A DNA stretch of 64,000 nucleotides, from positions 2,116 to 66,115 of the forward strand of contig DAOUEQ010000036.1 in assembly GCA_034430395.1 (NCBI GenBank), given 5' to 3'. The notes under the pieces are model-generated. The model worked only from the letters and a program-made list of their open reading frames with translations. It ran no database searches and was not told the origin of the DNA. Below are positions 1 through 64,000 of the stretch, one piece after another. The number at the start of each line of letters is the position of its first letter. Position 1 is the first letter of the stretch. The position numbers and the translations under genes were made by a program. This DNA is from Anaerolineales bacterium (GTDB taxonomy: Bacteria > Chloroflexota > Anaerolineae > Anaerolineales > E44-bin32).

Positions 1-74
1 CGATGGCGCCGAATGATAGATAGGGAGACAGCCCCCGCTATGTAATACGGGGGTGGAATGTACATGAATTAATT

Positions 75-1142
75 ATGAAATATGCAGTTAGTGTTGACAC
101 CTTATATCTCAATGTCAAATACCCTCGAAAGGATGTGTTCGAGCGGTGGTTTAGGGTGATTCAAGGTTGCGATTCAAGAAGATTGAAAAAAGGTGTTGTT
201 GAGGGGAATTTCGTGGTTCGAGGTGGTTCATCAGGATACAAGGCAAGCGTATGGAGTCATGACATTAGAGCCTTTCTAACAGATGAAGTAGATGAATTGA
301 GAGGTGAAGGTCTGGGTATGGGAATATGGAATCAGATTGGACCCAAGTTTCTTCTTGATCATCCACCAGGAAAAGAGCTTCGAGAAGCGGTCAGAAAGTT
401 TCTGTCAGAGATAGGTATTAAGGGAGAATGGCCGATCCGCAATACAAGAATAGACGTTGCTCTCGATTTATTTGGAATGGAATTGGCTAATCAAAATATA
501 GAATTTTGGCGTCAAGGTTGGGTTGGAAGGGCGGGTGTTTCTTCATGCCACTTCAATCCCAAATCAGGACAACTTGAGACAATAAATATCGGATCCAGAA
601 CATCAGCAATCTATCTAAGGATATATGACAAAGTAGCTCAGGCTGAAACAGAGGGTGACATCGAGTATTGGCGTGATGTTTGGAATGGATATTCGGGGCC
701 GGTGACAAGGATAGAGTGGGAAGTTAAGCCAAATAAAGGTGGTTTCAAAGAATTCGAAGATTTTGATAAGCTCTGTGAATCACAGATTGTGGAGCTATTG
801 AATTATTTGATAGAGTGGGGGAGATTGTCTATCCCCAATCCAAATGACTCAAATAACAGAAGGTGGGAAGTATCCGATTTTTGGAAAATTGCTCTTTCAG
901 CTGCTGAACATTGGGCTGATGGTATTACCTGGCCAACATCTCGGTTGGGGAAGGAATTCAAGGGAATATCAGAAGGATATCTCAGAGGTGTGGCGGGGAC
1001 TGTATCTGGTGCGATGGCTAGATTAAGCCCTGAGTATCCAAACCTGTTCACTATGCTAGACAATATGACAGACTATGGGTTGGGGCTAAACAAGATCCAG
1101 AAGGATGCGGAAGCAAAGGCAGAGATAATAACAAGATTGTAG
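75..1142 (+). CDS. Replication initiation factor (Rep_trans-like rolling-circle Rep)
   Basis: 355-aa ORF. The motifs RIDVALDL and GSRTSAIYLRIYDK fit the Rep_trans family pattern (sRxDxAxD ... GSRxSxxxxRiYdK). Codon usage is AT-rich. Confidence 0.65.
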   Translation: MKYAVSVDTLYLNVKYPRKDVFERWFRVIQGCDSRRLKKGVVEGNFVVRGGSSGYKASVWSHDIRAFLTDEVDELRGEGLGMGIWNQIGPKFLLDHPPGKELREAVRKFLSEIGIKGEWPIRNTRIDVALDLFGMELANQNIEFWRQGWVGRAGVSSCHFNPKSGQLETINIGSRTSAIYLRIYDKVAQAETEGDIEYWRDVWNGYSGPVTRIEWEVKPNKGGFKEFEDFDKLCESQIVELLNYLIEWGRLSIPNPNDSNNRRWEVSDFWKIALSAAEHWADGITWPTSRLGKEFKGISEGYLRGVAGTVSGAMARLSPEYPNLFTMLDNMTDYGLGLNKIQKDAEAKAEIITRL

Positions 1143-1154
1143 TGGGGTTCTCCA

Positions 1155-1204
1155 TAGGGCCCCTGGGGATACCAGCCGTAAGGCTGTGGCCTCCAGGGGC
1201 CCTA
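1155..1204. other. GC-rich extended hairpin directly after the rep stop codon (candidate origin/nick-site structure or terminator)
   Basis: TAGGGCCCCTGG (1155-1166) is perfectly complementary to CCAGGGGCCCTA (1193-1204). An inner 5-bp stem CAGCC/GGCTG closes a GTAA loop. The structure is a GC island within an AT-rich element. Confidence 0.5.
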
Positions 1205-1222
1205 GGTTTACAGCCTGAGCGG

Positions 1223-1633
1223 ATGAATATGACTGATCTAATCGAGCTTAAGGGAAGATTAAATGGGAGACAAAGAAATAGGTTAAATCGGCTTCTAGAC
1301 ATGATGTACAAGCCTAGTGAGATAGCTGAAGAAGTTGGCTTTAACGTGCGGCAAGTATATCGGGTCTATATCAAATTAGGTTGCCCTAATCAGAGGGATA
1401 GAAGAAACCACATTTGGATCAACGGAAAATCATTTGTGAATTGGTATCAGGAAACTTTCCCCAAACTTAAAGTCAAGCAGGACCAAGTCTTCTGTTTGAC
1501 ATGTAAAAAGGCAGTTGACCTTGTTGAACCCATTAAAAACAAGAAAGATGGATTGAATTACCTGCTCAGCTTTTGCCCTCTCTGCGGCAGAAAACTTGTC
1601 AAAATCATCTCAAATAAGAAACTGAAGAAATGA
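1223..1633 (+). CDS. Small DNA-binding protein (HTH plus CxxC...CxxC zinc ribbon), possible excisionase or regulator of the element
   Basis: 136 aa from the ATG at 1223; the ORF-track start at 1142 would translate the hairpin. It has an HTH-like segment PSEIAEEVGFNVRQVYRVY and the Cys pairs CLTCKK / CPLCGRK. Its stop overlaps the integrase ATG (ATGA). Confidence 0.5.
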   Translation: MNMTDLIELKGRLNGRQRNRLNRLLDMMYKPSEIAEEVGFNVRQVYRVYIKLGCPNQRDRRNHIWINGKSFVNWYQETFPKLKVKQDQVFCLTCKKAVDLVEPIKNKKDGLNYLLSFCPLCGRKLVKIISNKKLKK

Positions 1634-2685
1634 TCAATAGGGAGAACTGGAAAGCCGTCAATAAATATCTCAAGTATCGATCTGAGGTGGATCAAATCTC
1701 AGATGTTTCAAAGCGCCTTGAAAAAGGATGGCTTCTTCATCTTCTTTTATGGTCTCAGGAAGAGTCTTTCTCAGAAGCATCAAAGATTAGGCCAACTTTC
1801 CCGGAATTTATACAAAGTTCTAGGATGGACGGAAAAGAGAGACCTCTTTCTCAATCATTTATCAGGAAAAGTATTTCATCTTCTCGGAGATTTTTACGGT
1901 GGTTATCTATTCACGAGCAAGGATATGGAAAAATTACTCTTGCATGGCTGGACACTCTCAAGCCTCCCAGGATGCCTGAAAAGCTCAGGGCACATGAAAT
2001 TGTCACATTTGATGAAATCAATGCAATCTCATCGGCTCCAGTTCAAGAAACGTGGGAGAAACGCATTAGGGCAGCTGCGGTATTCTGGTTTCTTTCAGGA
2101 ATAAGGATCGAGGCATTTACTACCCTTCCACTAAAAGCGGTGGATTTGAAGAGAAGAAGGATTCAGCAATTTCAAAATCTAGGTGTCCGAACGAAGAATC
2201 AAAAAGATGCTGTGACCTATCTATTCGACATCTCTAATTTACTGGATGTCATTAAAGCCTGGGATGAAGAGGTACGTTCGGTTTGCCCAGACGACGGGCT
2301 ATGGTTTGCCTTGATCTCTCCCGAAACGGGAGAAATTGATCCTCTCGGTCATTTAAAGGCCGGTAAGCATCGGGACTGTAGAGCCCGGAAAGATTTGAAC
2401 AGATGGCTTACTAAGGTCGAATTGCCTTATCACTCACCTCATAAGTTTAGACATGGCCATGCAGTGTACGGATTAAAAAACGCAAAGGATATAGGTGAAC
2501 TGAAGGCGGTCAGTCAGAACTTGATGCACAGAAACTTAAGTATTACGGATGGGATCTATGGAATGCTATCGGATGACGATATTAAGCAGAGAATAGACAG
2601 TATCAGTAAAGTAACAAATGAGGAGATAAATCAAAGCAACGAGGAAATCAAGAAGCAATTGATGGAAATAATCGCGAATTTGTAG
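1630..2685 (+). CDS. Tyrosine recombinase / phage-type integrase
   Basis: 351 aa. The C-terminal catalytic region HSPHKFRHGHAVYGL ... LMHRNLSITDGIYG gives an R..HxxR..Y pattern. The gene is adjacent to the tRNA 3' end. Confidence 0.85.
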   Translation: MINRENWKAVNKYLKYRSEVDQISDVSKRLEKGWLLHLLLWSQEESFSEASKIRPTFPEFIQSSRMDGKERPLSQSFIRKSISSSRRFLRWLSIHEQGYGKITLAWLDTLKPPRMPEKLRAHEIVTFDEINAISSAPVQETWEKRIRAAAVFWFLSGIRIEAFTTLPLKAVDLKRRRIQQFQNLGVRTKNQKDAVTYLFDISNLLDVIKAWDEEVRSVCPDDGLWFALISPETGEIDPLGHLKAGKHRDCRARKDLNRWLTKVELPYHSPHKFRHGHAVYGLKNAKDIGELKAVSQNLMHRNLSITDGIYGMLSDDDIKQRIDSISKVTNEEINQSNEEIKKQLMEIIANL

Positions 2686-2759
2686 TCTTTACAATTACTA
2701 AAGAAGGACTTAACAAAAAAAGCATTGGCACAAAACGCCATTTTTTTAACGTTATTTAA

Positions 2760-2832
2760 TGGGCCCGGTAGGAATCGAACCTACGACCAACCGGTTATGA
2801 GCCGGCCGCTCTTACCACTGAGCTACGGGCCC
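2760..2832 (-). tRNA. tRNA-Met (anticodon CAT; elongator Met or Ile2-lysidine type, not initiator)
   Basis: The reverse complement folds as a cloverleaf: acceptor GGGCCCG/CGGGCCC, D stem GCTC/GAGC, anticodon loop CTCATAA, T arm GTAGG-TTCGATT-CCTAC. The 1-72 pair is G-C. CCA is not encoded. Confidence 0.85.
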
Positions 2833-3162
2833 TCATTTATGATTTTAGCAGACACCCGCCGAAGTCGGAAGTCTTTCCTCATTTTAAATTTTTCGCTGCT
2901 GGATATTCAAACATATTACCGGATAGCCTTCTGACTACGACAGAACAGAGAAGGCTCTATATTCTGGATTTATAAACTGGTCGAGAGACAGTCAAACACC
3001 GAAGGTCGTTCACTGGGTTGAGGGTACAGACGATTGGAAACGGGCTGATCGGGAAGGGGTCGGATGGCTGGTCTATTCCATTTTAAACCGATTGCGGTTT
3101 TTATTGAGGGTTGAATAGGCGGACTTGTCCCTGTCGGATTTGAATTCAAGTGCCGCTGGCAC

Positions 3163-4065
3163 CTAATTCAGGATGTGCACCTGCGGCTTGAGGGGCACGC
3201 GGGCGATGATGTCTTTGAAGTCCGCCTCTGTGATCTGGTCATCGGGTTTGTCGATCAGACAGCGGCACATAGCCTCGATGACGTTCGTTCCAAAAGAGCG
3301 CCCCTCCAGGCGTGGGGTGTTCGTCACGAGGACGTGCAGATTACGCTTTTGCAGGGCTTCGACATTCTTCGCCGTGGTGGTGTTTGTGATGATAATCTTA
3401 CCGCTCAGGTCGTCGGGCAAGTTGGACCAGATTTGCAGGAAGTCACCGGCGATGACTTCCGCCTCCTCGTAGAAACGGCTGTACTTCGTGGAGGGTTCCT
3501 TCTCCTGTTCCGCGCCCACGGGGTAGAGCCAGCGGAAGGGAAGCTGCGTCATGATTGGCAGAAGCAGAGCCGCCACGATGTGCACGGTGCGGATGCTGCG
3601 GATGGGGATCGGCAGGTCGAGTGCAAACATGAAGTCACCAAAGGTAACATCACAGCCTGCATCGACAAGCGCCTTCGCCAGACCGTAGCGGTCGACGGCA
3701 GTCGTCTTAAGGGCTTTCTTGCCGCGCAGTTCATATCCGTGCTCCTTGAGCGCTTGTATCGCCATCGGCGCCAGGAGATGCTTGATACCGTTGCCATCCC
3801 CCACTTTGGAGATCTTGATTGCTTTGCGGATGCGCTTGGCTTCGCGGAAATAGTAGCGGCGACCGTTCACCCACAGATAGAATTCCGTCCCGCCCACGCC
3901 AAAGGCGTCCACTTTGCCGTCGTTGTCGCGGTACATCTGAACGCATAGATCGTAATCGCCGTCCGTGCCCTGGCGGCTGAGCTTAAAATGTTCCCCCATG
4001 AACTCAGCTTCCACAGAGTGATCTCGGGTGGTAGAGCCCAGGCTTACACTCAGTACTTTCTTCAT
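3163..4065 (-). CDS. Conserved hypothetical protein (a family I recall being auto-annotated as quinate 5-dehydrogenase; function unverified)
   Basis: 300 aa from the ATG at 4065, with GAAGGA 8 nt upstream. The N-terminus is MKKVLSVSLGSTTRDHSVEAEF...GTDGD...VDAFGVGG. The ORF-track start at 4113 lacks an RBS. Confidence 0.6.
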   Translation of the reverse strand: MKKVLSVSLGSTTRDHSVEAEFMGEHFKLSRQGTDGDYDLCVQMYRDNDGKVDAFGVGGTEFYLWVNGRRYYFREAKRIRKAIKISKVGDGNGIKHLLAPMAIQALKEHGYELRGKKALKTTAVDRYGLAKALVDAGCDVTFGDFMFALDLPIPIRSIRTVHIVAALLLPIMTQLPFRWLYPVGAEQEKEPSTKYSRFYEEAEVIAGDFLQIWSNLPDDLSGKIIITNTTTAKNVEALQKRNLHVLVTNTPRLEGRSFGTNVIEAMCRCLIDKPDDQITEADFKDIIARVPLKPQVHILN

Positions 4066-4321
4066 GGTGTGTCCATCCTTCAAAATAGGATAGCGCATTC
4101 TTAATACCTTCACAAACAGAGGGGTTGACCTATGGCACGTTTTTTCCAGTCGGTCTGCATTGTGGGTTAAACTTCCGCACTTAAATCAAATTTTGTGATG
4201 ACCACCTGGTTTTCCATTCCACAAAAGAATAGCGCTGGTCATCAATACCAAAGAACTCTGCAGAGTCCGTTACATCGAGCAGATCTGACACTAAATAAAC
4301 AACCGCCCGGAGGCGGTTAGG

Positions 4322-4393
4322 AGCGGGCGACGGGATTCGAACCCGTGAATGTCAGCTTGGAAGGCTGATGCCTTACCACTTGGCGACGCCCGC
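4322..4393 (-). tRNA. tRNA-Gly (anticodon TCC)
   Basis: The reverse complement is GCGGGCGTCGCCAAGTGGTAAGGC...CTTCCAA...GGTTCGAATCCCGTCGCCCGCT. The cloverleaf is intact, and the hairpin AACCGCC-CGGA-GGCGGTT follows the 3' end. Confidence 0.85.
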
Positions 4394-4493
4394 GCGTAAT
4401 GTGATTCTACCGTTCGCCTCTGCGCCGGTCAAGCCAACCAGGTTCGGCTCCTGTCTTCGCCCGACGATGCATCAATCTGAGATGTGAATCCGC

Positions 4494-4823
4494 TTAATAT
4501 AAAGGTACTCCAAGCTCGTCGCCCACACCATCCTTGCCATTTGCGACAAGTATATCGCCCCCACTTCCTTCAGCTAGTCTTAGTTTTGCGACAGTGTGGA
4601 AGCTCCCAGGCACCTCTGCATGTTCTCCGGCCACAATTCGCTCGCCGCATTTCAATCGCTCGACAAGCTCCTTGCGGGATAGCAGTTTCAGGTCACCCCA
4701 GATTGGTCCCCGACGAATATAACCTTTCGCAACCCGGACCCGATCTCCCTCAGATGTGTACCTTGCTGCAATGAGGACAACATCGATCTTGCGCGATTCC
4801 TTCGTGACGCGAATCCCTCGCAT
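4494..4823 (-). CDS. Hypothetical protein (109 aa) between two tRNA genes
   Basis: Only an ORF of reasonable composition; no recognisable motif. Confidence 0.4.
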   Translation of the reverse strand: MRGIRVTKESRKIDVVLIAARYTSEGDRVRVAKGYIRRGPIWGDLKLLSRKELVERLKCGERIVAGEHAEVPGSFHTVAKLRLAEGSGGDILVANGKDGVGDELGVPLY

Positions 4824-4875
4824 CGTACCCTCCAGTCGCTAAGGGGTTGTAAAATACAGGCGGGATAACTAACAG

Positions 4876-4948
4876 TCGGGGTGGGCGGACTTGAACCGCC
4901 GACCTCCGCGTCCCAAACGCGGCGCGCTTCCAACTGCGCTACACCCCG
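4876..4948 (-). tRNA. tRNA-Pro (anticodon TGG)
   Basis: The reverse complement is CGGGGTGTAGCGCAGTTGGAAGCGCG-CCGCG-TTTGGGA-CGCGG...GGCGG-TTCAAGT-CCGCC-CACCCCG-A. Confidence 0.85.
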
Positions 4949-5014
4949 GCTCGGCAAGAGTATAAGTCTCACATCCGTCAGGGTCAAGGAGAGAAAGGAG
5001 GGCGCTTCTTTTTT

Positions 5015-5770
5015 ATGGGTGACGCAACCTTTGCCCGCTATTTCGATGCCCAGTACCGCGCCTTCGGGGAAGATCTCAGCTTATGGCTTTATCTTGCGCT
5101 TGAGCACGGCGACCCCATTATTGAACTTGGCTGTGGAACAGGACGAGTCGTTCGAGCACTCATCCAGGCGGGACACCGCGTGATTGGTATCGATCACGAT
5201 CACCACATGCTCGCACGTGCACAGAAGAACATCGCCCCCTTTTTCCTCAAGAACACCTGCTTTGTGCAAGCCGATATACAGACATTCGGATTCAATATGA
5301 GATATAACGCGGCGATCGCACCCATGAATACCCTGTGTATATTCGACGACCACGGACTGATTACTGTGTTTCACAACATCGTCAGACAACTATCACCCGC
5401 TGGATTATTCGCTTTCGAGATTCCGAATCCGTCCGTCGATCCCTTCGAAGGTGTCGATCCCGACGAACCTCTGATCAGCTTTATTGAACCTGAAAGCGGA
5501 AACCCATGCCAGGTTTACGCGCAACGGATAGGAGGACCAGCTCAAGATCAGGTGGAGATACTCTGGCATTATGACGAGCTATTGCCGGATGGATCCACCC
5601 AACGCTACCCATATCGCCAGAATTATTTCTTACGGTCAAAAGAAAAAGTCCGAGAGTTCCTGGATCGCGCGAACTGCATGGTCGTCGAAGTCTACGGTGA
5701 CTATGCCCGTTCCCACTTCGAAGAAAACTCCGAGACGATGGTCGTTGTTGCCAGAGCGAACCCACCATAG
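5015..5770 (+). CDS. Class I SAM-dependent methyltransferase
   Basis: 251 aa. Motif I is IIELGCGTGR, followed by VIGIDHD. AAGGAGG lies upstream of the ATG. Confidence 0.8.
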   Translation: MGDATFARYFDAQYRAFGEDLSLWLYLALEHGDPIIELGCGTGRVVRALIQAGHRVIGIDHDHHMLARAQKNIAPFFLKNTCFVQADIQTFGFNMRYNAAIAPMNTLCIFDDHGLITVFHNIVRQLSPAGLFAFEIPNPSVDPFEGVDPDEPLISFIEPESGNPCQVYAQRIGGPAQDQVEILWHYDELLPDGSTQRYPYRQNYFLRSKEKVREFLDRANCMVVEVYGDYARSHFEENSETMVVVARANPP

Positions 5771-5771
5771 A

Positions 5772-5809
5772 AAAAGTTCCCCCAATAGATCTGTCTTGGG
5801 GAAACTTTT
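5772..5809. terminator. Bidirectional intrinsic terminator between the convergent methyltransferase and lexA genes
   Basis: AAAAGTTCCCCCAA-(10 nt)-TTGGGGAAACTTTT forms a stem with one mismatch, flanked by an A-run and a T-run. Confidence 0.6.
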
Positions 5810-5860
5810 CACAACCTGGCTGCAATTCAAGCAGCTAATTCAAACCGCAAATTTCAACGA

Positions 5861-6520
5861 TCACTCGAGCTGGCGTAAGACGAGCATCACTTTACCTTGA
5901 ACCTCGAGGTGTTTAGGATCCTGGATGATGATTGAGTCCATCGTGGGATTCGCAGGCTGTAGCCGGATCTTATTACCTTCATGATAAATGTATTTTAGCG
6001 TCGTCTCTTCGAGATCCCGCAGCCACACCGCCACCATATCGCCATTGCGCCAATGGTAATCGCGCTTCATCACAACAATATCACCATCACTGACCATGGC
6101 ATCGATCATTGAGTCACCCTTGACTTCAAGGGCGAACACTTCATCTGTGGTACTGAGCATGTCGCGCGTGATTTCGATCGCCTCGTCAGCACCAAACATG
6201 GGCGAATCCGTACTGGGAAGATGCACAGGTTCGCTGGCGAAGATACGACCCACCATCGGGATGCGGATCACATCGCCCAGTTTGCCCGTCGCTTTTAACA
6301 GTTTATCAGTGAGGCGGATCCCCCGGGACACGTTCTGATCGCGATCCAGGTATCCCTCTTCCACCAATCGATTGAGATTGTAATTGACAACAGATGTCGA
6401 AGAGATCCCCACAGACTTCCCAATTTGTCGAATGGATGGGGGGTAACCATTATCCGTGGAGAAACTCTGGATAAAATCCAGTATCCGCCGCTGACGGTCC
6501 GTCAATTTTCCCTTCGCCAT
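5861..6520 (-). CDS. lexA: LexA repressor (SOS regulator, S24 self-cleaving)
   Basis: 219 aa from MAKGKLTDRQRRILDFI. It has the wHTH segment PPSIRQIGKSVGISSTSVV and the Ser/Lys dyad context VKGDSM ... VVMKR. GAGGAGG lies 4 nt upstream of the ATG at 6520. Confidence 0.92.
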   Translation of the reverse strand: MAKGKLTDRQRRILDFIQSFSTDNGYPPSIRQIGKSVGISSTSVVNYNLNRLVEEGYLDRDQNVSRGIRLTDKLLKATGKLGDVIRIPMVGRIFASEPVHLPSTDSPMFGADEAIEITRDMLSTTDEVFALEVKGDSMIDAMVSDGDIVVMKRDYHWRNGDMVAVWLRDLEETTLKYIYHEGNKIRLQPANPTMDSIIIQDPKHLEVQGKVMLVLRQLE

Positions 6521-6583
6521 TTTTCCTCCTCTGTGAGGCTGTTTGCCGCACCAGGAAATCAATCAACCCCCATCGAAAATATC

Positions 6584-6626
6584 GCACACTTGTTCTTATT
6601 CTAACGGAACATACGTTCTATGTCAA
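6584..6626 (-). promoter_or_regulatory. lexA promoter TTGACA-17-TAGAAT with two LexA (Cheo-type) boxes
   Basis: Read on the minus strand: TTGACA (6626-6621), spacer containing GAACGTATGTTC (6618-6607), TAGAAT (6603-6598), then GAACAAGTGTGC (6595-6584). Confidence 0.7.
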
Positions 6627-6679
6627 GCGCAGGATCACCCGCTTTCCCTTGCTGGATACTGTTCTATCGATCAACGCAT

Positions 6680-6707
6680 TTGCGTCCCCGTCGCCTGGTT
6701 GTACAAT
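6680..6707 (+). promoter_or_regulatory. Possible sigma70-type promoter of xpt-guaA (TTGCGT-16-TACAAT)
   Basis: Hexamers lie at 6680-6685 and 6702-6707, 32 nt upstream of the xpt ATG. Confidence 0.35.
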
Positions 6708-6739
6708 GCCTGAAATCAATAATTGCGGGGTGAGCCCAG

Positions 6740-7312
6740 ATGGAAAAATTAAAACAGCGCATCATCTCAGATGGGCAGAATCTCGGTGGGGGCATTCTGA
6801 AGGTCGACGGTTTCGTCAACCATCAGGTGGACCCGGCGCTCATGGAGATGTGCGGGCAGGAGCTGGCAAAACGATTCAAGCATGTAGGGGCAACCAAAGT
6901 CCTCACCGCAGAGATATCCGGTATTGCCCCTGCCCTGACCACCGCACATCATCTGGATTTACCGGTCGTATACGCGCGCAAGAGCAAACCGATCACTATG
7001 CCAGACCAGGTGTTCCTAACCCTCACACCATCGCATACCAAGGGACGGACGGTTGAATTGATCGTCTCGCCGGAATATCTCAGCGGCGGGGAGCAAGTCC
7101 TGATCATCGACGACTTCCTCGCCTCAGGACAGACGATTATGGGCCTGGTGCGGCTTGCACAGACAGCTGGTGCTGAAATCGTAGGAGTCGGGGCGCTGAT
7201 AGAGAAGCGCTTTGAGGGCGGGCGCGATGTCCTCTCGCACCTGAACATCCCGATTGAAGCCCTTGCAGTTATTGTTGATATGAGTGACGGCAAGATAGTA
7301 TTCGAAGACTAA
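6740..7312 (+). CDS. xpt: Xanthine phosphoribosyltransferase
   Basis: 190 aa. The sequence is collinear with my recollection of Bacillus Xpt (LKVDGFVNHQVDP..., ISGIAPA, PRPP motif VLIIDDFLASGQT). Confidence 0.9.
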   Translation: MEKLKQRIISDGQNLGGGILKVDGFVNHQVDPALMEMCGQELAKRFKHVGATKVLTAEISGIAPALTTAHHLDLPVVYARKSKPITMPDQVFLTLTPSHTKGRTVELIVSPEYLSGGEQVLIIDDFLASGQTIMGLVRLAQTAGAEIVGVGALIEKRFEGGRDVLSHLNIPIEALAVIVDMSDGKIVFED

Positions 7313-7319
7313 TACAATT

Positions 7320-8891
7320 ATGGACACGATCGCGGTTCTGGATTTCGGATCACAGTATGCCCAACTGATCGCAAGACGAGTCCGCGAATCCCATGTATAT
7401 TGTGAACTCCACCCGCACAATACACCGCAAGTGGAAGTTCTCGCTCACAACCCTCTCGGTTTCATCCTTTCGGGTGGACCATCCTCGGTATATGAACCCA
7501 ATGCACCGCAGATCCCGTCATATATCCTCGCGAGTGGTCTCCCCATCCTCGGGATTTGCTATGGGATGCAGGCGCTGACCCATACGCTGGGCGGAAAGGT
7601 CGCCGCTGCGGCCCAAAGAGAATATGGCCCGGCCGAGCTCGATATCACACGGGAGAACCCACTTCTCCACACAAACCATAAGCGGGTCTGGATGTCTCAC
7701 GGAGATCGGATCGAAGTCCCACCGCCCGGCTTCGACATCTTCGCCCGTTCAGAGAACTCACCAATTGCTGCTATGGGCGACAGCGTCAGCCATCGTTACG
7801 GTATTCAATTCCATCCCGAAGTGCAACATACACCCGAAGGTCACGAGATCTTGCGCACCTTTGTTGTGGATATTTGCAAAGCAAAACCCGAATGGGTGCC
7901 AGCATCCATCGCCGAGGAAGCGATTCGCCGTATCCGCCAGCAAATAGGGGATAAAAAAGCCATTGCCGGTGTCAGTGGAGGTGTGGATTCCTATGTCGCT
8001 GCCGCGTTGGTTCAAAGGGCGATTGGCGACCAACTACAGTGTATATTCGTTAATAACGGTCTGCTGCGTTACGGTGAACCTGAACAAGTGGCTGAGGCAT
8101 TTGTCGAAACCCTCGGCGCCAAGTTGAAATCCATCGATGCCACCGAAACTTTCCTCGACGCACTCGATTCCGTGACTGACCCAGAAGAAAAACGCCGGAA
8201 GATCGGCGAGAAGTTCATTCGCATCTTCGAGGAGGAAGCTCAAGAATTCGGTGATGCGGATTTCTTGGTCCAGGGGACAATCTACCCCGACGTGGTTGAA
8301 TCCAGCGGTCCTGATCGCCGCGTGGCTGAACGGATTAAAACGCATCATAACGTGGGAGGGCTGCCCGAGGATCTCGCACTTGATCTGGTCGAACCGCTTC
8401 GTTATTTATTTAAAGATGAAGTTCGCGCCGTCGGGTTGGAGATCGGACTTCCTGAGAACATCATCTATCGCCAACCCTTCCCAGGTCCAGGTCTCGCCGT
8501 GCGCTGCCTCGGGCAAGTCACCATGGATCGTTTAAACCGAATTCGCCAGGCCGACCGCATCGTCATTGAAGAAATGAATGCGACGAATTTAATGGTGGGC
8601 CCCGTCACAGGATCCACAAAGTCGCCTGCCGGAACCGGTCATATTGCACAGGCTTTCGCTGTGTTGTTGCCCGTGCGCTCTGTTGGCGTCATGGGAGATC
8701 AACGCACCTATGGTGAGACCATCGCTGTTCGCGCAGTGACAACGGATGACTTCATGACCGCTGACTGGGCCCGGATCCCGACTCCCGTTCTCGCCCAGAT
8801 TAGCACACGTATCGTTAACGAAGTTCCCGGTGTCAACAGGGTGGTTTACGACATCAGCAGCAAGCCGCCGGCAACGATCGAGTGGGAATGA
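7320..8891 (+). CDS. guaA: GMP synthase (glutamine-hydrolysing)
   Basis: 523 aa. It has an N-terminal GATase domain (GICYGMQ, HPE), the ATP-PPase motif SGGVDS and the C-terminal dimerisation end IEWE. Confidence 0.95.
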   Translation: MDTIAVLDFGSQYAQLIARRVRESHVYCELHPHNTPQVEVLAHNPLGFILSGGPSSVYEPNAPQIPSYILASGLPILGICYGMQALTHTLGGKVAAAAQREYGPAELDITRENPLLHTNHKRVWMSHGDRIEVPPPGFDIFARSENSPIAAMGDSVSHRYGIQFHPEVQHTPEGHEILRTFVVDICKAKPEWVPASIAEEAIRRIRQQIGDKKAIAGVSGGVDSYVAAALVQRAIGDQLQCIFVNNGLLRYGEPEQVAEAFVETLGAKLKSIDATETFLDALDSVTDPEEKRRKIGEKFIRIFEEEAQEFGDADFLVQGTIYPDVVESSGPDRRVAERIKTHHNVGGLPEDLALDLVEPLRYLFKDEVRAVGLEIGLPENIIYRQPFPGPGLAVRCLGQVTMDRLNRIRQADRIVIEEMNATNLMVGPVTGSTKSPAGTGHIAQAFAVLLPVRSVGVMGDQRTYGETIAVRAVTTDDFMTADWARIPTPVLAQISTRIVNEVPGVNRVVYDISSKPPATIEWE

Positions 8892-8918
8892 TCTGGTTTA
8901 TCGGGGATTAACTTATAG

Positions 8919-8940
8919 GGGCCGACCAAGGTGTCGGCCC
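8919..8940. repeat. Intergenic hairpin GGGCCGAC-CAAGGT-GTCGGCCC, related to the hairpin at 17312-17333
   Basis: An 8-bp perfect stem. The flanks TAGGGGC..GAC.CAAG.TGTCGGCCCG are shared with the second copy. Confidence 0.5.
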
Positions 8941-9071
8941 GTTCATGATTCGGTCTAAAGACTCGTAGCAGTAAGCTGCCGGAATCCCTCTGCAGAATCT
9001 AGTCTAAGGTTGATCGAAAATCGGGCGCACACATGAGTGCGCCTCTACATTAACGACGTAGGCAACTCCAT

Positions 9072-9251
9072 TCAATTAAAGATTCTCAAGGTCCGGATAA
9101 GCAGCGAAGCCTCAATTGCCAGAACTGCAAGGAATCCAGCGCAGAGAATCACTCGAACCAACCGCTCAACCAGATGCTTCTTCCATTGAGTGGTTTCTCG
9201 AGGGTTGCCAAGATTTAGAAATCGCAAGGTATTCAGTATGAGAGATGGCAT
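9072..9251 (-). CDS. Possible 59-aa small membrane protein (below the ORF-track cutoff)
   Basis: Hand translation gives MPSLILNTLRFLNLGNPRETTQWKKHLVERLVRVILCAGFLAVLAIEASLLIRTLRIFN, with one hydrophobic helix. The RBS is weak. Confidence 0.2.
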   Translation of the reverse strand: MPSLILNTLRFLNLGNPRETTQWKKHLVERLVRVILCAGFLAVLAIEASLLIRTLRIFN

Positions 9252-9363
9252 ATCCGCATAACCTTACCAGTCCGATCTATGATCATCATACAATCGAAAG
9301 CTCTGGTTGCAGATCAACTGTAAACCAATTGAAAAGTCCCCAAATATCCAAAAATCACCGCCG

Positions 9364-9372
9364 TGCTACAAT
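9364..9372 (+). promoter_or_regulatory. Extended -10 promoter TGcTACAAT placed 6 nt before the ATG (leaderless transcript predicted)
   Basis: The sequence tgctacaatggccacATG at 9364-9381 is near-identical to the one at 22543-22560. Confidence 0.45.
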
Positions 9373-9378
9373 GGCCAC

Positions 9379-11268
9379 ATGCTCACCCCCACATCCAGGC
9401 GCGTATGGATCGTCCTGCTGCTAACAATGCTCACCGCGAGTATTATCCCGTCAGCTTTGGCGCAAACGGATATCAGCCTGCGCATTTCTGAACTCAACAT
9501 CGAGTCCTTCCCACGCGTCTCACTCTTCGCCCAAGTGACAGATGGCAGGGGGCACCAGCTACTCGGCTTAACGTCCGATAACTTCCGGGTCATCGAAGAG
9601 AATGCAGAAGCGAGTGATATCGAGGTCGGAGAAACTACGGTTGGAAGCAGGATCGTATTCGCCCTGAACACAAACATCGGACTTCGCATACGAGACACCC
9701 TGGGAAATTCGCGCTTCGACCTCGCACGACAGGCTTTGCTGGATTGGTGGCGGCGCCCCGAAGTCAATCGGATAGGCATTGATGACCTGAGTCTGATCGC
9801 GGTCGATGGTCCGCTTCAAAGCCATTCCAGAGCTGCAGTCGACCTCGCAACCGAATTGGATCATCACCAACCAACCTTCCCCGACGAAGAGACCGGCTAT
9901 GAGCTTCTCTTCCAGGCACTGGACTACACCGCGGACAGACCGCCGGTTGCCGGAATGCCGAATTATCTTGTTTTCTTCACGTCATTGTTAAAGCCGCCCA
10001 GTGACATCCCCGTAATGAATATCATCACACGCGCTCAAAGTAATGAGACGGCGATCTTCCCAGTGTTACTGGGGGAAGAAGATGTTCTGGAGCAGCCCGA
10101 GGTGGAGATCATGATCCAGATCGCCGAGGAGACGGGAGGCCAACTCATCGTGTTTAACGACGATGATGGACTCGATCGTTTAATCGACTTGATCATCAGC
10201 CAACGGATTCAGTACTCTCTCAAGTACACGTCGCAAATCATCGATTCCGGACCTCATGAAGCTCGGGTTCAGCTGATTATCGATGACACAGAGGTAGCTT
10301 CTTCCATCAGGAATTTTGTCTTGGAGATTCAACCTCCAGAAATCACATTGCTCCGACCACCAGGAGAGATCTTTCGCAGCCCCGATGATCCATCCACTCC
10401 ACTTGACGAAATTCAGCCCACATCCATCGAGTTGGAATTCGCAAAGACCTTCCCCGATGGCTTTCCCCGCGAACTCACAATGAGCCAGCTGCTCGTAGAC
10501 GGCGTCGTCGTTTACCAAAGCGAAGCCCCGCCTCACGAACGTCTAGTCTGGGATCTTCGACCCTTGCTCCAGTCCGAGGAACACACAATACAGGTTTTCG
10601 TCGTAGATTCCTTCGGGCAAGAGAGCGCATCTGATATCCACAGAGTCCAACTGGAAGTTGAATTGCCCCCGCGCGGTCTTGTGGCTATTCGACCTGCATT
10701 GGGCTCACTTCTCCTTGCCCTAGGAGTCCTGCTTGTGGGCACCATCATGGCAGCCGTTTTGCTTACGTACGGCCGACGGCCCTTAAAGACTGCTGAAGCC
10801 GAGCCCCAAGGGATTTCGGTAACCGCGCATCGGAGAGCTGCATTACGGCGCGATCTTCCTGATGAGCCTGTTGAGGCTTACCTCCACCCAATGGGACCCT
10901 ATACCACAACCGGCGAGGGCATCCCATTGATTGGTACGGACATTTTTATAGGAAGCGATCCCTCGCTCACTGCCGTGCCCCTGGAAGATCCTTCCGTCGA
11001 CAGAATGCACGCTCGCCTCATCCGTCAGGTTGACGGCGGTTATCTGCTCAAAGATCAGGGTTCCATCGCCGGTACCTGGGTGAACTACGAAGAAATACCG
11101 GAAGAAGGGATGCTATTAGCGGACGGCGATCGTGTTCACTTTGGACGCGCCTTTTTCCAATTCATTCGGCCAAACGCCCCTCAACATCGTATAATCCACG
11201 TTTGTAAATTTGAATTCAAGGGTGAAGCCCCACTGGAGCCAGAGGGAAATATTCCTGATGATCGTTGA
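9379..11268 (+). CDS. FHA domain-containing single-pass membrane protein with a large extracytoplasmic N-terminal region
   Basis: 629 aa from MLTPTSRRVWIVLLL (signal-like). It has a TM segment LGSLLLALGVLLVGTIMAAVLL and a C-terminal FHA signature IGSDP...RMHARL...LKDQGSIAGTWVN.... Confidence 0.8.
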   Translation: MLTPTSRRVWIVLLLTMLTASIIPSALAQTDISLRISELNIESFPRVSLFAQVTDGRGHQLLGLTSDNFRVIEENAEASDIEVGETTVGSRIVFALNTNIGLRIRDTLGNSRFDLARQALLDWWRRPEVNRIGIDDLSLIAVDGPLQSHSRAAVDLATELDHHQPTFPDEETGYELLFQALDYTADRPPVAGMPNYLVFFTSLLKPPSDIPVMNIITRAQSNETAIFPVLLGEEDVLEQPEVEIMIQIAEETGGQLIVFNDDDGLDRLIDLIISQRIQYSLKYTSQIIDSGPHEARVQLIIDDTEVASSIRNFVLEIQPPEITLLRPPGEIFRSPDDPSTPLDEIQPTSIELEFAKTFPDGFPRELTMSQLLVDGVVVYQSEAPPHERLVWDLRPLLQSEEHTIQVFVVDSFGQESASDIHRVQLEVELPPRGLVAIRPALGSLLLALGVLLVGTIMAAVLLTYGRRPLKTAEAEPQGISVTAHRRAALRRDLPDEPVEAYLHPMGPYTTTGEGIPLIGTDIFIGSDPSLTAVPLEDPSVDRMHARLIRQVDGGYLLKDQGSIAGTWVNYEEIPEEGMLLADGDRVHFGRAFFQFIRPNAPQHRIIHVCKFEFKGEAPLEPEGNIPDDR

Positions 11269-12199
11269 CCAGCAATCTCACATGGCGTATGCAGCCCGCA
11301 CCCACCAGGGGAAGAAAAGGCACGTCAACGAAGATCGCTACATCGTGAGAGCCTATCGTGTTGAAGAGGACGGAACGCCGGCGTTGTTGGCAGTCGTCGC
11401 CGACGGAATCGGCGGTCACCAGGCAGGTGATATCGCCGCACAGTTGACAGTGGAAACGATCACTCAGGGGGTGGCTACTTTCCAGGGTGGCGATCCGCTC
11501 CCTTGCCTCCAATCGGCAATCATCGAGGCCGGACGCGTGGTGTCCACAAAAGCAGCAGAATCCGCTGATCTCGCTGGGATGGGATCCACGGCGGCAGTTG
11601 CCCTTATCGTTGGACCGCGCCTCTATACCGTCACGGTTGGGGACAGCCGTATTTATCTGCTGCGGCAGGGCCGATTACGCCAGATCTCGATTGATCACAC
11701 CTGGGTCCAAGAGGCGATCGACTACGACATTATCTCGCCCGAAGAAGCAAAGGACCACCCCCAAGCGCATGTCATCAGACGGCATATCGGAGGCAAGCAA
11801 CTTCCCGAGCCGGATATTCGCATGTCGTTGGAGGATGGCGAGAACGATCGCCGGGCGATCTTGAACCAAGGTATGCACCTAAAGCGAGGGGACCGCTTAC
11901 TGCTCTGCACAGACGGTCTCACCGATATGGTGACCGATCTAGAAATCTATCAAGCTCTCAAGGAAATGCCCGTGGAAGAAGCGGCCGCATCTCTTCTGGA
12001 TCTTGCTTTGAACCACGGCGGCTACGACAACATCACACTGATTATCCTCGCGGCACCGAAGGGCAAGCATCAAGAGCCGCCTCTCTCAAAATTTGGATGC
12101 CTGCTTGCCGCTGCCGTCAGCAGTTTGATCCTGATATTCGTAACCACGCTGGCGCTCGCCGCTGTCTGGTGGTTTGGGTTCTGGCCATGGTCTCCGTAG
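11258..12199 (+). CDS. PP2C-family Ser/Thr protein phosphatase with C-terminal membrane anchor
   Basis: The motifs NEDRY, VADGIGGHQAGD, GMGSTA, VGDSRIYL, CTDGLTD and GGYDNITLI are present. The start overlaps the FHA gene stop. The C-terminal hydrophobic segment is LLAAAVSSLILIFVTTLALAAVWWF. Confidence 0.88.
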   Translation: MIVDQQSHMAYAARTHQGKKRHVNEDRYIVRAYRVEEDGTPALLAVVADGIGGHQAGDIAAQLTVETITQGVATFQGGDPLPCLQSAIIEAGRVVSTKAAESADLAGMGSTAAVALIVGPRLYTVTVGDSRIYLLRQGRLRQISIDHTWVQEAIDYDIISPEEAKDHPQAHVIRRHIGGKQLPEPDIRMSLEDGENDRRAILNQGMHLKRGDRLLLCTDGLTDMVTDLEIYQALKEMPVEEAAASLLDLALNHGGYDNITLIILAAPKGKHQEPPLSKFGCLLAAAVSSLILIFVTTLALAAVWWFGFWPWSP

Positions 12200-12230
12200 A
12201 AAACCTTCAACGCAACTTGTCGACAAAGAT

Positions 12231-12512
12231 CTAGCGATCTAAGCCTTCCCGGTCGCTCAACCCAGGCTCCCCCAACAGTGCGAGAACAAGTCCCGCCACC
12301 TGGTCAGGAGCAATTCGCTCTTGGATAAAGAAACCCGCCAGGATCACCATAAATGCCGGAGCGAGCGCGGTCAGCCAAGAAGCCGTGGTAGCGGCAGCGC
12401 TGAGTATTCCATCCGCCTGCAGCCACTGATTTCCCGCGACACTGATAACCCCCGGAAAGATCGAATAAACGTGACCCCTCAACGATAGCCCTGCGAGGTC
12501 ACCACCAGCCAA
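12231..12512 (-). pseudogene. C-terminal fragment of an EamA/DMT-family transporter (truncated remnant)
   Basis: Only about 90 codons resemble the last helices of an EamA domain (...LTALAPAFMVILAGFFIQERIAPDQVAGLVLALLG). There is no ATG start, and only 58 nt separate it from the neighbouring gene. Confidence 0.4.
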
Positions 12513-12570
12513 CCAGCCAGGATTGCAAAGGTTCTTCTCTGCATTTGTGTCACAGGCTCTCGCACAGGGT

Positions 12571-13596
12571 TTAGCGCTCGATTGTCAGACGGACGATATG
12601 GCGATCCACACCTCCGAGGCGGTACTTATAACCTTCATCGCCGCGCAGGAAATCGATCTCTGTTCGACCATTGTCAATCGCCCAACGAATTAGATAGGCC
12701 ATTAAAACCCAGCCCGGGGAGAGGTCATAATGCGTGGGGTTGAAGCCGGAGTTGTAAATCCAGAGTTTATTATCGTAATCAAAATTCATATACCCAAATG
12801 CAGGTTCCCCTCCGACCTCGAGAAAAGCTAACTGAAGCCAACCGCGCTCAAGCGCGGTCCGAGCAAGGTGGCGGAAGAACTCCTGCATTCTATCCGTTAG
12901 GAACGTCTGTTTCCCTGGGTCGTTCTGCATGAGCTTGAGAAATAGATCGATCTCGGGTTCAATCGGCGAATCTCGATCGACGATCCGCCAACTGACACGC
13001 GCCGGATACTCCTCCACCCGCCTAAGTTTTCGCTTGACTTCCTTACGTTGTTTGCTGGTGAGCGCCTGGAGATATGCCTCCCAGTTGTCCCCAAGTGCCA
13101 CAAAAGGCAACGGTGAGATCCGCTCCTTTTCCACACGCCACCCGCGTTTCTCCGCTGAGCGCTGAAGCGCTTGCACTGTTGGCGATCCCTCGGGCAGGTT
13201 ATATAAATCGAGGACCTCCCAATCTTCTGGTCCTTCAATATCTAGTGATCCCAACAGCGCGTCAACGAACTCCCCAATGGCGGATTCCGAAACGATAAAA
13301 TCCAGATAATCAGAAACCTCCACACTTCCCACGATGAAGATCGAAGGACGACCATCTCGACCTACACTAAAAAACAATGGTGCTATCCCCACAATTTCAC
13401 CGTCGTCCCTCTTGCCCAACCCGAGCCATAGTTCTCCCTCATCCCACTCGCCGCCTCCCAATGTAGACCACCATATGTTAAGAAAATCTGGTTGTTGGAA
13501 TGGCGTATTAATGACGGAGCGGCTAAGAATCGCTTCCCAAATATCAGAGATCTCAGAGAAAGATTGGTCTGAGTGAAGGAACTGTATATTCATCAT
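12571..13596 (-). CDS. GNAT-fold acetyltransferase of the CelD/BioF2-like (FemAB-related) type
   Basis: 341 aa. The N-terminal W..L......TPFQQPDFL..WW pattern and overall length are typical of this family. Confidence 0.6.
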   Translation of the reverse strand: MMNIQFLHSDQSFSEISDIWEAILSRSVINTPFQQPDFLNIWWSTLGGGEWDEGELWLGLGKRDDGEIVGIAPLFFSVGRDGRPSIFIVGSVEVSDYLDFIVSESAIGEFVDALLGSLDIEGPEDWEVLDLYNLPEGSPTVQALQRSAEKRGWRVEKERISPLPFVALGDNWEAYLQALTSKQRKEVKRKLRRVEEYPARVSWRIVDRDSPIEPEIDLFLKLMQNDPGKQTFLTDRMQEFFRHLARTALERGWLQLAFLEVGGEPAFGYMNFDYDNKLWIYNSGFNPTHYDLSPGWVLMAYLIRWAIDNGRTEIDFLRGDEGYKYRLGGVDRHIVRLTIER

Positions 13597-13694
13597 TGGA
13601 TTATCTTTGCGGAACGGCTAGGATTGTACCAGCCGCGGCAATGTTCTTGCATCTACGATTGCACCGACGAACCCGTTTCGGTACAATGACTGCC

Positions 13695-15815
13695 ATGGCT
13701 CAAATGTTCGAAGCAGATATTGCTCTAATTCATATCGCTGGCGGCGCAGCTCGGTTGACTTCCCCTCCAGGAACACTCGCGTTAACCGCACCGCGACGGA
13801 CTGCCCGCGGGCGCGGAGATGATTTTCTCTTATTAAATCTCTCCCTGCAATCCTCCCGACCTGTTTCACCTGGTTATCTTGATCATCTTGTACGCATGGC
13901 TGCCGACGCGTATTACGGAACGCCGGGTTCTGTAACATCCGCACTGCGCGAGGCGGCGGCGTTGGTAAACGATCAATTGGTTGACGCTAATCAGGATGAG
14001 TCTGAACCTATCAATTATCAAGGCAACCTGATGAGCGCAGTGCTGCGTGGCAAAGATCTCTATTTTGGTCAGAGCGGGGTAGGTCAGGTGATCCTCGTAC
14101 GACCTGGCGCGGTTAATCGCCTGAGTTCGGGTGAGGCTTCGGAACGACCTCTTGGCATCAGTTTAGCGCCTCATATCCGCTTCTATCACTTCGAATCACA
14201 GCCCAACGATCTCCTCGTTCTGACGACTACGCCAAGTGATCTATGGTCTGATGCAACCCTCTCTGGCCTGGCGACACTCGAACTTGAGCAAGCAATCGAC
14301 CGCCTCGTCGCCGCCAGCAACTACGACCTAACCGGACTCCTAGCGCGCATCGTTCCGCCCGGCAGAGCCGGCCTCCAGCCCTCCTTCCTGCACGCGCCCC
14401 CCTCCACTGAGACTTCAGCACAGGTAGAAAGATCAGCACAGGAACGATTCGGGACGGTCAAACGAAGCCCACGCCGAGGCCAATTGAGCAACTACATCAC
14501 TCCTCTTAGCCGCGGCTTGAAAACCTTGACGGCTCGAACCCTGACATTTTTATCACGGAGTCTAAATCGTTTAGCTCCGGGTTTTTCTGAACCCCTCCAT
14601 CCCGATGCATTATCCCGCCAAATGCTTGTTGGCACTGCCATCGCCATCCCATTAATTATTGTGAGTATTGCCTCGTTGGTTTACGTTAGAAAGGGCCGCA
14701 CGGAAGAATTCCAGTCGTATTTTAATCAAGCGCGAACATCCGTAATGACTGCCCAAACCCTCCCCCTTGATGAGACTTCGCGCGGCGAGTGGGAGAACGC
14801 GGCCAAGATGCTGAGTCTGGCTGAGACCTATGGTACAAGCTCGGAATCGCAGACGTTGCGCGATCAGGTCCAATTGGCGCTTGACACCATCAATCTGGTA
14901 TCGAGGCTCGATTTCCGCCCCCTCGTCAGCGGCGGGTTTGGCTCCGACGCCATGATCACCGGGTTAGCCGCCTCTGCAAATGATCTATACGTGCTCGATG
15001 GCAAACATGAAATCATCCGCCATGCATGGGGTACACCAGAGCGAGGGTATGAGATAGATACAGCTTTTGAGTGCCTGGGTACTGCGACCATCTCGCAGGA
15101 ACTCTCCGCCCCCATCGACTTCGTTTTGCAACCCGCTCCCGGCGCATTAGGTATGGAGGGTGTGGTTACGATTGATAACGATGGAACCCTGCTTTACTGC
15201 GCCCCCGATCGTCAGCCGGCGATTGCGCAGCTTACACCGCCAGACATCGGCTGGGGCCGCATACAGGCAATAGACGTTTATGGGGATGGTCTATATGTGC
15301 TCGACCCCGCTATGAACGCTGTGTGGATCTATTCAGCTACAGGTGGTTTCTTCAGTGGTGTTCCCGAAATGTTCTTCGTTGAAGAGGTGCGCGAGCTTAA
15401 AGGGGCTATCGACCTGGCCATGGCACATGACGAACTGGTTATCCTCTATGCGGATGGTCGGTTGGACCGCTGTCGCCGCACCCTCACCGGATCAACGGAG
15501 GATGGGGGCAGAATACGTGTTGAATGTGACCCACAACCCTATTTCCAAGACGAGCGGCCGGGGAGGGAGCCGACTGCGCAGATCCCAGGCGCGGTTCCCG
15601 TTGAGTTAGATTATTCCCCTCCGCCCGAACCTTCCCTTTACTTCCTCGATCTGCTCAGCAATAGCGTATTCCATTACAGTTTGCGTCTTGTATATCAGGG
15701 GCAATTCATGCCGAAGGAGTTTTTTGAAGAGGAGATCTCCGCCATGACGCTCGGACCTCCCAACGATCTCTATCTCGCAGTCGGATCGCAGGTCTACCAG
15801 ACGCGGCTGCATTAA
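13695..15815 (+). CDS. Membrane protein with a degenerate PP2C/SpoIIE-like cytoplasmic domain and an extracytoplasmic beta-propeller-like region
   Basis: The start is uncertain (13596, 13686 or 13695). TACAAT at 13682-13687 lies 7 nt before the ATG at 13695. One TM segment is MLVGTAIAIPLIIVSIASLVYV. The C-terminal half has repeated ...LYVLD... strands. Confidence 0.6.
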   Translation: MAQMFEADIALIHIAGGAARLTSPPGTLALTAPRRTARGRGDDFLLLNLSLQSSRPVSPGYLDHLVRMAADAYYGTPGSVTSALREAAALVNDQLVDANQDESEPINYQGNLMSAVLRGKDLYFGQSGVGQVILVRPGAVNRLSSGEASERPLGISLAPHIRFYHFESQPNDLLVLTTTPSDLWSDATLSGLATLELEQAIDRLVAASNYDLTGLLARIVPPGRAGLQPSFLHAPPSTETSAQVERSAQERFGTVKRSPRRGQLSNYITPLSRGLKTLTARTLTFLSRSLNRLAPGFSEPLHPDALSRQMLVGTAIAIPLIIVSIASLVYVRKGRTEEFQSYFNQARTSVMTAQTLPLDETSRGEWENAAKMLSLAETYGTSSESQTLRDQVQLALDTINLVSRLDFRPLVSGGFGSDAMITGLAASANDLYVLDGKHEIIRHAWGTPERGYEIDTAFECLGTATISQELSAPIDFVLQPAPGALGMEGVVTIDNDGTLLYCAPDRQPAIAQLTPPDIGWGRIQAIDVYGDGLYVLDPAMNAVWIYSATGGFFSGVPEMFFVEEVRELKGAIDLAMAHDELVILYADGRLDRCRRTLTGSTEDGGRIRVECDPQPYFQDERPGREPTAQIPGAVPVELDYSPPPEPSLYFLDLLSNSVFHYSLRLVYQGQFMPKEFFEEEISAMTLGPPNDLYLAVGSQVYQTRLH

Positions 15816-15887
15816 CCTCGACTTCTTTGACAAGCCCATTGCCAGAGACTAAAATCATTTTCACGAAAGCGTATTGGAGGCGGTTTA

Positions 15888-17021
15888 GTGAGTCGTTGGC
15901 CGGGTAAGTACGTCATCGGTCTAACCGGGAACATCGCAACAGGTAAGAGCGTTGTACGCAAGATGCTCGAGCATCTTGGCGGCTATGGTATTGACGCCGA
16001 TGCTCTCGCGCATCGCGCCATAGCAAAAGGCGCTCCCGGCTACCCCCTTGTTCTAAGAGCTTTTGGGGAATGGGTCCTCGACGAAGAGGGGCAGATCGAC
16101 CGCCAGAAATTAGCAAAGATTGCCTTCTCCGATCCGATGGCTCTGGAACGGTTGGAAGTGATTGTTCATCCACTCGTCACCCATGCAGTCGACCTGCTCA
16201 TCCGCCGGGCGAAGCAAAACACCGTCGTGATTGAAGCGATCAAGCTTCTCGAATCAGAGCTGGCGGCTGGCTGCGATACGATCTGGGTCGTTGATGCGCC
16301 AGCTGAACTGCAAATCGCACGCTTGATGCATAAACGCAAGATGGCAGAGGCGGCTGCGAGGCAGAGAATCGCGGCACAATCGCCACAGGCGCTCAAACTT
16401 CGTGCCGCAAAGGTTATGATCCGTAATAATGGCTCTTTTGAAAACACCTGGGATCAGGTCCAGGAGGCATGGGGACAACTGCCCAAACCCGAAGAGCCTC
16501 TACTGCCCGAGCCCCCTGTTGTTAAACCCGGCGAACTCATCGTCCGTCGTGGTCGACCACAAGATGCGGATGACATCGCCCGCTTCATCACCCACGTCAC
16601 CCACGGCAAGAAACGCATGACGCGCCAGGATGTCATGGCCGCCTTCGGCGAGAAAGCTTTCCTGCTCATTATTCGGGAAGATGAGATTTCCGGCATCGCT
16701 GGTTGGCAGGTCGAGAACCTCATCACGCGCATCGATGAGCTTTACTTCGTAACCGGTCTGGCCATCGATGAAGCCATCCCGGCATTAATGGATGAAGTTG
16801 AAACCGCTTCAATAGAACTTCAGAGTGAAGCCTCGCTGCTCTTCCTACCACCCTACCTCGCCCAGCACGTCGGCGCCTGGCGAGCTGTCGGTTATCGACC
16901 GCAAACGGTTCAGGGCCTTGGCATCCGTGCTTGGCAGGAAGCAGCACTCGAGTCAATGCCGCGCGGCGCTTCGTTGTGGTTCAAACAGCTTCGAGTTGAT
17001 CGCGTCCTCAGACCGCTCTAA
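15888..17021 (+). CDS. coaE: Dephospho-CoA kinase fused to a roughly 170-aa C-terminal GNAT-like domain
   Basis: It has a GTG start with GGAGG 8 nt upstream and the P-loop GLTGNIATGKS. CoaE homology covers about 200 aa, and the extra C-terminal domain lacks a clear acetyl-CoA motif. Confidence 0.8.
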   Translation: MSRWPGKYVIGLTGNIATGKSVVRKMLEHLGGYGIDADALAHRAIAKGAPGYPLVLRAFGEWVLDEEGQIDRQKLAKIAFSDPMALERLEVIVHPLVTHAVDLLIRRAKQNTVVIEAIKLLESELAAGCDTIWVVDAPAELQIARLMHKRKMAEAAARQRIAAQSPQALKLRAAKVMIRNNGSFENTWDQVQEAWGQLPKPEEPLLPEPPVVKPGELIVRRGRPQDADDIARFITHVTHGKKRMTRQDVMAAFGEKAFLLIIREDEISGIAGWQVENLITRIDELYFVTGLAIDEAIPALMDEVETASIELQSEASLLFLPPYLAQHVGAWRAVGYRPQTVQGLGIRAWQEAALESMPRGASLWFKQLRVDRVLRPL

Positions 17022-17311
17022 TCTTCTCAGTCCTCTTCGTTGTAGTCAATTGGACATCTTGTTTTGTTACCCTCATCCAAATTGCATGGGCGACCAAGCG
17101 GATTTGCGTTGCTTTCTCCGCCCGGAGCTGAACCTCCTAGATCAGCACTTATGTAACCTCCCGCAGGTTTTGAACCCGCGGGAGATTTAACACACTCACC
17201 TCAATGCGTAGGGCGAGCCTGATATACACCCTTCTACAAATATCAACTCAAGGTGATCTCAAATTCGGGCGCGCTCTTTGGCGTGCACCAACAACCCTCT
17301 GAACGCGTTAG

Positions 17312-17333
17312 GGGCTGACACAAGTGTCGGCCC
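17312..17333. repeat. Second copy of the intergenic hairpin (GGGCTGACA-CAAG-TGTCGGCCC)
   Basis: It shares TAGGGGC[C/T]GAC..CAAG..TGTCGGCCCG with the copy at 8911-8942. Confidence 0.5.
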
Positions 17334-17369
17334 GCCACCATCTCACAAACCTCGATCCACACATGTGTT

Positions 17370-17396
17370 AAAAAAAACGCCCACGGTTGTGGGCGT
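17370..17396 (-). terminator. Rho-independent terminator of the 17417-18445 gene
   Basis: The minus strand reads ACGCCCAC-AACC-GTGGGCGT followed by TTTTTTTT. Confidence 0.85.
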
Positions 17397-17416
17397 CTGT
17401 CATCGACATTCAGGAT

Positions 17417-18445
17417 TCACCACCAGATGCGGAAGGAGTCGCTCGTCCTGGTGAGAACTGTTCCCGATGAAACGTAGATCTCCAAATTAACCTGCGCACC
17501 GGGCGTCTGCCCCTCAAATTCAATGGCAAGTTGGGTTACGCCAGCCTCGTCGGTAGGCGGGAAAACGAGCGTGCGAGCTTCATCAGGGAAATTCGCAACG
17601 AGGGTCACCGCTGCCGAGGAGACCGGCAGGAGATTCTGATCACGGACGATGACATACACTAGCTGCGTATCGGAACTTCCGGTGATGGGTTTTGCCACAG
17701 ATGCATGTGGCTTAAGCTCAACCACTTCGTACATCAAGGCATTGCTGGGGGCTTTTGGTCGCAGGAGGTCGTCGTCGTAATCCATCACCTCGAAGTGGAC
17801 CCGTCCAAGAGGCGCCACCAGGACTTGCTGACCTGGTGGATTTTCCGGATACCAATCCAGCCGGAATCCCTGGAAGTATTGAACCAGGCGATCATTTTCA
17901 ATGGTGAATTCTGATACAGGGTAGCCAAAAAGCTCTGGTCCTCCATGCTCATGGTAGAAATCCAGGAACATGAAACAGATACTGTGGCCCGTTAGAGAGT
18001 AGAACTCACAATCGGCGCTGGACCTGATGGAGAGTGGATCAGCGACATCTAGTGCCCGGTCGCCGACGAACAAAATTCCCAATTCCTTCAGGCGAACTTG
18101 CATGTCATCAGAGGCTGGATCTGGGAAAAGCTCCATCCGGCCGTTCTGCGTGTATTGGATCACCAATCCAGTCCAGTAATCCACAAAAGCATCTGTTATG
18201 GGGAAGCCGAGAATACCCAGACCGCCGTGGACGTCGAAATACTCGACGAACTCAGCATCGAGTGTGTGCCCGGTCTCAGAGAAATAGCGACCAGACCCGC
18301 TCTGGGCCATCACTGGGAGCCCGATACCAAGCAGCAGGATTATGACAATACTATAGGGCAGGATGCGGCGAATCCTGATGGAGGAGCCCCTTTCTTGACT
18401 ATGCGAACCATCTACTAGCTTAGATACTTCTCTCTTTTGGCGCAA
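17417..18445 (-). CDS. Secreted or membrane-anchored protein with two FxETGH...GG...G(F/Y)P(I/V) repeats and a C-terminal Ig-like region
   Basis: 342 aa with an N-terminal TM/signal segment ILPYSIVIILLLGIGLPVMA. The repeats are YFSETGHTLDAEFVEYFDVHGGLGILGFPIT and FYSLTGHSICFMFLDFYHEHGGPELFGYPVS. Confidence 0.65.
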   Translation of the reverse strand: MRQKREVSKLVDGSHSQERGSSIRIRRILPYSIVIILLLGIGLPVMAQSGSGRYFSETGHTLDAEFVEYFDVHGGLGILGFPITDAFVDYWTGLVIQYTQNGRMELFPDPASDDMQVRLKELGILFVGDRALDVADPLSIRSSADCEFYSLTGHSICFMFLDFYHEHGGPELFGYPVSEFTIENDRLVQYFQGFRLDWYPENPPGQQVLVAPLGRVHFEVMDYDDDLLRPKAPSNALMYEVVELKPHASVAKPITGSSDTQLVYVIVRDQNLLPVSSAAVTLVANFPDEARTLVFPPTDEAGVTQLAIEFEGQTPGAQVNLEIYVSSGTVLTRTSDSFRIWW

Positions 18446-18462
18446 CAGGACCGGGGTACTAT

Positions 18463-19377
18463 CTACTCTAGGTCTCCAGAGCGCATGCGCAAGTAGGAAT
18501 CGTAGCGCTCCGGATCGATTTCTCCATTTTCAACAGCAACGAGCACGGCGCAGTTCGGTTCATGGGTGTGGGTGCAATCGCTGAATTCGCACTCAGCGAC
18601 CAGCGTCCGGATTTCCGGAAAATAGGCGTCGATCTCTTCAGGCTCGATGTCCCAGAGGGCGAAAGCCTTCAAACCAGGAGTATCCGCCACATAACCGCCA
18701 CCATCAAGCATCAAAAGCTCCGGAACGACCGTCGTGTGCTTGCCTCTCCGTGTGGCACGGCTGATCTCACGTGTGCGTAATCCCAATCCTGGTTGGATCT
18801 TATTAAGCAGGCTAGTCTTTCCCACCCCCGAGGGACCTGCCAGAACTGAGAGCTTTCCTTGCAGCGCCTTGCTAACTTCTCGCACCCCTTTGCCGGTCAC
18901 GGCGGAGGTGTAAAGGACCGGGTAACCGAGTTTCGGATAAATACCGAAGGCATGCTTGGCGGTGCGCGGGACAACCAGGTCGATTTTATTGGCGCAGATC
19001 AGCGCCGGGATCTCTTCTCGCTCGGAAACGACGAGCAAGCGATCAAGCATCCGAAAGTTTGGATCGGGGTCGGCGCACGAGAAGACGAAGACGGCTTGAT
19101 CTGGATTTGCGACCAGAACTTGTTCGATCTCTGAACGACCGGGCGCTTTGCGGGAGAGCACACGGAGGCGCTCCTCCACGACTTCGATCGATGCCAAGCC
19201 ATCCGGTTGTACGCGTATCTGAACTCGATCACCCAACGCCGCAGCATCGCTCTCCATTCGTTCCTTCATGAGCCGGCCACGCAATTTCGAGGGGATGATC
19301 CCCTGCTCGGTTTCAACGTCGAAAATACCGGATTGGGCTTTGATAATCAGCCCGGGGAGAAGGTCGGGGTCAGGCAT
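18463..19377 (-). CDS. rsgA: Ribosome small-subunit-dependent GTPase A
   Basis: 304 aa. It shows the circularly permuted GTPase order (NKIDL before GPSGVGKTSLLN, DTPG) and the C-terminal zinc knuckle C..C.H..EP.C. Confidence 0.9.
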   Translation of the reverse strand: MPDPDLLPGLIIKAQSGIFDVETEQGIIPSKLRGRLMKERMESDAAALGDRVQIRVQPDGLASIEVVEERLRVLSRKAPGRSEIEQVLVANPDQAVFVFSCADPDPNFRMLDRLLVVSEREEIPALICANKIDLVVPRTAKHAFGIYPKLGYPVLYTSAVTGKGVREVSKALQGKLSVLAGPSGVGKTSLLNKIQPGLGLRTREISRATRRGKHTTVVPELLMLDGGGYVADTPGLKAFALWDIEPEEIDAYFPEIRTLVAECEFSDCTHTHEPNCAVLVAVENGEIDPERYDSYLRMRSGDLE

Positions 19378-19386
19378 TATTCACAT

Positions 19387-21657
19387 TCACGGCGCTGGAG
19401 TTTCCTCCGCTTCTTCGTCCGGCTCAGGCGTTCTCTCAACCCAGATACGAGACTCCCACGGATATAGCGTGAGCGGCCGGCCCTTGAAATATGTCTCGAC
19501 GATTCGCCGAAAGACCGGCGCAGCCCAATCTGACCCCTCGCCCTGATTCTCCAAGATAACCGCAATGGCGATATCTGGTAAGTCGTCTCTCTTTTCGAAG
19601 GTATAGCCCGCGAACCAGGCATGCGGCTCGCCTTCTGTAGAAGCTGTCCCTGTCTTCCCGGCGACATTTAGGTTGAGACCGAGGAACTTTCGGTAAGCGG
19701 TCGCCCCGGACTTCGCGACTACGTTTACCATCGCCTCTTGGATCGCGGTAATGTTATCCGGGCTCACCGGAAGCTGCGCCTGGGGATCGGGCACAAACTC
19801 GTGCAGCGTATTACCCTCGGCATTCTGTATCTCCAATACAAGCTGTGGACGATAGAGCGTGCCGCCATTCCCTATCGCGGCAGCGTAACGGGCGACCTGG
19901 AGAGGCGTCACCAAGAGAACGCTTTGTCCGATCGCCAACTGCACTGGATGCCACGCCGTCCATTCCTCACCGAGTAATTCTGCACTGTTCTCCGGGCTCG
20001 GAACCTGCCCTGCCTCGTCCCCAATCTCGATGCCCGTCGCCGCTCCCAGTCCGAATGCCGCAGCCATGTCAGGGATGGCGCTGGGGAGATTCTTAACATA
20101 AAGATCCAGACCGATGTGATAGAACCAGGGGTTACACGACTTCTCCAGACCTCCCTTGAGCGTCAATTCACCCGCTGCGGGAAGTTCTTTCTCGTAACGC
20201 CAATCGTAGCCGACCCACCCAGGTAGTTCAGTGAACGTCAGACCGCAGTCGTAAACAATGTCGGGCTCGTAATACTCAGTCTCCAGTGCGGCGGCCATCG
20301 TAACGACCTTGAACACTGATCCCGGAGCGTAAAGACCCTGCGTAGCGCGGTTGATATAGGGCTGGTTGGCGGAGTTTAACATCTGAAAACCACCATTCGA
20401 TCCATTGGGATTCTGGAAATCGAAAAGGTTAGGGTCGAATGCGGGCGAGGAGGCCATGGCAAGCACCGCACCCGTGTCGCGTTCCAAAACAACCACAGCG
20501 CCCTGGAAACCTTCAATCGATCGCTGCGCGATTTCCTGCAGATCACGATCGAGCGTCGTATAAACAGCATAGGGCAGTCCGGGATCACGCGCAGCCATCG
20601 CTTGCAGCACCTGACCATCTGTGTCGACCAGGTAGAGCGTCCCACCCGGTACGCCGCGCAGCTCATCCTCGAAGGCCGCCTCGATCCCGATACGGCCGAT
20701 GAATTCATCACCCTGATATCCCTGCGCCAGGCGGTCTTCGTATTCAGCTTCTTGAATCTGGCTCACATAACCCACAGCATGTGGCGCAGCGCCTCCTGCA
20801 AATGGTGTGAGTCCACTGCCGTAATAGTAGCGGGTGCCGTAAGTGCGAGCGCGAACCCCACCCACCGATGCGAGCAATCCGCCGACGGTGTTGTAGTCGA
20901 CATAAGGTGCAACGCCAAGCGGGGTGAAATAATCCGTCCCCCGAAAGGTTTCATAGCGCGCTATGATCGAATCCGTCGACACTAAATCAAACAAGCGCCG
21001 GAGGGTGGAGAGCATCGTCTCTTCGGCTTCATCATCACCGATTTCATTCGGAACGATCCACAGCGCGGCGGCGTTATCCTGACCCGCAGCCGCCTCTGCG
21101 GCGAATGCCTGGTTATTCCTGTCATAGATATTCGCTCGCGCAGGCGTGACAGTGGTGAGGCTCAAACCGTTGCCTCCCTCGAGTTCAGGCAAAATCATGG
21201 CATCGGTCCAGGCCACTCGCCAGTCCTCGCCTGCGGAACGCGTCAGGTCCATGCGAGTTTCACTGCTGATCTCTCCCACAGACGCGCTTGTGAGAACGAT
21301 GCGATAGCGCACCTCCGCGCGCTGTGGGCTGTTTACAAGCGCGGAGACGATTTGAAAATCGACATCCACAAACGCCCCTGCGCGCATGATCTCTTGAATA
21401 CGGCTAGTGAAATCCTCCTCGCTCAATCCATCCTTGGTAAGAGGGCTGAGGAGCGCGTACATCCCTGCATAGTCGCCGTCCTTCCAGGTATCCAGAAAAT
21501 ACCTCGCCGCTGAGTCTGGATCCGGCGCGGATTCTGTGGTTTGTAAAGGATCTGGGAGCGCAGGCGTTCCGTTCGACACCGGGTCGGTAGGGTTAATGAG
21601 TCCACAACTGCTGATGACCATCGCCAAAATTAGAAATAGGATCGGGATTCGTCTCAC
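19387..21657 (-). CDS. Penicillin-binding protein 2-type transpeptidase with N-terminal lipoprotein signal and NTF2-like domain
   Basis: 756 aa with the lipobox ISSC and the motifs SVFK, SCN and KTGTA. The GTG start overlaps the maf stop (GTGA). Confidence 0.85.
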   Translation of the reverse strand: MRRIPILFLILAMVISSCGLINPTDPVSNGTPALPDPLQTTESAPDPDSAARYFLDTWKDGDYAGMYALLSPLTKDGLSEEDFTSRIQEIMRAGAFVDVDFQIVSALVNSPQRAEVRYRIVLTSASVGEISSETRMDLTRSAGEDWRVAWTDAMILPELEGGNGLSLTTVTPARANIYDRNNQAFAAEAAAGQDNAAALWIVPNEIGDDEAEETMLSTLRRLFDLVSTDSIIARYETFRGTDYFTPLGVAPYVDYNTVGGLLASVGGVRARTYGTRYYYGSGLTPFAGGAAPHAVGYVSQIQEAEYEDRLAQGYQGDEFIGRIGIEAAFEDELRGVPGGTLYLVDTDGQVLQAMAARDPGLPYAVYTTLDRDLQEIAQRSIEGFQGAVVVLERDTGAVLAMASSPAFDPNLFDFQNPNGSNGGFQMLNSANQPYINRATQGLYAPGSVFKVVTMAAALETEYYEPDIVYDCGLTFTELPGWVGYDWRYEKELPAAGELTLKGGLEKSCNPWFYHIGLDLYVKNLPSAIPDMAAAFGLGAATGIEIGDEAGQVPSPENSAELLGEEWTAWHPVQLAIGQSVLLVTPLQVARYAAAIGNGGTLYRPQLVLEIQNAEGNTLHEFVPDPQAQLPVSPDNITAIQEAMVNVVAKSGATAYRKFLGLNLNVAGKTGTASTEGEPHAWFAGYTFEKRDDLPDIAIAVILENQGEGSDWAAPVFRRIVETYFKGRPLTLYPWESRIWVERTPEPDEEAEETPAP

Positions 21658-22319
21658 AATTTACCTCTCAGAATCTCCTGGTAGACGCTACAATCATACC
21701 CCGTAAAGGCAATACAGCGAGAGGGGAGATCAACCGCTAGATCATACCCCATGCGACCCAAAGCGCGCTGCAGGTGGCACAACGGGAGCCCCATCACATT
21801 CGCGAAGCATCCCTGCATCTGGCTCAGTTCCACCGGATTGAATTCGCGGTCCTGTATCCCATAGGCTCCAGCTTTATCAAGCGGAGAACCGCCTGTGATA
21901 TAGCCCTGAAGCGCTTCGCTCTCATACGCCCGCATTGGAACAACCGTTGTGCATGCCTCCACAGTTTCTTCCCCGCTGGCTGGTTGGAGAAGTGCCAACG
22001 CAGTGATGACCTGATGCTCTCGATCCCGAAGCCTTAGAAGCATCCGCTCAGCATCGCTGGCATTCACCGGTTTTCCTAAAATTGTGCTGCCGTCCACCAC
22101 GACAGTGTCGGCAGCGAGGACTAGCTCACAGGTGGGGCACTCAACCGCGGCTGCCCGAGCTTTCATTCGTGCCAGTCTGATCGCCAATGCCTCCGCCCGC
22201 TCATCCGCCTGAACCATCTCGTCGACTGGAACCGGGCAAACCTCCACCTCCCAACCGGTCAGTTCCATTAATTCACGGCGGCGAGGCGAACCCGAGGCTA
22301 AGAGCAACTTACATGTCAT
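21654..22319 (-). CDS. maf: Maf-like nucleoside triphosphate pyrophosphatase
   Basis: 221 aa with LLLASGSPRRRELM, ...AADTVV... and KAGAYGIQ. Confidence 0.9.
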   Translation of the reverse strand: MTCKLLLASGSPRRRELMELTGWEVEVCPVPVDEMVQADERAEALAIRLARMKARAAAVECPTCELVLAADTVVVDGSTILGKPVNASDAERMLLRLRDREHQVITALALLQPASGEETVEACTTVVPMRAYESEALQGYITGGSPLDKAGAYGIQDREFNPVELSQMQGCFANVMGLPLCHLQRALGRMGYDLAVDLPSRCIAFTGYDCSVYQEILRGKL

Positions 22320-22542
22320 AAATAACTAATCCGATAACGTCTGGAATCCTTGGTCAATTCTTAAGCCATCCGGGCTGGGAGGTGATATTTCCTGTTCTAC
22401 CCATTTCAACACATCTGCATCCAACACATGTGCGAAGCCAATATGCGCAGGGCAAGTCCCTCATTCCGCGAATTCTAACATACCCGGCAGAAGCACAGAA
22501 TCTACATTAACTCATCGAGAGTCCCAACCCTGAACAACCCGA

Positions 22543-22551
22543 TGGTACAAT
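22543..22551 (+). promoter_or_regulatory. Extended -10 promoter TGgTACAAT placed 6 nt before the rarA ATG (leaderless transcript predicted)
   Basis: The sequence is tggtacaatggccaaATG at 22543-22560. Confidence 0.45.
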
Positions 22552-22557
22552 GGCCAA

Positions 22558-23982
22558 ATGGATTTGTTTGACCACGCGATGAAGGATCGTATAGCTCGCG
22601 AAGCCCCGCTCGCTGCGCGCATGCGGCCGCGCACCATGGATGAATTCGAAGGCCAAGAAGAAATTGTAGGAGAAGATTGCCTTCTTCGGCGTGCTATCCA
22701 GGCCGATCGGCTCTTCTCTTCGATACTCTTCTGGGGGCCGCCCGGCACAGGAAAAACCACACTGGCGATGATCATCGCCAACACCACAGAATCTCATTTC
22801 ATAACAATCTCAGCTGTTCTTGCTGGGAAAGCAGATCTCCGGCGTATTATCAAGGCGACGGAGGAGCGGCGAAAACTATATGGTAAGCGCACGATCCTAT
22901 TTGTGGATGAGGTCCATCGCTGGAATAAAGCTCAACAGGATGCCCTCCTACCTCACGTTGAGAACGGGACTATCACTCTCATCGGTGCGACGACTGAAAA
23001 TCCTTACTTCGAGGTGATCGGCGCCCTCGTCTCACGCTCACGAATTTTCCAATTGCGTCCGCTTGAGGATAAGGATGTGCACGGGATTATCCAACGCGCC
23101 CTCACCGACAGCGAACGTGGATACGGCAACAAACAGATCCGGCTTGATCAGAAGGCTCTGGATCACTTGATCCGTGTGTCGGGCGGGGATGCCCGCAATG
23201 CGCTCAACGCGCTCGAACTAGCTGTGGAAACTACGCCCCCTGATAAGGATGGCGTAATTCACCTTACATTAGATGTTGCCCAGGAGTCCATCCAGCGCCG
23301 CGCGGTCCTATATGATAAAGACGGCGACGCGCATTACGACACCGTATCGGCCTTTATCAAATCGGTGCGTGGTTCCGATCCAGACGCCGCTCTTTACTGG
23401 CTGGCGAAGATGCTCTACGCCGGCGAGGACCCGCGTTTCATCCTGCGGCGGTTATTGATCCTGGCTTCGGAGGATATCGGTCTGGCTGACCCAATGGGCC
23501 TCGTTGTCGCCTCCGCCGCAGTACAAGCCTTCGAATTCGTTGGGTTACCAGAGGGGATCTATGCCCTCGTTGAGGCTACACTCTACCTGGCAACCACCGC
23601 AAAATCGAATACCGCAAGCGCCTATTTCAAGGCCTATAGATACCTCGAGGAAAAAGGTGTAGTCGAAGTCCCACAACATTTAAAAGATGCCAACCGCGAT
23701 GGGAAGGCTCTCGGGCACGGGAGGGGATATAAGTATCCACACACTCACCCCGGGCACCACATCGGGCAGGGATATTTACCTGCCTCACTCCTCGGAACCT
23801 ATTTTTACAGCCCCTCCAAACAAGGTTACGAGATCCAGATTGCTGAACGGCTTGAACGATGGCGCGCGGCGCAGCGGAAGGCATTGGATATTGATGACAC
23901 GCTCGAGCCAACCGATCTCGCCGATCAAGAGATCGATGCAATCAAGAAAAAACATACGATGCGCAGAAACAGATCGACCTAG
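22558..23982 (+). CDS. rarA: Replication-associated recombination protein A (AAA+ ATPase)
   Basis: 474 aa with Walker A GPPGTGKTTLA, Walker B LFVDEVHR and the C-terminal MgsA region YLAKM...GEDPRFI. Confidence 0.92.
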   Translation: MDLFDHAMKDRIAREAPLAARMRPRTMDEFEGQEEIVGEDCLLRRAIQADRLFSSILFWGPPGTGKTTLAMIIANTTESHFITISAVLAGKADLRRIIKATEERRKLYGKRTILFVDEVHRWNKAQQDALLPHVENGTITLIGATTENPYFEVIGALVSRSRIFQLRPLEDKDVHGIIQRALTDSERGYGNKQIRLDQKALDHLIRVSGGDARNALNALELAVETTPPDKDGVIHLTLDVAQESIQRRAVLYDKDGDAHYDTVSAFIKSVRGSDPDAALYWLAKMLYAGEDPRFILRRLLILASEDIGLADPMGLVVASAAVQAFEFVGLPEGIYALVEATLYLATTAKSNTASAYFKAYRYLEEKGVVEVPQHLKDANRDGKALGHGRGYKYPHTHPGHHIGQGYLPASLLGTYFYSPSKQGYEIQIAERLERWRAAQRKALDIDDTLEPTDLADQEIDAIKKKHTMRRNRST

Positions 23983-23992
23983 CGGAGAAATA

Positions 23993-24616
23993 ATGACCAC
24001 CTTCTATCTCATCCGTCACGGACACAATGATTTTCTAGAAAAGCACAAACTCGTTGGGCGGATGCCGGACGTCCACTTGAGTGAACAAGGTCACAGTCAA
24101 GCTGAGGCCCTCGGGCGGATACTCTCTGCTGTCAAATTCAAGGCAATCTACGCCAGTCCTTTAGAACGTGCCGTCGAAACCGCTGAACCACTGGCACGTA
24201 CCCAGAGTCTCGACATCATCATCCGCGAAGGTTTACTTGAGATCGGGTTTGGCTCCTGGCAAGGGCAATCGCTCAAAGCTTTAACACGGCGTAAACTCTG
24301 GCCGATCATCCAGAATTCTCCCTCGCTGGCCAGGTTCCCAAATGGCGAGTCTTTCCCAGAAGCTCAAGCGCGCGTCGTAGCCGAGCTCGAAGCGCTTCGC
24401 TCTTTGCATCGCGGCAAGAAAGGGAGCGTTGCCTGTGTGTTTCACTCAGATCCAATCAAACTCGCCATCGCTCATTATCTAGGTTTAGCACTAGACCTTT
24501 TCCAGCGCATCACCATATCCCCCGCTTCAATAAGCGTGCTGGCGATAAGCGATAGCGGCACTCGCATCTTAAGCCTGAACGGTACCCGCGCGACGTACGT
24601 CACGCCGGGGGTTTGA
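23993..24616 (+). CDS. Histidine phosphatase family protein (phosphoglycerate-mutase-like; MSMEG_4193-type context)
   Basis: 207 aa from MTTFYLIRHGHNDF, which carries the RHG catalytic motif. The ORF-track start at 23687 overlaps rarA and is rejected. Confidence 0.8.
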   Translation: MTTFYLIRHGHNDFLEKHKLVGRMPDVHLSEQGHSQAEALGRILSAVKFKAIYASPLERAVETAEPLARTQSLDIIIREGLLEIGFGSWQGQSLKALTRRKLWPIIQNSPSLARFPNGESFPEAQARVVAELEALRSLHRGKKGSVACVFHSDPIKLAIAHYLGLALDLFQRITISPASISVLAISDSGTRILSLNGTRATYVTPGV

Positions 24617-24679
24617 TATACTTCATTCGACAGTGCGATGCCAAGTCAACCCAATCGTTAATTAAGCATGGAATCTTAG

Positions 24680-25207
24680 ATGGCAGGAATCAAGTACGAA
24701 CTCAAACCCGTTGATCGGATCACAACCGGGGCCATTGGCAGTCCCGGAAACCGTGTTTTCTATCTACAAGGACGGGCGGGGGATCAACTGGTCACGCTTA
24801 TTGTCGAAAAACAGCAGATCCAATCGCTCGCAATTGGTGTTGAGGAATTCCTGGATGAGCTGCACAAACGCTTCCCTGACCTACCCGAATCCTCACGGGA
24901 TTACATCGAGGGTGAGATGGCGCTCGAGGAGCCAATCGATCCCGCCTTCCGCGTGGGTCATATTGGGTTAGGCTATGACGAGGAAGCCGATATACTCATC
25001 CTTGTCGCCCGCGAGATCCAGCCAATCGATGAAGACCCCGAAGTCGCATCTATCACTCGCTTCTGGTGCAGTCGCTCGCAGTTACGCCGGATGTGCAGCT
25101 GGGGCTTAGATTTGTCTGCTCGCGGTAGACCGATATGCGGCAACTGCGGTGAGCCCATCGACCCGGAAGGTCATTTCTGTCCAAAGAAAAACGGTCATAA
25201 ACACTGA
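24680..25207 (+). CDS. DUF3090-family protein with C-terminal Cys/His zinc-ribbon-like motif
   Basis: 175 aa. The N-terminus ...ITTGAIGSPGNRVFYLQ... and the C-terminus CGNCGEPIDPEGHFCPKKNGH are present, and the gene lies between the phosphatase and the kinase-like gene. Confidence 0.7.
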   Translation: MAGIKYELKPVDRITTGAIGSPGNRVFYLQGRAGDQLVTLIVEKQQIQSLAIGVEEFLDELHKRFPDLPESSRDYIEGEMALEEPIDPAFRVGHIGLGYDEEADILILVAREIQPIDEDPEVASITRFWCSRSQLRRMCSWGLDLSARGRPICGNCGEPIDPEGHFCPKKNGHKH

Positions 25208-25284
25208 CTTTCATTCTCTATGTGAGCGCGCCGCAGCTTTCTGGAGACCTCCCGTTTAAATAGCACATTTCAATAAACGCACAG

Positions 25285-26019
25285 ATGAATATTTTCGAGC
25301 CTCATAACCTTGAAGTGATTACCCGCCTACTCAATACAGGTGAAATCGGGGTTGTGGGACAGGTGGCCTGGGGATCTAACTTCACTTTTCTCGTCAAGAT
25401 CGAGGGAGATGATGGCGAAATCCCGGCGATATACAAGCCGGCACGCGGCGAACAGCCGCTCTGGGATTTCCCCCATGGCTCTCTCGCCGACAGGGAAGTA
25501 GCAACCTACCTCACGAGCCAGGCACTAGGCTGGGAACTCGTCCCACCGACTGTACTTCGCAAGGATGCGCCCGCCGGTCCCGGCTCAATGCAACTCTACA
25601 TCGATGTTGATCCCAATCGTCATTACTTCACATTCAACCAAGAGGAAAAAGAACGATTGCGACCCACAGTCCTGTTCGACGCCATCATCAACAACGCCGA
25701 TCGTAAATCCGGTCATATTCTCCTTGGCGAGGATGATCACATCTGGTTGATCGACCACGGTCTCTGCTTCCACGATGAGGAGAAACTGCGAACGGTGGTC
25801 TGGGACTTCGCCGGTGAGCCCATACCAGGCGAGTTGCTCGAGTGCATGGGCTTACTGCGGGATCAAATGGAGTCGCAAAACGATTTCCACGATGATCTTT
25901 CGCACTTGCTATCGAGGACTGAGCTCATCAAATTTCGTGAACGTATCGATCGAATCCTACGATCCCCCACCTTCCCCTCGCCTGGTCCAGGCCGCCCCTA
26001 CCCTTGGCCATTGGTATAA
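25285..26019 (+). CDS. SCO1664-family protein (PI3/PI4-kinase-like catalytic core)
   Basis: 244 aa. NNADRKSGHILL and WLIDHGLCFH match the DRHxxN / DFG-like loops of PI3/4-kinase-fold enzymes. Confidence 0.7.
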   Translation: MNIFEPHNLEVITRLLNTGEIGVVGQVAWGSNFTFLVKIEGDDGEIPAIYKPARGEQPLWDFPHGSLADREVATYLTSQALGWELVPPTVLRKDAPAGPGSMQLYIDVDPNRHYFTFNQEEKERLRPTVLFDAIINNADRKSGHILLGEDDHIWLIDHGLCFHDEEKLRTVVWDFAGEPIPGELLECMGLLRDQMESQNDFHDDLSHLLSRTELIKFRERIDRILRSPTFPSPGPGRPYPWPLV

Positions 26020-26051
26020 TTAATCCTATTCATTTTGGAGCAAGTATCCCT

Positions 26052-27089
26052 GTGGACACATACAAATTAGCTCTCCTTGGTTTCGGGAATGTCGGTCAGG
26101 CATTTGCGCGACTATTGCTGACAAAAAACGACGAACTTCTAACCCAGTACGATTTGCGCTGGCAGGTTGTCGGGATCATGACTGGTCACCATGGCGCAGC
26201 GATAGATCCGGACGGGATAGACCTCGAGGAGGCACTTGAAATGATCGATGCGGGGGGATCACTCGACCCGCTATCCACTGAACCAATACCGCAGAATGGT
26301 GTCGAATTCGTGCATGCATGTAAGGCAAACGCCCTTTTCGAGAACACGCCCGTTAGCTACCATGACGGTCAGCCGGCGATCGATAATATTTCCGCTGCGC
26401 TCTCCGCCAGCATGCACGCCATCACGGCAAATAAAGGTCCGGTCGTCCACGCCTACCGTGAACTCACGAAGTTAGCGCAGGCGCATAACAGGAAATTTCT
26501 CTTCGAATCTACAGTTATGGATGGCGCGCCGGTATTCTCGCTCTGGCGAGAAGCGCTTCCTGCAGTAGAACTTCAATCCTTCCGTGGGATCCTGAACTCG
26601 ACAACCAACCTCATCCTGACAATGATGGAGCAGGGGAAGACCTTCGAGGAAGCCGTCGCATACACCCAGTCGATCGGCATCGCCGAAACCGATCCCACCG
26701 GCGACATCGAGGGCTGGGACGCGGCCATCAAGGTGTCGGCGCTCGTTACCGTGCTTATGGGCGAAAATCTGAGACCCGACGACGTGGAACGCAAGGGGAT
26801 TGAATCCCTCCGCAGTGCTGATGTAAAAGCTGCTTCAGCAGAGGGGAAACGGTGGAAGCTCATCTGCCAAGCCGAGAGAACAGACACGGGGATTACAAAA
26901 TCTGTACACCCCGAACTGCTCGATCCCAGCGACCCGCTGTACAGTGTGACAGGCACATCCTCGGCCGTTACCTTTCATAGCGACAGCCTCGGCCCGCTCA
27001 CAATCTCCGAGTCTGATCCGGGACCTGATACAACAGCCTATGGGCTGCTCGCCGATTTCATTAATATTGTGAGACCAGCTCGTGGTTAA
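26052..27089 (+). CDS. Homoserine dehydrogenase family protein (no ACT domain)
   Basis: A GTG start at 26052 with GGAG upstream is preferred over the overlapping TTG at 26004. The Rossmann motif LLGFGNVGQ and the catalytic region ...GILNSTTN... are present. Confidence 0.75.
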   Translation: MDTYKLALLGFGNVGQAFARLLLTKNDELLTQYDLRWQVVGIMTGHHGAAIDPDGIDLEEALEMIDAGGSLDPLSTEPIPQNGVEFVHACKANALFENTPVSYHDGQPAIDNISAALSASMHAITANKGPVVHAYRELTKLAQAHNRKFLFESTVMDGAPVFSLWREALPAVELQSFRGILNSTTNLILTMMEQGKTFEEAVAYTQSIGIAETDPTGDIEGWDAAIKVSALVTVLMGENLRPDDVERKGIESLRSADVKAASAEGKRWKLICQAERTDTGITKSVHPELLDPSDPLYSVTGTSSAVTFHSDSLGPLTISESDPGPDTTAYGLLADFINIVRPARG

Positions 27090-27194
27090 TATACCTATAA
27101 AGCAAGCGCAGCACGAAGTCACCTGCTCCGATGGTAGATGATCATCCGATACACTTGAAACCAGATGACACACCCTTACTCCCAGGAATGACAC

Positions 27195-29057
27195 ATGGAA
27201 CACAGCCCCTTTCTAGTCCTCCTCCTTATCACGGCTCTCGCCCTAATTGTCCCAATTCTCGCATCTCGCCTTCGCCGTTTTTACGTCCCCATCGTTGTCG
27301 GCGAGATCGTCGCTGGCATCATCATTGGTCAGAGCGGTCTGAACCTTGTTGAACCTTCACAGACGCTCACATTTCTGGCGGAGTTCGGTTTCGCCTATCT
27401 GATGTTCCTCTCCGGATTGGAAGTGGATTTCGAACTTGTCCTATCTGGGAGCACATACTCCAGCGACAAATCCTTCTGGAAGCGCCCTCTAACGATAGCC
27501 TTAACACTCTTACTGGGCACCCTTAGCCTGGCTTTATTCTTCTCATGGCTTCTGTCCTTATCAGGGCTCGTCGAAAGCCCGGTGCTTATCGGTTTGATCC
27601 TAAGCACAACATCCCTGGGCATTGTGGTTCCTGTTCTTAAGGAACGGGATCTTCTCGGTTTGGAGTATGGCCAGTACATCCTGGTCGCATCGTCTGTTGC
27701 AGATTTCATCACCCTGCTCTTGCTAACAATCGTCATTGCCATTCGCAGTCAAGGGTTGACGCTGGATCTCCTATTGATACCCGCCCTATTAACCATCTTT
27801 GCTGTTGCCGTCCGTGGAATGCGGCGAGTCTCCGAGCTTGGTTTTTTGCAGACCTTTCTCAATGAGCTTTCAAGCGCAACCGCGCAAATACGTGTGCGCG
27901 CCGCATTCGCGCTCATGGTCGCCTGGGTTGTGCTAGCTGAAGCGTTAGGTGTGGAGCTCATCCTTGGCGCTTTTCTGGCTGGCGTCATTGCTGGTTTACT
28001 CGATGATCAGGAAGGCGAGAACGCTCGTGATAAGCTTGATGCTGTCGGTTATGGATTCTTCATCCCTATTTTCTTTATAATGGTCGGCGTTGAGTTCAAT
28101 CTTCGAGCCATAATCGAGTCCCCCCAAGCTCTCCTGTTAGTTCCGCTGTTAGTCGCCATAGCATATATAGTTAAGGTCATCCCGGCACTGCTTATGCGTA
28201 TGCAATTTGACTGGCGAAAAACCATGGCAAGTGGTTTTCTCTTATCCTCTCGTCTCTCTCTCATCATCGCCGCAGCCTCAATTGCTCTCAGTTTAGGCTT
28301 AATCTCAGAAGCTCTTGATGCTGCGATCATTCTTCTCGCCATTGTATCTTGCACGTTATCGCCAATGCTCTTCAACCGCATCCTGCCCACCAGTGAGGAG
28401 AAGCGCCGGAGCGGCATCATCCTTATAGGTCAGGATCAACTGAGTGAGTTCCTCGTTGAACGGCTGCTCACCTTCAACGAGCCCATTGCGATTATCTGCC
28501 CGGATGATAGCCGTAAAGCTGCATTCCAACGCCTGCCGGTTGATTTGATCGAGGGTTGTGCAAACCTGCCTGCGGCTCTCACGATGGCTGGCGCCACCGA
28601 CGCCCGCGTTCTTATTGACCTGACAATGAGTTCGGAGGAGACCCTTCATGTCTGCACCACAGCACGGGAGGTGTTCCATATCCCCCTTGTCATCTCCAGG
28701 ATCAACGATGTAGAGCTCATACCACAGCTTCAGCGCTTGGGGGTGAAAGTCGTTCAACCCACGCTTGCCACTGCAATGGCCATTGAGGGTGCCCTACGAT
28801 ACCCGACGATTTTCGACCTTTTGTTGGATCACGGTGATGGCGAGATCGAGGTTGTTGAACTGCAGATTGGCAACCCATCCATCACCGGCGTCCCACTCCG
28901 GAAAATCCGGCTCCCCGGCGATGCACTCATTGTGAGCATGTCGCGCGAGGGCAACGTGATGGTTCCGCAAGGGGACTTAACTTTCAGGTTGGGTGATTGC
29001 ATTGGTCTTATCGGCAGCTCAAGATCCGTAGAACGAGCTGCGGCGATGTTGCGATAG
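27195..29057 (+). CDS. CPA2-family cation:proton antiporter with C-terminal RCK (TrkA-N/TrkA-C) domains
   Basis: 620 aa: about 390 aa of multi-helix membrane domain followed by a soluble region with IILIGQD... and a TrkA-C-like end. Confidence 0.8.
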   Translation: MEHSPFLVLLLITALALIVPILASRLRRFYVPIVVGEIVAGIIIGQSGLNLVEPSQTLTFLAEFGFAYLMFLSGLEVDFELVLSGSTYSSDKSFWKRPLTIALTLLLGTLSLALFFSWLLSLSGLVESPVLIGLILSTTSLGIVVPVLKERDLLGLEYGQYILVASSVADFITLLLLTIVIAIRSQGLTLDLLLIPALLTIFAVAVRGMRRVSELGFLQTFLNELSSATAQIRVRAAFALMVAWVVLAEALGVELILGAFLAGVIAGLLDDQEGENARDKLDAVGYGFFIPIFFIMVGVEFNLRAIIESPQALLLVPLLVAIAYIVKVIPALLMRMQFDWRKTMASGFLLSSRLSLIIAAASIALSLGLISEALDAAIILLAIVSCTLSPMLFNRILPTSEEKRRSGIILIGQDQLSEFLVERLLTFNEPIAIICPDDSRKAAFQRLPVDLIEGCANLPAALTMAGATDARVLIDLTMSSEETLHVCTTAREVFHIPLVISRINDVELIPQLQRLGVKVVQPTLATAMAIEGALRYPTIFDLLLDHGDGEIEVVELQIGNPSITGVPLRKIRLPGDALIVSMSREGNVMVPQGDLTFRLGDCIGLIGSSRSVERAAAMLR

Positions 29058-29283
29058 TAACGCCATCCCCCTTTCGACGTTCATATTTAAACCTTGACGT
29101 ACGCTCATTTCAGGTATAGGATGACACCATCTTATGAAAGGAGGGCGCACCCTGTGGTGATTCTTAAAGTGAGAACAGTAGCGGCGGTTCGAAACCACTC
29201 AGCTATCGGCTCTGGTTTCGTTTTACCTTCGCGGAGTGCGCCTATCGAGTAGATAGACCCTGACGATTCTGTCCTTATGACAG

Positions 29284-29320
29284 CCGCGGGCGCACTCCAG
29301 TGCCCGCGGTTTTTTGTTTT
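29284..29320 (+). terminator. Strong rho-independent terminator closing a roughly 190-nt non-coding unit
   Basis: CCGCGGGCGC-ACTCCA-GTGCCCGCGG forms a 10-bp stem with one G-U pair, followed by TTTTTTGTTTT. Confidence 0.8.
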
Positions 29321-29415
29321 ACCAAGGCGACTCACCCATGGGCAAAGCAGTCAAATTATGTGTTCAGAACAAGAAGTCATACGAATAGTTGATGCGGATT
29401 AGTTAGAGGTGTGAG

Positions 29416-30432
29416 ATGAAAGAGAAAGTAAATCATGACCTGAAGAACCTGGCCTATGCACCCGAAATACCGGGATTAACCTTGCGCGGTTATTCAGGTC
29501 CACAAGAACATGAACAGATCGCGGCTATCATCCAGCGCTGCTGGGATGCGGATGGCGTGGATGAGGTCATCACTGCCGACGACATCACTCGCAGATTCAC
29601 CCACATGCCGAACTTCGATCCAACTCAAGATGTTCTGCTCGCGGAGATCTTCGGGGATTTAGTCGGCTACGCCCGGATGCACTGGCTCCAGGAGGCAAAC
29701 GGTGATGTCATCTTTCAACACCATGGATGCGTCCTCCCAGAGTGGAGACGAATGGGGATTGGGTCAACCCTGCTGCACTACACAAAGGACCATTTAAAGG
29801 GCCGGGAAAAACATGCCCCGAAGGGGGGGTTACGTTTTTTTGAAGTTTTCCTGGCAGACACCGAGAGCGAGGAGCAAGCTCTGTTGAAAAGTGCGGGATA
29901 CCAACCTGTCCGCTTTTTCTTTGAGATGGTACGCCCGCTTAACGCTGAGATCCCTGAAATAGAATTGCCCGAGGGTCTCGAGATCCGTCCTGCCAATCCA
30001 GATCAGTACCGGACCATCTTCGATGCCTCTGAAGAAGCTTTTCAAGACCATTGGGGGTACGTCCCGGCGACGGACTCTGAATATCAAGGGTGGATTGAAA
30101 GTCCCTACTTTCAACCTGAACGATGGAAAGTCGCATGGGACAACGGACAGGTCGCCGGCATGGTCTTGAACTTCATCAATGACGATGAAAATGAACGCTT
30201 CAACCAAAAACGAGGTCATACCGAAGACATCTGCGTTCGTCGCCCCTGGCGCCGGCGAGGTCTGGCCCGGTCGTTATTGGCTCAAAGCATGCAGATGTTT
30301 AAAGATGAGGGTATGGAGGAAGCGACCCTGGGGGTGGATACCGACAATCCAAGCGGTGCTTTGGGCTTATATGAAAGTCTCGGATTTCAAAACATTAAGC
30401 TATGGATGGCCTATCGCAAACCGATGGTCTAG
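29416..30432 (+). CDS. Two-domain GNAT N-acetyltransferase (MshD-like architecture), paralog 1
   Basis: 338 aa with RRMGIGSTLL in the N-domain and VRRPWRRRGLARSLL in the C-domain. It shares the EEAFQDHWGYV motif with the next gene. Confidence 0.75.
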   Translation: MKEKVNHDLKNLAYAPEIPGLTLRGYSGPQEHEQIAAIIQRCWDADGVDEVITADDITRRFTHMPNFDPTQDVLLAEIFGDLVGYARMHWLQEANGDVIFQHHGCVLPEWRRMGIGSTLLHYTKDHLKGREKHAPKGGLRFFEVFLADTESEEQALLKSAGYQPVRFFFEMVRPLNAEIPEIELPEGLEIRPANPDQYRTIFDASEEAFQDHWGYVPATDSEYQGWIESPYFQPERWKVAWDNGQVAGMVLNFINDDENERFNQKRGHTEDICVRRPWRRRGLARSLLAQSMQMFKDEGMEEATLGVDTDNPSGALGLYESLGFQNIKLWMAYRKPMV

Positions 30433-30486
30433 ACGAAGAGCGAATACCGAGCGCAACGAACTCGAGATAAATCGATAGAGAAGAAG

Positions 30487-31503
30487 ATGACTGAATTTAC
30501 ATTTAATAAACTCGCTGAAGCAGGTTATGCAATCCGCCCGGCGAGCCTGGATGACATCGAAGGGTCGGTAGAGATGTTTAACCTCTGCTCAAAGGCGATG
30601 ATCGGTACTTCCGAGTTTACGGTTGAACGCTATGCAAAGGAATGGCAGGTACCGGACTTCGATCTTCAACGCGACACCAGGCTGGTCATCACACCCGCGG
30701 GGCAAATCGTCGGTTGCATCGAGGTATGGGATGTCCATGAACCACCCGTCCACCCCTGGATTTGGGGGCGCGTCCATCCAGAGTGGGAAGGTAAGGGTAT
30801 TGGAACGGCGATGATGGGGTGGGCGTTGGATCGAGCCCGCGAGGCAATACCCCGCGCTCCCTCGGGAGCGCGCGTCGCCGCGCGTTCCGGAACCGTAAAT
30901 ACATACTCTCCAGCTAAGGAATTACTCCAGAATTTAGGTATGAAAAAAATCCGTTATGGATGGGACATGTTGCTTGCCCTTTGCGAAGAGCCCCCCACGC
31001 CTCTGTGGCCGGAGGGAATCTCGGTCCGGAATATCCAGCTCCCGGACGATGCCGAAGCCGTCTACAGGGCGGAGGACGAGGCATTCCAGGACCATTGGGG
31101 ATATGTTGAGACACCTTTTGAAGAGGGATTCAAACGATGGAAACATTACGTGTTTGAAATCCGCAAGCCTGACCCTGCTTTCTGGTTCCTGGCCATGGAC
31201 GGGGATGAAATAGCCGGCATGGTATCGTGTCTAGCGGAGTCAGATGACGACCCGGAAAAGGGATGGGTGGATGTCTTAGGTGTCCGGCGCCCTTGGCGAT
31301 GCCGAGGTTTGGGATTAGCCCTATTGAGGCAGGTTTTCGGCGAATTCTATCGCCGCGGAAAACCACGTGTCGGTTTGGGTGTCGACTCAAACAATCTCTC
31401 CGGCGCGACGAGGCTGTATAAGAAGGCAGGCATGCATGTGCAGCGAGAGTATGTAACCTTCGAGTTCGAGTTGCGCCCTGGAGAGGAACTCCAGAAGGAG
31501 TAA
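30487..31503 (+). CDS. Two-domain GNAT N-acetyltransferase, paralog 2 (tandem duplicate)
   Basis: 338 aa with EGKGIGTAMM, DEAFQDHWGYV and VRRPWRCRGLGLALL. Confidence 0.75.
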   Translation: MTEFTFNKLAEAGYAIRPASLDDIEGSVEMFNLCSKAMIGTSEFTVERYAKEWQVPDFDLQRDTRLVITPAGQIVGCIEVWDVHEPPVHPWIWGRVHPEWEGKGIGTAMMGWALDRAREAIPRAPSGARVAARSGTVNTYSPAKELLQNLGMKKIRYGWDMLLALCEEPPTPLWPEGISVRNIQLPDDAEAVYRAEDEAFQDHWGYVETPFEEGFKRWKHYVFEIRKPDPAFWFLAMDGDEIAGMVSCLAESDDDPEKGWVDVLGVRRPWRCRGLGLALLRQVFGEFYRRGKPRVGLGVDSNNLSGATRLYKKAGMHVQREYVTFEFELRPGEELQKE

Positions 31504-31640
31504 GAAGGTAGCAGTGGGCATTCCAATATTCACCTGGCAAGTGCCTTAAGTCACCGTATGTCAACTATAATGAACGGCGGTTTTCTTGGTGAGCATAAGA
31601 GGCAATCCTACTGCCTTAACTGAATTGGAGCTGGAGCAGC

Positions 31641-32264
31641 ATGGACAAATCCATCCCCTTCAAAGCCATCCTCTGGGATCTGGGGGGCGTCATTTTGCGC
31701 ACCGAAGACTGGGAACCACGTCACCGCTTGGACGAGATGCTGGATCTACCAAACGGGGAAATATACAAACTTGTCTTCGAGAGTGATGTGAGTCGTAAGG
31801 CATCCATAGGCGAAGCCACGAATGACGATATCTGGAAGTGGGTGAGTGAGCAGCTCGAACTTTCAAGCGAAGAATTAGCGCACGTGAGGGATGAATTCTG
31901 GTCAGGCGATCAGATTGACATGGATTTGACCCTTTTTATCCGCGCCCACAAAACTGGCACCAAAATGGGGCTATTATCCAATGGATGGCCTTCGACTCGA
32001 CGCTTCCTCGATGAACGCTGGCATATCGCCGACATCTTTGAGGACGTGATCATTTCAGCCGAGGTCGGCTTAGCAAAGCCCGATCGGCGGATCTATCAAT
32101 TGGCCCTCGAGCGATTGGGCGTGGAAGCGGAACAAACCATCTTCATCGATGACTTCGTTGAAAACATCCAGGGAGCGCGTGCAGTGGGGATCCATGGAAT
32201 CCACTTTCAAGAACCTAAAAGCGTCTTGGATGAGTTGAAAGATCTTATCAAGATAAAAACCTAA
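31641..32264 (+). CDS. HAD-superfamily hydrolase (subfamily IA type)
   Basis: 207 aa with motif I ILWDLGGV, motif II LLSNG and motif IV FIDDFVEN. Confidence 0.75.
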   Translation: MDKSIPFKAILWDLGGVILRTEDWEPRHRLDEMLDLPNGEIYKLVFESDVSRKASIGEATNDDIWKWVSEQLELSSEELAHVRDEFWSGDQIDMDLTLFIRAHKTGTKMGLLSNGWPSTRRFLDERWHIADIFEDVIISAEVGLAKPDRRIYQLALERLGVEAEQTIFIDDFVENIQGARAVGIHGIHFQEPKSVLDELKDLIKIKT

Positions 32265-32489
32265 GCTCTCCAGAGTCCGCGAGGACACAACCTGGTTTAC
32301 CTTATAGAACTAATAAAACACGCTGCTGATAATTAAACCGCTGGCATACTCAATTTGCACTCTATTACAGTTCGTGACAGAATTTAGGGGTTCTTATCAG
32401 TATTATCTAGAACTCGTGTGGAGTGAGTAAGGACTCAACCGAATATAAACCTCCGCAACCTGTTTCAAAGGGGGACACGATGTTTCCAC

Positions 32490-33725
32490 ATGAATAAATC
32501 ATTGCAACCACTGCTCTCCCGCAAGATGGTACTCCTGCTCATCGGACTCACTTTCGCCGAAGCGACGCGGGCGATGACCGCGGTGCAGATCCCGGTCTTC
32601 TTGCGCGAAATCGGAGCGAGCGTCAGTCAGGTCGGGCTTTTTTTTACCCTGACGATGATTGTGCCTCTCGTGTTCGGGATTTTCGGTGGTTGGATATCGG
32701 ATTCAATCGGCCGCTTAAAGGCGATCCTATTCGGGAGTCTTGCAGGGATTCTCGGATACATCCCGTTTGCCTATGCACATCGCTGGGAAGTGACTCTTAT
32801 CGGTCCTTTTATCTTGGCAGTGGCAACAGCTTTAATCCAACCATCCTTCAGAGCCTATATCGCTGACACTTGCCGCGCGGAGACGCGCGGCCGTATCTTC
32901 GGACTCAGCAAATCATTTATCACTGCAGCTTGGATACTTACTCCACCCCTGGGTGGCTTCCTGGCAATGACCTTCGGGTCTCGCACGATGTTTCTCACAG
33001 CGGTTTTTCTTTATGGCATCGCCGCTGTCATTTTTATGTTCCTTTTGCGATCAGAGAAAATAAAGACCAATGCGCCATCGGAAAGGCCCGACCTGAAGTC
33101 ACTCAGGGAATCTTTCACTCAGATATTTCCGATTGTCTTCGTTGGGGGATTGATAACCTGGATCATGATTTCGGAGGGCATACGTATCTTCGCTTCGTAT
33201 CTATCTTTCAACCTCCTACCGGTCTACCTCAGCGACATTGGTCTGATTAGCAAGCAGGGCATTGGCGTGATTGATGGTTTGCACGGCATCGCCTGGGTTA
33301 TCGCTGCTCCAATCGGCGGGTGGATCTCCGACAAATCGAGCGAACGGAACGGTTTCATGCTTGGAACGGCGATCTTCCTCTCTTCGTTCCTGGTTTTCAT
33401 CCTCGCCGAGGGCTTTGGAGTCTTTGCTCTCTCATGGGTCATCATGGGGATCGGCGGCGCACTTCTAGACCCGGCCGTTAATGCGCTCATCGCTCGTGGA
33501 GCACCCGTACATCTTCGCGGTGTCGCCTTTGCCCTGATACCCGCACTCATAGGCTTGGCCGCACTTCCTGCACCCTGGATCGGCGGCTGGGTCTGGGAAA
33601 TCACCAATCCCAAGATACCGTTCCTCGCTACTGTTCTCCTCGGTTCCCTTGCTCTCATCCCGGCCTGGTTCAAGCTGCGTATACCCGCCGATGAGGTTAT
33701 CGCCCCAACGGAACGCACCCTATAG
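32490..33725 (+). CDS. MFS transporter
   Basis: 411 aa with about 12 hydrophobic helices and the loop 2-3 motif GWISDSIGR. Confidence 0.8.
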   Translation: MNKSLQPLLSRKMVLLLIGLTFAEATRAMTAVQIPVFLREIGASVSQVGLFFTLTMIVPLVFGIFGGWISDSIGRLKAILFGSLAGILGYIPFAYAHRWEVTLIGPFILAVATALIQPSFRAYIADTCRAETRGRIFGLSKSFITAAWILTPPLGGFLAMTFGSRTMFLTAVFLYGIAAVIFMFLLRSEKIKTNAPSERPDLKSLRESFTQIFPIVFVGGLITWIMISEGIRIFASYLSFNLLPVYLSDIGLISKQGIGVIDGLHGIAWVIAAPIGGWISDKSSERNGFMLGTAIFLSSFLVFILAEGFGVFALSWVIMGIGGALLDPAVNALIARGAPVHLRGVAFALIPALIGLAALPAPWIGGWVWEITNPKIPFLATVLLGSLALIPAWFKLRIPADEVIAPTERTL

Positions 33726-33729
33726 AAGC

Positions 33730-34440
33730 TGCCAATTTCCACATGCCCAGCCAAGCGAATGAAACCACAGATGTCTTTGGGTTCCTCGTTGCCGCGAATT
33801 AATTGAGCTCCCGCATGGGAGCATCTCTTTCGCAAAATCCTATCCTTATCCTTGAATGAAGCATTAAAGGGGGGAGCCCCCTGCCATTCACCGGGCGGCC
33901 GGCATTGCCGCGTTCGCCGGTGGGTCCCAACTTCTTCGCCGCAGCGAAAGGGCGTTCCTCCAGTCGGTCGGCGCTTTCATCATGATCACCGCAACTAGCT
34001 GGGGATCAGTCAGATTGGCCGGAGGGTGCTACGGCATACTGGGACGTGCAGCCCATGGTGGCCTGGGGCTCTTTATACTTTCACTTTAGACTCCTCGCGC
34101 TCAAGAGTCAATCAGCGATACGCTTAAAAAATTCTAACACCCGGCTGCCTTATGAAAGGATCAATGCAAGTTTGGGCAATAATCTTGATCATCCAGGGGC
34201 AATCAGCTGTTTTCTTCAAAAAAGGATCCTGATTCTACTTGTGTGAGCAATCCGCCCACGACCGCGCTGCTCAAGAATGGGGGGGGCGGCACGGATTTGG
34301 AACCCACCATGGCGGCACCACCAACAGCTTACAGTCCCAGGGGAATATCGTCGCCACTGTAGATGATTCACAGGCATCAGCATCGAAAATGATTGCCCGG
34401 TGTTGTTAATCGTAGGACGCTGTTTATTGACAGCAATCGA
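33730..34440 (-). pseudogene. Possible decayed gene (several short protein-like frames interrupted by frameshifts and stops)
   Basis: An 830-bp stretch has no ORF of 60 aa or more outside the MFS shadow ORF. Hand translation of the minus strand gives protein-like pieces in different frames (IIFDADACESSTVATIFPWDCKLLVVPP; ADCPWMIKIIAQTCIDPFIRQPGV; LIRGNEEPKD). A G8 homopolymer lies at 34279-34286. Confidence 0.3.
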
Positions 34441-34554
34441 GCACCACTCGATTGTTGAAACCTCCGTTTACGACGCGCAAAAGTACGAGAACACTTTGAA
34501 CCTAAGAATCGACGGTCCGCTTTCATATTCGTGAACAATTAGGAGTAATCATCC

Positions 34555-35469
34555 ATGAACCCTCGTGTGAAATTGATCTTCAACCCCCGTGCTGACCGGG
34601 GTCGATCCTCGGATCTCCAAACATCTGTGCAGCACATTATCGACAAACACGACGGTGCAGAATGGTCTACGACCGAATACCATACTCACGCAACCGAACT
34701 CGCTGAGCAGGCCGCGCAAGATGGCTTCGACGTCGTCGCTGCAATCGGAGGTGATGGCACCGTCCATGAGGTCGTTAACGGCTTGATGCGAGTTCCTGAA
34801 GATCAGAGGCCCCTGCTCGGTTCAGTGCCAATCGGCTCCGGGAATGATTTTTCCGCAAATGTTGGAGTTACGAAGGAAATTGAAGCCGCACTCGAGCGAG
34901 TATTCAATGGAAAAACCAAGACCATCGACATCGGCTTGGTCACGGATGCTTCTGGTCGATCAGAGTACTGGAACAACACAATCGGAATTGGCTTTGACGC
35001 CGCAGTTACGGTTTATTCTTATAAAATCACTCGGTTGCAGGGCTTCACAATGTATCTCTGGGCGGTGATCCAAACAATCGTTCTCCACCACCATGCGCCA
35101 AGAATGAAGATCGTAACGGACCAGGAAGAGATCGATGAGCAGGTCCTCATGTTCGTTGCCTGCAACGGACCCAGGGAAGGCGGCGGATTCTATGTCGCCC
35201 CGGATGCTATCTTCGATGATGGCCTATTTCACTACGCTATGATTAAGAATGTGTCCCGCCCGATGATGTTCCGCTTGATCCCGGAAGTGATGAGTGGCAC
35301 CCATGGTCGTTTCAAGCAGGTTCGAATGGGTCACTTCCGCGAACTGCAATTGAAATCTGAAGATCCAGTGACAATCCATCTAGACGGTGAGGTCTTTGCT
35401 GGGCTCGATTCCACAGTCACCGAACTCCAGCTCAAGGTCCTTCCAAACGCGATGCGCGTCATCATCTAG
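34555..35469 (+). CDS. Diacylglycerol-kinase-family lipid kinase (YegS/BmrU type)
   Basis: 304 aa with the motifs AIGGDGTVHEVVNGL and PIGSGNDF. AGGAG lies upstream. Confidence 0.85.
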   Translation: MNPRVKLIFNPRADRGRSSDLQTSVQHIIDKHDGAEWSTTEYHTHATELAEQAAQDGFDVVAAIGGDGTVHEVVNGLMRVPEDQRPLLGSVPIGSGNDFSANVGVTKEIEAALERVFNGKTKTIDIGLVTDASGRSEYWNNTIGIGFDAAVTVYSYKITRLQGFTMYLWAVIQTIVLHHHAPRMKIVTDQEEIDEQVLMFVACNGPREGGGFYVAPDAIFDDGLFHYAMIKNVSRPMMFRLIPEVMSGTHGRFKQVRMGHFRELQLKSEDPVTIHLDGEVFAGLDSTVTELQLKVLPNAMRVII

Positions 35470-35501
35470 CGTGGATAACCTTCTTTACTAAAGCATAAGC
35501 G

Positions 35502-37190
35502 GTGCCTATCCCGCTCGATATGAGATCGTTACTTCACACACTCGAAGACCAAGACACAGGCTACCTGCGGATCCTTTGTGAATTGTGGGGATTCGACTTA
35601 CCCCTGGGCTCCCCTCGTTCAGTCGTCGATAGCATAACGCACGATATGCTCAAGCGAGACACGCTTGATGAACTCATCAACAGCTTACCCGACACAGCCA
35701 AACAAACCCTTGAGGGGATTGCCCACACTGGCGGTCGGATGGCTTTCCCCGACCTGATTCGGGACCACGGAGAATTGCGGGAAATGGGACCGGGAAAGCG
35801 CGATCGCGAACAGCCCTGGCGCAGCCCAATTTCTCAAGTTGAGGTGCTTTGGTATCGTGGTCTGATCGGCCGCGCGTTTTCTGATACGCCCAAAGGTCCG
35901 CAGGAATTCGCCTATATCCCAACGGATTTGCTGCAGATGCTAAGAGAATCACTTCCAGATTACAGCACTCCTTCACTCTCGCCTCTGCCGCAAGAACCAA
36001 AACATTTCTACTTGGCAACTTCGGCAGCAGTTGACGATGCCACAACTCTTCTGGCCGCTATGCGCCGCACCCCCTTCGCTTCATTCGATCTCTCCCAGGA
36101 TCAAGACATCATTCTGGAGCGCTTTCTTCTAATTCCCCGTATGCAAATTCTTCTGCATACAATCCTTCAGGAAATGTCATTGATCGAAGGTCCGCCATGG
36201 ACGCCCAATCCCGAGAGAACTCGCGCTTTCATAGGCGCCCCCCGCTCGCAAGCAGTGCGCGATCTGCTTCTGACTTGGAAAGACTCTGTGACCTGGAACG
36301 ACTTGGCAGTACTCCCTCACATCGTATGTAACACCGATGCGTGGCCCAATGACGCAAGGCTCTCGCGTCAAGGCGTTCTCGATCTCCTGCAGCCTCTAAA
36401 GCCGGGGCTTTGGTGGGATCTTAATGATTTCGTAGAAGGGATCCGACAAACTCACCCAGCCTTTCAGCGGCCGGGCGGCGATTTTGATTCCTGGTATCTT
36501 CAGGACCAAAGCGGGATTTTCCTCCATGGCATCGAGAACTGGAATAGGGTCGATGGCGCCCTTATTCGCTACGTTATCACTGGTCCCCTTCATTGGCTTG
36601 GAGCCGTCGATCTCGGCCAAGATTCTCAATCGCGGTCGTCCTCCTCGTTCCGCCTCACACGCGTGTCGGCGCTGCTGTACGATCCGAAAGCACCCGTCCA
36701 CGTTGAAGGACCAGAAAAGGCGATTATTATTCACTCCGATGGACGCATCATCGTTCCTCGCGGTGTCGACCGAGTTGTTCGCTATCAAATCGCGCGCTTC
36801 TCGCATTGGGCATCGGTCGAAGATGAGAAGTATGAGTACCGCCTCACCCCTAGCACGCTGCAACGAGCCAGAGAGCAAGGACTGTCCCATCAGCATATCC
36901 GTGCCGTCCTGGAGAAGACCTGCGATGCCTCGCTGCCGCCTGCGGTTGATGTGGCGTTAACTCGCTGGGCCGAGAAGGGCACTGAAGCGCGTATTCAGCG
37001 ATACTGGGTCCTACGCGTCCGCTCTCCAGATGTACTCGAGATGCTGCGCAGCAAGAAATCGACAAACCGCTACTTTAAAGAAATCCTCAGCCCAACCGCT
37101 GCAATCGTACAACCCTCAGATTGGCCTAAGCTGCAGGCGGCCGCGGCGCGTCTCGGGCTTTTAATCGATCCGCCGGGCTCGAACGAGTAA
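35502..37190 (+). CDS. Helicase-associated-domain protein (C-terminus homologous to the XPB/Ssl2 N-terminal region) without an ATPase core
   Basis: The C-terminal YEYRLTPSTLQRAREQGLSHQHIRAVLEKT...LPPAVDVALTRWAEKGTEARIQRYWVLRVRSPDVLEMLRS parallels the human XPB segment [44 protein letters not shown]...VLKHNRYFVES..PDVIQHLLQ, quoted from memory. The start is GTG at 35502 or ATG at 35520. Confidence 0.6.
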   Translation: MPIPLDMRSLLHTLEDQDTGYLRILCELWGFDLPLGSPRSVVDSITHDMLKRDTLDELINSLPDTAKQTLEGIAHTGGRMAFPDLIRDHGELREMGPGKRDREQPWRSPISQVEVLWYRGLIGRAFSDTPKGPQEFAYIPTDLLQMLRESLPDYSTPSLSPLPQEPKHFYLATSAAVDDATTLLAAMRRTPFASFDLSQDQDIILERFLLIPRMQILLHTILQEMSLIEGPPWTPNPERTRAFIGAPRSQAVRDLLLTWKDSVTWNDLAVLPHIVCNTDAWPNDARLSRQGVLDLLQPLKPGLWWDLNDFVEGIRQTHPAFQRPGGDFDSWYLQDQSGIFLHGIENWNRVDGALIRYVITGPLHWLGAVDLGQDSQSRSSSSFRLTRVSALLYDPKAPVHVEGPEKAIIIHSDGRIIVPRGVDRVVRYQIARFSHWASVEDEKYEYRLTPSTLQRAREQGLSHQHIRAVLEKTCDASLPPAVDVALTRWAEKGTEARIQRYWVLRVRSPDVLEMLRSKKSTNRYFKEILSPTAAIVQPSDWPKLQAAAARLGLLIDPPGSNE

Positions 37191-37234
37191 GCTTGAAGCC
37201 CCCTCTGAAACCCAAACGTCCAAAGAAATAAAAT

Positions 37235-37260
37235 ATCATCCCGAGAACGTGAGGGATGAT
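37235..37260. terminator. Hairpin between convergent genes (ATCATCCC-10 nt-GGGATGAT), AT-rich flanks
   Basis: It is an 8-bp stem with AAATA upstream and TTATT downstream. Confidence 0.45.
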
Positions 37261-37328
37261 TTATTGATAGCGATTTTATTTTTGTTAGATACAGAAGGAT
37301 CTCCACGTACGAGGAAGGAAAATTAATG

Positions 37329-37706
37329 CTATGACAGCGCTTTTTGTATCGCCTCTTCCAGTTCTTCGATTGTTACGGGTTTAAAAATAAAAGCGTTCGC
37401 GCCAATCCGCATAGCTTCGTCTACCTGGATGTCGGTTGTCTCTGATGAGAGCATCACCACTGGAATCTCTTTCAGATCATCACGCATGCGCAGGAACTCC
37501 AAAAAATCGATTCCGGTGACCTCCGGCATGTTGATATCCAGCACGATAAGCTCCGGCCGCTCACCCGCAAGAAGCCGCTTGGCTGCGCTGCGGGCGTCTC
37601 GGAAAATCTCTACTGAAGAATCGAGAAGCTGCAACATCAGCTTAACGGCATGGCTCATCTCATCGTCGTCGTCCACAATCCAGACTGCCCGCATCCTTTC
37701 CTCCAT
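37329..37706 (-). CDS. Stand-alone response regulator receiver (CheY-like)
   Basis: 125 aa with the DD pair VWIVDDDD, the phospho-acceptor context LIVLDINMP, T/S at LSSE and K at FIFKP. The start overlaps the uvrC stop. Confidence 0.88.
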   Translation of the reverse strand: MEERMRAVWIVDDDDEMSHAVKLMLQLLDSSVEIFRDARSAAKRLLAGERPELIVLDINMPEVTGIDFLEFLRMRDDLKEIPVVMLSSETTDIQVDEAMRIGANAFIFKPVTIEELEEAIQKALS

Positions 37707-39571
37707 TAGCCTGTGAGCGCTTCTTGAATCTGCTCCGCTGTCTTTAACGTGATTCCGGAGATGCCGGCCAGATCTTCAAGGCTCGCTTGCCTAATCCCTT
37801 CGAGGTCACCAAAGGTCTTTATTAATGCCTTCCGGCGTGCCGGACCAACACCAGTGATACTATCGAGCTTCGAAGCAAGGCCTCCTCGCCGGCGTTGAGT
37901 CCGGTGTTGCCGCAGGGCGAAACGATGGGCTTCATCTCTAATCCGCTGAACAAGGTACAAGCCTTGTGACCGTCGCGGTAGGATGACGGGATCTGTTCGA
38001 TCTGGAAGGTGGATCTCCTCATGCCCTTTTGCCAGTCCAACCACTGGCACGCGCTCTCTTAGATTGTACTCCTCCAGGATCTTACAAGCCCGGCTGAGCT
38101 GCCCCTTCCCGCCATCGACAATCAGGAGATCCGGCAGCAAACCAAAACTCTTATCCAGCTTTCCGCCTGGTTTCCCTGCTTCCTCATTCGCAATCCACCA
38201 ACGTCTGAAGCGCCGCCCTAAGATCTCCTCCATACTGGCAAAATCGTCCTGGCCCTGTACGTTCTTTATCGTAAACTTGCGGTAGAGTTTCTTGCTGGGT
38301 GCTCCCTGCTCAAATACAACCATCGAACCCGCAGCGGCTGTCCCTTGCAGATTGGATATATCGTAGCACTCAATTCGATTCGGCGGGGCTTGGAGGGTTA
38401 GCGCCTCCTGAAGTTCGCCCAATGCCTGTACGTGCTTGCTACGGTCCGCCTCCCACTTCGCTTTAAGAGAGGCCAGGGTTTCCGCCGCGTTTTCCGCCAC
38501 CAATGCCACCAAATCTCGCTTCGCGCCACGGCGCGGTACCTTCAGGTAGACCTTTGCCCCAGCGCGCCGATCGTTGAGCCAGGTCTCAATGATGCGCGCC
38601 TCCTCTATCTCAACAGGCAGGAGTATTCGTGGTGGGATATGCGTTGCCTCAGTATAGAACTGTTTTACAAAGGCCTCCACCAATTCTTGGTCTTGGGCCT
38701 CATGCGTGCCATCAAGCACGAAATACTCTGTCCCGATGAGTTTGCCCCCTCGCACAAAAAATATCTGGATGCATGCATCACGCTCATCTCGAGCGAAGGC
38801 TATGACATCCGTATCAAGCTTATCCTGCGTAACAACTTTCTGTCCTTCGACGACTTTCTCGATAGCGTACAACTGATCACGTATACTTCCAGCCCTTTCA
38901 TATTCCAGCGCTTCCGACGCTCTTTCCATCTCCTGCTCAAGCCGGCTCACAATCGGATCCGTGCGCCCTTGAAGGAATCGGCCGAGGTCATTGATCATTG
39001 CTCGATAACCCACACGATCAATTTTGCCGATGCATGGCGCCAAGCAGAGTTTAATATCGTCATAAAGGCAAGAGCGTCGGTCTTCGCCTGTGATCACACG
39101 ATCGCAGGTGAGATATGGGAAGATCTTGCGCAACACATCAAGGGTGCGGTGGACCGCCCAGACGCTTGTATACGGACCATAATAGCGCGCTCCATCGTTT
39201 ATCACCCGGCGTGTGACCGTGACTTTGGGAAAGGGGTCTTTCCAATGGATTTTGATATATGGATATCTTTTATCATCCTTGAGGCGGATGTTGTATTTCG
39301 GTCGATAGCGCTTGATGAGATTCATCTCCAAGATCAGCGCCTCGAGTTCTGAGCTGACAACAATCCATTCAACATCTTCGATCTTTAAGACCAACTCTGC
39401 TGTTTTGCGGCTGTGGTTGGCGGAATCTTGAAAATAGGATCGAACCCGGCTGCGCAGGTTGACTGCTTTACCGACATAAATAACCCGGCTCTCCTTGTCC
39501 TTCATCAAGTAGCAACCGGGCTTGTTGGGGATTCCCTGTAAGATTGGATTGAGACGATCAGGTGCAACCAT
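37706..39571 (-). CDS. uvrC: Excinuclease ABC subunit C
   Basis: 621 aa with the GIY-YIG motif GCYLMKD...VIYVGKA..LRSRVRSY, a UVR domain, an endonuclease V-like domain and a C-terminal (HhH)2 ITGVGPARRKALIKTFG. Confidence 0.95.
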   Translation of the reverse strand: MVAPDRLNPILQGIPNKPGCYLMKDKESRVIYVGKAVNLRSRVRSYFQDSANHSRKTAELVLKIEDVEWIVVSSELEALILEMNLIKRYRPKYNIRLKDDKRYPYIKIHWKDPFPKVTVTRRVINDGARYYGPYTSVWAVHRTLDVLRKIFPYLTCDRVITGEDRRSCLYDDIKLCLAPCIGKIDRVGYRAMINDLGRFLQGRTDPIVSRLEQEMERASEALEYERAGSIRDQLYAIEKVVEGQKVVTQDKLDTDVIAFARDERDACIQIFFVRGGKLIGTEYFVLDGTHEAQDQELVEAFVKQFYTEATHIPPRILLPVEIEEARIIETWLNDRRAGAKVYLKVPRRGAKRDLVALVAENAAETLASLKAKWEADRSKHVQALGELQEALTLQAPPNRIECYDISNLQGTAAAGSMVVFEQGAPSKKLYRKFTIKNVQGQDDFASMEEILGRRFRRWWIANEEAGKPGGKLDKSFGLLPDLLIVDGGKGQLSRACKILEEYNLRERVPVVGLAKGHEEIHLPDRTDPVILPRRSQGLYLVQRIRDEAHRFALRQHRTQRRRGGLASKLDSITGVGPARRKALIKTFGDLEGIRQASLEDLAGISGITLKTAEQIQEALTG

Positions 39572-39712
39572 ACTACGTCGATTCTAGCATATCTGGATCA
39601 CATCAAACTTACGGGAAACCTTCGCTTCATGGATTACTTAGGGAATTGCACCCCCGACCTACCATGTTGGATATTCCCATTGCGCCGTGGGAGACAGTAT
39701 AATCGCGGGACT

Positions 39713-40996
39713 ATGCTAATTATCAAACGCCGACTCCCGGTTTTCCTGATTCTCGCCGTCGCACTTTCGAGCTGCGTAAATGCTAGCACCACGACGACTC
39801 CCGGTCTACCGACGACGGTTCCAAGTTCCCCGGTGCCTACAGTATCGGCAACAGAAGCTCCCCCACAAGCGCCTCGCAGTCTAACACTCTGGGTTGCTCC
39901 GCCCTTCGCACCGGGATCAGAAAGCCCAGCCGGCGCATTGCTCACGGAGCGCTTGCGAGCCTTTGAGCAGATTCATCCTGGGCTGAGCATCCAGGTGCGA
40001 GTTAAGAGTACCGATGGTCCCTCGGGCTTATTAGAGACGCTTATCGCCGCGAATGCCGCCGCGCCCGCACTCCTTCCGGACGCGATAACATTCAGCACTT
40101 CAAACCTAGAGGATGCAGCCTCCAAGGACCTGATCATCGCACTGGACGATATTCTCCCAGCTCCCGAAACTCCGGATTGGTATGATTTTAGTCTACCCGC
40201 CGCACGCGTTGCCGGGGATTTCTTCGGACTTCCGCTCGCCAGCGAGGTAAACATCCTGGCATACCGCAGCGATCTCTATCCCTCGCCTCCCAGGAGTTGG
40301 GAGGATCTACTCGGTGAACCGCGCAGTTTCCGCTTTCCTGCCGGCGATCCGCTGGCGGTCTTCACACTGGCGCAGTATCTCTCCCTGGATGGTTTTCTCC
40401 TCAACACTGACGATACCCCAGCCCTAAACCCTGCTGTGCTATCCGATGTATTGACCACTTACAACGCAGCCCTTGCAGCTCAAATTCTCCCTTATTCCGT
40501 TAGGCAAATCTCGACTGTGGAACAATCCTGGTCTGCCCTGCAAGACAACAGTGCAGCCAGCGCAGTTGCCCCCTTAAGCACCTATTTGTTTGCTGATAAT
40601 CCGGAGAAGTTCTCCGCCGTTCCTCTTCCAACGCAGGATGGCAAAGGTATCGGCCTTGCCTCGACATGGTCCTGGGCAATCGTTACACAGGATGCTGAGC
40701 GGATCCAGATCGTTGCCGAGTTGCTTGCCTGGCTTAATGCGCCTGATTTCCTCGGGTTGTGGACTCACTCATTGGGGATGCTTCCACCCACAAGCGCCTC
40801 TTTAGCTGCCTGGCCGGAAGGGAATAGCGCCGCCTTGGCCAGCAGCCTCGTCACCGTAACGCAACCGATGCCGCATTCATCGCTTCGCCTCACAATAGGA
40901 CCGGTTCTTTATGATGCAGTCGAAGCCGTCCTCGGCGGAGGAGAAGCTCCAACGACAGCGGCTCAAGCCGCAGCGGAAGCGCTCTCCAATCCCTAA
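39713..40996 (+). CDS. Lipoprotein, probable ABC-transporter extracellular solute-binding protein
   Basis: 427 aa from MLIIKRRLPVFLILAVALSSC (lipobox LSSC). A Thr/Pro-rich linker is followed by an SBP-like fold. TATAAT at 39698-39703 lies 9 nt before the ATG. Confidence 0.6.
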   Translation: MLIIKRRLPVFLILAVALSSCVNASTTTTPGLPTTVPSSPVPTVSATEAPPQAPRSLTLWVAPPFAPGSESPAGALLTERLRAFEQIHPGLSIQVRVKSTDGPSGLLETLIAANAAAPALLPDAITFSTSNLEDAASKDLIIALDDILPAPETPDWYDFSLPAARVAGDFFGLPLASEVNILAYRSDLYPSPPRSWEDLLGEPRSFRFPAGDPLAVFTLAQYLSLDGFLLNTDDTPALNPAVLSDVLTTYNAALAAQILPYSVRQISTVEQSWSALQDNSAASAVAPLSTYLFADNPEKFSAVPLPTQDGKGIGLASTWSWAIVTQDAERIQIVAELLAWLNAPDFLGLWTHSLGMLPPTSASLAAWPEGNSAALASSLVTVTQPMPHSSLRLTIGPVLYDAVEAVLGGGEAPTTAAQAAAEALSNP

Positions 40997-41030
40997 TGTC
41001 ACAGTCATTGATAGAGATCGCATTCAGGCG

Positions 41031-42341
41031 ATGATAGAGCTCCCGCGATTTGATGATCACAAGAAACACCTACACCAGATTTCTCTGAAGGCACTCGAGG
41101 CTGCCGATGCTCATCGAGCTGTTCGCAGGCATCTACGTCTTTCCAGAGAAGGTATCGAGGCTGGTACATACACATTTGGGTTGAAATCCGGGGCGCGGAT
41201 ATATCTGGTCGCGTGCGGGAAAGCGGCACCCGCTATGACGAGAGCTGCTGTGGAAATCCTTCATGATCAAATCGAGGCCGGGGTCATCGCTGCACCGTGC
41301 CTTATCGCTGATCTATCCCCCTCGCTTCAAATATTTCATGCGGGTCATCCCCTACCTGATGAGGGCAGCCTGGCCGCGGGGCACGCTGCCGCGCGTCTCC
41401 TTGAGAGCACGACCGACGATGATCTTCTGCTTGCACTCATCTCAGGGGGTGGATCGGCGATGCTCGAACTGCCACTTCCGGGTATTGATCTCGATGATCT
41501 CCGTCACCTGAACACTCTTCTCATCCAATCCGGGCTTCCAATCCACAAGATTAACACCATACGCAGCGCACTTTCCCGCATAAAAAATGGCGGTCTAGCG
41601 CGGCTGGCCGCTCCTGCGCGCGTATTATCCCTTATCCTTTCCGATGTCGTCGGCGATCGTTTATCAGCCATAGCATCGGGGCCTACAGTCCTGAAACGTG
41701 CCTCGCACACCGCGGCGCGTCACATACTTCAAGAAAGCGGGCTTTGGACAGAAACCTGTGCCTCGATCCGTTCCGCCCTTGATCACCCTGATCCTCCGTT
41801 GGAGAGGGCGCGACGCCCAAGGAATATTTTAATTGGCAGCAATTCAAGCGTCCTCCGCGCAGCGCGACAACAGGCGCATGCCCTCGGCTTCTCTGTAAAA
41901 ACCGTTACAACAAAAATGCAGGGCGAAGCCCGCGAAGTCGGCGAACGTTTCGGTCAACGGATAATGAACTTTTGCAAGCGCAGAACTCTTGAAAAACCCG
42001 TCTGTCTATTAATGGGCGGCGAAACCACAGTTTCGGTACGGGGCCAGGGCCTTGGTGGACGCAATCAAGAATTGGCGCTCGCCGCCGCGATTACCCTATC
42101 AGGCACACAGCGTGTGGCTGTCATGAGCTTCGCTACGGATGGTGTTGACGGCCCCACGGATGCGGCGGGTGCAATTATCACAGGAGATACAGCATCTAGA
42201 TCAGCTGCGCAAGGATTCGATCCCCAAGAAGCGCTTCAAGAGAATGACGCGTACCCTCTCTTAAAAGCTGCGGATGCTCTCCTTCACATCGGTCCAACGG
42301 GCACGAACCTCAACGACCTGGTCGTCGGCCTGATTTATTGA
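41031..42341 (+). CDS. Glycerate 2-kinase / hydroxypyruvate reductase family (DUF4147 + MOFRL)
   Basis: It carries the motifs LVACGKAAPAM, ISGGGSA and GGETTVSVRGQGLGGRNQE. The start is taken at the ATG at 41031, after the upstream gene's stop. Confidence 0.8.
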   Translation: MIELPRFDDHKKHLHQISLKALEAADAHRAVRRHLRLSREGIEAGTYTFGLKSGARIYLVACGKAAPAMTRAAVEILHDQIEAGVIAAPCLIADLSPSLQIFHAGHPLPDEGSLAAGHAAARLLESTTDDDLLLALISGGGSAMLELPLPGIDLDDLRHLNTLLIQSGLPIHKINTIRSALSRIKNGGLARLAAPARVLSLILSDVVGDRLSAIASGPTVLKRASHTAARHILQESGLWTETCASIRSALDHPDPPLERARRPRNILIGSNSSVLRAARQQAHALGFSVKTVTTKMQGEAREVGERFGQRIMNFCKRRTLEKPVCLLMGGETTVSVRGQGLGGRNQELALAAAITLSGTQRVAVMSFATDGVDGPTDAAGAIITGDTASRSAAQGFDPQEALQENDAYPLLKAADALLHIGPTGTNLNDLVVGLIY

Positions 42342-42435
42342 GTTAATCCAACATCTCCGAAATTCACCTCGTTTGACCCCTCCACAAGCGCCTGATACAA
42401 TCCCGCCGCTACCTACATCTTGCCCAGGAGGATTC

Positions 42436-43893
42436 ATGCCCATCCACTTTGGAACAGACGGATGGCGGGGAGTGATCTCCGACACGTTTACCTTTCACAA
42501 CTTGCGCCGTATCTCTCAAGCGATCGCTGATGCAGTCGCTTCGGAGGAGTGGTTCAACGGAGTAACAAGCAAAGCGAAACCAGATCCCAAACACATGGTG
42601 GTCGGTTTTGACACTCGTTTCCTCTCCGACCGCTACGCGGCTGAAGCCGCGCGGGTGCTCGCAGCAAATGGATACAAGGTGTATCTCACCATGGCTGATG
42701 TGCCCACCCCAGCGGTCTCATACACCGTAAGACACCTGGGTGCGATCGCTGGATTAATGATCACCGCCTCGCATAATGCACCGCGCTACAATGGGGTGAA
42801 GCTCAAGGCCGCGCAGGGCTACTCCGCTGCCATAGAACAATGCCGGAGAGTGGAGGTTTATCTAAACGACAACGAGGCTCGAGGTCGGGGACCTAATTTA
42901 TTGGATTATGAGCAAGCTCGCTCCGAAGGTTTGATCGAGCGCATCAATCCCACCCCGGCTTACTACGATCATTTGAGACAACTCATCGACTTCGACAAAA
43001 TCGCGGACAATCCACAGCACATCGTCGTTGATTCGATGTTCGGATCCGGCAGAGGGCAAATACGCGGCATACTTCAGGGCACTGGTTGTGAGGTGTTCGA
43101 AATCCGCGGAGAGATGAATCCTGGATTCGGCGGCATCCATCCTGAGCCTATTGGACATTACCTTGGCGCGCTTGCCGGCGCGATCGCTGCAGGCCACGGT
43201 CAATTCGGCCTGGCTACGGACGGCGATGCCGACCGTCTCGGCGCCATGGATGGTCGCGGCCAATTCGTCGATCCACATCGCATCATGGCCCTTGCACTCA
43301 AATACCTTTTCGAGAAGCGAGGTTTTCAGGGGAAAGTCGTTAAAACAGTGTCAACCACTCAAATGATCAACCGGCTGGCCGAGAAATTTGGGCTTGAGGT
43401 TATAGAGACACCGGTCGGATTCAATTACATTGCCGAGTGTATGCTGCAAGATGACGTGCTCATTGGAGGCGAAGAGTCAGGTGGGATCTCCTTCAAAGGA
43501 CATATTCCAGAGGGGGATGGCATCCTCATGGGGCTTTTGCTCACGGAGATGGTCGCGGAAAGTGGCGTCCCGCTGGATGAGATGATCGCCGACTTACTCA
43601 CCGAGGTTGGACCCGCCCACTATAAACGCGTTGACATGCGTCTTGCCCGTCCGATTGTGAAGGACCAACTGGTTAAACAGCTCTCAGAGAACGCTCCATC
43701 TTCTATTGGCGGCGTTGATATTTCCACGGTAAACACACTGGATGGTGCGAAGTACCTCTTGGCCGACGATTCCTGGCTCCTGATCCGACCATCCGGGACC
43801 GAGCCGGTCTTGCGGGTGTACGCGGAAGCTCGCGATCCCGAACAGGTCAGCCGGCTTCTCAAGTTTGGTCAATCTGTAGCTGAAGGGGCTTAG
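42436..43893 (+). CDS. Alpha-D-phosphohexomutase (phosphoglucomutase/phosphomannomutase family)
   Basis: AGGAGG lies 4 nt upstream of the ATG at 42436. It has FGTDGWRG, the active-site loop ITASHNAPRYNG, the metal loop ATDGDADR and GEESGG. Confidence 0.88.
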   Translation: MPIHFGTDGWRGVISDTFTFHNLRRISQAIADAVASEEWFNGVTSKAKPDPKHMVVGFDTRFLSDRYAAEAARVLAANGYKVYLTMADVPTPAVSYTVRHLGAIAGLMITASHNAPRYNGVKLKAAQGYSAAIEQCRRVEVYLNDNEARGRGPNLLDYEQARSEGLIERINPTPAYYDHLRQLIDFDKIADNPQHIVVDSMFGSGRGQIRGILQGTGCEVFEIRGEMNPGFGGIHPEPIGHYLGALAGAIAAGHGQFGLATDGDADRLGAMDGRGQFVDPHRIMALALKYLFEKRGFQGKVVKTVSTTQMINRLAEKFGLEVIETPVGFNYIAECMLQDDVLIGGEESGGISFKGHIPEGDGILMGLLLTEMVAESGVPLDEMIADLLTEVGPAHYKRVDMRLARPIVKDQLVKQLSENAPSSIGGVDISTVNTLDGAKYLLADDSWLLIRPSGTEPVLRVYAEARDPEQVSRLLKFGQSVAEGA

Positions 43894-43948
43894 AAGGAAA
43901 AGCTTGATGTTCAGTCCCCGGCAATGATACCAGGGGATACCCCAAGAT

Positions 43949-45091
43949 TTACGCGCTCTCTGTGCTCTCACCTTGAGAATCCGGGGGCTCGAAAGGAAGT
44001 GAGACCCAGAAAGTGCTCCCTTTCCCGAATTCACTCTCAACACCGACTTCGCCGCCGTGAATCCCGATGATTCCCTTACAAATGGCCAAGCCAGATCCAG
44101 AACCCTGCTGCTCTCGTTTCGCACGGTCGATCTGGTAGAACACGTCAAACAAGCCTCCCATATCCTGTTCCTTTATCCCTTGACCTTGATCTTGGATGCG
44201 AAGGATTAACCGATCATCATCAGTTTCCGCTGAAAACCGGACCCATTCACTTTCATCCGTTGAAAACTTTATTGCATTATCGAGTAAACGCCCAATGGCA
44301 TCCGAGAGATACGCCTCATCTGCTACAAGGGGCGGGAGATCCTCCGGGATATCCGTAACCAGCGTCAACTCTCGTTCTTCCGCTGCCGTTTGGAAGGGTT
44401 TGGCGATCACACGCAACCAAAGACCCGTCTCTTCAATCCGACGCCTCCGGTAACGGTACGCCCCCTCCGCCTCGCCTGTTTCAATTTCCACTAATATAAG
44501 GAAATCATCAACGAGGCTGTTCAATCGCAGGGCTCCTCGGCGAATGCCTTGCATGAAATTTGGGAAATCTTCTCCTGCGATTTCCTTGCCCTCGATCTCG
44601 AGCAAATCGGAATAATTGATGATGTACGTCAGAGGCGTCCGGAATTCATGGCTTAATGTAAGCAGAATCTTGCTCTTTAAGTCGGCGACTTCCTCATCTC
44701 GTTGCTGACGGAGGTTCTCCCACCGATTAAGCTTCGCCCTTACGGCGACCAACAAATCCTCATCATCAAACGGCTTGGTGATGTAATCGTCGGCGCCCAG
44801 TTCTTTACCGCGGCGGATGTCGGCTTTTTCTCCACGCGCGGTGAGAAAAATAAACGGTATAGCGCTAAGCTCGGGCTGTTCACTCACCTTTGCATGAAAT
44901 TCATACCCGTCCATCTCGGGCATCATGATGTCCGAAACGATCAAGTCCGGGTGTTGTTTTTCCAGAACCTCAAGCGCCTCTCGTCCGTTCGCGGCAATCA
45001 GCACCCTGTACTCGGTTAATTCTAGAAGTTCTCGAATCCCCTCAAGCAGCGCAAGATCATCTTCGACAACCAGAATTAATGGTTTGGTCAT
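43949..45091 (-). CDS. Hybrid receiver-histidine kinase (N-terminal REC + HisKA + HATPase_c)
   Basis: 380 aa from MTKPLILVVEDD with the REC Asp context LIVSDIMMPEMDG, the H-box SHEFRTPL and the G-boxes DQGQGI / GSGSGLAI. Confidence 0.88.
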   Translation of the reverse strand: MTKPLILVVEDDLALLEGIRELLELTEYRVLIAANGREALEVLEKQHPDLIVSDIMMPEMDGYEFHAKVSEQPELSAIPFIFLTARGEKADIRRGKELGADDYITKPFDDEDLLVAVRAKLNRWENLRQQRDEEVADLKSKILLTLSHEFRTPLTYIINYSDLLEIEGKEIAGEDFPNFMQGIRRGALRLNSLVDDFLILVEIETGEAEGAYRYRRRRIEETGLWLRVIAKPFQTAAEERELTLVTDIPEDLPPLVADEAYLSDAIGRLLDNAIKFSTDESEWVRFSAETDDDRLILRIQDQGQGIKEQDMGGLFDVFYQIDRAKREQQGSGSGLAICKGIIGIHGGEVGVESEFGKGSTFWVSLPFEPPDSQGESTESA

Positions 45092-45093
45092 GG

Positions 45094-48045
45094 TTATCCT
45101 CTTTCCTCGTTTATCAGGGGCAACCATACAGTAAATACGCTTCCAATTCCGACATCGCTCTCAACGCCTACAAGACCATTATGCAGATTCACAATCTCCC
45201 GCACAATCGCAAGACCTAAGCCGCTTCCAGGGATCTTGTGCTCCCGTGCCATAGTACCACGATAAAAACGATCAAATAAAAAAGGTTGGTCATCCTCAGA
45301 GATCCCGGCACCATTATCTCGGACTTCCACAGACGCATGAGGAATTCCATCTTTCTCGTCTTCACTGTTGATATTCAGAGAGATCACCCCACCAGGATCG
45401 GTGTAGGTTGTTGCATTCGCGACCAAATTGGTGAAAAGGCGTATCAACTGATCGCGATTCCCCAGAACCATTGCTGAACTCTCGGTTTCACAAGCAAGGT
45501 GTATATCCTTCTCCTCACAAGTGGGGCGATGCCGCTCGACAACCTGATCAAGGATATCCGTGATCTTTACCGGTTCCATCTCGATTTCTTTCTGAGACTC
45601 CAAACGTGAGAGATCCAACAACTCCTCTATCATACTCGTAAGCCGATCCGTCTCCTGGTTGAGCACGCCCAGATACCTCTCTTGATTATCCTGTCTAGAT
45701 CTCTGGAGCAGCGAAAGGTATACCTTGATATTCGCAAGAGGAGTTCGCAATTCATGTGAGACAGTAGCGACGAAATCACTTTTTAACCTATCCAATTCCT
45801 GCAAACGCGTGATATCCCGCAGAATGATCACCGTGCCAATAGAGCCTCCATTTAGTTCAACCGGTGAAGCGAGAGCTTGGAATGATGCCTCGCCGATATC
45901 GAATGATTCTTGAACCCGCCTCTTTGCTTCATGCAGGCGAGAGATATGCGTCAGCACCTCCTCACTCCATTCTCCCGCCATCAGGTTCTGCGCTTGTGGG
46001 TTTGCCATAACCAGGTCCCCAGCAAGATCGAAGACAAGTACGGCGTCCGCAACGGAGCGTAGAATCGCCTCGGTTTGTTCCTTCTGGGACTGCAGCTCGG
46101 CGGTACGGCTTGCGACTCGCTCTTCTAGCGCGGCGGCATGATCATGGATCTCGCCAAAGAGACGGGCATTGACTAACGAGATCGCGATTAAGGAGGTCAG
46201 AACTTGAAGCATCTCCAAATCCTCCTCCCCAAGCTGTCCAACTCCTTCGTTGTCAACAATCATTACCCCAAGGACTTCCCCAGCGATTGAGAGAGGCAAG
46301 ATCAACTCACAGCCTGTGTTGGGAAGTTCGGTCTGGTGTCGAAACCGCGGCTCCTTGCTGACATCCGAAATCAAAAGCGGCTGATCCGTTTGTACAACCT
46401 CTTGAGCCAATCCCGCGGCGTTCAAATCTAGCGGCTCTATCCAATTCACGGGAAGCCCTTCCGGGCCGCGCAAATATGCACATGGGACCAATCCGCCGCT
46501 TTCGTTCAGCAGAATTCCTACGGCATAGTACTTAAAAACTCTCAGTGCACCCGCTGCCACTTCGAGAGCCAGCTGTTGGACATCGAGGATCGAAACCGCA
46601 CGGCGGCCGACCTCATACACCAAGCGCATCTTCTCGGCACGAGCAGTGGAGCTGCGCAGCAAACGGGCGTTCTGTAATGCCACTCCCAATTGTCTGGTAA
46701 AACCAAGCGCAATTTGTAGATGGTACTTCTGAAAGAATCCCTGCACCCTGCTGCCCAGGGCCATCCCCCCGATAATCTCAGACCTCCACAAGATCGGCAC
46801 ACCCAACCAAGATCTGATATCGACTGGATAACGTTCAAAACCAATGAGCAGTGGATCTTCAACTACGCGTAGAAGAATGGGGCGTGCGTCGTAAACCACG
46901 TGCCCCAACGCCGATCGATCAGGCGGAACGACAAGATCACCCACCTGGGGCGCTCCATTTGAGAGGGGGAAACCTCTTACCTGGCGCACTATCAAATCCC
47001 CTTCTTCTTTGAGAATTACACAAGCAGAATCGAAGGGAACTACCGTCTTTAGTAAATCAAGGACTTGATCCTGGATGGTCTCAAAATCGAGTGCCGAGCT
47101 GAGCGCATAAACGACCTGCTGTAAGGCCCGCTTGACGCGCGCATCACGTTGTAAGCGATCCAATGATTCCACTCGAATGAGCTGCGTGCTCAACCTGTTT
47201 GCGAAGGTCTGTAGCATATTTTGGTCATGGAGGGAAAGGGTGTCGGCAACCATCAGGATCCCACACGGCTGCTCTCCCTCCAGGATCGGCAGCATGAATA
47301 GCGCATTCAGATGCAGCCTCTTGACCAAACCCTCGATCTCTGATGCAGTCGCCCAATGAAAAATTGACCGGAGGATTTCCCCGGGGCGATCTGAATAATA
47401 TGAAGAAAGACCGAGGAGCACATCACCAACGGGATGCACGACACTTTCGGGGTCCGGTGCAAGCATTCCAACCTTTTCAACTAGCAAATCAATCTCATGG
47501 TTAATATCTATTGAGTAGCTTGAACCGTGTAAGACCCAATGTCGATCCACCGGATCAATGCTGATATACATCGAACTCAGCCCAAGCCCGCTGAGCAGTT
47601 TGATCGCATGTTCCACGATCATCCGTCGGTGATTTCCCTTATATTGATCAAGATGAATCCGCTCGAGTTCATCCGCTGAACGAGAGATCAAACCCGGTCG
47701 CAGATAGCCCGGAAGATCTTCGAGAAATCGGATAATGCCCGACGTTGTTTTTTTGAAGTACCGGGCAGGGAGTATATCGCCTTCGAGAGGCTGCTCCGCG
47801 AGCAGGAAAAGCTCAGGCCGGTTAGAAATTTCTTGGTAAATAAGTAATACCTGTAGGAGTGTGGGAATGTCGATGGGCAAGCCGAGGATTAAACTATCGA
47901 AAGGGCGCTCGCGCAGGGCTTGCACACAGCTATCAGCGCTCGCCCGAATCACGGCTACATACTCTTCGCAGGATCCCCGAATTGCCTTGCGTAAAAGACG
48001 CCGGCCTTCCGGATCTGGGTCAAAAACCAGCAACCGGAGTTTCAT
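45094..48045 (-). CDS. Large sensor histidine kinase: pseudo-receiver + multiple GAF + PAS + HisKA + HATPase_c
   Basis: 983 aa. The N-terminal receiver-like fold has Gly where the phospho-Asp is expected (FDSLILGLPID). The H-box is SHELRTPL and the G-boxes are DNGAGI / GSGLGLAIV. Confidence 0.85.
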   Translation of the reverse strand: MKLRLLVFDPDPEGRRLLRKAIRGSCEEYVAVIRASADSCVQALRERPFDSLILGLPIDIPTLLQVLLIYQEISNRPELFLLAEQPLEGDILPARYFKKTTSGIIRFLEDLPGYLRPGLISRSADELERIHLDQYKGNHRRMIVEHAIKLLSGLGLSSMYISIDPVDRHWVLHGSSYSIDINHEIDLLVEKVGMLAPDPESVVHPVGDVLLGLSSYYSDRPGEILRSIFHWATASEIEGLVKRLHLNALFMLPILEGEQPCGILMVADTLSLHDQNMLQTFANRLSTQLIRVESLDRLQRDARVKRALQQVVYALSSALDFETIQDQVLDLLKTVVPFDSACVILKEEGDLIVRQVRGFPLSNGAPQVGDLVVPPDRSALGHVVYDARPILLRVVEDPLLIGFERYPVDIRSWLGVPILWRSEIIGGMALGSRVQGFFQKYHLQIALGFTRQLGVALQNARLLRSSTARAEKMRLVYEVGRRAVSILDVQQLALEVAAGALRVFKYYAVGILLNESGGLVPCAYLRGPEGLPVNWIEPLDLNAAGLAQEVVQTDQPLLISDVSKEPRFRHQTELPNTGCELILPLSIAGEVLGVMIVDNEGVGQLGEEDLEMLQVLTSLIAISLVNARLFGEIHDHAAALEERVASRTAELQSQKEQTEAILRSVADAVLVFDLAGDLVMANPQAQNLMAGEWSEEVLTHISRLHEAKRRVQESFDIGEASFQALASPVELNGGSIGTVIILRDITRLQELDRLKSDFVATVSHELRTPLANIKVYLSLLQRSRQDNQERYLGVLNQETDRLTSMIEELLDLSRLESQKEIEMEPVKITDILDQVVERHRPTCEEKDIHLACETESSAMVLGNRDQLIRLFTNLVANATTYTDPGGVISLNINSEDEKDGIPHASVEVRDNGAGISEDDQPFLFDRFYRGTMAREHKIPGSGLGLAIVREIVNLHNGLVGVESDVGIGSVFTVWLPLINEERG

Positions 48046-48089
48046 CAGTGCTCTCCGTCCCTAACTGTGCGACGAATGCAATCGGAAGG

Positions 48090-49415
48090 CTAAGCTGACC
48101 GTGGGGCTGTAAGCAGTTTATAGCCGCGACCCCGTCGTGTAATTAAATAAATTGGATCGGTGGGGTTGGGTTCAATCTTACCTCGCAGGCGGCTGATCAG
48201 TTTCTCAACACGAGCGTCATCAACGCTCCCGAGGTAATCCTCCCCCCATACCGCAGTTACGATCTGGAATTTATCCGTTAGCTTATCCCGCCGCTTATAA
48301 AGGAGATCCAATAACCGATACTCTAAGTCCGTGAGAACTGGGATTCGAACGCCATCAACCCATACATCGCCGGAATCAGTGTCGAGAAAAACCCCGCGCT
48401 CCTCTACATCATGTCCTCGGCTCTTCCTGGCGATGAAATCGGCAAAGATCGGTGAGAATGGTCGGTTGGCAACGAGCATGCCCAGGGAGTCTAAATGGCG
48501 CATTTGGTGCTGGGGTAAACCAGCTTTTGGTTCGAGCACCAGTGAGGATAAACCGGCTCGTTCCTCCCCATTGAGCTGATGCCACAGCTTCATGCACTCC
48601 GCGCGTGGCTGGGCCTCGAGCCGAACATAATCCGCAGAATCCCCTTCCCAATCCTTTGGTAGATGGGCAAGAGCTTGGGACACTGCCACCAGCATCCCCG
48701 GGTGCCCACCCCCCAACTCAAACGCCTTTTCCTTAAATTCCTTCTTCAGATCGCGGAGATTTAAAGCTTCAAGCAGCACGTGAGACTCTGCACTACTTAG
48801 CAGCGGCATGTTGTAGGTGAAACGGGAAAAGAGTTCAGCGAATTCATCCTCAAAGGCGTCACCGCGCAATTCCGGCAAGCTGCGCCGTGTGGCTGTCGCA
48901 TAAACAAGACGATCACGAAAGCGGTCACGAAGTGCTCGCAAGTTCAGGAGCGCTCGGTTTTCCAACGCTGTGTAGATCTCGTCGAACTCATCAAACAGCA
49001 GACATAGATTTTGATCCAGTTCCTTGCAGAGTTCCGAAAGGGCGAGGTTGAAAGAGAGCGAAGCAGTGAAAGATGAATCCGCCTCTGTAATTGTCTGGTG
49101 GTACACCCTCAAATTTGTTAATAGGGCGGTAGGGATTTCTTCAGCAAGGCGCTCCAGTGTTGACCGCAGAACGACCTCATAAAATGCCTGACCCGAAATT
49201 GCGACTGCCCGGTTGCAGTCGATATATATTAAGAAACCGGACTGACCGGCTTTCGACCGATAGAACTTTTTTGCACTCTGGTCCGCCAGCGAGCGCATTA
49301 AATTGGATTTTCCGCTGTTGCTTAAACCAGCGATCGAGACACAGTGGCCCGCAGCAAGTTCAGTTAGCGCAATTTCGGTGAGGGAAGAAAAAGGAGTGAC
49401 TTTCTTGGCCATCAT
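48090..49415 (-). CDS. P-loop ATPase fused to a C-terminal OmpR/PhoB-type winged-helix DNA-binding domain
   Basis: 441 aa with Walker A GLSNSGKSNLMRSL and Walker B-like CLLFDEFDE. The C-terminus LEYRLLDLLYKRRDKLTDKFQIVTAVWGEDY...RVEKLISRLRGKIE...ITRRGRGYKL is a trans_reg_C signature. Confidence 0.75.
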   Translation of the reverse strand: MMAKKVTPFSSLTEIALTELAAGHCVSIAGLSNSGKSNLMRSLADQSAKKFYRSKAGQSGFLIYIDCNRAVAISGQAFYEVVLRSTLERLAEEIPTALLTNLRVYHQTITEADSSFTASLSFNLALSELCKELDQNLCLLFDEFDEIYTALENRALLNLRALRDRFRDRLVYATATRRSLPELRGDAFEDEFAELFSRFTYNMPLLSSAESHVLLEALNLRDLKKEFKEKAFELGGGHPGMLVAVSQALAHLPKDWEGDSADYVRLEAQPRAECMKLWHQLNGEERAGLSSLVLEPKAGLPQHQMRHLDSLGMLVANRPFSPIFADFIARKSRGHDVEERGVFLDTDSGDVWVDGVRIPVLTDLEYRLLDLLYKRRDKLTDKFQIVTAVWGEDYLGSVDDARVEKLISRLRGKIEPNPTDPIYLITRRGRGYKLLTAPRSA

Positions 49416-49502
49416 ACCTCCACATACAAAGGCAGGGTCAACATCAGGCTGACCCTGCCACCGGTAGTTCGGTTGTCAAGCAGGCGATTAATAAAGCTGC
49501 TA

Positions 49503-50057
49503 TCAAGTAGTGACACGAGTCCGCAGACTGCGTGCGATGAATATTAAAGCCAGGAGCAGTCCACCCGCTAGAGCTATGGCTGGAATTCCGACTTCATCAG
49601 CGAACCCGGTTGCAGGAAGAGCCGTCGGCGTCGGCGTTCCTCCACCGCCTCCCTGCGCTGCTGCCAGAGTCAGCTGAGCCGCAGCCGTTGCTGTCTCCGG
49701 TGCTAAAGTAGGCAAGGTCAGGAACGGTGTCGGTGTGTCCGTTGGGAGGACAACCACCAGCGTGGGTGTCACCGTCGCTGTTGCATCCGGCAGTTCAGTC
49801 TCCGTCGGTGTGCGTGTCGGCGTTTTTTCAAGGACGACAGCAGTCTGGGTTAACGCTTCCTCAGTATTCTGTTGTTGGACAAGCACCACCTCAGTGGCGC
49901 GGGCTTCTTGCTGCCGCGGTGCCAGTACCAAAGCATAAACCAACAGACAGATCATGCTCAGAACCAGCAAGCCGCCCAGCGAGACAGCTGCGATCACGAA
50001 AGTCCGATTAGATGACTCTTCGGGCAGTGGACCGCCTACATCAAAATCTTCTGCCAT
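49503..50057 (-). CDS. Thr/Pro-rich surface protein with N-terminal TM/signal anchor and C-terminal LPXTG-type sorting signal
   Basis: 184 aa. The C-terminus has LPATG, then the hydrophobic IPAIALAGGLLLALIFIA, then the basic tail RSLRTR. Confidence 0.65.
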   Translation of the reverse strand: MAEDFDVGGPLPEESSNRTFVIAAVSLGGLLVLSMICLLVYALVLAPRQQEARATEVVLVQQQNTEEALTQTAVVLEKTPTRTPTETELPDATATVTPTLVVVLPTDTPTPFLTLPTLAPETATAAAQLTLAAAQGGGGGTPTPTALPATGFADEVGIPAIALAGGLLLALIFIARSLRTRVTT

Positions 50058-50093
50058 GGTCTCTACTCCTCAGCTTTTATATGCCTGCTCGAA

Positions 50094-51176
50094 TCACTGC
50101 AGTATCTCGATATTCGCCAGCGGAACTGTTTTGGTTCCAATCCCGTCAATTTCTATTATTGCGCTCTTAGCTCGGATGCCGCTAGGGTAGGTCTCCACGC
50201 GTTTAAGTATCTCCTTAACCACGGCGACTTCCCCAAGATAGGGCGGCTTTAAAACCCGGACTCGCACCCCAGGTTTCAACGTTACAACCCGATCAGGATG
50301 AGTCACTTGACGACTGGATGGCTGAGGGATGATTACCTCCGGACGCTGTCCAGGTTGCGGCCAAGCAGAGCCTGCATCCACCGCGACCTCACGCCCCACA
50401 TTGCTAATAAAAAGATTAAACGCGGCTGCATTAATGGGATGATCCCCGAACCCCTCGGTGAGCAGAACCGGATAAGGCAACCTGCGTGCAACCGGGATCA
50501 ATTCAGATGACATTCCACCCAGGATCACCCCGCGAACAGAGAGCTCAGTCGCCTGATGAAACGGCGCCGGATGATCACACATCCCCGCAACCAGAACTGC
50601 CCCGCGCAGATTAATATCCAACTGATCTGTCTGCAGGCGAGAGGATGGGCCATCGCCCACCAAACGCATGACGCCGAAGTTCTGCAATCCATTACCCCAT
50701 ACGCCTTGGATCAAGGTACCTATTGTTTCAATCGTTACAACCTGTGCCCCATCCGATGAGATGACCTTTCCGGGGAAGCCGGCCTTTATCTGCAACACTT
50801 GGCCATAGGTTTCCAGGAGAACTCGCCCGCTGTTTATCGACGCGATGCGACCTGATGCTGGGGCACGCACTGTTCTACGTGGTACTCCCGCCGGTCCCGC
50901 GAGCACATCACCGGTTTCTACTCGATCCCCCTTATGGCAGGTAATATAGCGTCCTGCATCTTTCGCCGAGACACCCAATCCGCGGACAACATCGAGGTAA
51001 TAGTGCTTCGGATCGATTTCAGCTTCGGCGACGATGTCGGTTGCCTGAAGGCGTTCGTTAACACGCACTAATACCGCCCCCGGCACTGGAAGAACACGCT
51101 CGCGGCGGATAACTGTAATAGGGATGACGTGCGTCATCGAAGATAAGAATAATTCGCTCATGCTATGAGCCACCAA
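50094..51176 (-). CDS. Hypothetical protein with barrel-sandwich-hybrid (lipoyl/HlyD-like) motif
   Basis: 360 aa with the KGDRVETGDVLAG hairpin motif and a C-terminal KOW/SH3-like stretch VRVLKPPYLGEVAVVKEI. I do not recognise a family. Confidence 0.6.
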   Translation of the reverse strand: MVAHSMSELFLSSMTHVIPITVIRRERVLPVPGAVLVRVNERLQATDIVAEAEIDPKHYYLDVVRGLGVSAKDAGRYITCHKGDRVETGDVLAGPAGVPRRTVRAPASGRIASINSGRVLLETYGQVLQIKAGFPGKVISSDGAQVVTIETIGTLIQGVWGNGLQNFGVMRLVGDGPSSRLQTDQLDINLRGAVLVAGMCDHPAPFHQATELSVRGVILGGMSSELIPVARRLPYPVLLTEGFGDHPINAAAFNLFISNVGREVAVDAGSAWPQPGQRPEVIIPQPSSRQVTHPDRVVTLKPGVRVRVLKPPYLGEVAVVKEILKRVETYPSGIRAKSAIIEIDGIGTKTVPLANIEILQ

Positions 51177-51206
51177 GCATGAGGATGCAAGAATGGTGCC
51201 AATACT

Positions 51207-52967
51207 TCATTCCCTAGCTCCAATATCATGCAACCACTTCTTGTTCAACTCGCGGCGACGGCCAGGATCCTTCCCAAGCACAAGCGGTCGCCCACGCGCG
51301 TCGATGATCAAACCAACGGCCCCACCCGCAATGCGCAGTGCTCCTGCTTTCCCGGGTCCTCCGAAGCCGACATCGATCCCGCGTTCAGGTCTGAGCGTAA
51401 GGTGAGCATGCTCACCTTGCCGGATGGGCACAATTGCGAGCTGACCCATTCGAACCTCGCCGACAACGTCCTCACTACTTTGCTCGAGTTCGAGGTGCAG
51501 ACTGAGAATCTTGCGTCCCATCCGGGCATTCCCGACTGGCGACACAACTGTCCCCAGGCTCACGAAGCTTCCGGATTCTAAAACATGTACACTCAGCATT
51601 GGGACCGAGCCTGACGCGGCGCCAAGCGATGGGGAGAGTCCGTGCGGATCTAGCACAAGCGTTGTGATCCCTGTTGGCTCTAAGGCGTCCAACAATGTTA
51701 ATGCAGCATATCCTGGTCGAGGAGCTCTTGCCAAGACACTCCCACTGGCGATAACCGGTTCCACAGGAGGCATTAGCCAAGTTGATTTGAGATCTTTGCC
51801 CTTGGGCCAGCGCTTGCGAGCGCGTTTCAGTGATAGCCGCAGAATCTCACGCGCCAATGCTAATTCTAGAAGAAGATCATCATCTTCGGTAGGAACAGTT
51901 CCCGGGTTAATCGATTTGTTATAGATGTAATCCAAGATCATTCGCTCCGACGTCTCGGATGGCAGCCAACGGGCAATATCGTTGAGACTGCAATGCCGGA
52001 GCAGAGTCGGCAAGGGTTCCCCTAATCCCAAGTCTGTTTCAACACTCAAGCGCAGATCTCCCTCGAATGCTGCAGCGATCATCGTATTGTTTGCGCCTAC
52101 ATCCACACCAAGAACACCCTTCGCCGGGTCGTAGATGCGGCTCAAATAGCGGATCACCCTACCGTACGCGTCAGCAGTGAGCATCATGGTGCCGCCAGAC
52201 CATTGTTCCAATTCATCAAAACCGCGCACCCGTTTATTACGCGCCTCGGCGATCGCCTCTCCGAGCGCCAGACGGGCATGCCCCAGATCCTCCACACGGA
52301 GACTGGGTCTAACATTCGGTGCAAGAGCGATATCGACCCGTTCTCCCACGCGGTCGGCGATCGCGGCGCCCAGATTGCGGTTGCCTGCATATACGATCCG
52401 TGGTCGTTGATTCGGGGGGAAAAGGTCGCTGGCTACAGCGACGAATTCGATTAATTGCAGAACGGAATCCTGCGCGCCGCCATCCGTCCCGCCAACAACG
52501 AGGATCAAGTCCGGGCGGGTGGATAAGATAAGATCAATTTTTTCCGATTCGCGTCGACTATCCAGCAGGTCAATGACACCCACAAGGTCTAAATATGTCG
52601 AATCGGCGAGTCGCAATGCGCTGTCTGTTGAAACTCCCGGCATCAGACCCACAAGTACCGTTCGGACCTTCGGTCCCGCTGAAGCCGTCGCAACGAAAGT
52701 ATCTACACCCGATCCCTGGCTGGTGACGGGCATGATCAGCAAGTCCGTTTCGTCGAGCAATTTCCTTCCTGTAACGGCCAGCACCTGGTCGAGAGCCATT
52801 CGAACACCCTCGCTAATATCGAACAAAGGTGCTTTTGCAGTTGACGGTGCTCGACCAGAAGCGATCAGACGAAAGTGGCCGTCGACGACATCGAATAGGC
52901 TGGCGCGCGTGCTCACGCTGCCCACATCGACAGCCAATATGGTATCGGCATCCATTATCGTACTCAT
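51207..52967 (-). CDS. Actin-fold (ASKHA) ATPase resembling glutamate-mutase accessory protein GlmL/MutL
   Basis: 586 aa with phosphate-1 motif ILAVDVGSVSTRASLFD, the second-lobe motif LVVGGTDGG and later VLGVDVGANNT. Confidence 0.65.
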   Translation of the reverse strand: MSTIMDADTILAVDVGSVSTRASLFDVVDGHFRLIASGRAPSTAKAPLFDISEGVRMALDQVLAVTGRKLLDETDLLIMPVTSQGSGVDTFVATASAGPKVRTVLVGLMPGVSTDSALRLADSTYLDLVGVIDLLDSRRESEKIDLILSTRPDLILVVGGTDGGAQDSVLQLIEFVAVASDLFPPNQRPRIVYAGNRNLGAAIADRVGERVDIALAPNVRPSLRVEDLGHARLALGEAIAEARNKRVRGFDELEQWSGGTMMLTADAYGRVIRYLSRIYDPAKGVLGVDVGANNTMIAAAFEGDLRLSVETDLGLGEPLPTLLRHCSLNDIARWLPSETSERMILDYIYNKSINPGTVPTEDDDLLLELALAREILRLSLKRARKRWPKGKDLKSTWLMPPVEPVIASGSVLARAPRPGYAALTLLDALEPTGITTLVLDPHGLSPSLGAASGSVPMLSVHVLESGSFVSLGTVVSPVGNARMGRKILSLHLELEQSSEDVVGEVRMGQLAIVPIRQGEHAHLTLRPERGIDVGFGGPGKAGALRIAGGAVGLIIDARGRPLVLGKDPGRRRELNKKWLHDIGARE

Positions 52968-52974
52968 AGGCTTC

Positions 52975-53700
52975 TCATGTCCCGCCCACTATTTGGGTAA
53001 GCACATCGTGAAGAAATTGAAATCGCTGCGCCAACACGACAATCGTTGCCATCAGCGCACCAGCATACATCACTCCGAAAGTCACGGCGATGAAGATCTG
53101 ACCAAGATAAGCAAATATTTCAGCAATGCGTGATCGCCGTGCCCCCCCTGTCAGCTCCCGCTGGGCGCTGAAGCGGAAATATATCAATACACTGATTGTC
53201 GCCAGGATCAATACCAACGCGCTGATGAGGTTTTCCAACCATATAGATAGTGGTTCGCCTGAGGTGGTAAAGACGATTTCTTGTGACAGCGTTTCGGCTG
53301 CGGCCCTACTCTGCGGTATCAATGTGCCCGTGATGCTTCCGCCTACAACGACTGCTGCGCCTACACCAACAAGAAGCGCAACCGGTAAACTCCCGAATCG
53401 CGACAGCCGGGGAGAGAGCTTTAATAGCAGAAACAGCACAAGCATCCACGGAATCAGGAATGTAACGGCTCCCTCACGCGAAAACAGACTGACAAGTTCC
53501 TTGTCAATGAGCGGTTGAACAAGTGTGGGTTTTACAACATTAGCCCAGGCGATGGCGCCGGCGAAGCCAGAAGCGATCCCGATGAATAGATATGTCGCAA
53601 TCCGGAAGAGGACATTGTCACCTATCACGTAGCTCAAGATCATCACTGTGACGAATGCAGCAACGATCATTTCGATGAAGTCGAGCGGTAACTCGGGCAT
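52975..53700 (-). CDS. Integral membrane protein (about 7 helices), unknown family
   Basis: 241 aa, uniformly hydrophobic, 7 nt upstream of the ATPase gene. Confidence 0.6.
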   Translation of the reverse strand: MPELPLDFIEMIVAAFVTVMILSYVIGDNVLFRIATYLFIGIASGFAGAIAWANVVKPTLVQPLIDKELVSLFSREGAVTFLIPWMLVLFLLLKLSPRLSRFGSLPVALLVGVGAAVVVGGSITGTLIPQSRAAAETLSQEIVFTTSGEPLSIWLENLISALVLILATISVLIYFRFSAQRELTGGARRSRIAEIFAYLGQIFIAVTFGVMYAGALMATIVVLAQRFQFLHDVLTQIVGGT

Positions 53701-53717
53701 CTAATTTATGTCTCTCC

Positions 53718-55832
53718 TCAACGCTCTCGCAATCTCAAGAGCCACAAACCAACTCCATAGGCTCCGCCCGCGATCAAGATTAATTCAACGGCCAACATCC
53801 CTAGCCCAAAAGCATCCCATTGCACACTTGTATCAAGCGGTAGCCCGCTGTACTGCCGATACGATACGGCTGCCGGTAATCCGGTAAGGATTCCATCCAC
53901 CCTTTTCTCGGAGGCTTCAAAGTAAGGGCGCACAAGCGGTTCCGCTCCAGCGCTCAACACCATCACCAGAGGAGTATCCCCTATCCAGGGGTGGGTCTGT
54001 TCCGCCCAGGTACGTGCTGTATCTGTTCCTGCCGTTATCACGATGACCAGATTGAAATCCGATAGCTGCTGCACACCCTGGAGCAAAGGCGATCCCCAAA
54101 CTGATCCTTCAGAAAGTGACTCGGGAAGATGGTACCCGGATAAAACAACGTTGCGTGGGGCAATCGCAAATAGCTGAACCGCAGTCGGTCCTCCGGAGAG
54201 ATACCCCAGGTGCAGGTAGCTCTCACCATTTACCGCACCGTAATCGGCGCCAATTTGGTTTAGCAACCCCTCCGCCAGTGGTGGTCCCGTTGGGCGGGTC
54301 GAAACGGTTACGATTGGGAGTGAGCGCATTACCGCATGCTCAAGCAAAGCGCCGGCGACAGTATTAAGTTCACCGCTGTAACCGGGTGTGTAATCGAACA
54401 CAACCAGAGCTGGGCGGTCCGCAGGGATGCTGCCGACAAGGTTGAGTAGGTCGCTGAAGTCGGGCGAGACCGCGCTTGGGAGGGCATAACCTTCAACACC
54501 AAGCTGATTGAAACCAAAAGGCAGAATCACAGCGAGAAGCAGGATGAGAGCTATCGCCCAACGCATGAGAGGCAGCCTGCGTCGTTCTGCCTTCACAGGC
54601 GGGATCTCCTTCTCCTCTTCTTCGACAAGACGCTGTAATAGTTCGGCTTGCGCGTATTGACGTTCAGTAACATCCAGTCGAGCTGCTGCAGTGCTCGCTG
54701 TTCGCGGCATGGCGACAACTGGCTCGGCCATTAATACTCCGCGCAATCCAGCAAGCGGTCCCGCTGATTCAACCGGCTGCACTTCCACTGATTCGATCTC
54801 GACCTCTGAACGGAAAGTGTCAACTGGCCGCATAGCTTCAAGCCAGGATGGAAGTGTCGCCGGTGCCAGGTCAGCCGCATCGTCTTCCTCTTGGACCGCT
54901 TGCGGAGTCGATGGTTTCAGTTCCCCCAGCCAATCGGGAAGCTCGATTGAATCCATATCCAAACCAGTAATTTCGGTAAAGGCTTTCTCCTCAGTTTCTC
55001 CGTCGAGCAACGCGGGTACATGAGGGAGACCTTCCGCATCCAGCAATTCGCGCTCGTCGGGGGCAGGGAACCATTCCATCTCCTCCTCAGGAAGTATGGG
55101 TTCACCTACAGCGGGCTGGAAATCATCGTCGATACCCTCAGGTGAGGGCGCGATGTCACCCGCATCGTATGAGGGTATAGGTTTCTCTTGCACCATCTCG
55201 CCTTGAGGTGTCGGAGCGGGCACATCTGGCGGCGGACCAAGATCCAATGCTTGTGGCGCTGGTTGTTCTGTTAATTCCTCAACATCTGGAGAAGGCCTGA
55301 GATCTTCTACTCCGGTTGGCTGCTCAGTGGGCGCTTCATCCCGTAAGCGCGTGATCCAATCTTCATCCTCGCCTGCCCCGGGTTGGGCGTCCGTCTGAAC
55401 TTCCCTTCGAGCTCTAACCCGCGAAAGCCATTCCGGAACTTCTTCCTCCTCAGTAACATCATCGCCAGCGGCTAAGAAATCCTCCATCCAGTCGGGAATT
55501 TCTTCTGTAGGTGGCCCTTCATCGATACTCGAATCAGCCTCTCGCAGCCTTCCCAACCAGTCTGGTGCGGCCTCATCCGGTTCATCCGTCTCCGCTGCAT
55601 TATCTTCCGCTCCTGAGCCCATGATTGCCCCGGCGCGAATGTTCGCCAGCCAATCATCCCCATCGCTGGGCACATCTGATTCCGCAGGTTTAATCCCCTC
55701 CACACCAGATGCCTGTTGATCTGCAGGCGGCATACCAGAGACAAGCGGCGTCAGGCGCGCTTCACAATTGCTGCAGACTTCCGCAGTTTCTGGATTCATG
55801 GTGCTGCACATGGGGCAGCGGATTTCAGCCAT
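53718..55832 (-). CDS. Zinc-ribbon protein with seven acidic (P/D)(D/E/S)W(L/M/I) repeats, one TM helix and a large extracytoplasmic domain
   Basis: 704 aa with the N-terminus CPMCSTMNPETAEVCSNCEARL. The repeats are DDWLANIR, PDWLGRLR, PDWMEDFL, PEWLSRVR, EDWITRLR, PDWLGELK and PSWLEAMR. The TM segment is WAIALILLLAVILPF. Confidence 0.7.
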   Translation of the reverse strand: MAEIRCPMCSTMNPETAEVCSNCEARLTPLVSGMPPADQQASGVEGIKPAESDVPSDGDDWLANIRAGAIMGSGAEDNAAETDEPDEAAPDWLGRLREADSSIDEGPPTEEIPDWMEDFLAAGDDVTEEEEVPEWLSRVRARREVQTDAQPGAGEDEDWITRLRDEAPTEQPTGVEDLRPSPDVEELTEQPAPQALDLGPPPDVPAPTPQGEMVQEKPIPSYDAGDIAPSPEGIDDDFQPAVGEPILPEEEMEWFPAPDERELLDAEGLPHVPALLDGETEEKAFTEITGLDMDSIELPDWLGELKPSTPQAVQEEDDAADLAPATLPSWLEAMRPVDTFRSEVEIESVEVQPVESAGPLAGLRGVLMAEPVVAMPRTASTAAARLDVTERQYAQAELLQRLVEEEEKEIPPVKAERRRLPLMRWAIALILLLAVILPFGFNQLGVEGYALPSAVSPDFSDLLNLVGSIPADRPALVVFDYTPGYSGELNTVAGALLEHAVMRSLPIVTVSTRPTGPPLAEGLLNQIGADYGAVNGESYLHLGYLSGGPTAVQLFAIAPRNVVLSGYHLPESLSEGSVWGSPLLQGVQQLSDFNLVIVITAGTDTARTWAEQTHPWIGDTPLVMVLSAGAEPLVRPYFEASEKRVDGILTGLPAAVSYRQYSGLPLDTSVQWDAFGLGMLAVELILIAGGAYGVGLWLLRLRER

Positions 55833-55835
55833 GCA

Positions 55836-56498
55836 TTATTCCCCGTATGGCCGGTCAACGGCCAGTAAAACACGGAGGCCCGTCACAATGGATCCCAGGG
55901 CTACTCCAAGGAGGATGCCGCGGGCGCCTCCGGCAGCAGCCACCTGCACCAGCCAGTTTCTTAGACCAGCGAAGAAACCGAAGAACAGACTCTCCGTAGA
56001 TATTATGCCTGGTCCGGAACCGATCAACACGAGCAGCGCGGTTCCAACGAATACGAGACTTATGAGATCTCTTCGCTGCGCCACCAGGCGAAAACCAGCA
56101 AGCGACAACGTGATCGCCAGCAAGGCGCTCAGGCTTGTCTCAACAGGCAGCTGGATGGAGTTGAAGAGAAATAGGACCGCACGACTGTCGGGTCCGAAGA
56201 CCAGCCCTAGAATGAGTGTGACCACAAAGGTTACGATCAGTACCGCACTGTACTTCCATCCAGTTTCCTGCTTACTGATCTTTGTCCAGTGGACCAGAAA
56301 TAAATTATACAGACCGATTCCTAGAGAGACTGCCGCCAGCAGAACTGCCCAACGCATGATTAACAGGCGTAATTCAAAAATGTTTCGGACAAGTCCATCC
56401 GCGGGGATTTGATCGAGCTGGACGAAGTAACCCAACAGGACGATGATCCCGGTACCGACGGCCATCGCCGCCCATAATAAATAGGTTCCGATCTTCAA
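55836..56498 (-). CDS. Integral membrane protein (about 6 helices), unknown family
   Basis: 220 aa. A TTG start overlaps the upstream stop (TTGA). Confidence 0.55.
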   Translation of the reverse strand: MKIGTYLLWAAMAVGTGIIVLLGYFVQLDQIPADGLVRNIFELRLLIMRWAVLLAAVSLGIGLYNLFLVHWTKISKQETGWKYSAVLIVTFVVTLILGLVFGPDSRAVLFLFNSIQLPVETSLSALLAITLSLAGFRLVAQRRDLISLVFVGTALLVLIGSGPGIISTESLFFGFFAGLRNWLVQVAAAGGARGILLGVALGSIVTGLRVLLAVDRPYGE

Positions 56499-57244
56499 AA
56501 GCTCACTCCCAGAAGGCTTAGGACAGCACCGATAACGATCCCCGTAATAATGAGCATCCGGACAGCATCCTGCACTCTCAAACTAGCCCTGTGGACTCGG
56601 CCCACATTCAGGTACGCTCCGCCGGCAAAGATTTCCTCACCGATCAAGGGATGCTCAGCAGTCGCATAAAGCAGGGCTTGTGACTGTGCATCATCCGTCC
56701 CCGCTAAGACAAAAGACCCCTGGCGCTCGCCGAAATCGGCCGCCAATGCCCCTTCTGCCCCGAAGGAGCCTGCCAGAACGTGGACTGAGATATCCTCGCT
56801 AGCTAGAAGAATCGGCAAATTGGCAACATATGAAAAGGGTGTGGGTCCTAACATTCGCCCAGAGATGGGGCTATACCGGGACAAGGCTCTAGCCTCGGTA
56901 TACACCCTCCGCAAAGTATCCTGCGCAAGGATCGCCATCGCCCCATCCCCCGTAGTGGCGACAACAGGTTTATCACTCATCGTCGTCGTCTCAGCGATGC
57001 TCGTCAGAATGGCCAGCCCCGCCAGCGCAGGCGCGCTATCTGTCCCGATAACCGATCCTGTTCCTAGCGATAGGTGAACTCGCTCCCCAGCTTCGACCGC
57101 ACGCTCGATCACTCCCTTTAGAGCTTCATAGCCCCTGATGGGCCTGAACGTCGCAGGTCGCCGGCGATCGATGGTCACGAAGAACACCAGAAGACCGACG
57201 AACAACAGTAATATAAAGAGACCGATTTGATCCACTCCGCCCAT
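56495..57244 (-). CDS. Bitopic or two-anchor membrane protein with a soluble central domain, unknown family
   Basis: 249 aa with the N-terminal helix IGLFILLLFVGLLVFFV and the C-terminal helix MLIITGIVIGAVLSLLGV. The ATG overlaps the upstream stop (TAATG). Confidence 0.6.
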   Translation of the reverse strand: MGGVDQIGLFILLLFVGLLVFFVTIDRRRPATFRPIRGYEALKGVIERAVEAGERVHLSLGTGSVIGTDSAPALAGLAILTSIAETTTMSDKPVVATTGDGAMAILAQDTLRRVYTEARALSRYSPISGRMLGPTPFSYVANLPILLASEDISVHVLAGSFGAEGALAADFGERQGSFVLAGTDDAQSQALLYATAEHPLIGEEIFAGGAYLNVGRVHRASLRVQDAVRMLIITGIVIGAVLSLLGVSF

Positions 57245-57435
57245 TATGTATCATCCTTCTTCCTGAGCATCACAATCAGTTCCGAGACGGCATCCGGGTC
57301 TTCCAGTATTTTGCCAAATTCATTCCATGTTCCAGTGGGACCGCCCACGATGGGGTCGATTAAATAAGCCGCTTGAGCGCCCAATGGCAGGATCGGTCCG
57401 CCAGCATCGAGAAAGGCGGCAACAATGCCTCCCAT
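57244..57435 (-). CDS. Small protein (63 aa), first gene of the operon
   Basis: The sequence is MGGIVAAFLDAGGPILPLGAQAAYLIDPIVGG...LRKKDDT. The longer ORF-track version (to 57531) would run into the divergent promoter region. Confidence 0.45.
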   Translation of the reverse strand: MGGIVAAFLDAGGPILPLGAQAAYLIDPIVGGPTGTWNEFGKILEDPDAVSELIVMLRKKDDT

Positions 57436-57614
57436 ACCAGATCGACGAATTAATCGAGCTAGTCTTCGCTGCACCTTAAAAAACCCTCCATCGCCGCGCA
57501 GTATAGCATATCCAGCGCGCGCCGGATACAACCGTGCGCCCCAATACAGAGAGGGGAGAGAAGCCTTACTGGCCGATTGTAGACCGCGGTATTATGCGGG
57601 TCAAGCGGGCGAGA

Positions 57615-57658
57615 TTGCACGCGCTGGGTCTTAGACTATAATTACGAACAGTTGTTCG
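57615..57658 (+). promoter_or_regulatory. nurA promoter TTGCAC-16-TATAAT with a perfect LexA (Cheo) box CGAACAGTTGTTCG over the predicted transcription start
   Basis: The hexamers are at 57615-57620 and 57637-57642, the palindrome at 57645-57658 and the ATG at 57672. Confidence 0.7.
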
Positions 57659-57671
57659 AGAGACAAACACT

Positions 57672-58856
57672 ATGGGAATCCATCTACCATCCTTACTTCC
57701 ACAAATGCAAGAGCTCGGTCAATCCCTCTATGAGCGAAGCCTGCAGTTGTCCAAGATGGTCCCCAAAGCCATTGAAGCCCTGCATGTCACGGCCGATCTC
57801 GATCACTCCGATCTTCAATCCAGAATTATGAAGGCGGGAAATCGCTGGACTGGTGCAATTCCCACCGAAGAAGCGCTCGATCAGACGTTCCCGCCGCCTA
57901 AAGCCCCACAGAGTCTCCACGTGATCGGCGCCGATGGCTCACAGATATATCCGGATCGCCACGCATCAGCGTTCTATTATTTAATCAACATAGGCAGCAT
58001 CGTCGTCTCACGCGGCAACGGCGAAACTCCCACTATCCAGCAGGAATCTCGGCTCTTTTTTGAACTCGAAGACCTTTACGGCGAAGCTGATTATCCCATC
58101 CAGAATGCTTATGTTAATCTGCGGCGTGATGTCGCCGAGATGAAGATCCTCACAGAACGGGCTGAAACCCTGGCTGGCGAGAAGACTCTTGCCATTCTGG
58201 ACAACAGTCTTCTATTGTGGATGGCGCTGCAAACTGGCGGGTCAGCATCTCGGGAGACGGATCGTTACCTCCAGCAGTATCTAAAACTGCTCGATCGTTT
58301 GCACTCCTCGGAGACAGGCCTTGCAGGTTTCATCGACCGCCCGCGGAGTGTAAGCGTGCTTGCCTTGATCCACCTTGCTGGGTTACCAGGCGATCAGATT
58401 ACTCAGGATTCTGTACACCTGACACCCTTCCGCGGTCTAACTGATCGGGCAATTTTCACCCATTTGCTACCACCCGGTCATCGCAGCGCGATTTTCATCT
58501 CAGCGTCACCGTTAAATAGCGACTTCCGCACGGCCGGTCACGAAATCCATTTCTTCTATCTGAAGACTGCCGCTGATGACACGGTTGTGCGAGTCGAAAT
58601 CCCGATCTGGGTCGCACAAGACCCTGAGCTGCTCAATCGTGTTCATGCCGGTATTTTGCAGGATTGCCAGACGACAGGAGGGTTCCCCTATACATTGGTG
58701 CGAGCCCATGAATTGGCGGTTATCCCTCCGCAAGAGCGAGCTGCTTTCGATGATATGCTGCAACGCACGCTCATCGGACACGGTCTGCGCCCTTCACAAT
58801 CTCAAAAAGCACTCACAAAAGAGCTCACCGGAAAGCGGAAACACTATCGGTTATAA
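57672..58856 (+). CDS. nurA: NurA-domain 5'-3' nuclease
   Basis: 394 aa. The motif HVIGADGSQIYPD matches the N-terminal catalytic Asp (xDGS) of NurA. Gene order with a HerA-type ATPase supports the call. Confidence 0.7.
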   Translation: MGIHLPSLLPQMQELGQSLYERSLQLSKMVPKAIEALHVTADLDHSDLQSRIMKAGNRWTGAIPTEEALDQTFPPPKAPQSLHVIGADGSQIYPDRHASAFYYLINIGSIVVSRGNGETPTIQQESRLFFELEDLYGEADYPIQNAYVNLRRDVAEMKILTERAETLAGEKTLAILDNSLLLWMALQTGGSASRETDRYLQQYLKLLDRLHSSETGLAGFIDRPRSVSVLALIHLAGLPGDQITQDSVHLTPFRGLTDRAIFTHLLPPGHRSAIFISASPLNSDFRTAGHEIHFFYLKTAADDTVVRVEIPIWVAQDPELLNRVHAGILQDCQTTGGFPYTLVRAHELAVIPPQERAAFDDMLQRTLIGHGLRPSQSQKALTKELTGKRKHYRL

Positions 58857-58867
58857 CAGGAGGATTG

Positions 58868-59470
58868 ATGCCGGAATCGCCGATGATGATCGGACGCGTG
58901 ACACGCTGCAGCACACGTGGTTTCGTGGGCGCTATGCAGGTATCCGTGAAAGAGGTCCCCGTGTTCGGCTCTTTTTGCCAGGCGGAAGCTCAAAGCGGGC
59001 GCAGTCACGTTGTAGGGCTGGTGTATGACATCAGCATCACGGATGACCACTTCGCTCGGCAAATAGCTGCTCTCGAAGATGTTCCCCAAGAACAAATCGC
59101 GGATGGGCAGATCAACCGCCAGGTTCCCATTGAATTTAACGCTCTGGCCGTCGGCTTCCGCGATGATGCGGGATTTCACCAAGCCCTGCCCCCGCGCCCC
59201 CCTCTTACACTGGCCTCGGTCTTCAGCATGGCGCCCAAAGACACAGTTGATTTCACATCAGAGCTTCATTTTCTACAGACGATTCTGAACGCGCCTCAAC
59301 TCCCTGTCGACGAACTTCTAGCAACCACCTTGCGGTTGTCCGCGCAGATAAGGCCTGAGGGGGAACGCGAGCGGTTTCTACTTCAAGCTGGCCGCGAAAT
59401 CGCCCGCTTGCTCGCCCAAGACCTAACTCGGTTGGAGAACATCCTGCGTGGTCTGCGCTCAGAGGGATGA
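58868..59470 (+). CDS. Hypothetical 200-aa protein between nurA and herA (possible HAS-barrel-like N-terminus)
   Basis: AGGAGG lies 5 nt upstream of the ATG at 58868. The N-terminal MIGRVTRCSTRGFVGAM...HVVGLVYDISI resembles the N-terminal barrel pattern of the downstream HerA (LGIVLEGSLSTGLQVKL...IFFGIITDIAL). Confidence 0.6.
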   Translation: MPESPMMIGRVTRCSTRGFVGAMQVSVKEVPVFGSFCQAEAQSGRSHVVGLVYDISITDDHFARQIAALEDVPQEQIADGQINRQVPIEFNALAVGFRDDAGFHQALPPRPPLTLASVFSMAPKDTVDFTSELHFLQTILNAPQLPVDELLATTLRLSAQIRPEGERERFLLQAGREIARLLAQDLTRLENILRGLRSEG

Positions 59471-59525
59471 ACGATGGTTGACCGCTTACCCCCAACCAGT
59501 GATACTAAGCTCAAGAGGACAATAA

Positions 59526-61187
59526 ATGTCAGACTCATCTGAACTTGACGTTTTTTTCGGTTCCAAACGAGATGAACGCCCTCTGGGGATTGTCCTGGAG
59601 GGATCGCTTTCCACCGGCCTGCAGGTTAAATTAGACCCGCGATATGCAATCGAAAAACTCGCCGTAGGAAGATATGTCGTCATCCAGAGCCGAAAAACCG
59701 GCAGCATTTTCTTCGGGATCATCACCGATATCGCTCTCGGAGCGACCACGCCTGATCTGCTACATCATCCACCCGATGCCTCGGATCCATTCCTGCTCGA
59801 TGTGTATTCCGGCGGGGTGGCCTTCGCCACGCTGCACGTCAGCCCGATGTTAATGCTCGATGATGCGGACGATCAACCCCGCCCCATAAAGACGATTCCC
59901 TCACATTTCTCGGCCATCTATGAGGCAACGGCGCAGGATGTCGCCCGTGTATTCGGAGAGGAGGACGAGGCGCACTTCTTCATCGGAGCACCGCTGGATA
60001 TGGAGGCCGTTCAGGTCAACCTCGATCTAGAAAGGTTCGTTGAGCGCTCATCTGGAGTGTTTGGAAAGACGGGCACAGGAAAATCGTTCATCACACGCAC
60101 GATCCTCGCCGGCATCATACGCTCAGGCCTGGCATCGACGCTGATTTTCGACATGCATAACGATTACGGATGGTCGGTTATGGACGAGACCGGCCGAGAG
60201 TATAAAGGATTGAGGCAGCTCTTTCCAGATGGACGTGTTAGTGTGATCACACTTGATGAGACAACCTCGCGCGCCCGAGGTAGCAAGTTCGATGGGATCC
60301 TTACCATCGGTTATGAGGAGATCGAGCCTGAAGACATGGAAATGTTGGCATCCTTGCTCGGGTTGAGTGACATTCAAACCGGCGCGCTCTACTTCCTTTA
60401 CCAACGTTTAGGCAGGAAATGGATCTCGAAATTACTGGATGAACAGCACGAGGAAGAGATTCAGAATATGCTCGATAGCGGTCGCATTGTGGGAGGAACG
60501 CTGGGAGCGATCCGGCGCAAGCTCGAATCCTTCATCCCTCGCATGGGATTTCTCGTACCCGGTGAGGGGTCAAAGGTGGTCGATGATATCTTCCAACGAC
60601 TCAACATTGGAACGAGCGTTGTCCTTGAGTTCGGAAATTACGGAAACACTTTGGCCGCCTACGTGTTGGTCGCCAATTACCTCACCCGACGTATCCATGC
60701 AAGCTACGTCCATCGTAAAAACATTGCTGCCGGGAAGAAAGGCGAAGAGCCCCGCCCACTCGTGATCGTGATCGAGGAGGCGCATAAATTCCTCGACCCA
60801 AGCGTCGCCGGGCATACGATCTTCGGTAACATCGCCCGGGAGCTGCGTAAATACAACGTGACCTTGCTGATCGTCGATCAGCGGCCGAGCGGCATCGAAG
60901 ATGAGGTGATGAGCCAGATCGGGACTCGGGTGACCTGTTTGCTCGATAATGAAGCCGACATTCGGGCTGTTTTCTCGGGTGTAAGCGGAGCAAGCACTCT
61001 ACGCGAGGTGCTCGCCCGCCTTGACACCCGTCAACAGGCACTCATTCTGGGTCACGCCGTTCCTATGCCCGTAGTCGTCCGCACTCGAGATTACGATCAG
61101 CGTTTCTACGCTGCGATTGGCATGGACGAATCCGATGATGCCTCGGGGGCAAAGCCACCCGCAGAGGACAAACTTTTCCCGGATTGA
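59526..61187 (+). CDS. herA: HerA-like hexameric ATPase/translocase (DUF87 type)
   Basis: 553 aa with an N-terminal barrel, Walker A GVFGKTGTGKSF, Walker B LVIVIEEAHKFL and the later LLIVDQRPS. Confidence 0.8.
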   Translation: MSDSSELDVFFGSKRDERPLGIVLEGSLSTGLQVKLDPRYAIEKLAVGRYVVIQSRKTGSIFFGIITDIALGATTPDLLHHPPDASDPFLLDVYSGGVAFATLHVSPMLMLDDADDQPRPIKTIPSHFSAIYEATAQDVARVFGEEDEAHFFIGAPLDMEAVQVNLDLERFVERSSGVFGKTGTGKSFITRTILAGIIRSGLASTLIFDMHNDYGWSVMDETGREYKGLRQLFPDGRVSVITLDETTSRARGSKFDGILTIGYEEIEPEDMEMLASLLGLSDIQTGALYFLYQRLGRKWISKLLDEQHEEEIQNMLDSGRIVGGTLGAIRRKLESFIPRMGFLVPGEGSKVVDDIFQRLNIGTSVVLEFGNYGNTLAAYVLVANYLTRRIHASYVHRKNIAAGKKGEEPRPLVIVIEEAHKFLDPSVAGHTIFGNIARELRKYNVTLLIVDQRPSGIEDEVMSQIGTRVTCLLDNEADIRAVFSGVSGASTLREVLARLDTRQQALILGHAVPMPVVVRTRDYDQRFYAAIGMDESDDASGAKPPAEDKLFPD

Positions 61188-61356
61188 CCCCTTAGTTATT
61201 TTTCCACCGAATGAATCCTCACAAGAAGTATCACTTCGATTTCTCGGTCGCCGTTTCACGGCTCACTCGAAATTACATTGATTGAGAAGACCTGGTTTAA
61301 AGCATAGCCCGGAGATCCACAAAAGATCCGACCGAACCCCGCTTATCACCTGTTCA

Positions 61357-61385
61357 TTGTATTAACAGAACATTTGTGCTATTCT
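61357..61385 (+). promoter_or_regulatory. Promoter TTGTAT-17-TATTCT with a LexA-like box GAACATTTGTGC in the spacer; the ATG lies 7 nt after the -10 (leaderless)
   Basis: The -35 is at 61357-61362, the box at 61368-61379, the -10 at 61380-61385 and the ATG at 61393. The architecture matches the lexA promoter. Confidence 0.55.
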
Positions 61386-61392
61386 GTATACA

Positions 61393-62607
61393 ATGGATCC
61401 TGTAGAAAAACTCGCCATCTCCAGTCGGGAAACCACTTTCGAGGCCGATGGGCTCCCGCTGACAACTCGTCCGAATAACCTTGCCGGTGGTTTACAGCCA
61501 TCCGTGATCAGCAGGCGCTTTGGCGATCCGGACAAGGTCCACCGTGTGCGTTCTGACGGACACGATTTCCACGTTCACCTCGCCGCAAGCGGTGGAGGGC
61601 GTCAGCTTCCCCTGCTTAAGGCCATGCTTACCTCTGCGTGTGAACGGAATTGTAATTATTGTCCTTTTCGCGCCGGGCGAGACTTCCGCAGGGTAACTTT
61701 CAGACCGGAGGAACTCGCACAGACATTCTTCGCTGCCCATCGCTCCGGGCTTGTCGAAGGCCTCTTCCTTTCAACTGGCATCTTCGCCGGCGGGGCAAAC
61801 ACACAGAATAAGCTTCTGGAAACAGCCGAAATCCTGCGCAGGAAGTTTAGCTATCGTGGCTACCTGCATCTGAAGATCATGCCGGGGGCTGAACGCGGCC
61901 AAGTTCTGAGCGCGATGAAACTCGCCGACCGTATATCGACCAATCTTGAGGCCCCCAACGCATCTTGCCTTCAAAAATTAGCCCCGCAAAAGGCGTTTAA
62001 AGAGGAATTGGTTGCTCCACTTCAATGGGCGCAGGAGATTCGCCAAACCTTACCAGCCCATCTTGGGTGGCGCGGTCATTGGCCCACCAGCACCACCCAG
62101 TTCGTGGTTGGCCCGGCCGGAGAGACGGATCTGGAACTCTTGAGCACCGTCGATAATTTGCATCGCCAAGCAGAATTGCAGCGCGCCTATTTTGAGACTT
62201 TTAGTCCTGTTGAAGGAACACCGATGGAGAACCACCCACCAGAGGATCCACAACGCAAGGTGCGGCTCTACCAGGCTTCTTTCTTGCTGCGCGATTATGG
62301 TTTTAATCTGGAGGAACTCCCCTTCGCACCGATAGGTAATCTCCCCAAAGAGATCGATCCCAAGGTGGCTTATGCGAATCAGGTTATCCGCGGGAATCCC
62401 GTAGAAATTAATAAGGCGGATCGCAATGAGCTAATTCGTGTGCCCGGGATTGGCCCACGCGGAGCAGATCAGATCTTGAAGGCACGCGACATATCTAAAA
62501 TCCGCGAACTTGGTCAACTCCGCCGCTTTGGTGTCCTCACCAAACGCGCCGCACCTTATATCACGCTGAATGGAGCCACACCATCCAAACAGCTAACGCT
62601 ATTCTGA
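61393..62607 (+). CDS. Putative DNA modification/repair radical SAM protein with C-terminal helix-hairpin-helix
   Basis: 404 aa with the CxxxCxxC cluster CERNCNYCPF and the C-terminal HhH LIRVPGIGPRGADQILKAR. Length and layout match the TIGR03916-type family as I remember it. Confidence 0.75.
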   Translation: MDPVEKLAISSRETTFEADGLPLTTRPNNLAGGLQPSVISRRFGDPDKVHRVRSDGHDFHVHLAASGGGRQLPLLKAMLTSACERNCNYCPFRAGRDFRRVTFRPEELAQTFFAAHRSGLVEGLFLSTGIFAGGANTQNKLLETAEILRRKFSYRGYLHLKIMPGAERGQVLSAMKLADRISTNLEAPNASCLQKLAPQKAFKEELVAPLQWAQEIRQTLPAHLGWRGHWPTSTTQFVVGPAGETDLELLSTVDNLHRQAELQRAYFETFSPVEGTPMENHPPEDPQRKVRLYQASFLLRDYGFNLEELPFAPIGNLPKEIDPKVAYANQVIRGNPVEINKADRNELIRVPGIGPRGADQILKARDISKIRELGQLRRFGVLTKRAAPYITLNGATPSKQLTLF

Positions 62608-62651
62608 TTACCTTCGCCCGGATTTGCCTTCAATATTGAGTCCACTTAACA

Positions 62652-62684
62652 AAAACACCCTCGAGGCGAGCGGAAGGTGTTTTA
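62652..62684 (+). terminator. Intrinsic terminator after the radical SAM gene
   Basis: AAACACC-(CTCG AGG CGAG CGGAA)-GGTGTTT is followed by T-rich sequence. Confidence 0.55.
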
Positions 62685-62803
62685 GAAAACTCTATGCTTA
62701 TTTTGTGGTCTCAGGCAAAAATGTATACAGTTTCCAACGCATTTTCACCCAGTTAATGGTTTCCTTTGATTTTGGCTATTTTGATACTTCAGCCAGTGAC
62801 ATT

Positions 62804-63436
62804 TCATTTTTTATACGCGGTTTTTATCTCCTCAAGTTGGTCGTCTGTGAGTGGCTGCGGTTTGCCAACCATTAATGCCTGGTGATAGGTCTGCAAACCC
62901 ACCTCGGCATTAAACGCCGTTTCATAAGCATGGTTCAAATCGCTACCAATGGCTACCAACCCGTGCTTGTCTAGTAAAACGACTTTTAAATCAGGTCGGC
63001 TTTTGAATATCTCAACCGTGATTTCACCGACTTTTTGTGTGCCTGGGCAAGCCCAGGGTGCAACAGGGATTGGGGCGCCACAAGCGAATAATTCAAGATT
63101 TGCTGGGGGTATTTCTTCCCCCAACATCGCAAACGTGATCGCATAAGATGAGTGCGTATGACATATCCCCCCCACCTCAGCCAGATTCCGATAGATGGCT
63201 GTATGCAGAGGCGCCTCAGAAGACGGAGCTAATCCTTCGATTAAATTGCCTTTCAAATCAACGACGGAGATATCATCTACGTTCATTTGGTCATACTTCA
63301 CACCACTGGGGGTGATGGCGACCAGGTCTTTACCGGCTCGGGTGCTAAAATTTCCTGCTGATAAGCGGATCAGGCCGACTTCATTGGCTTTGACGACGGT
63401 TCCCAAAAGCTCTTCACGTACGGATTGATGCTTCAT
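62804..63436 (-). CDS. Class II aldolase/adducin-domain protein (L-fuculose-phosphate aldolase / L-ribulose-5-phosphate 4-epimerase family)
   Basis: 210 aa with SAGNFS, the PSS...LH loop and the metal ligands in ICHTHSSYA. Confidence 0.8.
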   Translation of the reverse strand: MKHQSVREELLGTVVKANEVGLIRLSAGNFSTRAGKDLVAITPSGVKYDQMNVDDISVVDLKGNLIEGLAPSSEAPLHTAIYRNLAEVGGICHTHSSYAITFAMLGEEIPPANLELFACGAPIPVAPWACPGTQKVGEITVEIFKSRPDLKVVLLDKHGLVAIGSDLNHAYETAFNAEVGLQTYHQALMVGKPQPLTDDQLEEIKTAYKK

Positions 63437-63752
63437 CTCAACGCTCCTGAAGACACGGTTGGCAAGGCTTGTCCACGGTCTTACTCGCGCAGGGCCAACC
63501 TAATAACACCGAATTATTCATTGGCAATGAGAGAATCATAGAAAATCTTCCCTTCAATGATCTTGTTGTATCCCTTCCTCGATCTGCTTGACAATCCTAT
63601 TAATGCAGCCCTTAGCAAGGTTCGATTCAGCCTAACGGCGATCATTGATTCTGCGCTGGAGTAAACGATGGATCAATATTCGGGCAGCCAACCTCGATGA
63701 GCAAGGAGGACCGGCGCCTTCAGTATGCAACATTCAGCCAGGGGCTTCCCGC

Positions 63753-64000
63753 CTATGGATGAATCGTGCCCTGCTGCCTTAATGCAAACCATGAAACCAA
63801 TGCAGTCGCCAGCCCTGAAACAATCAGTCCTATGGCGAAGACCATTGAAGCAGTCCCCGAGCGATAACTCACGGATCCAACAATCTCGGGAATATGTTTC
63901 AAGGTGTCGGCCAATGCCAACAAGAGACCGATAGTGATCAAGCCCTGGTAACTGGCTCTGGTTCCCCGGGCTGCTAACGCAATCAATCCTGTAAGCGCAA
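63753..64000 (-). CDS. 3' part of a membrane-protein gene that continues past the window end
   Basis: The frame is open to position 64000, the listed start is a TTG, and the translation is hydrophobic (LITIGLLLALA..., MVFAIGLIVSGLATALVSWF). Confidence 0.45.
   Translation of the reverse strand, partial: ALTGLIALAARGTRASYQGLITIGLLLALADTLKHIPEIVGSVSYRSGTASMVFAIGLIVSGLATALVSWFALRQQGTIHP

Follow-up and report, generated by a model that had tools for sequence, protein, structure and literature searches.

GlmL/MutL is an accessory protein that is encoded between the subunits of glutamate (methylaspartate) mutase, and it is represented by the Pfam model PF13941 and the NCBIfam models NF040745 and TIGR01319. 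We know of no biochemical activity demonstrated for this family, which counts against extrapolating from it to g6, the ATPase described here. In the PilM-PilN-PilO, FtsA-FtsN and MreB-RodZ-MreCD systems, ASKHA proteins dock on the cytoplasmic tails of bitopic membrane proteins within envelope-spanning assemblies. The locus under study consists of eight genes (g1–g8) on the minus strand of a 64,000-nucleotide stretch of Anaerolineales DNA, the whole of which is called the window. It resembles these systems in logic only. An actin-fold protein, g6, is encoded beside bitopic and polytopic membrane partners, and g8 has next to its anchor helix a short conserved cytoplasmic peptide, NRTF, that may be compared with the N-terminus of PilN. 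However, the partners come from unrelated families, and g6 has no sequence relationship to PilM, FtsA or MreB. As in mechanotransmission by FtsEX and MacB, the locus pairs a cytoplasmic ATPase with membrane proteins bearing an extracytoplasmic domain, and ATP-driven movement would be transmitted outward to the wall. In contrast to those systems, g6 is an ASKHA protein and not an ABC ATPase, neither FtsX nor MacB was recognised by fold or sequence, and no hydrolase partner was identified for g1–g8.

Among the products, only g6 (GlmL/MutL ASKHA) and g2 (DUF6754) belong to Pfam families. Profile searches with Pfam, NCBIfam and defence models place the set in no known pathway or defence system, in agreement with the first-pass annotation, which could name no pathway. 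Nothing that corresponds to g1–g8 turned up among known systems, defence models, solved structures or papers. The system is previously undescribed, and no match assigns it a function.

Organization and conservation of the operon

All seven tightly spaced minus-strand reading frames of the first-pass annotation were recovered with identical coordinates. The junctions it gave from g1 to g7 are exact: the first two are overlaps of 1 nt (TAATG) and 4 nt (TTGA), and the next four are gaps of 3, 17, 7 and 30 nt. The motifs and domain assignments that it quoted also stand. The count of seven genes was one too few, and the gene that had been missed is g8 (49503–50057, minus strand, 184 aa), a conserved protein with an LPxTG signal. 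It begins 36 nt downstream of g7 in the same orientation, is conserved as well as the other genes and belongs to the unit. g1–g8 is one real, tightly packed operon. A single operon is favored by junctions that are tight or overlap, by one promoter-like site ahead of g1 and by one strong hairpin behind g8. The promoter-like site, TTGACC-17-TACAAT (57576–57604, minus strand), is the top consensus match within 47900–57800, with 10 of 12 positions; the total of such sites in this region is not above that of shuffled sequence, and the site is no more than a pattern match. The only strong terminator-like hairpin (49431–49459, minus strand, 12-bp stem, z = -3.4) comes after g8 and not after g7, between g8 and g9; with its weak U-tract it is only suggestive of a terminator.

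Gene order, conservation, domain content, motifs and predicted topology are direct observations. The order g1–g8 is intact in 65 of 65 evaluable loci among 81 related ones; the remaining 16 end at contig ends and so are not long enough to judge. Complete synteny extends down to 45% identity in g6. The gene order also holds in four remote loci, whose g2 is about 31% identical; one of them, L086, contains an RHS insertion and keeps the cluster genes. Flanking genes vary from clade to clade. Such a same-order arrangement across loci far exceeds chance. All named sources of related loci are Chloroflexota/Anaerolineae, and the expectation of one conserved syntenic unit in Chloroflexota is borne out by the neighborhood check.

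The ASKHA ATPase g6

Gene g6 (51207–52967, minus strand) encodes a 586-aa protein of the GlmL/MutL family, as had been proposed. It matches PF13941 (MutL) at 5e-58, with residues 10–464 covering the whole Pfam model at 197 bits, and the ASKHA phosphate-binding motifs are kept. In contrast to GlmL itself, it falls far below the equivalog and subfamily cut-offs of NCBIfam (76.7 versus 475 bits and 55 versus 204), has an extra conserved 120-aa C-terminal domain (aa 465–586, nt 51210–51575), and stands without a mutase partner in a fixed operon with membrane proteins. The phosphate-1 motif (Asp14, Gly16 and Thr20), the GGTDGG motif (residues 159–164) and much of the C-terminal domain are invariant. 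There are 1221 homologues at E ≤ 1e-5, and identity is at least 60% among the 120 matches listed.

Membership in the GlmL Pfam family raises the reading that g6 is a presumed GlmL-type helper or reactivase of a B12-dependent mutase, with membrane proteins that handle corrinoid or are unrelated neighbors. In agreement with it, a B12-binding domain protein and MeaB are encoded divergently beside the cluster in L072, L075, L078 and L080, all of a distant subclade. These are only 4 of more than 80 loci, and elsewhere NurA/HerA, PFOR or other genes take their place. Among the scanned window ORFs of at least 200 aa, no mutase or B12-binding family was matched, and the earlier remark that glutamate mutase genes are absent holds for this set. 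With the low score against the GlmL cut-off, the additional domain and the membrane proteins as fixed partners of g6, this reading is highly improbable.

The description of g6 as actin-like is correct at the level of the superfamily fold but goes no further: g6 is a GlmL/MutL protein that matches no filament-forming Pfam family, and Pfam describes PF13941 as lying near the hydantoinase branch. This weighs against g6 being a polymerising cytoskeletal protein like MreB, FtsA, ParM or MamK, with membrane proteins that merely anchor or position the filaments, for example in division or in the septa of multicellular filaments. The ASKHA (actin) fold and very high conservation of g6, the operon partners that would tie it to the membrane and the host class, Anaerolineae, which is a class of filamentous bacteria, are in favor of this reading. 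We consider it distinctly unlikely.

The small and membrane proteins g1, g2, g3 and g5

Gene g1 (57244–57474, minus strand) is a small protein of 76 aa when read from GTG 57474. The alternatives are ATG 57435, which gives the 63 aa annotated before, and TTG 57531, which gives 95 aa. GTG 57474 is the more likely start because the conserved core LRxxGL...GPLxxLGAQxxYLxxPL begins upstream of ATG 57435 (orthologue alignment A9) and GGAGGG sits 9 nt upstream of the GTG; the earlier reading frame, ending at 57244, stands and only its start is changed. A g1 homologue was found in 58 ORFs, and g1 has no Pfam family match. Gene g2 (56495–57244, minus strand, 249 aa) is a DUF6754 protein (PF20539 at 1e-30). 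Its two helices, residues 7–25 and 224–242, lie one at each end and enclose a domain of about 200 aa; with positive charges flanking, this domain is predicted to be cytoplasmic. The g2 family contains 1530 clusters at 50% identity, almost all of about 250 aa, and its remote members with names are all from Chloroflexota. Gene g3 (55836–56498, minus strand, 220 aa) has a TTG start that overlaps the g2 stop by 4 nt, and g5 (52975–53700, minus strand) encodes 241 aa. Neither matches anything in Pfam, NCBIfam or PDB sequences, and compared with each other they are unrelated and not paralogues. The count of four membrane proteins is confirmed by predicted transmembrane helices, two in g2, six in g3, two in g4 and six in g5.

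An operon that combines a cytoplasmic ATPase with two proteins of six helices and two more that have a helix at either end would also suit a new transporter or exporter. Here g3 and g5 would form the membrane pathway, g2 and g4 would be accessory two-helix subunits laid out like CbiN or NikL of ECF-type transporters, and g6 would be the energiser replacing an ABC ATPase. g8, the sole secreted-type product, would be the exported substrate or an outer adaptor, though its low-complexity spacer is atypical of cargo. One g4-type fragment has the JGI name of a cobalt-transport binding protein, but this is 1 of 87 matches and the name is without support. Searches of Pfam, NCBIfam and PDB sequences link none of the products to a transporter family, and to our knowledge there is no case of an ASKHA ATPase energising a transporter. 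The transporter reading is rather unlikely.

The soluble protein g7

Gene g7 (50094–51161, minus strand) encodes a soluble β-rich protein of 355 aa from ATG 51161 or 360 aa from TTG 51176. The reading frame 50094–51176 of the first-pass annotation exists, but its start is more likely ATG 51161, because most g7 orthologues are 355 aa long. The barrel-sandwich domain claimed for g7 is supported by RnfC_N matches in 22 of 28 orthologues, which are below the Pfam threshold wherever the score was seen (19.9 versus 25.6 bits for the window copy). KOW is matched in 10 of 28. With the AlphaFold model (pLDDT 71.5), Foldseek gives domain-level matches only, namely KOW of Spt5/NusG and the barrel-sandwich of BesA and RnfC, and these too support the barrel-sandwich call.

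The N-terminal domain of g7 resembles the barrel-sandwich hybrid of RnfC/NqrA (Pfam RnfC_N and NqrA_N) weakly but consistently, and RnfA/E have six helices and about 220–240 aa, as do g3 and g5. One could imagine a degenerate Rnf/Nqr-type ion-translocating redox complex, in which g7 would be the counterpart of RnfC/NqrA, and g3 and g5 those of RnfA/E or NqrD/E. However, g7 terminates in a KOW/SH3-like domain and has no cofactor-binding domains, no domain that binds Fe-S, FMN or NADH was detected, and the Pfam scores are sub-threshold. The Rnf/Nqr membrane subunits are also missing from g1–g8, as g3 and g5 match neither PF02508 nor PDB Rnf/Nqr chains and are not mutual paralogues. The sole fusion of PF02508 to the C-terminal part of g4 (g4C), in P0255, looks like an assembly chimera. 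Of all the readings, a redox complex is the one we find scarcely credible.

The bitopic protein g4

Gene g4 (53718–55832, minus strand) encodes a 704-aa bitopic scaffold protein whose architecture is constant among orthologues of 599 to 1571 aa. The zinc ribbon CPMC...CSNC (aa 6–23, nt 55764–55817, minus strand) gives weak Pfam zinc-ribbon matches, and the CxxC...CxxC pattern is found in 68 of 74 orthologues. It is followed by an acidic, proline-rich cytoplasmic arm (54570–55715, minus strand) with eight tryptophan motifs (Trp61, 92, 115, 135, 159, 254, 301 and 330); residues 1–421 include 102 Asp/Glu versus 29 Lys/Arg. From 204 motifs in 16 orthologues we derived the consensus [ED]-[LVI]-P-D-W-L-x-x-[LIM]-R; among orthologues the copy number is 2–16. 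In the window, the clustered PDWL motif is confined to g4, and the lone other match, at 41533 (minus strand), is outside the cluster. Both the zinc ribbon and the acidic repeat arm noted before are thus conserved, and they are compatible with a multivalent adaptor. The motif array is conserved in kind and variable in number, which is what a multivalent linear-motif scaffold would lead one to expect.

Between helices 422–440 and 670–688 stands a Rossmann-like α/β domain (aa 441–669, nt 53826–54512, minus strand), which by the positive-inside rule probably faces outward. This domain had been overlooked in the first-pass annotation. The AlphaFold model of residues 401–704 (pLDDT 85.9, pTM 0.80) shows six parallel strands, and Foldseek against the PDB gives generic Rossmann matches alone, with TM-scores of at most 0.33.

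The LPxTG protein g8 and a proposed envelope-spanning assembly

The order of elements in g8 is an N-terminal PEESSNRTF (nt 49998–50024), an anchor helix, a Pro/Thr-rich spacer, LPATG (nt 49605–49619), a second helix and an Arg-rich tail. Asn17, Phe20, Pro148, Gly151, Arg176 and Arg179 are invariant, and the sorting-signal pattern is satisfied by 76 of 77 orthologues. Every locus that reaches far enough has g8, and the remote loci L083 and L084 retain its motifs. With this LPxTG sortase signal, the picture shifts from a membrane complex to a membrane-to-cell-wall assembly. As in sortase substrates, the C-terminus of g8 consists of LPxTG, a hydrophobic helix and a basic tail, invariant in orthologues. 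Unlike them, g8 starts with a long acidic region that contains a conserved motif, and it seems to be held by a stable anchor; its body is a low-complexity spacer. Sorting would leave g8 attached to the membrane at one end and to the wall at the other. In favor of the wall-linked reading, L083 has a bona fide sortase gene 2 kb upstream of the cluster. Against it, a sortase is close to the cluster in only 1 of 84 loci checked, none was found in the window, and g8 has no classical cleavable signal peptide. The organism makes peptidoglycan, since a class B penicillin-binding protein is encoded at 19387–21657.

Our leading reading, held tentatively, is that g1–g8 encode an ATPase-driven or ATPase-organised complex that spans the envelope and is tethered to peptidoglycan; it would be inherited vertically and be specific to Anaerolineae-type Chloroflexota. 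Synteny, the invariant g6 ATPase motifs, topology, the g8 LPxTG signal, the g4 motif array and peptidoglycan synthesis support it, while the lack of a recognisable wall-acting catalytic domain in any component counts against it. In the predicted topology, the cytoplasmic side holds the g2 domain, the g4 arm, g6, g7 and the N-terminus of g8, and the outer side holds the g4 Rossmann-like domain and the g8 spacer. What we infer from these data is that the products associate physically and that a sortase processes g8, together with the direction in which energy is coupled and the role in the cell. In such a complex, g1, g2, g3 and g5 would build a membrane platform, on which g6 would dock from the cytoplasm together with its soluble partner g7, a protein with barrel-sandwich and KOW-like domains. 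g4 would span the membrane and link both sides; the many PDWL motifs on its cytoplasmic zinc ribbon and acidic arm may recruit several partner copies (g6, g7 or both), and its helices would hold the Rossmann-like domain at the outer face. The NRTF peptide of g8 would stay cytoplasmic while the chain crosses the membrane to the LPxTG signal at its end, through which a sortase could link g8 covalently to peptidoglycan. By binding or hydrolysing ATP, g6 might assemble the complex or drive a conformational change relayed to the outer face. Cytoplasm and membrane would then be coupled to the wall, possibly for envelope maintenance or morphogenesis in filamentous bacteria.

Neighboring genes and g9

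Envelope-related neighbors recur across clades, namely a GlmM-like phosphohexomutase (in 53 loci), DUF389 with a bacterial SH3 domain and PIG-L. These associations speak for the envelope-spanning reading, but as evidence they are weak because the genes are convergent to the cluster or clade-specific. Gene g9 (48090–49415, minus strand) encodes a STAND-type NTPase (AAA_16) fused to an OmpR-type winged helix (Trans_reg_C), a candidate regulator outside the g1–g8 core. Its relatives adjoin the cluster in 57 loci, often in tandem, and in the window two histidine kinases follow it. Together with the zinc ribbon-helix-ectodomain layout of g4, this would allow a transmembrane signalling module, in which the g4 Rossmann-like domain senses outside, the zinc ribbon and acidic arm signal inward in the manner of zinc-finger anti-sigma factors, and g9 is the output. 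We regard such a module as very unlikely: eight conserved genes including an ATPase far exceed the needs of a sensor, and g9 is missing from most of the distant loci while g1–g8 are always retained. The kinases are an insertion that separates g9 from the phosphohexomutase gene; in L002 that gene comes directly after g9.

Gene content and boundaries of the operon

The operon consists of eight tightly packed minus-strand genes, named g1–g8 in the order of transcription. The first-pass annotation listed seven of them, and all seven ORFs are present where it placed them, with the successive junctions it described: a TAATG overlap, a TTGA overlap and gaps of 3, 17, 7 and 30 nt. The unit does not end with g7. 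An eighth co-oriented ORF, g8 (49503–50057, minus strand, 184 aa), begins 36 nt past g7 and has its own ribosome-binding site, GAGGAG. Two of the earlier start sites probably also shift. The orthologue alignment of g1 contains conserved residues upstream of the ATG at 57435, and GGAGGG lies 9 nt upstream of the GTG at 57474, so the GTG is the better-fitting start and gives a protein of 76 aa. For g7, previously read as 360 aa, most homologues have 355 aa, which points to the ATG at 51161. The best promoter-consensus match, TTGACC-17-TACAAT (57576–57604, minus strand), precedes g1. A terminator-like hairpin with a 12-bp stem (49431–49459, minus strand; z = −3.4 versus shuffles) is located between g8 and the next gene downstream, g9, and is the only strong one on the minus strand of the scanned region. 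These putative sites agree with a g1–g8 unit, as consensus matches and not as proof.

Conservation and distribution

ORFs were called in each related locus and matched to the window proteins, over 81 distinct loci. Genes g2–g8 are complete and in order in 65 of these; in the remaining 16 a contig end cuts the cluster. Three apparent changes of gene order are artefacts of over-extended ORFs. The whole cluster occurs again in four remote loci (L083, L084, L085 and L086), where g2 is ~31% identical. The gene-neighbourhood comparison that the first-pass annotation had proposed therefore finds the order kept in every locus where it can be judged. In L086 an insertion (16467–19850) with a gene for an RHS-repeat protein of 896 aa and a small ORF separates g6 from g7; g6 is truncated at 535 aa, g7 resumes beyond the insertion and the cluster is otherwise intact.

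A search with the ATPase g6 gives 1221 homologues (E ≤ 1e-5). Identity is 60–95% in the best 120 of these clusters, nearly all of which are ~586 aa long, and their named members are Anaerolineales or Chloroflexota. Two narrow g6 peptide patterns, scanned against a single genome for each GTDB species, give at least 371 stretches, or species representatives, with g6 relatives. Of the best 80 of these loci, all but two come from Anaerolineae-type assemblies; the exceptions are a contig of 2 kb assigned to a Gemmatimonadales bin and an entry whose sole label is 'uncultured bacterium'. An Anaerolinea thermophila assembly is in the set (g6 46% identical), and two Anaerolineales MAGs are 95% identical to the window. 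All 80 loci retrieved carry the operon, with g6 45–95% identical across them. At the far end of the 81-locus set, identities are ~45–48% for g6, 41–48% for g2, 40–53% for g3, 35–43% for g5, 36–43% for g7, 33–49% for g8 and 30–38% for g4. An exhaustive search with g2 returns 1530 clusters (50% identity, E ≤ 1e-3), nearly all ~250 aa, and every remote member that carries a name belongs to Chloroflexota or Anaerolineae.

Flanking genes vary between clades, which defines g1–g8 as the conserved unit. Its inheritance looks vertical, and conservation at this level points to an important role, probably a housekeeping one. In several assemblies (L001, L083 and others) g6, g7 or g9 is split into two ORFs, as for g6 of L083 (364 + 206 aa); these splits are probably assembly frameshift errors rather than real pseudogenes.

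The ASKHA ATPase g6 and its soluble partner g7

The match of g6 to PF13941 (MutL/GlmL) covers aa 10–464 and model positions 1–447 of 450, with E = 5e-58 and 197.4 bits against a gathering score of 27. The phosphate-1 (DxGxxxT: D14, G16 and T20) and phosphate-2 (GGTDGG: G159–G164) motifs are invariant in 13 sequences. The full-length match and both motifs place g6 in the Pfam MutL family of ASKHA proteins, as its earlier label, GlmL/MutL-like, had it. An extra C-terminal domain (aa 465–586), much of it invariant, extends beyond the Pfam MutL model. Sequence searches detect no solved structure for g6. MutL is its sole Pfam family at E ≤ 0.1, and it shows no membership of MreB, FtsA, ParM or MamK. 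We regard a membrane-anchored cytoskeletal filament as an improbable description of the operon.

To our knowledge, GlmL-type ASKHA proteins have so far been discussed solely as helpers of B12 mutases. The window protein scores far below the GlmL cut-offs, 76.7 against 475 bits for the equivalog NF040745 and 55.2 against 204 bits for the subfamily TIGR01319. The window ORFs that were scanned (200 aa or longer) include no glutamate mutase S or E subunits and no other B12-dependent mutase, and the first-pass annotation was right that glutamate mutase genes are missing. A B12-related GlmL role for g6 gains one new argument, a 148-aa B12-binding protein and a MeaB GTPase encoded divergently beside g1 in four distant loci (L075, 3484–4940; also L072, L078 and L080), a notable arrangement in view of the GlmL ancestry of g6. 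This pair is limited to one Anaerolinea-like subclade, 4 of more than 80 related loci, and is absent from the others, leaving a B12-related role very improbable.

No membrane helix is predicted for g7. The protein begins with a barrel-sandwich hybrid domain, in line with the earlier assignment: RnfC_N matches 22 of 28 orthologues, and the window copy reaches 19.9 bits, under the Pfam threshold of 25.6. At the C-terminus, KOW matches 10 of 28 orthologues. In the AlphaFold model (pLDDT 71.5) the N-terminal half is rich in beta strands, and the other three regions are a small alpha/beta domain, a disordered linker and a KOW/SH3-like barrel. Foldseek matches these domains only separately. A PDB profile hit to the wall-binding region of Cpl-7 lysozyme (E = 4e-7) was rejected as chance, because one weak match (0.18, single repeat) is counted three times and lies on predicted beta strands. 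CW_7 repeats are helical.

The RnfC_N domain raises the question of a degenerate Rnf/Nqr relative. The barrel-sandwich domain alone is common to g7 and RnfC, and in the window copy it stays below threshold. There is no Fer4 or Complex1_51K match, and the membrane proteins g3 and g5 do not match PF02508. We consider this origin barely credible.

Membrane and wall-facing components

The g2 protein is a DUF6754 member (PF20539; 107.3 bits against a gathering score of 27, model positions 12–250 of 257). It has one helix at each end, and the central domain, with positive charges on both sides, is therefore predicted to be cytoplasmic. Six helices are predicted for each of g3 and g5. These two proteins match neither each other nor any Pfam, NCBIfam or PDB sequence, the last even at E ≤ 10. 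Two polytopic proteins encoded with an ATPase could also form a new transporter energised by the ASKHA protein, a reading that we rate as unlikely though it is the strongest of the alternatives.

The g4 protein begins with a CxxC...CxxC zinc ribbon, found in 68 of 74 orthologues. It continues with an acidic, proline-rich arm (window aa 1–421: 102 D/E versus 29 K/R) that carries eight tryptophan motifs. Orthologue arms are 330–1290 aa long and carry 2–16 PDWL motifs with the consensus [ED]-[LVI]-P-D-W-L-x-x-[LIM]-R, so the zinc ribbon and acidic-repeat arm described in the first-pass annotation are conserved. Past the first helix comes a six-stranded Rossmann-like domain followed by a second helix (AlphaFold pLDDT 85.9, pTM 0.80). 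By the positive-inside rule this domain is predicted to lie outside the cell. Foldseek, one of the structural checks suggested earlier, was run on the models of g7 and the g4 C-terminal region; for the Rossmann-like domain it gave generic fold matches in the PDB with TM-scores of at most 0.33. PDB sequence-profile searches with g2, g3, g5, g6 and the g4 C-terminal region returned nothing meaningful. Two database proteins join this region to an RnfA-like (P0255) or an Asd (P0327) N-terminus. They are probably assembly chimeras and not informative fusions, since their contigs are 1–2 kb long and essential parts of g4 are replaced. Paralogy within the operon was also rejected by profile-profile comparison, in which the probability is at most 2% for g2 versus the g4 C-terminal region, for g3 versus g5 and for every other pairing, those with the g6 C-terminal domain among them. 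At the level of sequence comparison, the eight families are unrelated.

The g8 protein is built in the order PEESSNRTF motif beside an anchor helix, Pro/Thr-rich spacer, LPxTG, helix and Arg-rich tail. A 26-aa acidic N-region containing the conserved PEESSNRTF, predicted to be cytoplasmic, precedes the helix and looks like a signal anchor. Residues P148, G151, R176 and R179 are invariant, L147 and T150 are at least 90% conserved, and the sorting-signal pattern (LPXTG, hydrophobic segment and basic tail) is present in 76 of 77 orthologues. Judged by this pattern, the C-terminus is a textbook sortase sorting signal. The NRTF motif and the L/IPxTG signal are kept in the remote loci. The L084 counterpart (18377–20503) is 708 aa long, with the NRTF anchor, an IPATG signal and a large extra outward-facing region, a grown spacer with no Pfam match. 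A sortase (sortase_fam, 81 against 39 bits; TLISC catalytic motif) is encoded 2 kb upstream of the cluster in L083. The window has none, and the other 83 of the 84 loci checked have none within 10 kb.

Neighbouring genes

Flanks differ by clade and carry NurA-201 aa-HerA, PFOR, Prs-GNAT-MeaB-B12-binding, or a sortase with PIG-L upstream. In the window, a divergent operon beside the cluster (57672–61187, plus strand) encodes NurA (394 aa), a 201-aa protein with no Pfam or NCBIfam match, and HerA (553 aa). This trio has the same place in ~30 closer loci and not in the distant ones. Among the PADLOC-DB 2.0 models, HerA is matched strongly, g9 weakly and no other gene, so that none of the submitted g2–g7 is recognised. 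Together with inheritance that looks vertical, this makes a defence system unlikely.

The g9 gene (48090–49415, minus strand) encodes an AAA_16 STAND NTPase with an OmpR-type winged helix. Such regulators accompany the cluster in 57 loci, often in 2–3 tandem copies and sometimes upstream (e.g. L032, L034, L035, L042 and L057). This g9 is a frequent but dispensable neighbour, and we give little credence to a signalling module in which the operon acts with it. A convergent phosphohexomutase gene downstream (42373–43893, plus strand), whose best match is archaeal-type GlmM below cut-off, occurs in 53 related loci and in most lineages, including remote ones (L083, 18018–19478). In the window, g9 and two histidine kinase genes (43949–48045) separate it from the cluster. 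In L083 the sortase and a PIG-L/LmbE-type deacetylase are just upstream of the cluster (7166–9668). About 10 loci of one clade carry a eukaryote-like Ras-family small GTPase convergent after g8 (L035, 13598–14833; PF00071 2e-48, 167 aa), and ~6 of these have an additional 243-aa protein without a family.

Proposed role of the operon

The strictly conserved co-occurrence of g1–g8 argues that their products act together. Their predicted topology places complementary parts on both membrane faces. The cytoplasmic face would hold the g6 ATPase with its soluble partner g7, the multivalent motif arm of g4 and conserved short peptides. The two polytopic proteins would lie within the membrane, and the folded domain of g4 and the wall-anchoring spacer of g8 on the outer face. 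We tentatively favor, at somewhat less than even odds, an envelope-spanning complex that g8 may moor to peptidoglycan and g6 may organise or drive, with a role in envelope maintenance or morphogenesis. The sortase 2 kb away in L083 only and the recurring envelope-related neighbours are weak hints in the same direction. ASKHA proteins are known to dock on the tails of bitopic partners in PilM-PilN, FtsA-FtsN and MreB-RodZ, and FtsEX performs outward mechanotransmission. The proposed complex resembles these systems in logic, by analogy and without homology.

On a bolder and more doubtful reading, the operon encodes an envelope-spanning machine of a class not recognised before and confined to Anaerolineae-type Chloroflexota; in it, a GlmL-type ASKHA ATPase would work mechanically or as an organiser on a platform moored covalently to the wall by its own sortase substrate. 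Functionally it would then correspond to Tol-Pal, FtsEX or the elongasome, made from entirely different parts, and it would give the GlmL family its first cellular role outside B12 enzymes. No known system has the composition of g1–g8, consistent with the first-pass annotation, which could name no pathway. Only g6 and g2 belong to described families, g2 to a DUF, and the literature searched gave no mention of DUF6754, PF13941 or TIGR01319. We rate g1–g8 as categorically new as a system, on the basis of absent matches and inference, not of a demonstrated mechanism. Six of the eight products lack a described family, so this small set of genes also offers new folds and motifs, among which the PDWL repeat stands out.

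If a dedicated LPxTG tether does couple a cytoplasmic ATPase to peptidoglycan, this would be a new membrane-wall connection. It would also widen GlmL-type ASKHA function to mechanical or organising work. In sediments, soils and wastewater reactors Anaerolineae are abundant, yet the biology of their cell envelope and filaments has, as far as we know, hardly been studied. The idea is open to testing, since the close relative Anaerolinea thermophila is in culture.

Other features of the window

Three further ORFs have no Pfam match at E ≤ 1e-4: 13596–15815 (plus strand, 739 aa), 17417–18445 (minus strand, 342 aa) and 3163–4113 (minus strand, 316 aa). The window opens with genes for a Rep_trans replication initiator and a tyrosine integrase (75–2685, plus strand), which suggest an integrated mobile element.

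Follow-up and report, generated by a model that had tools for sequence, protein, structure and literature searches.

NurA and HerA form a pair that, in archaea, resects the ends of double-strand breaks. In bacteria, the physiological role of NurA-HerA is poorly settled, work on the pair having been confined almost entirely to Deinococcus and Thermus. In Deinococcus radiodurans, the NurA nuclease and the HerA translocase are encoded together and act in 5'-strand resection at double-strand breaks (PMC9960219); control by SOS or LexA goes unmentioned in that paper, where the term "SOS" occurs 0 times. Full-text literature searches did not turn up a publication that connects bacterial NurA/HerA with LexA, a result that does not in itself prove absence and that is consistent with the original prediction on this locus, which was aware of no bacterial NurA/HerA described as SOS-regulated.

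Within the Chloroflexota, Dehalococcoides reportedly uses a LexA box of the Gram-positive type. The consensus CGAACN4GTTCG is the SOS or Cheo box of LexA (DinR) in B. subtilis and S. aureus, and its statement in two published sources (PMC9578287, PMC3091678) bears out the earlier identification of CGAAC-N4-GTTCG as the LexA operator of Bacillus-type lineages. The Anaerolineales boxes described here resemble the Gram-positive Cheo box in that they share its consensus, occur in the promoter of lexA itself and would overlap the predicted core promoter or transcription start. Unlike in the Gram-positive SOS system, the Anaerolineales lexA promoter has a fixed arrangement of two boxes with a GTGC variant half-site, and the Anaerolineales LexA presents Ala-Ser at the cleavage position. 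To our knowledge, the operon nurA-orfX-herA, the subject of this analysis, does not exist in Bacillus.

In a 64-kb stretch of Anaerolineales DNA, referred to as the window throughout, a box of this type, CGAACAGTTGTTCG, stands directly in front of nurA. We consider it to be a LexA operator that places nurA-orfX-herA under a LexA repression lifted by DNA damage, a reading to which we give a probability of roughly 85%. The new element would be the target, a conserved nurA-orfX-herA operon within the LexA regulon of the Anaerolineales, whereas the type of operator is already known; the advance is incremental in a well-known regulatory scheme, bringing no new mechanism and nothing mechanistically surprising. 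Its value is that it would add nurA-orfX-herA to what is known of LexA regulons of the Gram-positive type, and that an order-wide LexA operator would provide independent evidence for a place of Anaerolineales NurA-HerA in the DNA-damage response, and hence a hint at what NurA-HerA does in bacteria.

Predicted promoter and candidate operator of the nurA operon

The promoter, the candidate operator and the three genes behind it are as follows.

57615..57620, plus strand: -35 element TTGCAC of the predicted nurA promoter, read from the sequence; TTGC is kept in orthologues
57637..57642, plus strand: -10 element TATAAT of the predicted nurA promoter, read from the sequence; nearly invariant across orthologues
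57645..57658, no strand assigned: candidate LexA (Cheo-type) operator CGAACAGTTGTTCG, proposed from the lexA-derived matrix and the orthologue footprint
57672..58856, plus strand: nurA (394 aa), Pfam NurA PF09376, E 1.8e-27, 96.9 bits against a cutoff of 21
58868..59470, plus strand: orfX (200 aa), between nurA and herA, its ATG at 58868 preceded by AGGAGG
59526..61187, plus strand: herA (553 aa), Pfam DUF87/HerA central domain, E 6.9e-29, 102 bits against a cutoff of 23.2

The NurA-domain gene and the HerA gene (DUF87, FtsK-HerA ATPase) lie on the same strand in one operon, parted only by orfX. The intergenic gaps measure 11 nt and 55 nt, no terminator-like site was found between the operon genes, and nurA-orfX-herA is a predicted three-gene operon. 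The NurA-HerA operon originally proposed stands as regards nurA and herA, both confirmed by Pfam, and is corrected in its gene number, orfX having gone unmentioned.

The elements follow one another as TTGCAC-16 nt-TATAAT-2 nt-CGAACAGTTGTTCG-13 nt-ATG, with the ATG at 57672, and when the sequence was re-read the coordinates first given for promoter, box and start codon proved exact to the base. The box is a perfect match to CGAAC-N4-GTTCG, at 14/14 specified positions. The promoter, TTGCAC-16-TATAAT, would be of the sigma-70 type, and since the box begins only 2 nt past its -10 element, it would cover the transcription start expected from this prediction. The -35 element agrees with TTGACA at only 3/6 positions, which explains why a generic promoter scanner did not list this promoter in the 64-kb window; given a -35 so weak against the E. 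coli consensus, the predicted assignment rests on conservation. The generic scanner found a divergent minus-strand promoter at 57604..57576.

Counting within the window carries the argument only part of the way. The perfect 14-mer occurs once, against a mean of 0.08 in shuffled windows, and because 8 of 100 shuffles contain at least one match, the count alone is only suggestive and lends some support to a palindrome that arose by chance. The perfect core GAAC-N4-GTTC is present exactly twice, in front of nurA and, as had been claimed, in the lexA promoter (6607-6618). When up to one mismatch is allowed, the window holds 29 such sites where 25.6 are expected, which is not above chance. Counts with a loose consensus are uninformative, and the only tests that discriminate are those by matrix and by orthology; the signal of the window alone being suggestive and non-significant, related sequences were needed to settle the question.

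LexA-type boxes in lexA promoters and in the window

The LexA motif of the clade was taken from 80 metagenomic lexA loci (LexA 55-96 % identical), which provided 72 usable upstream regions. A perfect GAAC-N4-GTTC is present in all 72, and most related lexA upstream regions contain a second box, CGAACAAGYGTGCG, 23 bp downstream of the first. From 87 distinct lexA-promoter sites, and without the use of nurA sites, we built a weight matrix of 20 positions. The lexA gene of the window and the other boxes are listed below.

5861..6520, minus strand: lexA (219 aa), predicted repressor, Pfam LexA_DNA_bind and Peptidase_S24
6606..6619, no strand assigned: predicted lexA operator 1, AGAACGTATGTTCC on the lexA strand, 19.5 bits
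6583..6596, no strand assigned: predicted lexA operator 2, AGAACAAGTGTGCG on the lexA strand, 19.05 bits
61367..61380, no strand assigned: LexA-type box 4, AGAACATTTGTGCT, 20.0 bits, the top matrix match in the window

Operator 1 lies within the 17-nt spacer between a -35 element TTGACA (6621-6626) and a -10 element TAGAAT (6598-6603), while operator 2 begins 1 nt past this -10, in the same placement as the nurA box. Judged by its sequence, this two-box layout of the lexA promoter is the classic autoregulatory arrangement, and the motif in front of nurA is identical to that of the autoregulatory lexA boxes.

Scanning the window with the matrix returned 61364-61383 at 20.0 bits, the two lexA sites at 19.5 (6603-6622) and 19.05 bits (6580-6599) and, ranking fourth, the nurA site (57642-57661) at 17.3 bits, a score within the range of the training sites, whose median is 17.9. 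The next match reaches 13.6 bits and is intragenic (52817-52836); it was dropped as a candidate operator, lying inside a GlmL-like coding sequence. The remaining matches, intergenic DNA included, score at most 11.6 bits. The four boxes first reported for the window, at 6606-6619, 6583-6596, 57645-57658 and 61367-61380, are all present and stand apart from this matrix background. In the 360 kb of lexA loci, 0 matches of at least 13 bits were found outside the lexA promoters.

Conservation of the box at orthologous nurA loci

A single scan of species-representative genomes yielded 75 loci with NurA proteins that share 37-87 % identity with that of the window; 69 of them include the nurA start and together amount to 729.5 kb. 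The scan returned the Anaerolineae-type clade only, the source names of the NurA homologues being those of Anaerolineales/Chloroflexota MAGs, and their annotation in Anaerolineales MAGs reads "DNA double-strand break repair nuclease NurA". Across the 729.5 kb the matrix detected 87 sites of at least 12 bits. In 61 of the 69 loci, one such box per locus lies at most 60 bp upstream of nurA, placed 22-27 nt before the start codon in all 61; the other sites fall before the radical-SAM gene discussed below (about 16) or elsewhere (about 10). By the criterion stated beforehand, orthologous operons with no palindrome in front of them would have refuted the operator; what these loci reveal is a box conserved across about 60 species, with the proviso that, many genomes being related, the 61 box-bearing loci are not 61 independent events.

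The remaining 8 of the 69 loci (L041, L045, L049, L051, L058, L059, L061 and L066) are without the box, so that box-linked regulation is not universal. Several of them keep TATAAT and one keeps a half-site, and the sequences point to secondary loss.

To see which positions are retained around the box, a footprint profile anchored on it was assembled from 33 non-redundant upstream regions, mutually at most 80 % identical. The only conserved islands are TTGC (-35), TATAAT and cGGAACAGKTGTTCGa, whereas neither the leader nor the spacer of the promoter shows conservation in these 33 regions. TTGC is kept at 16-18 nt from the -10 element with about 1.0-1.2 bits per position, and the -10 element itself carries 1.65-1.81 bits per position.

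A divergent sub-group (L050, L052-L057, L060, L064 and L073), with NurA 38-44 % identical, has a different nurA promoter, in which a box of the form CGAAC-N4-GTGCT overlaps an extended -10 element, TGcTACAAT. The GTGC half-site variant of these relocated boxes is the one found in lexA box 2, from which it follows that the operator was kept while the promoter was rebuilt. The contig of L044, a distant relative whose NurA is 45 % identical, also bears lexA (L156); both boxes are present there, and the distance to nurA is about 50 kb, much as in the window. Taken with the four boxes of one genome, the relocated or lost operators form a set of natural variants ready for testing.

These orthologues also bear on the idea that the palindrome acts as a 5' stem-loop in the nurA mRNA, affecting stability or translation, or that it is a functionless product of chance, which we regard as extremely improbable. 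The palindrome can indeed fold as a 5-bp hairpin, but the leader folds no better than shuffled sequence (z = -0.55), no Rfam family matches it, and the forms GGAAC...GTTCG, of most orthologues, and GAAC...GTGC, of the relocated group, break the pairing with no compensatory changes; the RNA-structure reading was rejected on these grounds. Besides, in the relocated group the box precedes the probable start of transcription. Chance, for which the shuffled windows left some room, is excluded by the conservation in 61/69 loci.

Compared with the lexA boxes, the nurA box is more strongly conserved in its central four bases, AGKT, and in the G and A on its flanks. This excess could reflect an extra constraint, for example the start site or a second factor, and it is also what would be expected if the palindrome were the operator of a different transcription factor that reads GAAC/GTTC, its likeness to the LexA box being coincidental. 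We hold such a coincidence to be very unlikely, because the same motif stands at the autoregulatory site in all related lexA genes, because a matrix trained only on lexA sites picks out the nurA site, and because the GTGC variant recurs in lexA box 2 and in the relocated boxes of nurA. Nor is a regulator gene linked to the operon: a local alternative regulator was sought and rejected, the divergent 95-aa ORF and its neighbours being hydrophobic membrane proteins. The LexA encoded 51 kb away (5861-6520) would be the protein that recognises 57645-57658.

Gene products, LexA cleavage and the radical-SAM unit

HerA is 55-94 % identical in the orthologous loci. Against the NCBIfam equivalogs NF040819 and NF040937, the HerA of the window scores 79.8 and 93.2 bits, below the respective cutoffs of 970 and 800, and it is therefore assigned at the domain level only, as a divergent bacterial HerA. 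The Anaerolineales operon differs from that of Deinococcus radiodurans both in this HerA, far below the NCBIfam equivalog cutoff (93 vs 800 bits), and in the additional conserved orfX between nurA and herA.

In all loci long enough to include this part, the orfX gene separates nurA from herA. Its homologues are annotated as hypothetical proteins in the source records, and it has no match in Pfam, NCBIfam or PADLOC. Modelled with AlphaFold2 from 33 homologues (pLDDT 83.8), the protein displays a beta-barrel followed by helices, and the best PDB matches of the model in Foldseek are HerA chains, 8zit_Q (E 7.4e-6), 8wfd and 4d2i. The matches to HerA chains fall on the N-terminal parts of HerA, with E from 7e-6 to 1e-4, and on account of this fold the orfX product is predicted to be a free-standing protein resembling the HerA N-terminal (HAS-barrel) domain.

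Anti-phage HerA systems (SIR2-HerA/Nezha, DUF4297-HerA, TdpAB) are alike in two respects: the HerA of the window matches PADLOC HerA models, with a best E of 3.1e-38, and the modelled fold of orfX matches the N-terminal part of their HerA chains. In contrast to these systems, neither NurA nor orfX matches a PADLOC model, and the Anaerolineales operon shows vertical conservation throughout the order, in a fixed flanking gene neighbourhood, and carries a LexA box. A defence-system reading was rejected, since PADLOC matches HerA only, leaving out NurA, orfX and the radical-SAM protein, and since synteny is conserved. By its sequence context, nurA-orfX-herA behaves as housekeeping repair and not as a mobile defence island, which makes a role in defence unlikely.

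LexA itself passes the cutoff of the NCBIfam equivalog TIGR00498, with 173.4 bits where 110.95 are required. Aligned with solved LexA structures, it contains the catalytic dyad Ser137 (GDSM) and Lys176 (TLKY), which is invariant in a 20-sequence alignment. At the position of the E. coli cleavage site, Ala84-Gly85, the LexA of the window has Ala95-Ser96, the canonical pair being Ala-Gly, and IFAS(E/Q)P stands in place of the canonical xAAGEP. Among relatives matched by pattern, Ala-Ser is present in 16 and Ala-Gly in 5, and from these sequences Ala-Ser is a clade-wide feature of the predicted cleavage position.

Because Ala-Ser replaces Ala-Gly, RecA-stimulated cleavage, and hence inducibility, is not to be assumed. 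LexA could bind the nurA site and yet be poorly cleavable or non-cleavable, so that repression would be constitutive or would respond to another signal, and the altered motif together with the 16 to 5 preponderance of Ala-Ser is what speaks for this. Such a repressor seems improbable to us, given that the invariant Ser137/Lys176 and the Peptidase_S24 domain argue that self-cleavage is under selection, and that the boxed genes, namely lexA, an end-resection nuclease and translocase and a repair-like radical-SAM gene, form a DNA-damage set.

Under the LexA-operator reading, LexA at 57645-57658 would occupy +1 to about +10 and repress sterically, a bound dimer blocking open-complex formation or promoter escape and thereby keeping the three-gene operon off. 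Upon DNA damage, RecA filaments would stimulate the self-cleavage of LexA and the operator would be vacated, whereupon the three gene products, the nuclease NurA, the small HerA-N-terminal-like protein and the translocase HerA, would be co-expressed. In this sense, DNA damage very probably turns on the nurA-herA repair machine, as far as the sequence evidence allows.

Two further leads arise from this analysis, the conserved HAS-barrel-like orfX and the Ala-Ser cleavage site of LexA. A more speculative proposal, which we advance only tentatively, is that the SOS response of the Anaerolineales took over archaeal-type resection as a NurA/HAS-barrel/HerA module, perhaps as its main damage-induced double-strand-break pathway. 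Within the same proposal, and with an equally guarded standing, the orfX product might be a new subunit or regulator of the HerA ring, and LexA might self-cleave at the non-canonical Ala-Ser.

Downstream of herA, the highest-scoring box of the window precedes another gene.

61393..62607, plus strand: radical-SAM + HhH protein, Pfam Radical_SAM and HHH_3

Box 4 is fused to an extended -10 element, TGcTATTCT, in front of this gene, which, with a box and promoter of its own, is a predicted separate LexA-box transcription unit. The protein matches TIGR03916 with E 1.4e-74 and 251.7 bits, below the cutoff of 343.5. As for a TIGR03915/UDG-like partner, the only downstream ORF (62624-62875) has no family match, and the gene is accordingly called TIGR03916-like only, for want of both the cutoff score and the partner. 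In alpha- and beta-proteobacteria, LexA control of an splB-like radical-SAM gene has been predicted by comparative genomics (PMC3323433), and the radical-SAM gene next to herA, with the strongest box of the window, is similar in this respect; the LexA motif and the phylum differ, and the likeness is drawn at the level of repair-like radical-SAM genes. The radical-SAM gene follows herA in some genomes of the orthologue set, and in about 16 orthologous loci the same box is found about 29 nt before its start.

Relocated and missing predicted operators before nurA

In a divergent sub-lineage of the orthologous loci (L050, L052-L057, L060, L064 and L073), the predicted nurA operator is relocated, taking the form CGAAC-N4-GTGCT about 25 nt upstream of nurA and overlapping an extended -10 element, TGcTACAAT. 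The nurA ATG follows this operator/-10 unit by 7-10 nt, a spacing that implies a leaderless nurA transcript. In eight other nurA loci (L041, L045, L049, L051, L058, L059, L061 and L066), no LexA-type box was found. Because TATAAT is retained in several of these eight, and the CGAAC half-site in L058, the sequences suggest that SOS control was lost secondarily there.

A Mre11/SbcD-like metallophosphoesterase ORF sits downstream of herA in L055, an arrangement that hints at herA and mre11 being linked in archaeal style within its sub-lineage, and a weak box (L055:11678-11697; 13.6 bits with the matrix built from lexA-promoter boxes) lies 70 nt upstream of this ORF. Anaerolineales-type nurA-orfX-herA loci occur on contigs L009, L041 and L048, under records labelled Methanosarcinales archaeon, Phycisphaera mikurensis and Thermoanaerobaculia. 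L009 is 86 % identical, with identical flanking genes, and the three taxon labels are likely binning errors.

The genes around the nurA box

On the opposite strand, a divergent promoter-like site is directed at a conserved membrane-protein gene cluster, comprising a 95-aa ORF, DUF6754 and a 220-aa ORF.

57576-57604, minus strand, promoter-like site TTGACC-17-TACAAT (10/12 match)
58868-59470, plus strand, orfX, conserved 200-aa gene between nurA and herA
61367-61380, LexA-type box before the radical-SAM gene (20.0 bits, the top score in the window)
61393-62607, plus strand, radical-SAM + HhH gene (TIGR03916-like)

The -35 element of the divergent site (GGTCAAG on the plus strand) is kept in many orthologues; relative to this site, the LexA box is located upstream, at a distance of more than 40 bp. 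Within the operon itself, the orfX product could be assigned to no family; the AlphaFold2 model of this protein (pLDDT 83.8) matched HerA chains in Foldseek at an E-value of about 1e-5, the likeness being to the N-terminal HAS-barrel region of HerA. The orfX protein may belong to the NurA-HerA complex as an additional subunit.

The box before the radical-SAM gene is fused to an extended -10 element, TGcTATTCT, and the ATG stands only 7 nt further on, so the mRNA of this gene is probably leaderless. A LexA-type box is kept before the radical-SAM gene in about 16 related loci.

The predicted LexA cleavage position and minor sites

At residues 95-96 of the predicted LexA (gene 5861-6520, minus strand), where E. 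coli and Thermotoga LexA carry the Ala-Gly scissile bond, we found Ala-Ser (IFASEP), a substitution that is clade-wide and outnumbers Ala-Gly by 16 to 5 among the matched relatives. The Ser/Lys dyad is retained.

Two weaker LexA-like sites were recorded in the window. The site CATCCAACACATGTGCGAAG (22418-22437; weak, 11.6 bits) sits in the intergenic region that maf and the rarA/mgsA gene (22558-23982) have in common, about 120 bp upstream of the latter. The box-like site TATCGAACAAAGGTGCTTTT (52817-52836; 13.6 bits) falls within the minus-strand, GlmL-like coding sequence 51207-52967; the same sequence is present in a relative (L011:1175-1194), and it is probably kept for what it encodes and not for an operator function.

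At 75-2832, a replication initiator of the Rep_trans family adjoins a tRNA gene (2760-2832) together with a tyrosine integrase; the segment probably represents a small element that has integrated. Two further tRNAs follow.

4322-4393, tRNA
4876-4948, tRNA

Follow-up and report, generated by a model that had tools for sequence, protein, structure and literature searches.

A conserved HAS-barrel-like gene between nurA and herA in a putatively LexA-controlled operon of Anaerolineales

A three-gene cluster and its control region

The 64,000-nucleotide stretch of Anaerolineales DNA analysed here (the window) carries genes for a NurA-type nuclease and a HerA-type ATPase, separated by a third gene for a 200-aa protein, hereafter mid. 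All three open reading frames lie on the plus strand in the order nurA-mid-herA (Table 1), and our check of the ORFs agreed with the first-pass annotation, made from the sequence without database searches, on the coordinates, the strong ribosome-binding site and the close spacing of the inserted gene. An in-frame alternative start of mid, TTG 58865, was rejected, the identical database protein being 200 aa long with an ATG start. No terminator-like site was called between nurA, mid and herA, the sole call in the cluster being a weak site at 58480 inside nurA, and the three genes are predicted to form one transcription unit without an internal terminator.

Table 1. Features of the nurA-mid-herA locus and of the associated lexA gene in the window
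Feature	Position	Strand	Remarks
lexA	5861-6520	-	TIGR00498, 173 bits against a cutoff of 111; 51 kb from the operon, same window
Candidate operon promoter	57615-57642	+	-35 TTGCAC 57615-57620; 16-nt spacer; -10 TATAAT 57637-57642
LexA-type operator CGAACAGTTGTTCG	57645-57658		14-nt palindrome; 3 nt past the -10, 13 nt short of the nurA ATG
nurA	57672-58856	+	394 aa; stop TAA 58854-58856
Ribosome-binding site of mid, AGGAGG	58858-58863	+	4-5 nt upstream of ATG 58868
mid	58868-59470	+	200 aa; ATG 58868, 11 nt past the nurA stop
Predicted domains of the mid product			HAS-barrel, about residues 7-120; linker; five-helix C-terminal domain, about residues 123-197; no ATPase domain
herA	59526-61187	+	553 aa; 55 nt past the mid stop; AAGAGGA in front
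Variant box GAACATTTGTGC	61368-61379	+	Ahead of the radical-SAM/HhH gene
Radical-SAM/HhH 'DNA modification/repair' gene	61393-62607	+	Separately promoted neighbour; TIGR03916 E=1.4e-74, below model cutoff
Genes flanking the trio			DUF6754/MutL(PF13941) block and radical-SAM gene

The outer two genes were assigned to families, and both of their initial identifications held. The nurA product matches PF09376 (E=1.8e-27; 96.9 bits against a cutoff of 21) over positions 3-254 of the 254-position model and, by family, would be an RNase-H-like 5'-3' nuclease. Among 50 homologues, conservation is 97% or higher at D88 (in GADGSQ), E156, D177, H325 and H346, which follow the expected order. The D/E/D/H order of the P. 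furiosus NurA active site (D51/E105/D126/H411; PMC3300031) appears to be kept, as a conserved-residue pattern only, since no solved NurA aligns at the sequence level; a sequence search of the PDB with the window NurA found no relative. The herA product matches the DUF87/HerA central domain (PF01935; E=6.9e-29, 102 bits against a cutoff of 23.2), has a Walker A motif (GKTGTGKS) at residue 180 and a Walker B motif (VIVIEE) at residue 413, and finds HerA chains in the PDB by phmmer (8wiv, 9x1l, 4d2i; E=1.7e-21 to 1e-7).

We regard HerA as a putative FtsK/HerA-type hexameric DNA translocase with a barrel of its own, the N-terminal HAS-barrel apparently residing on the same polypeptide as the ATPase. 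PADLOC HerA models cover residues 17-214 and the C-terminus (best E=3.1e-38), and precomputed matches to the HAS-barrel family PF09378, mostly weak, exist for the HerA orthologues of loci L001, L052-L054 and L056, with a faint one in L055. The orthologues of L057 and L058 have no PF09378 match, and the window HerA also stays below the Pfam HAS-barrel threshold.

Upstream of nurA, an alignment of 14 loci revealed TTGC and TATAAT as conserved islands amid unconserved sequence, and it is for this reason that we call the operon promoter, which a generic promoter scan did not list. The conserved footprint reads TTGC, about 16-17 nt, TATAAT, 3-4 nt and then GAACnnnnGTTCGA. Within the window operator lies the core GAACAGTTGTTC (57646-57657), which has the form GAAC-N4-GTTC, the LexA motif established for Gram-positive bacteria (PMC3323433). 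Perfect boxes of this form occur twice in the 64 kb against 1.03 expected by chance, so that counts alone are not significant and the significance of the nurA box comes from its position and conservation: 44 of 46 related loci have a box, perfect in 38 of them, at a distance of 22-28 nt ahead of the nurA start, the background being 0.022 perfect boxes per 206 bp. The sole other perfect box of the window (6607-6618) lies upstream of lexA, together with a one-mismatch box (6584-6595), and the product of this lexA gene is presumably the repressor of the nurA-mid-herA operon. Both the conservation of the nurA box and the pairing with lexA strengthen the earlier suggestion that the LexA box argues for a role in repair. 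We predict that LexA binds the nurA operator and that the operon is induced by DNA damage. The radical-SAM/HhH gene downstream is probably a member of the same regulon rather than part of the NurA-HerA complex; in all 10 loci that retain it, AGAACAnnTGTGCTAT(T/A)(C/G)T stands directly before its start codon.

Conservation and predicted fold of the middle protein

The middle protein is annotated in the database only as 'hypothetical protein', and it gave zero matches to Pfam, NCBIfam and PADLOC models, in keeping with the first impression that it has no recognisable family. Its sequence places it in a large family of proteins of about 200 aa: 189 close homologues all measure about 198-202 aa, a profile search with the family reached 697 cluster representatives (50% identity), and two further subfamilies add 4074 and 869 proteins. 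Full-length homologues number in the thousands, span 26-90% identity and keep the motifs, with LPPxPP at residues 107-112 nearly invariant across the family. The dN/dS of mid (0.12-0.19) is similar to that of nurA (0.12-0.15), herA having values of 0.06-0.07, and points to purifying selection on the middle gene.

Synteny, one of the checks on the middle ORF proposed at the outset, is also conserved. In all 49 loci recovered from GTDB species representatives, down to 31-39% identity, mid adjoins nurA and/or herA, and the plain order nurA-mid-herA is found in 46 of them; two of the remainder end at a contig edge, and in one (L046) a gap of about 1.6 kb precedes herA.

The AlphaFold2 model of the middle protein (pLDDT 84.4, pTM 0.79) consists of a β-barrel and a helical bundle. 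When it was compared with the PDB by Foldseek, the best 50 matches were all HerA chains, at E=3e-5 to 4e-3 and with alignments of about 135 columns (range 123-165), including those of DUF4297-HerA, TdpA, Sir2-HerA, S. solfataricus HerA, and the HerA-NurA systems of T. kodakarensis and D. radiodurans. The predicted fold is hence that of a HAS-barrel. At the sequence level, the window protein falls below the PF09378 gathering score and has no match even at E<=1, and the assignment relies on the predicted structure together with homology traced via other members of the family: 11 of 28 diverse relatives match PF09378, and the most distant subfamily scores 27-31 bits against a gathering score of 25.2. 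Together, the model, the uniform HerA matches and these relatives support the earlier proposal of a detached barrel. The pattern from which that proposal had started, a likeness between the N-termini of the middle protein and HerA, stood in part: an hhalign comparison of the middle family with the cognate HerA N-termini recovered the same register, but the sequence similarity is weak (P=0.008 over 39 columns) and marginal on its own. It is the fold and the relatives, not the N-terminal sequence pattern, that carry the case for the barrel.

As modelled, the middle protein is a distant HAS-barrel relative: barrel and linker helix are still present, the ATPase has been lost, and a five-helix domain of its own has been acquired. 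This last domain is well conserved and predicted with high confidence (pLDDT 93.9); compared with PDB folds, it gave no significant match (best E=1.2), nor did it match any nucleic-acid-binding family or fold. The protein is acidic (pI 5.2), with a net charge of about -4 in the barrel and about -2 in the C-terminal domain.

Relation to known systems and possible roles of the free barrel

NurA-HerA is the textbook end-resection motor of archaea, and the bacterial version has only recently come under study. To our knowledge, the NurA-HerA complexes solved so far are all two-component. The window operon resembles the D. radiodurans system (PDB 7F6D; PMC9960219) in combining a NurA nuclease and a HerA hexameric translocase in one operon, in the N-terminal HAS-barrel of HerA, which there is the NurA docking site, and in its DNA-damage context. 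Whereas D. radiodurans has two genes and its NurA-HerA functions as a two-protein 6:2 complex (PMC9960219), here a third gene, whose product is predicted to combine a free HAS-barrel and a novel helical domain, is stably inserted, and a LexA operator appears to exert control; moreover, the window HerA is not close to its D. radiodurans counterpart, 7f6d being absent from the phmmer matches at E<1e-5. The herA-mre11-rad50-nurA operon of archaea (Sulfolobus, Pyrococcus, Thermococcus; PDB 4D2I, 9X1L) comprises the same two enzyme families with the same presumed chemistry, in which HerA feeds DNA to NurA, and the D/E/D/H pattern appears to be kept in the window NurA. However, gene order is different, and so is the inserted gene: neither mre11 nor rad50 was found between or beside the genes of the window operon, where only the 200-aa barrel gene separates nurA from herA, and the setting is that of a bacterial SOS regulon. 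With respect to PF09378 as known from HerA, the fold predicted for the middle protein corresponds to the N-terminal portion of HerA chains and its relatives pass the Pfam threshold, but the barrel here is a separate polypeptide without an ATPase, extended by the five-helix domain, and in the window protein it is too divergent for the Pfam model. The cluster is probably a three-part variant of the known DNA-end-processing machine. While NurA-HerA itself is known, we found no prior description in the literature of this free-barrel three-gene variant or of a free HAS-barrel middle protein, which has neither a name nor a Pfam family of its own.

In solved HerA complexes, a ring of six HAS-barrels forms the platform for the NurA dimer, and because NurA docks on this ring, we infer that the free barrel sits at the NurA-HerA interface. 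For D. radiodurans, binding of NurA through the HAS-barrel ring of HerA has been reported (PMC9960219). The interpretation we favour, at about an even chance of being correct, is that a LexA-repressed chromosomal three-gene operon encodes a NurA-HerA DNA-end-processing machine with an undescribed extra subunit, most likely a stoichiometric adaptor at this interface. DNA damage would lead to RecA-stimulated cleavage of LexA and de-repression of the operon; once NurA, the middle protein and HerA had assembled, duplex DNA would be driven into NurA by the HerA motor, and the resected ends would enter recombination. Between HerA and the NurA dimer, the middle protein may build a barrel collar or lengthen one, or it may clamp NurA as the HerA barrel does; DNA ends, or a further repair protein, could find a new binding surface in its helical domain. 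As HerA already has a complete barrel, an extra one is not obviously needed. A bolder version of the adaptor model, which we consider possible but doubtful, is that the free HAS-barrel forms a ring of its own, so that the machine would have three tiers (motor, extra collar, nuclease) and handle its substrates differently, and that the operon represents a previously unrecognised LexA-induced pathway of double-strand-break resection, standard in Anaerolineae and equipped with further regulatory genes in other phyla.

What distinguishes the arrangement is a third, strictly linked component that appears to be made from the very domain mediating nuclease docking. Chloroflexota are abundant in sediments, wastewater and anaerobic digesters, and the free barrel gene is present in thousands of environmental genomes, mostly from this phylum. 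If the middle protein is an adaptor or a gate, HerA-type motors may exchange or regulate effectors by duplicating the docking domain, with a bearing on the many HerA-based defence systems. The conserved LexA operator, in turn, predicts that NurA-HerA belongs to the SOS regulon of the lineage and suggests a break-processing route for these bacteria.

Rather than joining the two enzymes, the free barrel might restrain them, as a decoy or regulator that mimics the docking surface of HerA and, bound to the NurA dimer or capping the HerA collar, keeps NurA from assembling or acting until released by a DNA end or some other signal. The same fold evidence and the docking of NurA on HAS-barrels fit this role, a second barrel could compete with the one that HerA already has instead of adding to it, and co-transcription at a roughly equal dose would be apt for stoichiometric inhibition of a dangerous nuclease. 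However, co-induction of the inhibitor with its enzyme from one LexA-controlled promoter would provide no obvious temporal control, and the conserved private helical domain, along with LPPxPP, suggests functions beyond mimicry; we consider such a regulator unlikely, if the most credible of the alternatives. Somewhat less probable still is that the middle protein acts outside the interface as an OB-fold- or ring-like binder of DNA ends or lesions, which recruits NurA-HerA or passes the product to RecA. The DNA channel of HerA is lined by HAS-barrels, one study classes HAS-like barrels together with small DNA-binding β-barrels (bioRxiv 10.1101/2025.10.09.681413), and SOS regulation and repair neighbours would be compatible with such a role, but the acidity of both domains is atypical of a DNA binder and no match to a nucleic-acid-binding family or fold was obtained for the C-terminal domain.

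Considering that HerA-type ATPases with an effector docked on the barrel face are also found in anti-phage systems (Sir2-HerA/Nezha, DUF4297-HerA, TdpAB), and that HerA chains of these systems are the best structural matches of the free barrel, the trio could serve defence against phages or plasmids, with HerA driving NurA as the effector and the barrel as sensor or accessory; an end-resection and a defence role had both been entertained at the outset. Many PADLOC HerA models match the window HerA, which among PDB sequences matches a Sir2-HerA chain best. Three genes stand ahead of the trio in other phyla, encoding a STAS-GHKL ATPase, a STAS/wHTH-like protein and a protein with a weak SH3 match only; a DNA methyltransferase follows the trio in L054, and a transposase lies near one locus. 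Against this, no PADLOC model matches NurA or the middle protein, HerA scores 85 bits where the NCBIfam HerA_antiphage model demands 800, and neither an anti-phage HerA equivalog match nor a cognate effector (Sir2, DUF4297 or TdpB) beside herA was found at the locus. Furthermore, the operon is kept in every recovered species representative with conserved flanks, and its LexA operator is conserved and common to lexA and the repair-type radical-SAM gene. GC content is flat (0.53-0.56), the upstream gene block is conserved in one relative at 59% identity, and in another subfamily the operon lies downstream of the mismatch-repair gene mutL; searches of the IMG/VR, phage and plasmid collections returned no relatives, and no mobile-element association was found. 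These features suggest a vertically inherited, chromosomal, housekeeping context, and a defence function is in our judgement distinctly improbable. That mid is what remains of a duplicated and now decaying herA 5' end, or else a miscalled ORF without function, is scarcely credible despite its bare annotation and missing family assignment, being effectively refuted by its conservation (thousands of full-length homologues with conserved motifs, low dN/dS) and further contradicted by its strong ribosome-binding site and the confident predicted fold of both domains.

Variation and covariation of the cluster

Some variation of the cluster speaks against the adaptor model. Other lineages carry additional genes within or ahead of it, so the composition of the machine is not fixed. 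An exploratory comparison of pairwise distances at 35 loci showed that those of the middle protein keep a partial correlation of 0.59 with NurA and of 0.78 with HerA, whereas the correlation between NurA and HerA vanishes (-0.04) after controlling for the middle protein, a pattern that could be explained by an intermediate evolutionary rate of the middle protein alone. At one locus (L053), which likewise counts against the model, mid and herA form a pair with no nurA called adjacent to them. The same nurA-mid-herA trio recurs in a MAG labelled Latescibacteria and in other large contigs.

Operon layout and the predicted fold of the middle protein

The 200-aa ORF between nurA and herA encodes, according to structure prediction, a stand-alone HAS-barrel (the N-terminal HerA domain PF09378) with a private helical domain and without an ATPase. 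This reading is based on the predicted fold, on structural matches to HerA, on PF09378 matches in relatives and on the separate folding of the helical domain, all structural evidence on this protein being predicted. The AlphaFold2 model, built with 34 homologues (pLDDT 84.4, pTM 0.79), comprises a β-barrel (residues 7-120) with one disordered loop (71-84), followed by helices (123-197). When the model was compared with the PDB by Foldseek, the best 50 matches were all HerA chains (E=3e-5 to 4e-3; 123-165 aligned columns, about 135 for the top matches), including those of DUF4297-HerA, TdpAB, Sir2-HerA, S. solfataricus HerA, T. kodakarensis HerA-NurA and D. radiodurans HerA-NurA. Moreover, PF09378 is matched by 11 of 28 diverse family members, and members of the most distant subfamily, at 27-31 bits, exceed its gathering score of 25.2. 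The suggestion of the first-pass annotation that this ORF is a detached barrel is thus borne out by the fold, the Foldseek matches and the PF09378 matches. The N-terminal resemblance to HerA, proposed at the same time, was found in the same register but proved marginal in strength: hhalign of the family against the cognate HerA N-termini gave P=0.008 over 39 columns, which is consistent with homology without being evidence on its own.

Modelled alone, the C-terminal 80 residues form a five-helix domain (pLDDT 93.9), for which neither a significant Foldseek match in the PDB (best E=1.2) nor a sequence match was found. The middle protein matched no model in Pfam, NCBIfam or PADLOC, and searches of PDB sequences returned chance matches only, both for the protein alone (interferon gamma at E=0.17) and for the family and C-terminal profiles (ABC transporters at E>0.4).

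The three ORFs lie on the same strand, exactly where they had been called at first (table below). The middle ORF starts 11 nt past the nurA stop, herA begins 55 nt after the middle ORF, and a site scan found no terminator-like sites between the three genes; GC content is flat across the operon region. The assignment of the 394-aa protein to NurA likewise held: Pfam NurA is matched over its full length (E=1.8e-27), and the conserved acidic/His pattern appears to be kept. The HerA central domain was recognised in the 553-aa protein (E=6.9e-29), which also matches many HerA models and, with its Walker A and Walker B motifs, is predicted to be an intact ATPase. This HerA retains its own N-terminal barrel besides the free barrel protein.

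Features of the operon, its surroundings and the predicted LexA-type sites (dN/dS is pairwise against six relatives)
Feature	Position	Strand	dN/dS	Details
lexA	5861-6520	-		TIGR00498, 173 bits; passes NCBIfam equivalog threshold
One-mismatch box	6584-6595			directly upstream of lexA
Perfect box	6607-6618			directly upstream of lexA
Divergent six-gene block	51207-57531	-		upstream of operon
TATAAT	57637-57642			upstream of nurA
Perfect box	57646-57657			GAACAGTTGTTC
nurA	57672-58856	+	0.12-0.15	394 aa
Middle ORF	58868-59470	+	0.12-0.19	200 aa; AGGAGG 4 nt before ATG
herA	59526-61187	+	0.06-0.07	553 aa; own AAGAGGA upstream
Radical-SAM/HhH 'DNA modification/repair' gene	61368-62607			TIGR03916-like, below cutoff; range includes the variant box at 61368-61379

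Conservation and linkage of the middle gene

Sequence comparison indicates that the middle ORF is a genuine gene, widespread and tightly linked. A first search yielded 189 homologues, nearly all of 198-202 aa and all annotated 'hypothetical protein'; where an organism is named, the source is a metagenome-assembled genome (MAG) of Anaerolineales or Chloroflexota. The alignment of these homologues contains 43 invariant positions. When 1.84 billion cluster representatives were searched with a profile, 697 were returned, mostly of about 200 aa, and two more distant subfamilies, whose members public annotations also label hypothetical, contribute a further 4074 and 869 proteins. Near-invariant throughout the family are two glycines, the LPPxPP motif (residues 107-112) and D185/L189.

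The ORF is conserved in synteny: a scan of GTDB species representatives recovered 49 loci, of which tblastn with the three window proteins shows 46 in plain nurA-middle gene-herA order, two others (L038 and L042) cut by a contig end and one (L046, see below) with herA further away, although, because the scan was seeded with the closer alignment A1, these loci are biased towards Anaerolineae and give no measure of nurA-herA operons without the barrel gene. Linkage with nurA and herA persists even at middle-protein identities as low as 31-39%. Three long representatives (P0227, P0254 and P0267) were considered as NurA-barrel fusions; their linkers are garbled, and we take them for frameshifted or merged calls that support only the adjacency of nurA and the barrel gene.

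Taxonomy outside Chloroflexota consists of MAG labels, some evidently mis-binned. Loci L004, L017 and L045 carry near-identical or typical Anaerolineae versions of the operon under the names Methanosarcinales archaeon, Phycisphaera mikurensis and Thermoanaerobaculia bacterium, which probably reflect binning errors and not lateral transfer.

A predicted LexA-type operator before nurA

The box before nurA follows the TATAAT element after 3 nt and is itself followed, 14 nt later, by the nurA ATG. It has the GAAC-N4-GTTC pattern, which is the motif of LexA in B. subtilis, in M. tuberculosis and, more generally, in Gram-positive bacteria (PMC3323433). The 64 kb contain two perfect boxes, which is the number given by chance. 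Nevertheless, we regard the site as a predicted LexA-type operator that is conserved, because the second perfect box precedes lexA, because 44 of 46 related loci have a box 22-28 nt ahead of the nurA start (perfect in 38 of these, against a background of 0.022 perfect boxes per 206 bp), and because only TTGC, TATAAT and the box prove conserved when 14 diverse upstream regions are aligned. These observations uphold the LexA box of the first-pass annotation. The perfect and one-mismatch boxes before lexA look like classic autoregulation.

The radical-SAM/HhH gene downstream of herA has a variant box, AGAACAnnTGTGCTAT(T/A)(C/G)T, which is fused with a -10-like element just some 9 nt ahead of the start codon and is conserved in 10 of 10 related loci that keep the gene, which suggests a leaderless, LexA-controlled transcript.

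Proposed role of the free barrel and variant arrangements

Both enzymes belong to the families of bacterial and archaeal NurA-HerA, and the operon would work like those systems. It differs from them in that the third gene is obligatory here, all related loci examined keeping the free barrel with both enzymes, in its predicted LexA control, and in the absence of mre11/rad50. Full-text literature searches found no paper on a stand-alone HAS-barrel gene in a nurA-herA operon, nor on LexA control of nurA-herA.

In NurA-HerA, the NurA dimer docks onto the ring formed by the HAS-barrels of HerA, with four barrels touching each NurA and the DNA threading the pore of the barrels (PMC9960219). We infer that the free barrel acts at this interface. 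With moderate confidence, we favour a role as a stoichiometric adaptor or extra collar between the HerA motor and the NurA nuclease, in which the helical domain would offer a new binding surface. Partial correlations of distance matrices link the middle protein to NurA (0.59) and to HerA (0.78), whereas the NurA-HerA correlation falls to -0.04 after controlling for the middle protein; this exploratory pattern fits an 'in-between' protein, and a rate artefact could produce the same.

The main rival, which we consider unlikely, is that the free barrel mimics the HerA barrel and thereby restrains NurA. A role as a DNA-end-binding factor appears doubtful indeed, being weakened by the acidity of the barrel protein. 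That the trio serves in defence is less probable still, given the predicted SOS operator, the vertical conservation of the operon and the lack of a mobile-element link, no relatives of the middle protein having been found in IMG/VR, GenBank phages or PLSDB plasmids.

The most distant subfamily could represent a form of the module that is regulated or defence-like. In its loci (L054, 1299-7336; L056, 1307-7231; L058, 1027-7391; L055, 220-5195; one in a MAG labelled Latescibacteria), which lie outside the Anaerolineae-type arrangement, three conserved genes precede the trio, encoding a STAS-GHKL ATPase (about 290 aa), a STAS/wHTH-like protein (about 190 aa) and a ~235-aa protein whose sole match, a weak one, is to SH3; the trio of L054 is followed by a gene for an N6/N4 DNA methyltransferase.

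Other loci vary within the operon. In L052 (2986-10186), from another Anaerolineales subfamily, the order is mutL-nurA-barrel-471-aa protein-herA, where mutL encodes a true mismatch-repair MutL and the 471-aa protein has no family; therefore, a fourth gene can sit inside the operon. A 189-aa ORF separates nurA from the barrel gene in L057 (3230-7219). In L053 (4238-7216) the barrel gene and herA share a 4-nt overlap, and upstream of the barrel gene no nurA was called, DUF4058 genes and a transposase being found there instead. In L046 (4294-6177), from a Chloroflexia MAG, herA lies about 1.6 kb further downstream (6177 versus about 4600-4700 elsewhere) and tblastn aligns the barrel protein over residues 7-104 only, which may reflect an insertion between the two genes or a disrupted barrel gene.

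The six-gene block upstream of the operon encodes a 95-aa protein, a DUF6754 protein, a 220-aa membrane protein, a very acidic 704-aa protein with a zinc-ribbon-like motif at its start, a 241-aa membrane protein and a PF13941 'MutL' actin-like ATPase. In L001, whose middle protein is only 59% identical, the entire block is likewise conserved beside the operon.

Follow-up and report, generated by a model that had tools for sequence, protein, structure and literature searches.

The dodecamer GAACATTTGTGC at positions 61368–61379 of the window (the entire 64,000-nucleotide stretch of DNA analyzed here) is very probably a working LexA operator, located within the spacer between the −35 and −10 elements of a sigma-70-type promoter that would drive a stand-alone, leaderless gene for a radical-SAM protein with a helix-hairpin-helix (HhH) domain. 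On the plus strand, this promoter consists of the −35-like hexamer TTGTAT (61357–61362; 3/6 match to TTGACA), a 17-nucleotide spacer (61363–61379) whose final 12 nucleotides are the putative operator, and the −10 hexamer TATTCT (61380–61385; 4/6 match to the consensus, with A2 and T6 retained), which the operator directly abuts; seven nucleotides (gtataca) then separate TATTCT from the ATG at 61393. The operator is of the Cheo type, with one mismatch to GAAC-N4-GTTC, and its right half-site, GTGC, includes T61377 and G61378, followed by a single C and then TATTCT, so that a TG dinucleotide (61377–61378) occupies positions −15/−14, one base upstream of the −10 hexamer, and may serve as an extended −10 element. 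The promoter is a weak one, with 7/12 consensus positions matched in total, and it is absent from the list produced by a generic promoter scan because its −35 matches at only three of six positions. A minus-strand promoter in the same upstream region was considered and dismissed upon reading of the sequence, given that it has neither a good −35 element nor a gene to drive. The initial annotation of this locus had placed the −35, the spacer with its box, the −10 and the ATG correctly, as re-reading shows, and its central proposal, namely, a leaderless gene whose promoter contains a LexA-type box, appears well founded in the light of the conservation among orthologs described below.

The gene downstream of this promoter (61393–62607, plus strand, 404 codons) encodes a 404-aa protein in which Pfam profiles detect a radical-SAM core (PF04055), with the cluster motif CERNCNYC, and a C-terminal HhH domain (PF12836). 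The three cysteines of the CxxxCxxC motif (C83, C87 and C90) are invariant in the alignment of homologs, the nearest of which come from Anaerolineales. The TIGR03916 profile (“putative DNA modification/repair radical SAM protein”) aligns with the protein over profile positions 45–380 of 415, with a score of 251.7 bits, which is under the cut-off of 343.5. The protein can be tentatively assigned to COG4277, following the name that JGI gives to its homologs. The AlphaFold (AF2) model (pLDDT 78) is a generic radical-SAM barrel for which the top 50 Foldseek matches include HydE, BioB (biotin synthase), PFL-AE (PFL activase), LipA and viperin. Resemblance to spore photoproduct lyase (SplB, COG1533) was considered and rejected: this family is absent from the top 50 Foldseek matches, and a sequence search of the PDB produced no solved structure matching the radical-SAM core. 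The HhH domain, the name of the family and the predicted regulation are all suggestive of a role in DNA repair. The start codon at 61393 appears to be correctly assigned. An in-frame TAA at 61363–61365 makes this ATG the first canonical start; the numerous homologs, 402–410 aa in length, cover 100% of the query; and the N-terminal motif MDxxxKL is conserved, in which M1 and L7 never vary and D2 and K6 are shared by at least 90% of the sequences. In the orthologous loci, likewise, an in-frame stop is mostly found 4–30 codons upstream of the start.

Examination of the regions upstream of orthologous genes provides the principal evidence on the operator. A single scan of species-representative genomes yielded 80 orthologous loci, which carry the label Chloroflexota apart from one contig that is probably mis-binned; 71 of the 80, from Chloroflexota and with 50–89% protein identity, had usable upstream sequence. 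In 57 of these 71 orthologs, a GAAC-N4-GTTC box with at most one mismatch starts 24–27 nucleotides before the start codon, compared with about 0.1 of the 71 loci expected by chance in that four-nucleotide interval; elsewhere in the same loci, the box occurs at the random rate (3.7e-4 per position). The initial annotation had proposed conservation upstream of orthologs as a check on the box, and the outcome is strongly positive. The rest of the promoter is conserved along with the operator: the hexamer immediately 3′ of the box fits TANNNT in all 57 cases (TATAAT in 37 and TAAAAT in 8), the gap between this hexamer and the start codon is 6 nucleotides in 39 loci, 7 in 13, 8 in four and 9 in one, and a TTG-starting −35 element is located 17 nucleotides from the −10 in 41 of the ortholog promoters and 16 nucleotides from it in 14. 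The flanks outside this promoter/operator cassette are unalignable. Among the 14 loci that lack the box so defined, several carry a two-mismatch version at the same place, such as GCTCATTTGTTC, and five (L035, L051, L058, L068 and L069) have the arrangement TATAAT-ta-GAACATATGAGC, in which the start codon lies within the box. Perfect operators are uncommon in this family (only 8 of 59), most of the sites having exactly one mismatch (GAAT in 19 of the 59, GTGC in 12 and GACC in 5), which suggests that these operators might be tuned to a sub-maximal affinity.

The motif is linked to LexA by the promoters of lexA itself. The lexA gene of the window (5861–6520, minus strand) encodes a 219-aa protein that scores 173 bits against TIGR00498 (cut-off, 111), with 219-aa homologs that cover 100% of the length of the product. 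Its promoter region (6584–6618, minus strand) reads, on its own strand, TTGACA-ta-GAACGTATGTTC-cgt-TAGAAT-aa-GAACAAGTGTGC and contains two putative operators, box 1 (GAACGTATGTTC, 6607–6618) in the spacer and box 2 (GAACAAGTGTGC, 6584–6595) just past the −10 hexamer TAGAAT. A matrix built solely from foreign radical-SAM sites, that is, those of the orthologs, was used to scan both strands of the window; this matrix replaced a count of the loose pattern GAACNNNNGTKC, which alone was not significant (7 strand hits versus 4.2 expected in the window). The top match of the matrix is lexA box 1, followed by the radical-SAM box, a box upstream of nurA and lexA box 2, after which there is a gap in the scores: in the symmetrised matrix, these four sites score 13.2–18.5 bits, and the next site 12.1. 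The radical-SAM box itself scores 16.4–17.3 bits with the foreign-site matrix, and shuffled windows contain 0.03–0.13 sites as good. The matrix scan proposed in the initial annotation thus ranks the box among the top four sites in 64 kb. One metagenome scan with the LexA alignment produced 76 usable lexA loci, and at least one box is present upstream of 73 of these related lexA genes. The two-box layout is kept in the closest relatives (L081–L091 and L132), where box 2 has the GTGC right half (GAACAAGCGTGC, GAACGAATGTGC, GAACATGCGTGC); GTGC can therefore be read as a conserved feature of the autoregulatory operators of this lineage rather than the mark of a decayed site. The LexA proteins of this lineage keep the catalytic Ser and Lys, but 110 of 120 homologs carry Ala-Ser at the cleavage site in place of the canonical Ala-Gly; damage-induced self-cleavage is therefore presumed.

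The resemblance between the radical-SAM and lexA promoters is more limited than first proposed. As had been noted, the radical-SAM box departs from lexA box 2 only within N4, specifically, at two positions. A lexA-like promoter architecture had also been claimed, of which the box within the −35/−10 spacer stands as the sole shared feature, whereas lexA has a second box and a leader of about 75 nucleotides with a GAGGAGG ribosome-binding site. The alignment of the plus-strand sequences of the two promoter regions, for which a 35-nucleotide lexA string (located at 6587–6621) had been quoted, is real as sequence but, because lexA is on the minus strand, it pairs the antisense strand of lexA with the sense strand of the radical-SAM gene. 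An element farther upstream, CACCTGTTC/TATCACCTGTTC (61344–61355), was evaluated as a second operator of the radical-SAM gene and rejected, with a score of −0.5 bits, equal to background, and conservation only in the closest relatives.

The right half-site GTGC deserves separate consideration. Twelve radical-SAM operators, including the one in the window, have the form GAAC-N4-GTGC, with proteins that are 54–89% identical, and GTGC is invariant among them while N4, the −10 and the −35 vary. The concern, raised in the initial annotation, that GTGC might be too weak a half-site for LexA appears to be answered by this invariance together with the conservation of lexA box 2. The GTGC-type operators also differ from the others in the adjoining promoter elements. 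TATAAT is the −10 hexamer in none of the 12 but in 37 of the 47 others (Fisher 6e-7, a value that overstates independence given that the 12 operators probably represent one monophyletic clade and few independent events); instead, the GTGC-type promoters have TATTCT, TATTAT, TACAAT, TATACT, TATCAT, TACACT or TATGCT. Their best −35 elements match TTGACA at no more than five of six positions, and at no more than four in 9 of the 11 scorable cases, whereas 15 of the 47 non-GTGC operators are accompanied by a perfect TTGACA. Thus, in all 12 cases, the TG at −15/−14 accompanies −10 and −35 hexamers that depart from consensus. The extended −10 element is TGn, or TRTGn in Gram-positive bacteria, and we infer that, in this clade, the GTGC half-site also acts as an extended −10, offsetting the weak hexamers. 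It is also conceivable, albeit as a tentative idea that may well be wrong, that GTGC became fixed next to the −10 because the same bases constitute TGn, so that promoter strength and repression would reside in the same two nucleotides and the operator would be sub-optimal by design, and that this arrangement, combined with leaderless translation, would make for an early and fast SOS gene.

The ATG at 61393 lies so close to the −10 hexamer that the mRNA is predicted to be leaderless. From the spacing, transcription would start at 61392–61393, 6–7 nucleotides past TATTCT on the plus strand, leaving a leader of 0 or 1 nucleotide. No Shine-Dalgarno-like (GGAG-like) run was found upstream of this ATG. 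The possibility that the 205-nucleotide intergenic region (61188–61392) contains a leader RNA or a riboswitch was examined and discarded: the region matches no Rfam family and has no significant fold (z-score, −1.1). By a crude count, a −10-like hexamer 5–8 nucleotides before the first start occurs in only 2 of the 48 long ORFs in the window, namely, the radical-SAM gene and an ORF at 22558; the leaderless layout therefore seems to be specific to the gene rather than the default of the genome. No terminator was found between the end of herA (61187) and the radical-SAM promoter, so some transcripts may additionally arise by read-through and carry a long leader.

Taken together, these features probably constitute a genuine switch. 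A LexA dimer bound to the operator would occlude the spacer, the TG at −15/−14 and the 5′ edge of the −10, thereby keeping RNA polymerase off the promoter. Upon DNA damage, LexA would be removed, presumably via RecA-stimulated self-cleavage, and transcription would begin 6–7 nucleotides past TATTCT, either with the A of the ATG or one nucleotide earlier, yielding an mRNA without a leader or Shine-Dalgarno sequence that would be translated from its 5′ AUG. With GTGC in place of GTTC in the right half-site, the operator would supply the promoter with a TGn element that compensates for its poor −35 and −10, so that the same bases would serve the repressor and the polymerase alike.

Two alternative explanations concern the identity of the box. 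Under the first, it arose by chance or is a decayed site, and its GTGC half-site is too weak for LexA to bind. Such a reading could appeal to the mismatch with GAAC-N4-GTTC and to the count of the loose pattern in the window, which does not exceed the chance level, but it hardly accommodates the recurrence of the box at the same position in the great majority of the orthologs, the invariance of GTGC in 12 operators with diverged flanks, the conservation of GTGC-type boxes in lexA promoters, and the placement of the site among the four best in 64 kb; we consider it exceedingly improbable. The palindrome could, alternatively, be a genuine operator that is recognized by a regulator other than LexA. 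The attribution to LexA is a prediction from sequence, and the unusual Ala-Ser cleavage site leaves some room for another regulator; however, the motif learned from radical-SAM promoters finds its best match in the lexA promoter, its presence upstream of nearly all of the lexA genes is the hallmark of autoregulation, and it equals the Cheo-type LexA consensus. A different regulator is, accordingly, very unlikely, and LexA remains the preferred candidate.

The other alternatives concern the genomic neighbourhood, in particular, the nurA-orf201-herA operon that precedes the radical-SAM gene. This operon has its own perfect box, GAACAGTTGTTC (57646–57657; 16.4 bits), three nucleotides past the TATAAT of its promoter, such that the operator lies over the start site. 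The three SOS promoters predicted in the window hence differ in operator placement: in the spacer and past the −10 for lexA, at the start site for nurA, and abutting the −10 for the radical-SAM gene. It had been proposed that the 57.6–62.6 kb region is a contiguous SOS-controlled repair island, and such a co-inherited unit, with cooperation between NurA-HerA and the radical-SAM protein, would be consistent with the presence of two LexA-box promoters on the same strand 3.7 kb apart and with the recurrence of the adjacency in other genomes: herA is upstream of the radical-SAM gene in 3–4 of the 80 loci (L002, L005 and L010, plus, in L008, a herA fragment at a distance of 2.7 kb), and nurA is nearby in L002 and L005 only. 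In the remaining loci for which 3 kb of upstream sequence was available, however, neither herA nor nurA is found beside the radical-SAM gene, the downstream genes vary, and each unit has a separate operator; whatever the gene context, the radical-SAM gene retains a promoter and an operator of its own. The adjacency is thus lineage-specific, the proposed island is not a conserved one, and a functional unit of this kind seems unlikely; the window would rather contain two neighbouring but independent SOS units, nurA-orf201-herA and the radical-SAM gene. Downstream of the latter, the window contains a convergent class II aldolase gene. Among the orthologous loci, the downstream ORFs differ; the two largest clusters, which were scanned with Pfam, are DUF6504 and SET. 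A conserved partner was sought and none was found, the DUF6504 gene following the radical-SAM gene in only about 11 loci. In particular, no DUF4130/UDG-type (TIGR03915) partner is detectable in the window or among the recurrent neighbours scanned with Pfam (the two largest downstream clusters). The proximity of the operon also raises the possibility that transcription of the radical-SAM gene begins mainly at a more distant site, for instance as read-through of nurA-orf201-herA, in which case its mRNA would have a leader and the TANNNT hexamer would not be a working −10. Several observations are in line with such transcription, namely, that no terminator-like site is found within 61187–61393, that the promoter is weak by consensus, and that its start site is a prediction from spacing. 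Against this, the cassette of −35, box, −10, 6–7 nucleotides and ATG persists in all gene contexts, although herA is upstream in so few of them; the fixed distance of 6–7 nucleotides between the hexamer and the ATG is hard to account for otherwise; the same arrangement precedes the first start of only one other long ORF in the window; and, with no Shine-Dalgarno sequence ahead of it, an AUG inside a longer mRNA would be translated inefficiently. We regard transcription mainly from upstream as improbable and favor the gene's own LexA-controlled promoter.

For Anaerolineae, to our knowledge a class with almost no experimental genetics, these observations predict a well-supported member of the SOS regulon and appear to tie a partner-less radical-SAM/HhH enzyme to the DNA damage response. 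The existing picture of SOS regulation is unchanged by this finding; the overlap between the operator and the extended −10 is the only detail that is possibly new. The −35, the operator, the extended −10, the −10 and the leaderless ATG form a compact natural cassette of about 40 bp, which would lend itself to direct testing in a Gram-positive laboratory organism with a LexA that recognizes the same box.

The closest parallel to the operator is the Cheo-type operator of LexA (DinR), CGAAC-N4-GTTCG, in Bacillus subtilis and other Gram-positive bacteria. Within the Chloroflexota, a Cheo-type GAAC-N4-GTTC consensus for the LexA of Dehalococcoides was reportedly described by Fernandez de Henestrosa and colleagues in 2002. 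The window shares with this system the GAAC-N4-GTTC core with an AT-rich N4, the location on the promoter, and a lexA gene with the same boxes. Unlike in the Cheo-type system, the right half-site of the predicted operator is GTGC, which is conserved in this Anaerolineales clade, and the radical-SAM box abuts the −10, with its last bases doubling as the proposed TGn.

LexA sites and SOS genes described elsewhere offer further comparisons. A LexA site associated with Rv2578c/Rv2579 of M. tuberculosis corresponds to a ChIP-seq peak (peak 20) with RecA-dependent induction (PMC3381160); it is likewise an SOS box of the GAAC-N4-GTTC type, experimentally bound in that case and predicted in ours. “A radical SAM protein” is included in the list of the core SOS regulon of Gram-positive bacteria (PMC7739468). 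Furthermore, LexA control of the COG1573-COG4277 operon, which encodes a UDG-like protein together with a radical-SAM/HhH protein, has been reported for Verrucomicrobia, Alphaproteobacteria (including Caulobacter) and Bacteroidetes (PMC8565304). LexA control of this type of gene is therefore already published for other phyla, and the type of switch is known. As in that operon, the gene in the window has a putative LexA site and encodes a TIGR03916-related radical-SAM protein whose C-terminal domain is HhH. Unlike in that operon, the gene is alone, since no UDG/DUF4130 gene accompanies it in the window or recurs beside its orthologs among the neighbours scanned; the protein falls under the TIGR03916 cut-off, and the LexA motif does not belong to the same type as the motifs of those phyla.

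Finally, the predicted leaderless start conforms to a signal that is already associated with this phylum. Leaderless (TA-led) genes with a TAtaaT signal have been predicted in Chloroflexi as well as in Actinobacteria and Deinococcus-Thermus (Zheng et al. 2011, PMC3160421). Like these, the radical-SAM gene has a TAnnnT hexamer about 12 nucleotides before the start codon and no Shine-Dalgarno sequence; unlike these, it displays a layout that, by the crude count given above (2 of 48 long ORFs), is exceptional in the window and yet is conserved for the radical-SAM family across the class.

The window contains three SOS promoters, those of lexA, the nurA-orf201-herA operon and the radical-SAM gene, and the nurA promoter displays a third type of operator placement among them. 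This region (57637-57672) reads TATAAT-tac-GAACAGTTGTTC, followed by 14 nt and the ATG, such that the predicted operator covers the predicted start site and a short leader results, in which GAGAG is at most a weak ribosome site.

The position of the LexA box also varies among the orthologs of the radical-SAM gene. In one clade (loci L035, L051, L058, L068 and L069), in which the protein N-terminus is MSELERLKLL, the box is shifted: the promoters read TATAAT-ta-GAACATATGAGC, and the start ATG falls within the box (~20 nt around the start codon). The shifted box is of the GAAC-N4-GAGC type, that is, the type of the second box in many lexA promoters (for example, those of the relatives L114, L116 and L120). 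In another ortholog locus, L027, the -10 element is flanked by two boxes, at -36 and -13 from the start of the gene, in the order GAACGCATGTTC-TACAAT-gctca-GCACATGCGTTC-t-ATG, a predicted double operator on a leaderless promoter. Within the radical-SAM coding region of the window, GAATGTCTGTGC (61717-61728, minus strand) scores 10-13 bits with the LexA matrix, probably a chance match. Apart from the radical-SAM gene, the only long ORF of the window with a comparably placed -10-like hexamer is 22558-23982 (plus strand), where TACAAT lies 6 nt upstream of the first ATG; judging from this arrangement, it is a candidate second leaderless gene.

In about 11 Chloroflexota loci (L009, L012, L018, L021, L028, L029, L030, L039, L044, L062 and L064), a gene encoding a DUF6504 (PF20114) protein (1457-1819 in L009, ~120 aa) is located downstream of the radical-SAM gene on the same strand, in most cases directly after it, with a large intervening ORF in L028 and L029. 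No DUF6504 homolog was found within the window; this protein may be a lineage-specific partner of the radical-SAM protein. Locus L004 (DASRZI010000340.1) is labeled Candidatus Zixiibacteriota; given that its radical-SAM gene is 86% identical to that of the window and that the two share an aldolase neighbor, the contig probably derives from an Anaerolineales genome and was mis-binned.

The LexA protein itself (gene at 5861-6520, minus strand) retains its catalytic residues, Ser within KGDSM and Lys within TLK. At the cleavage site (residues 95-96), it carries Ala-Ser (GRIFASEP) in place of the canonical Ala-Gly pair; among 120 close Anaerolineales homologs, 110 likewise have Ala-Ser, and 10 have Ala-Gly.
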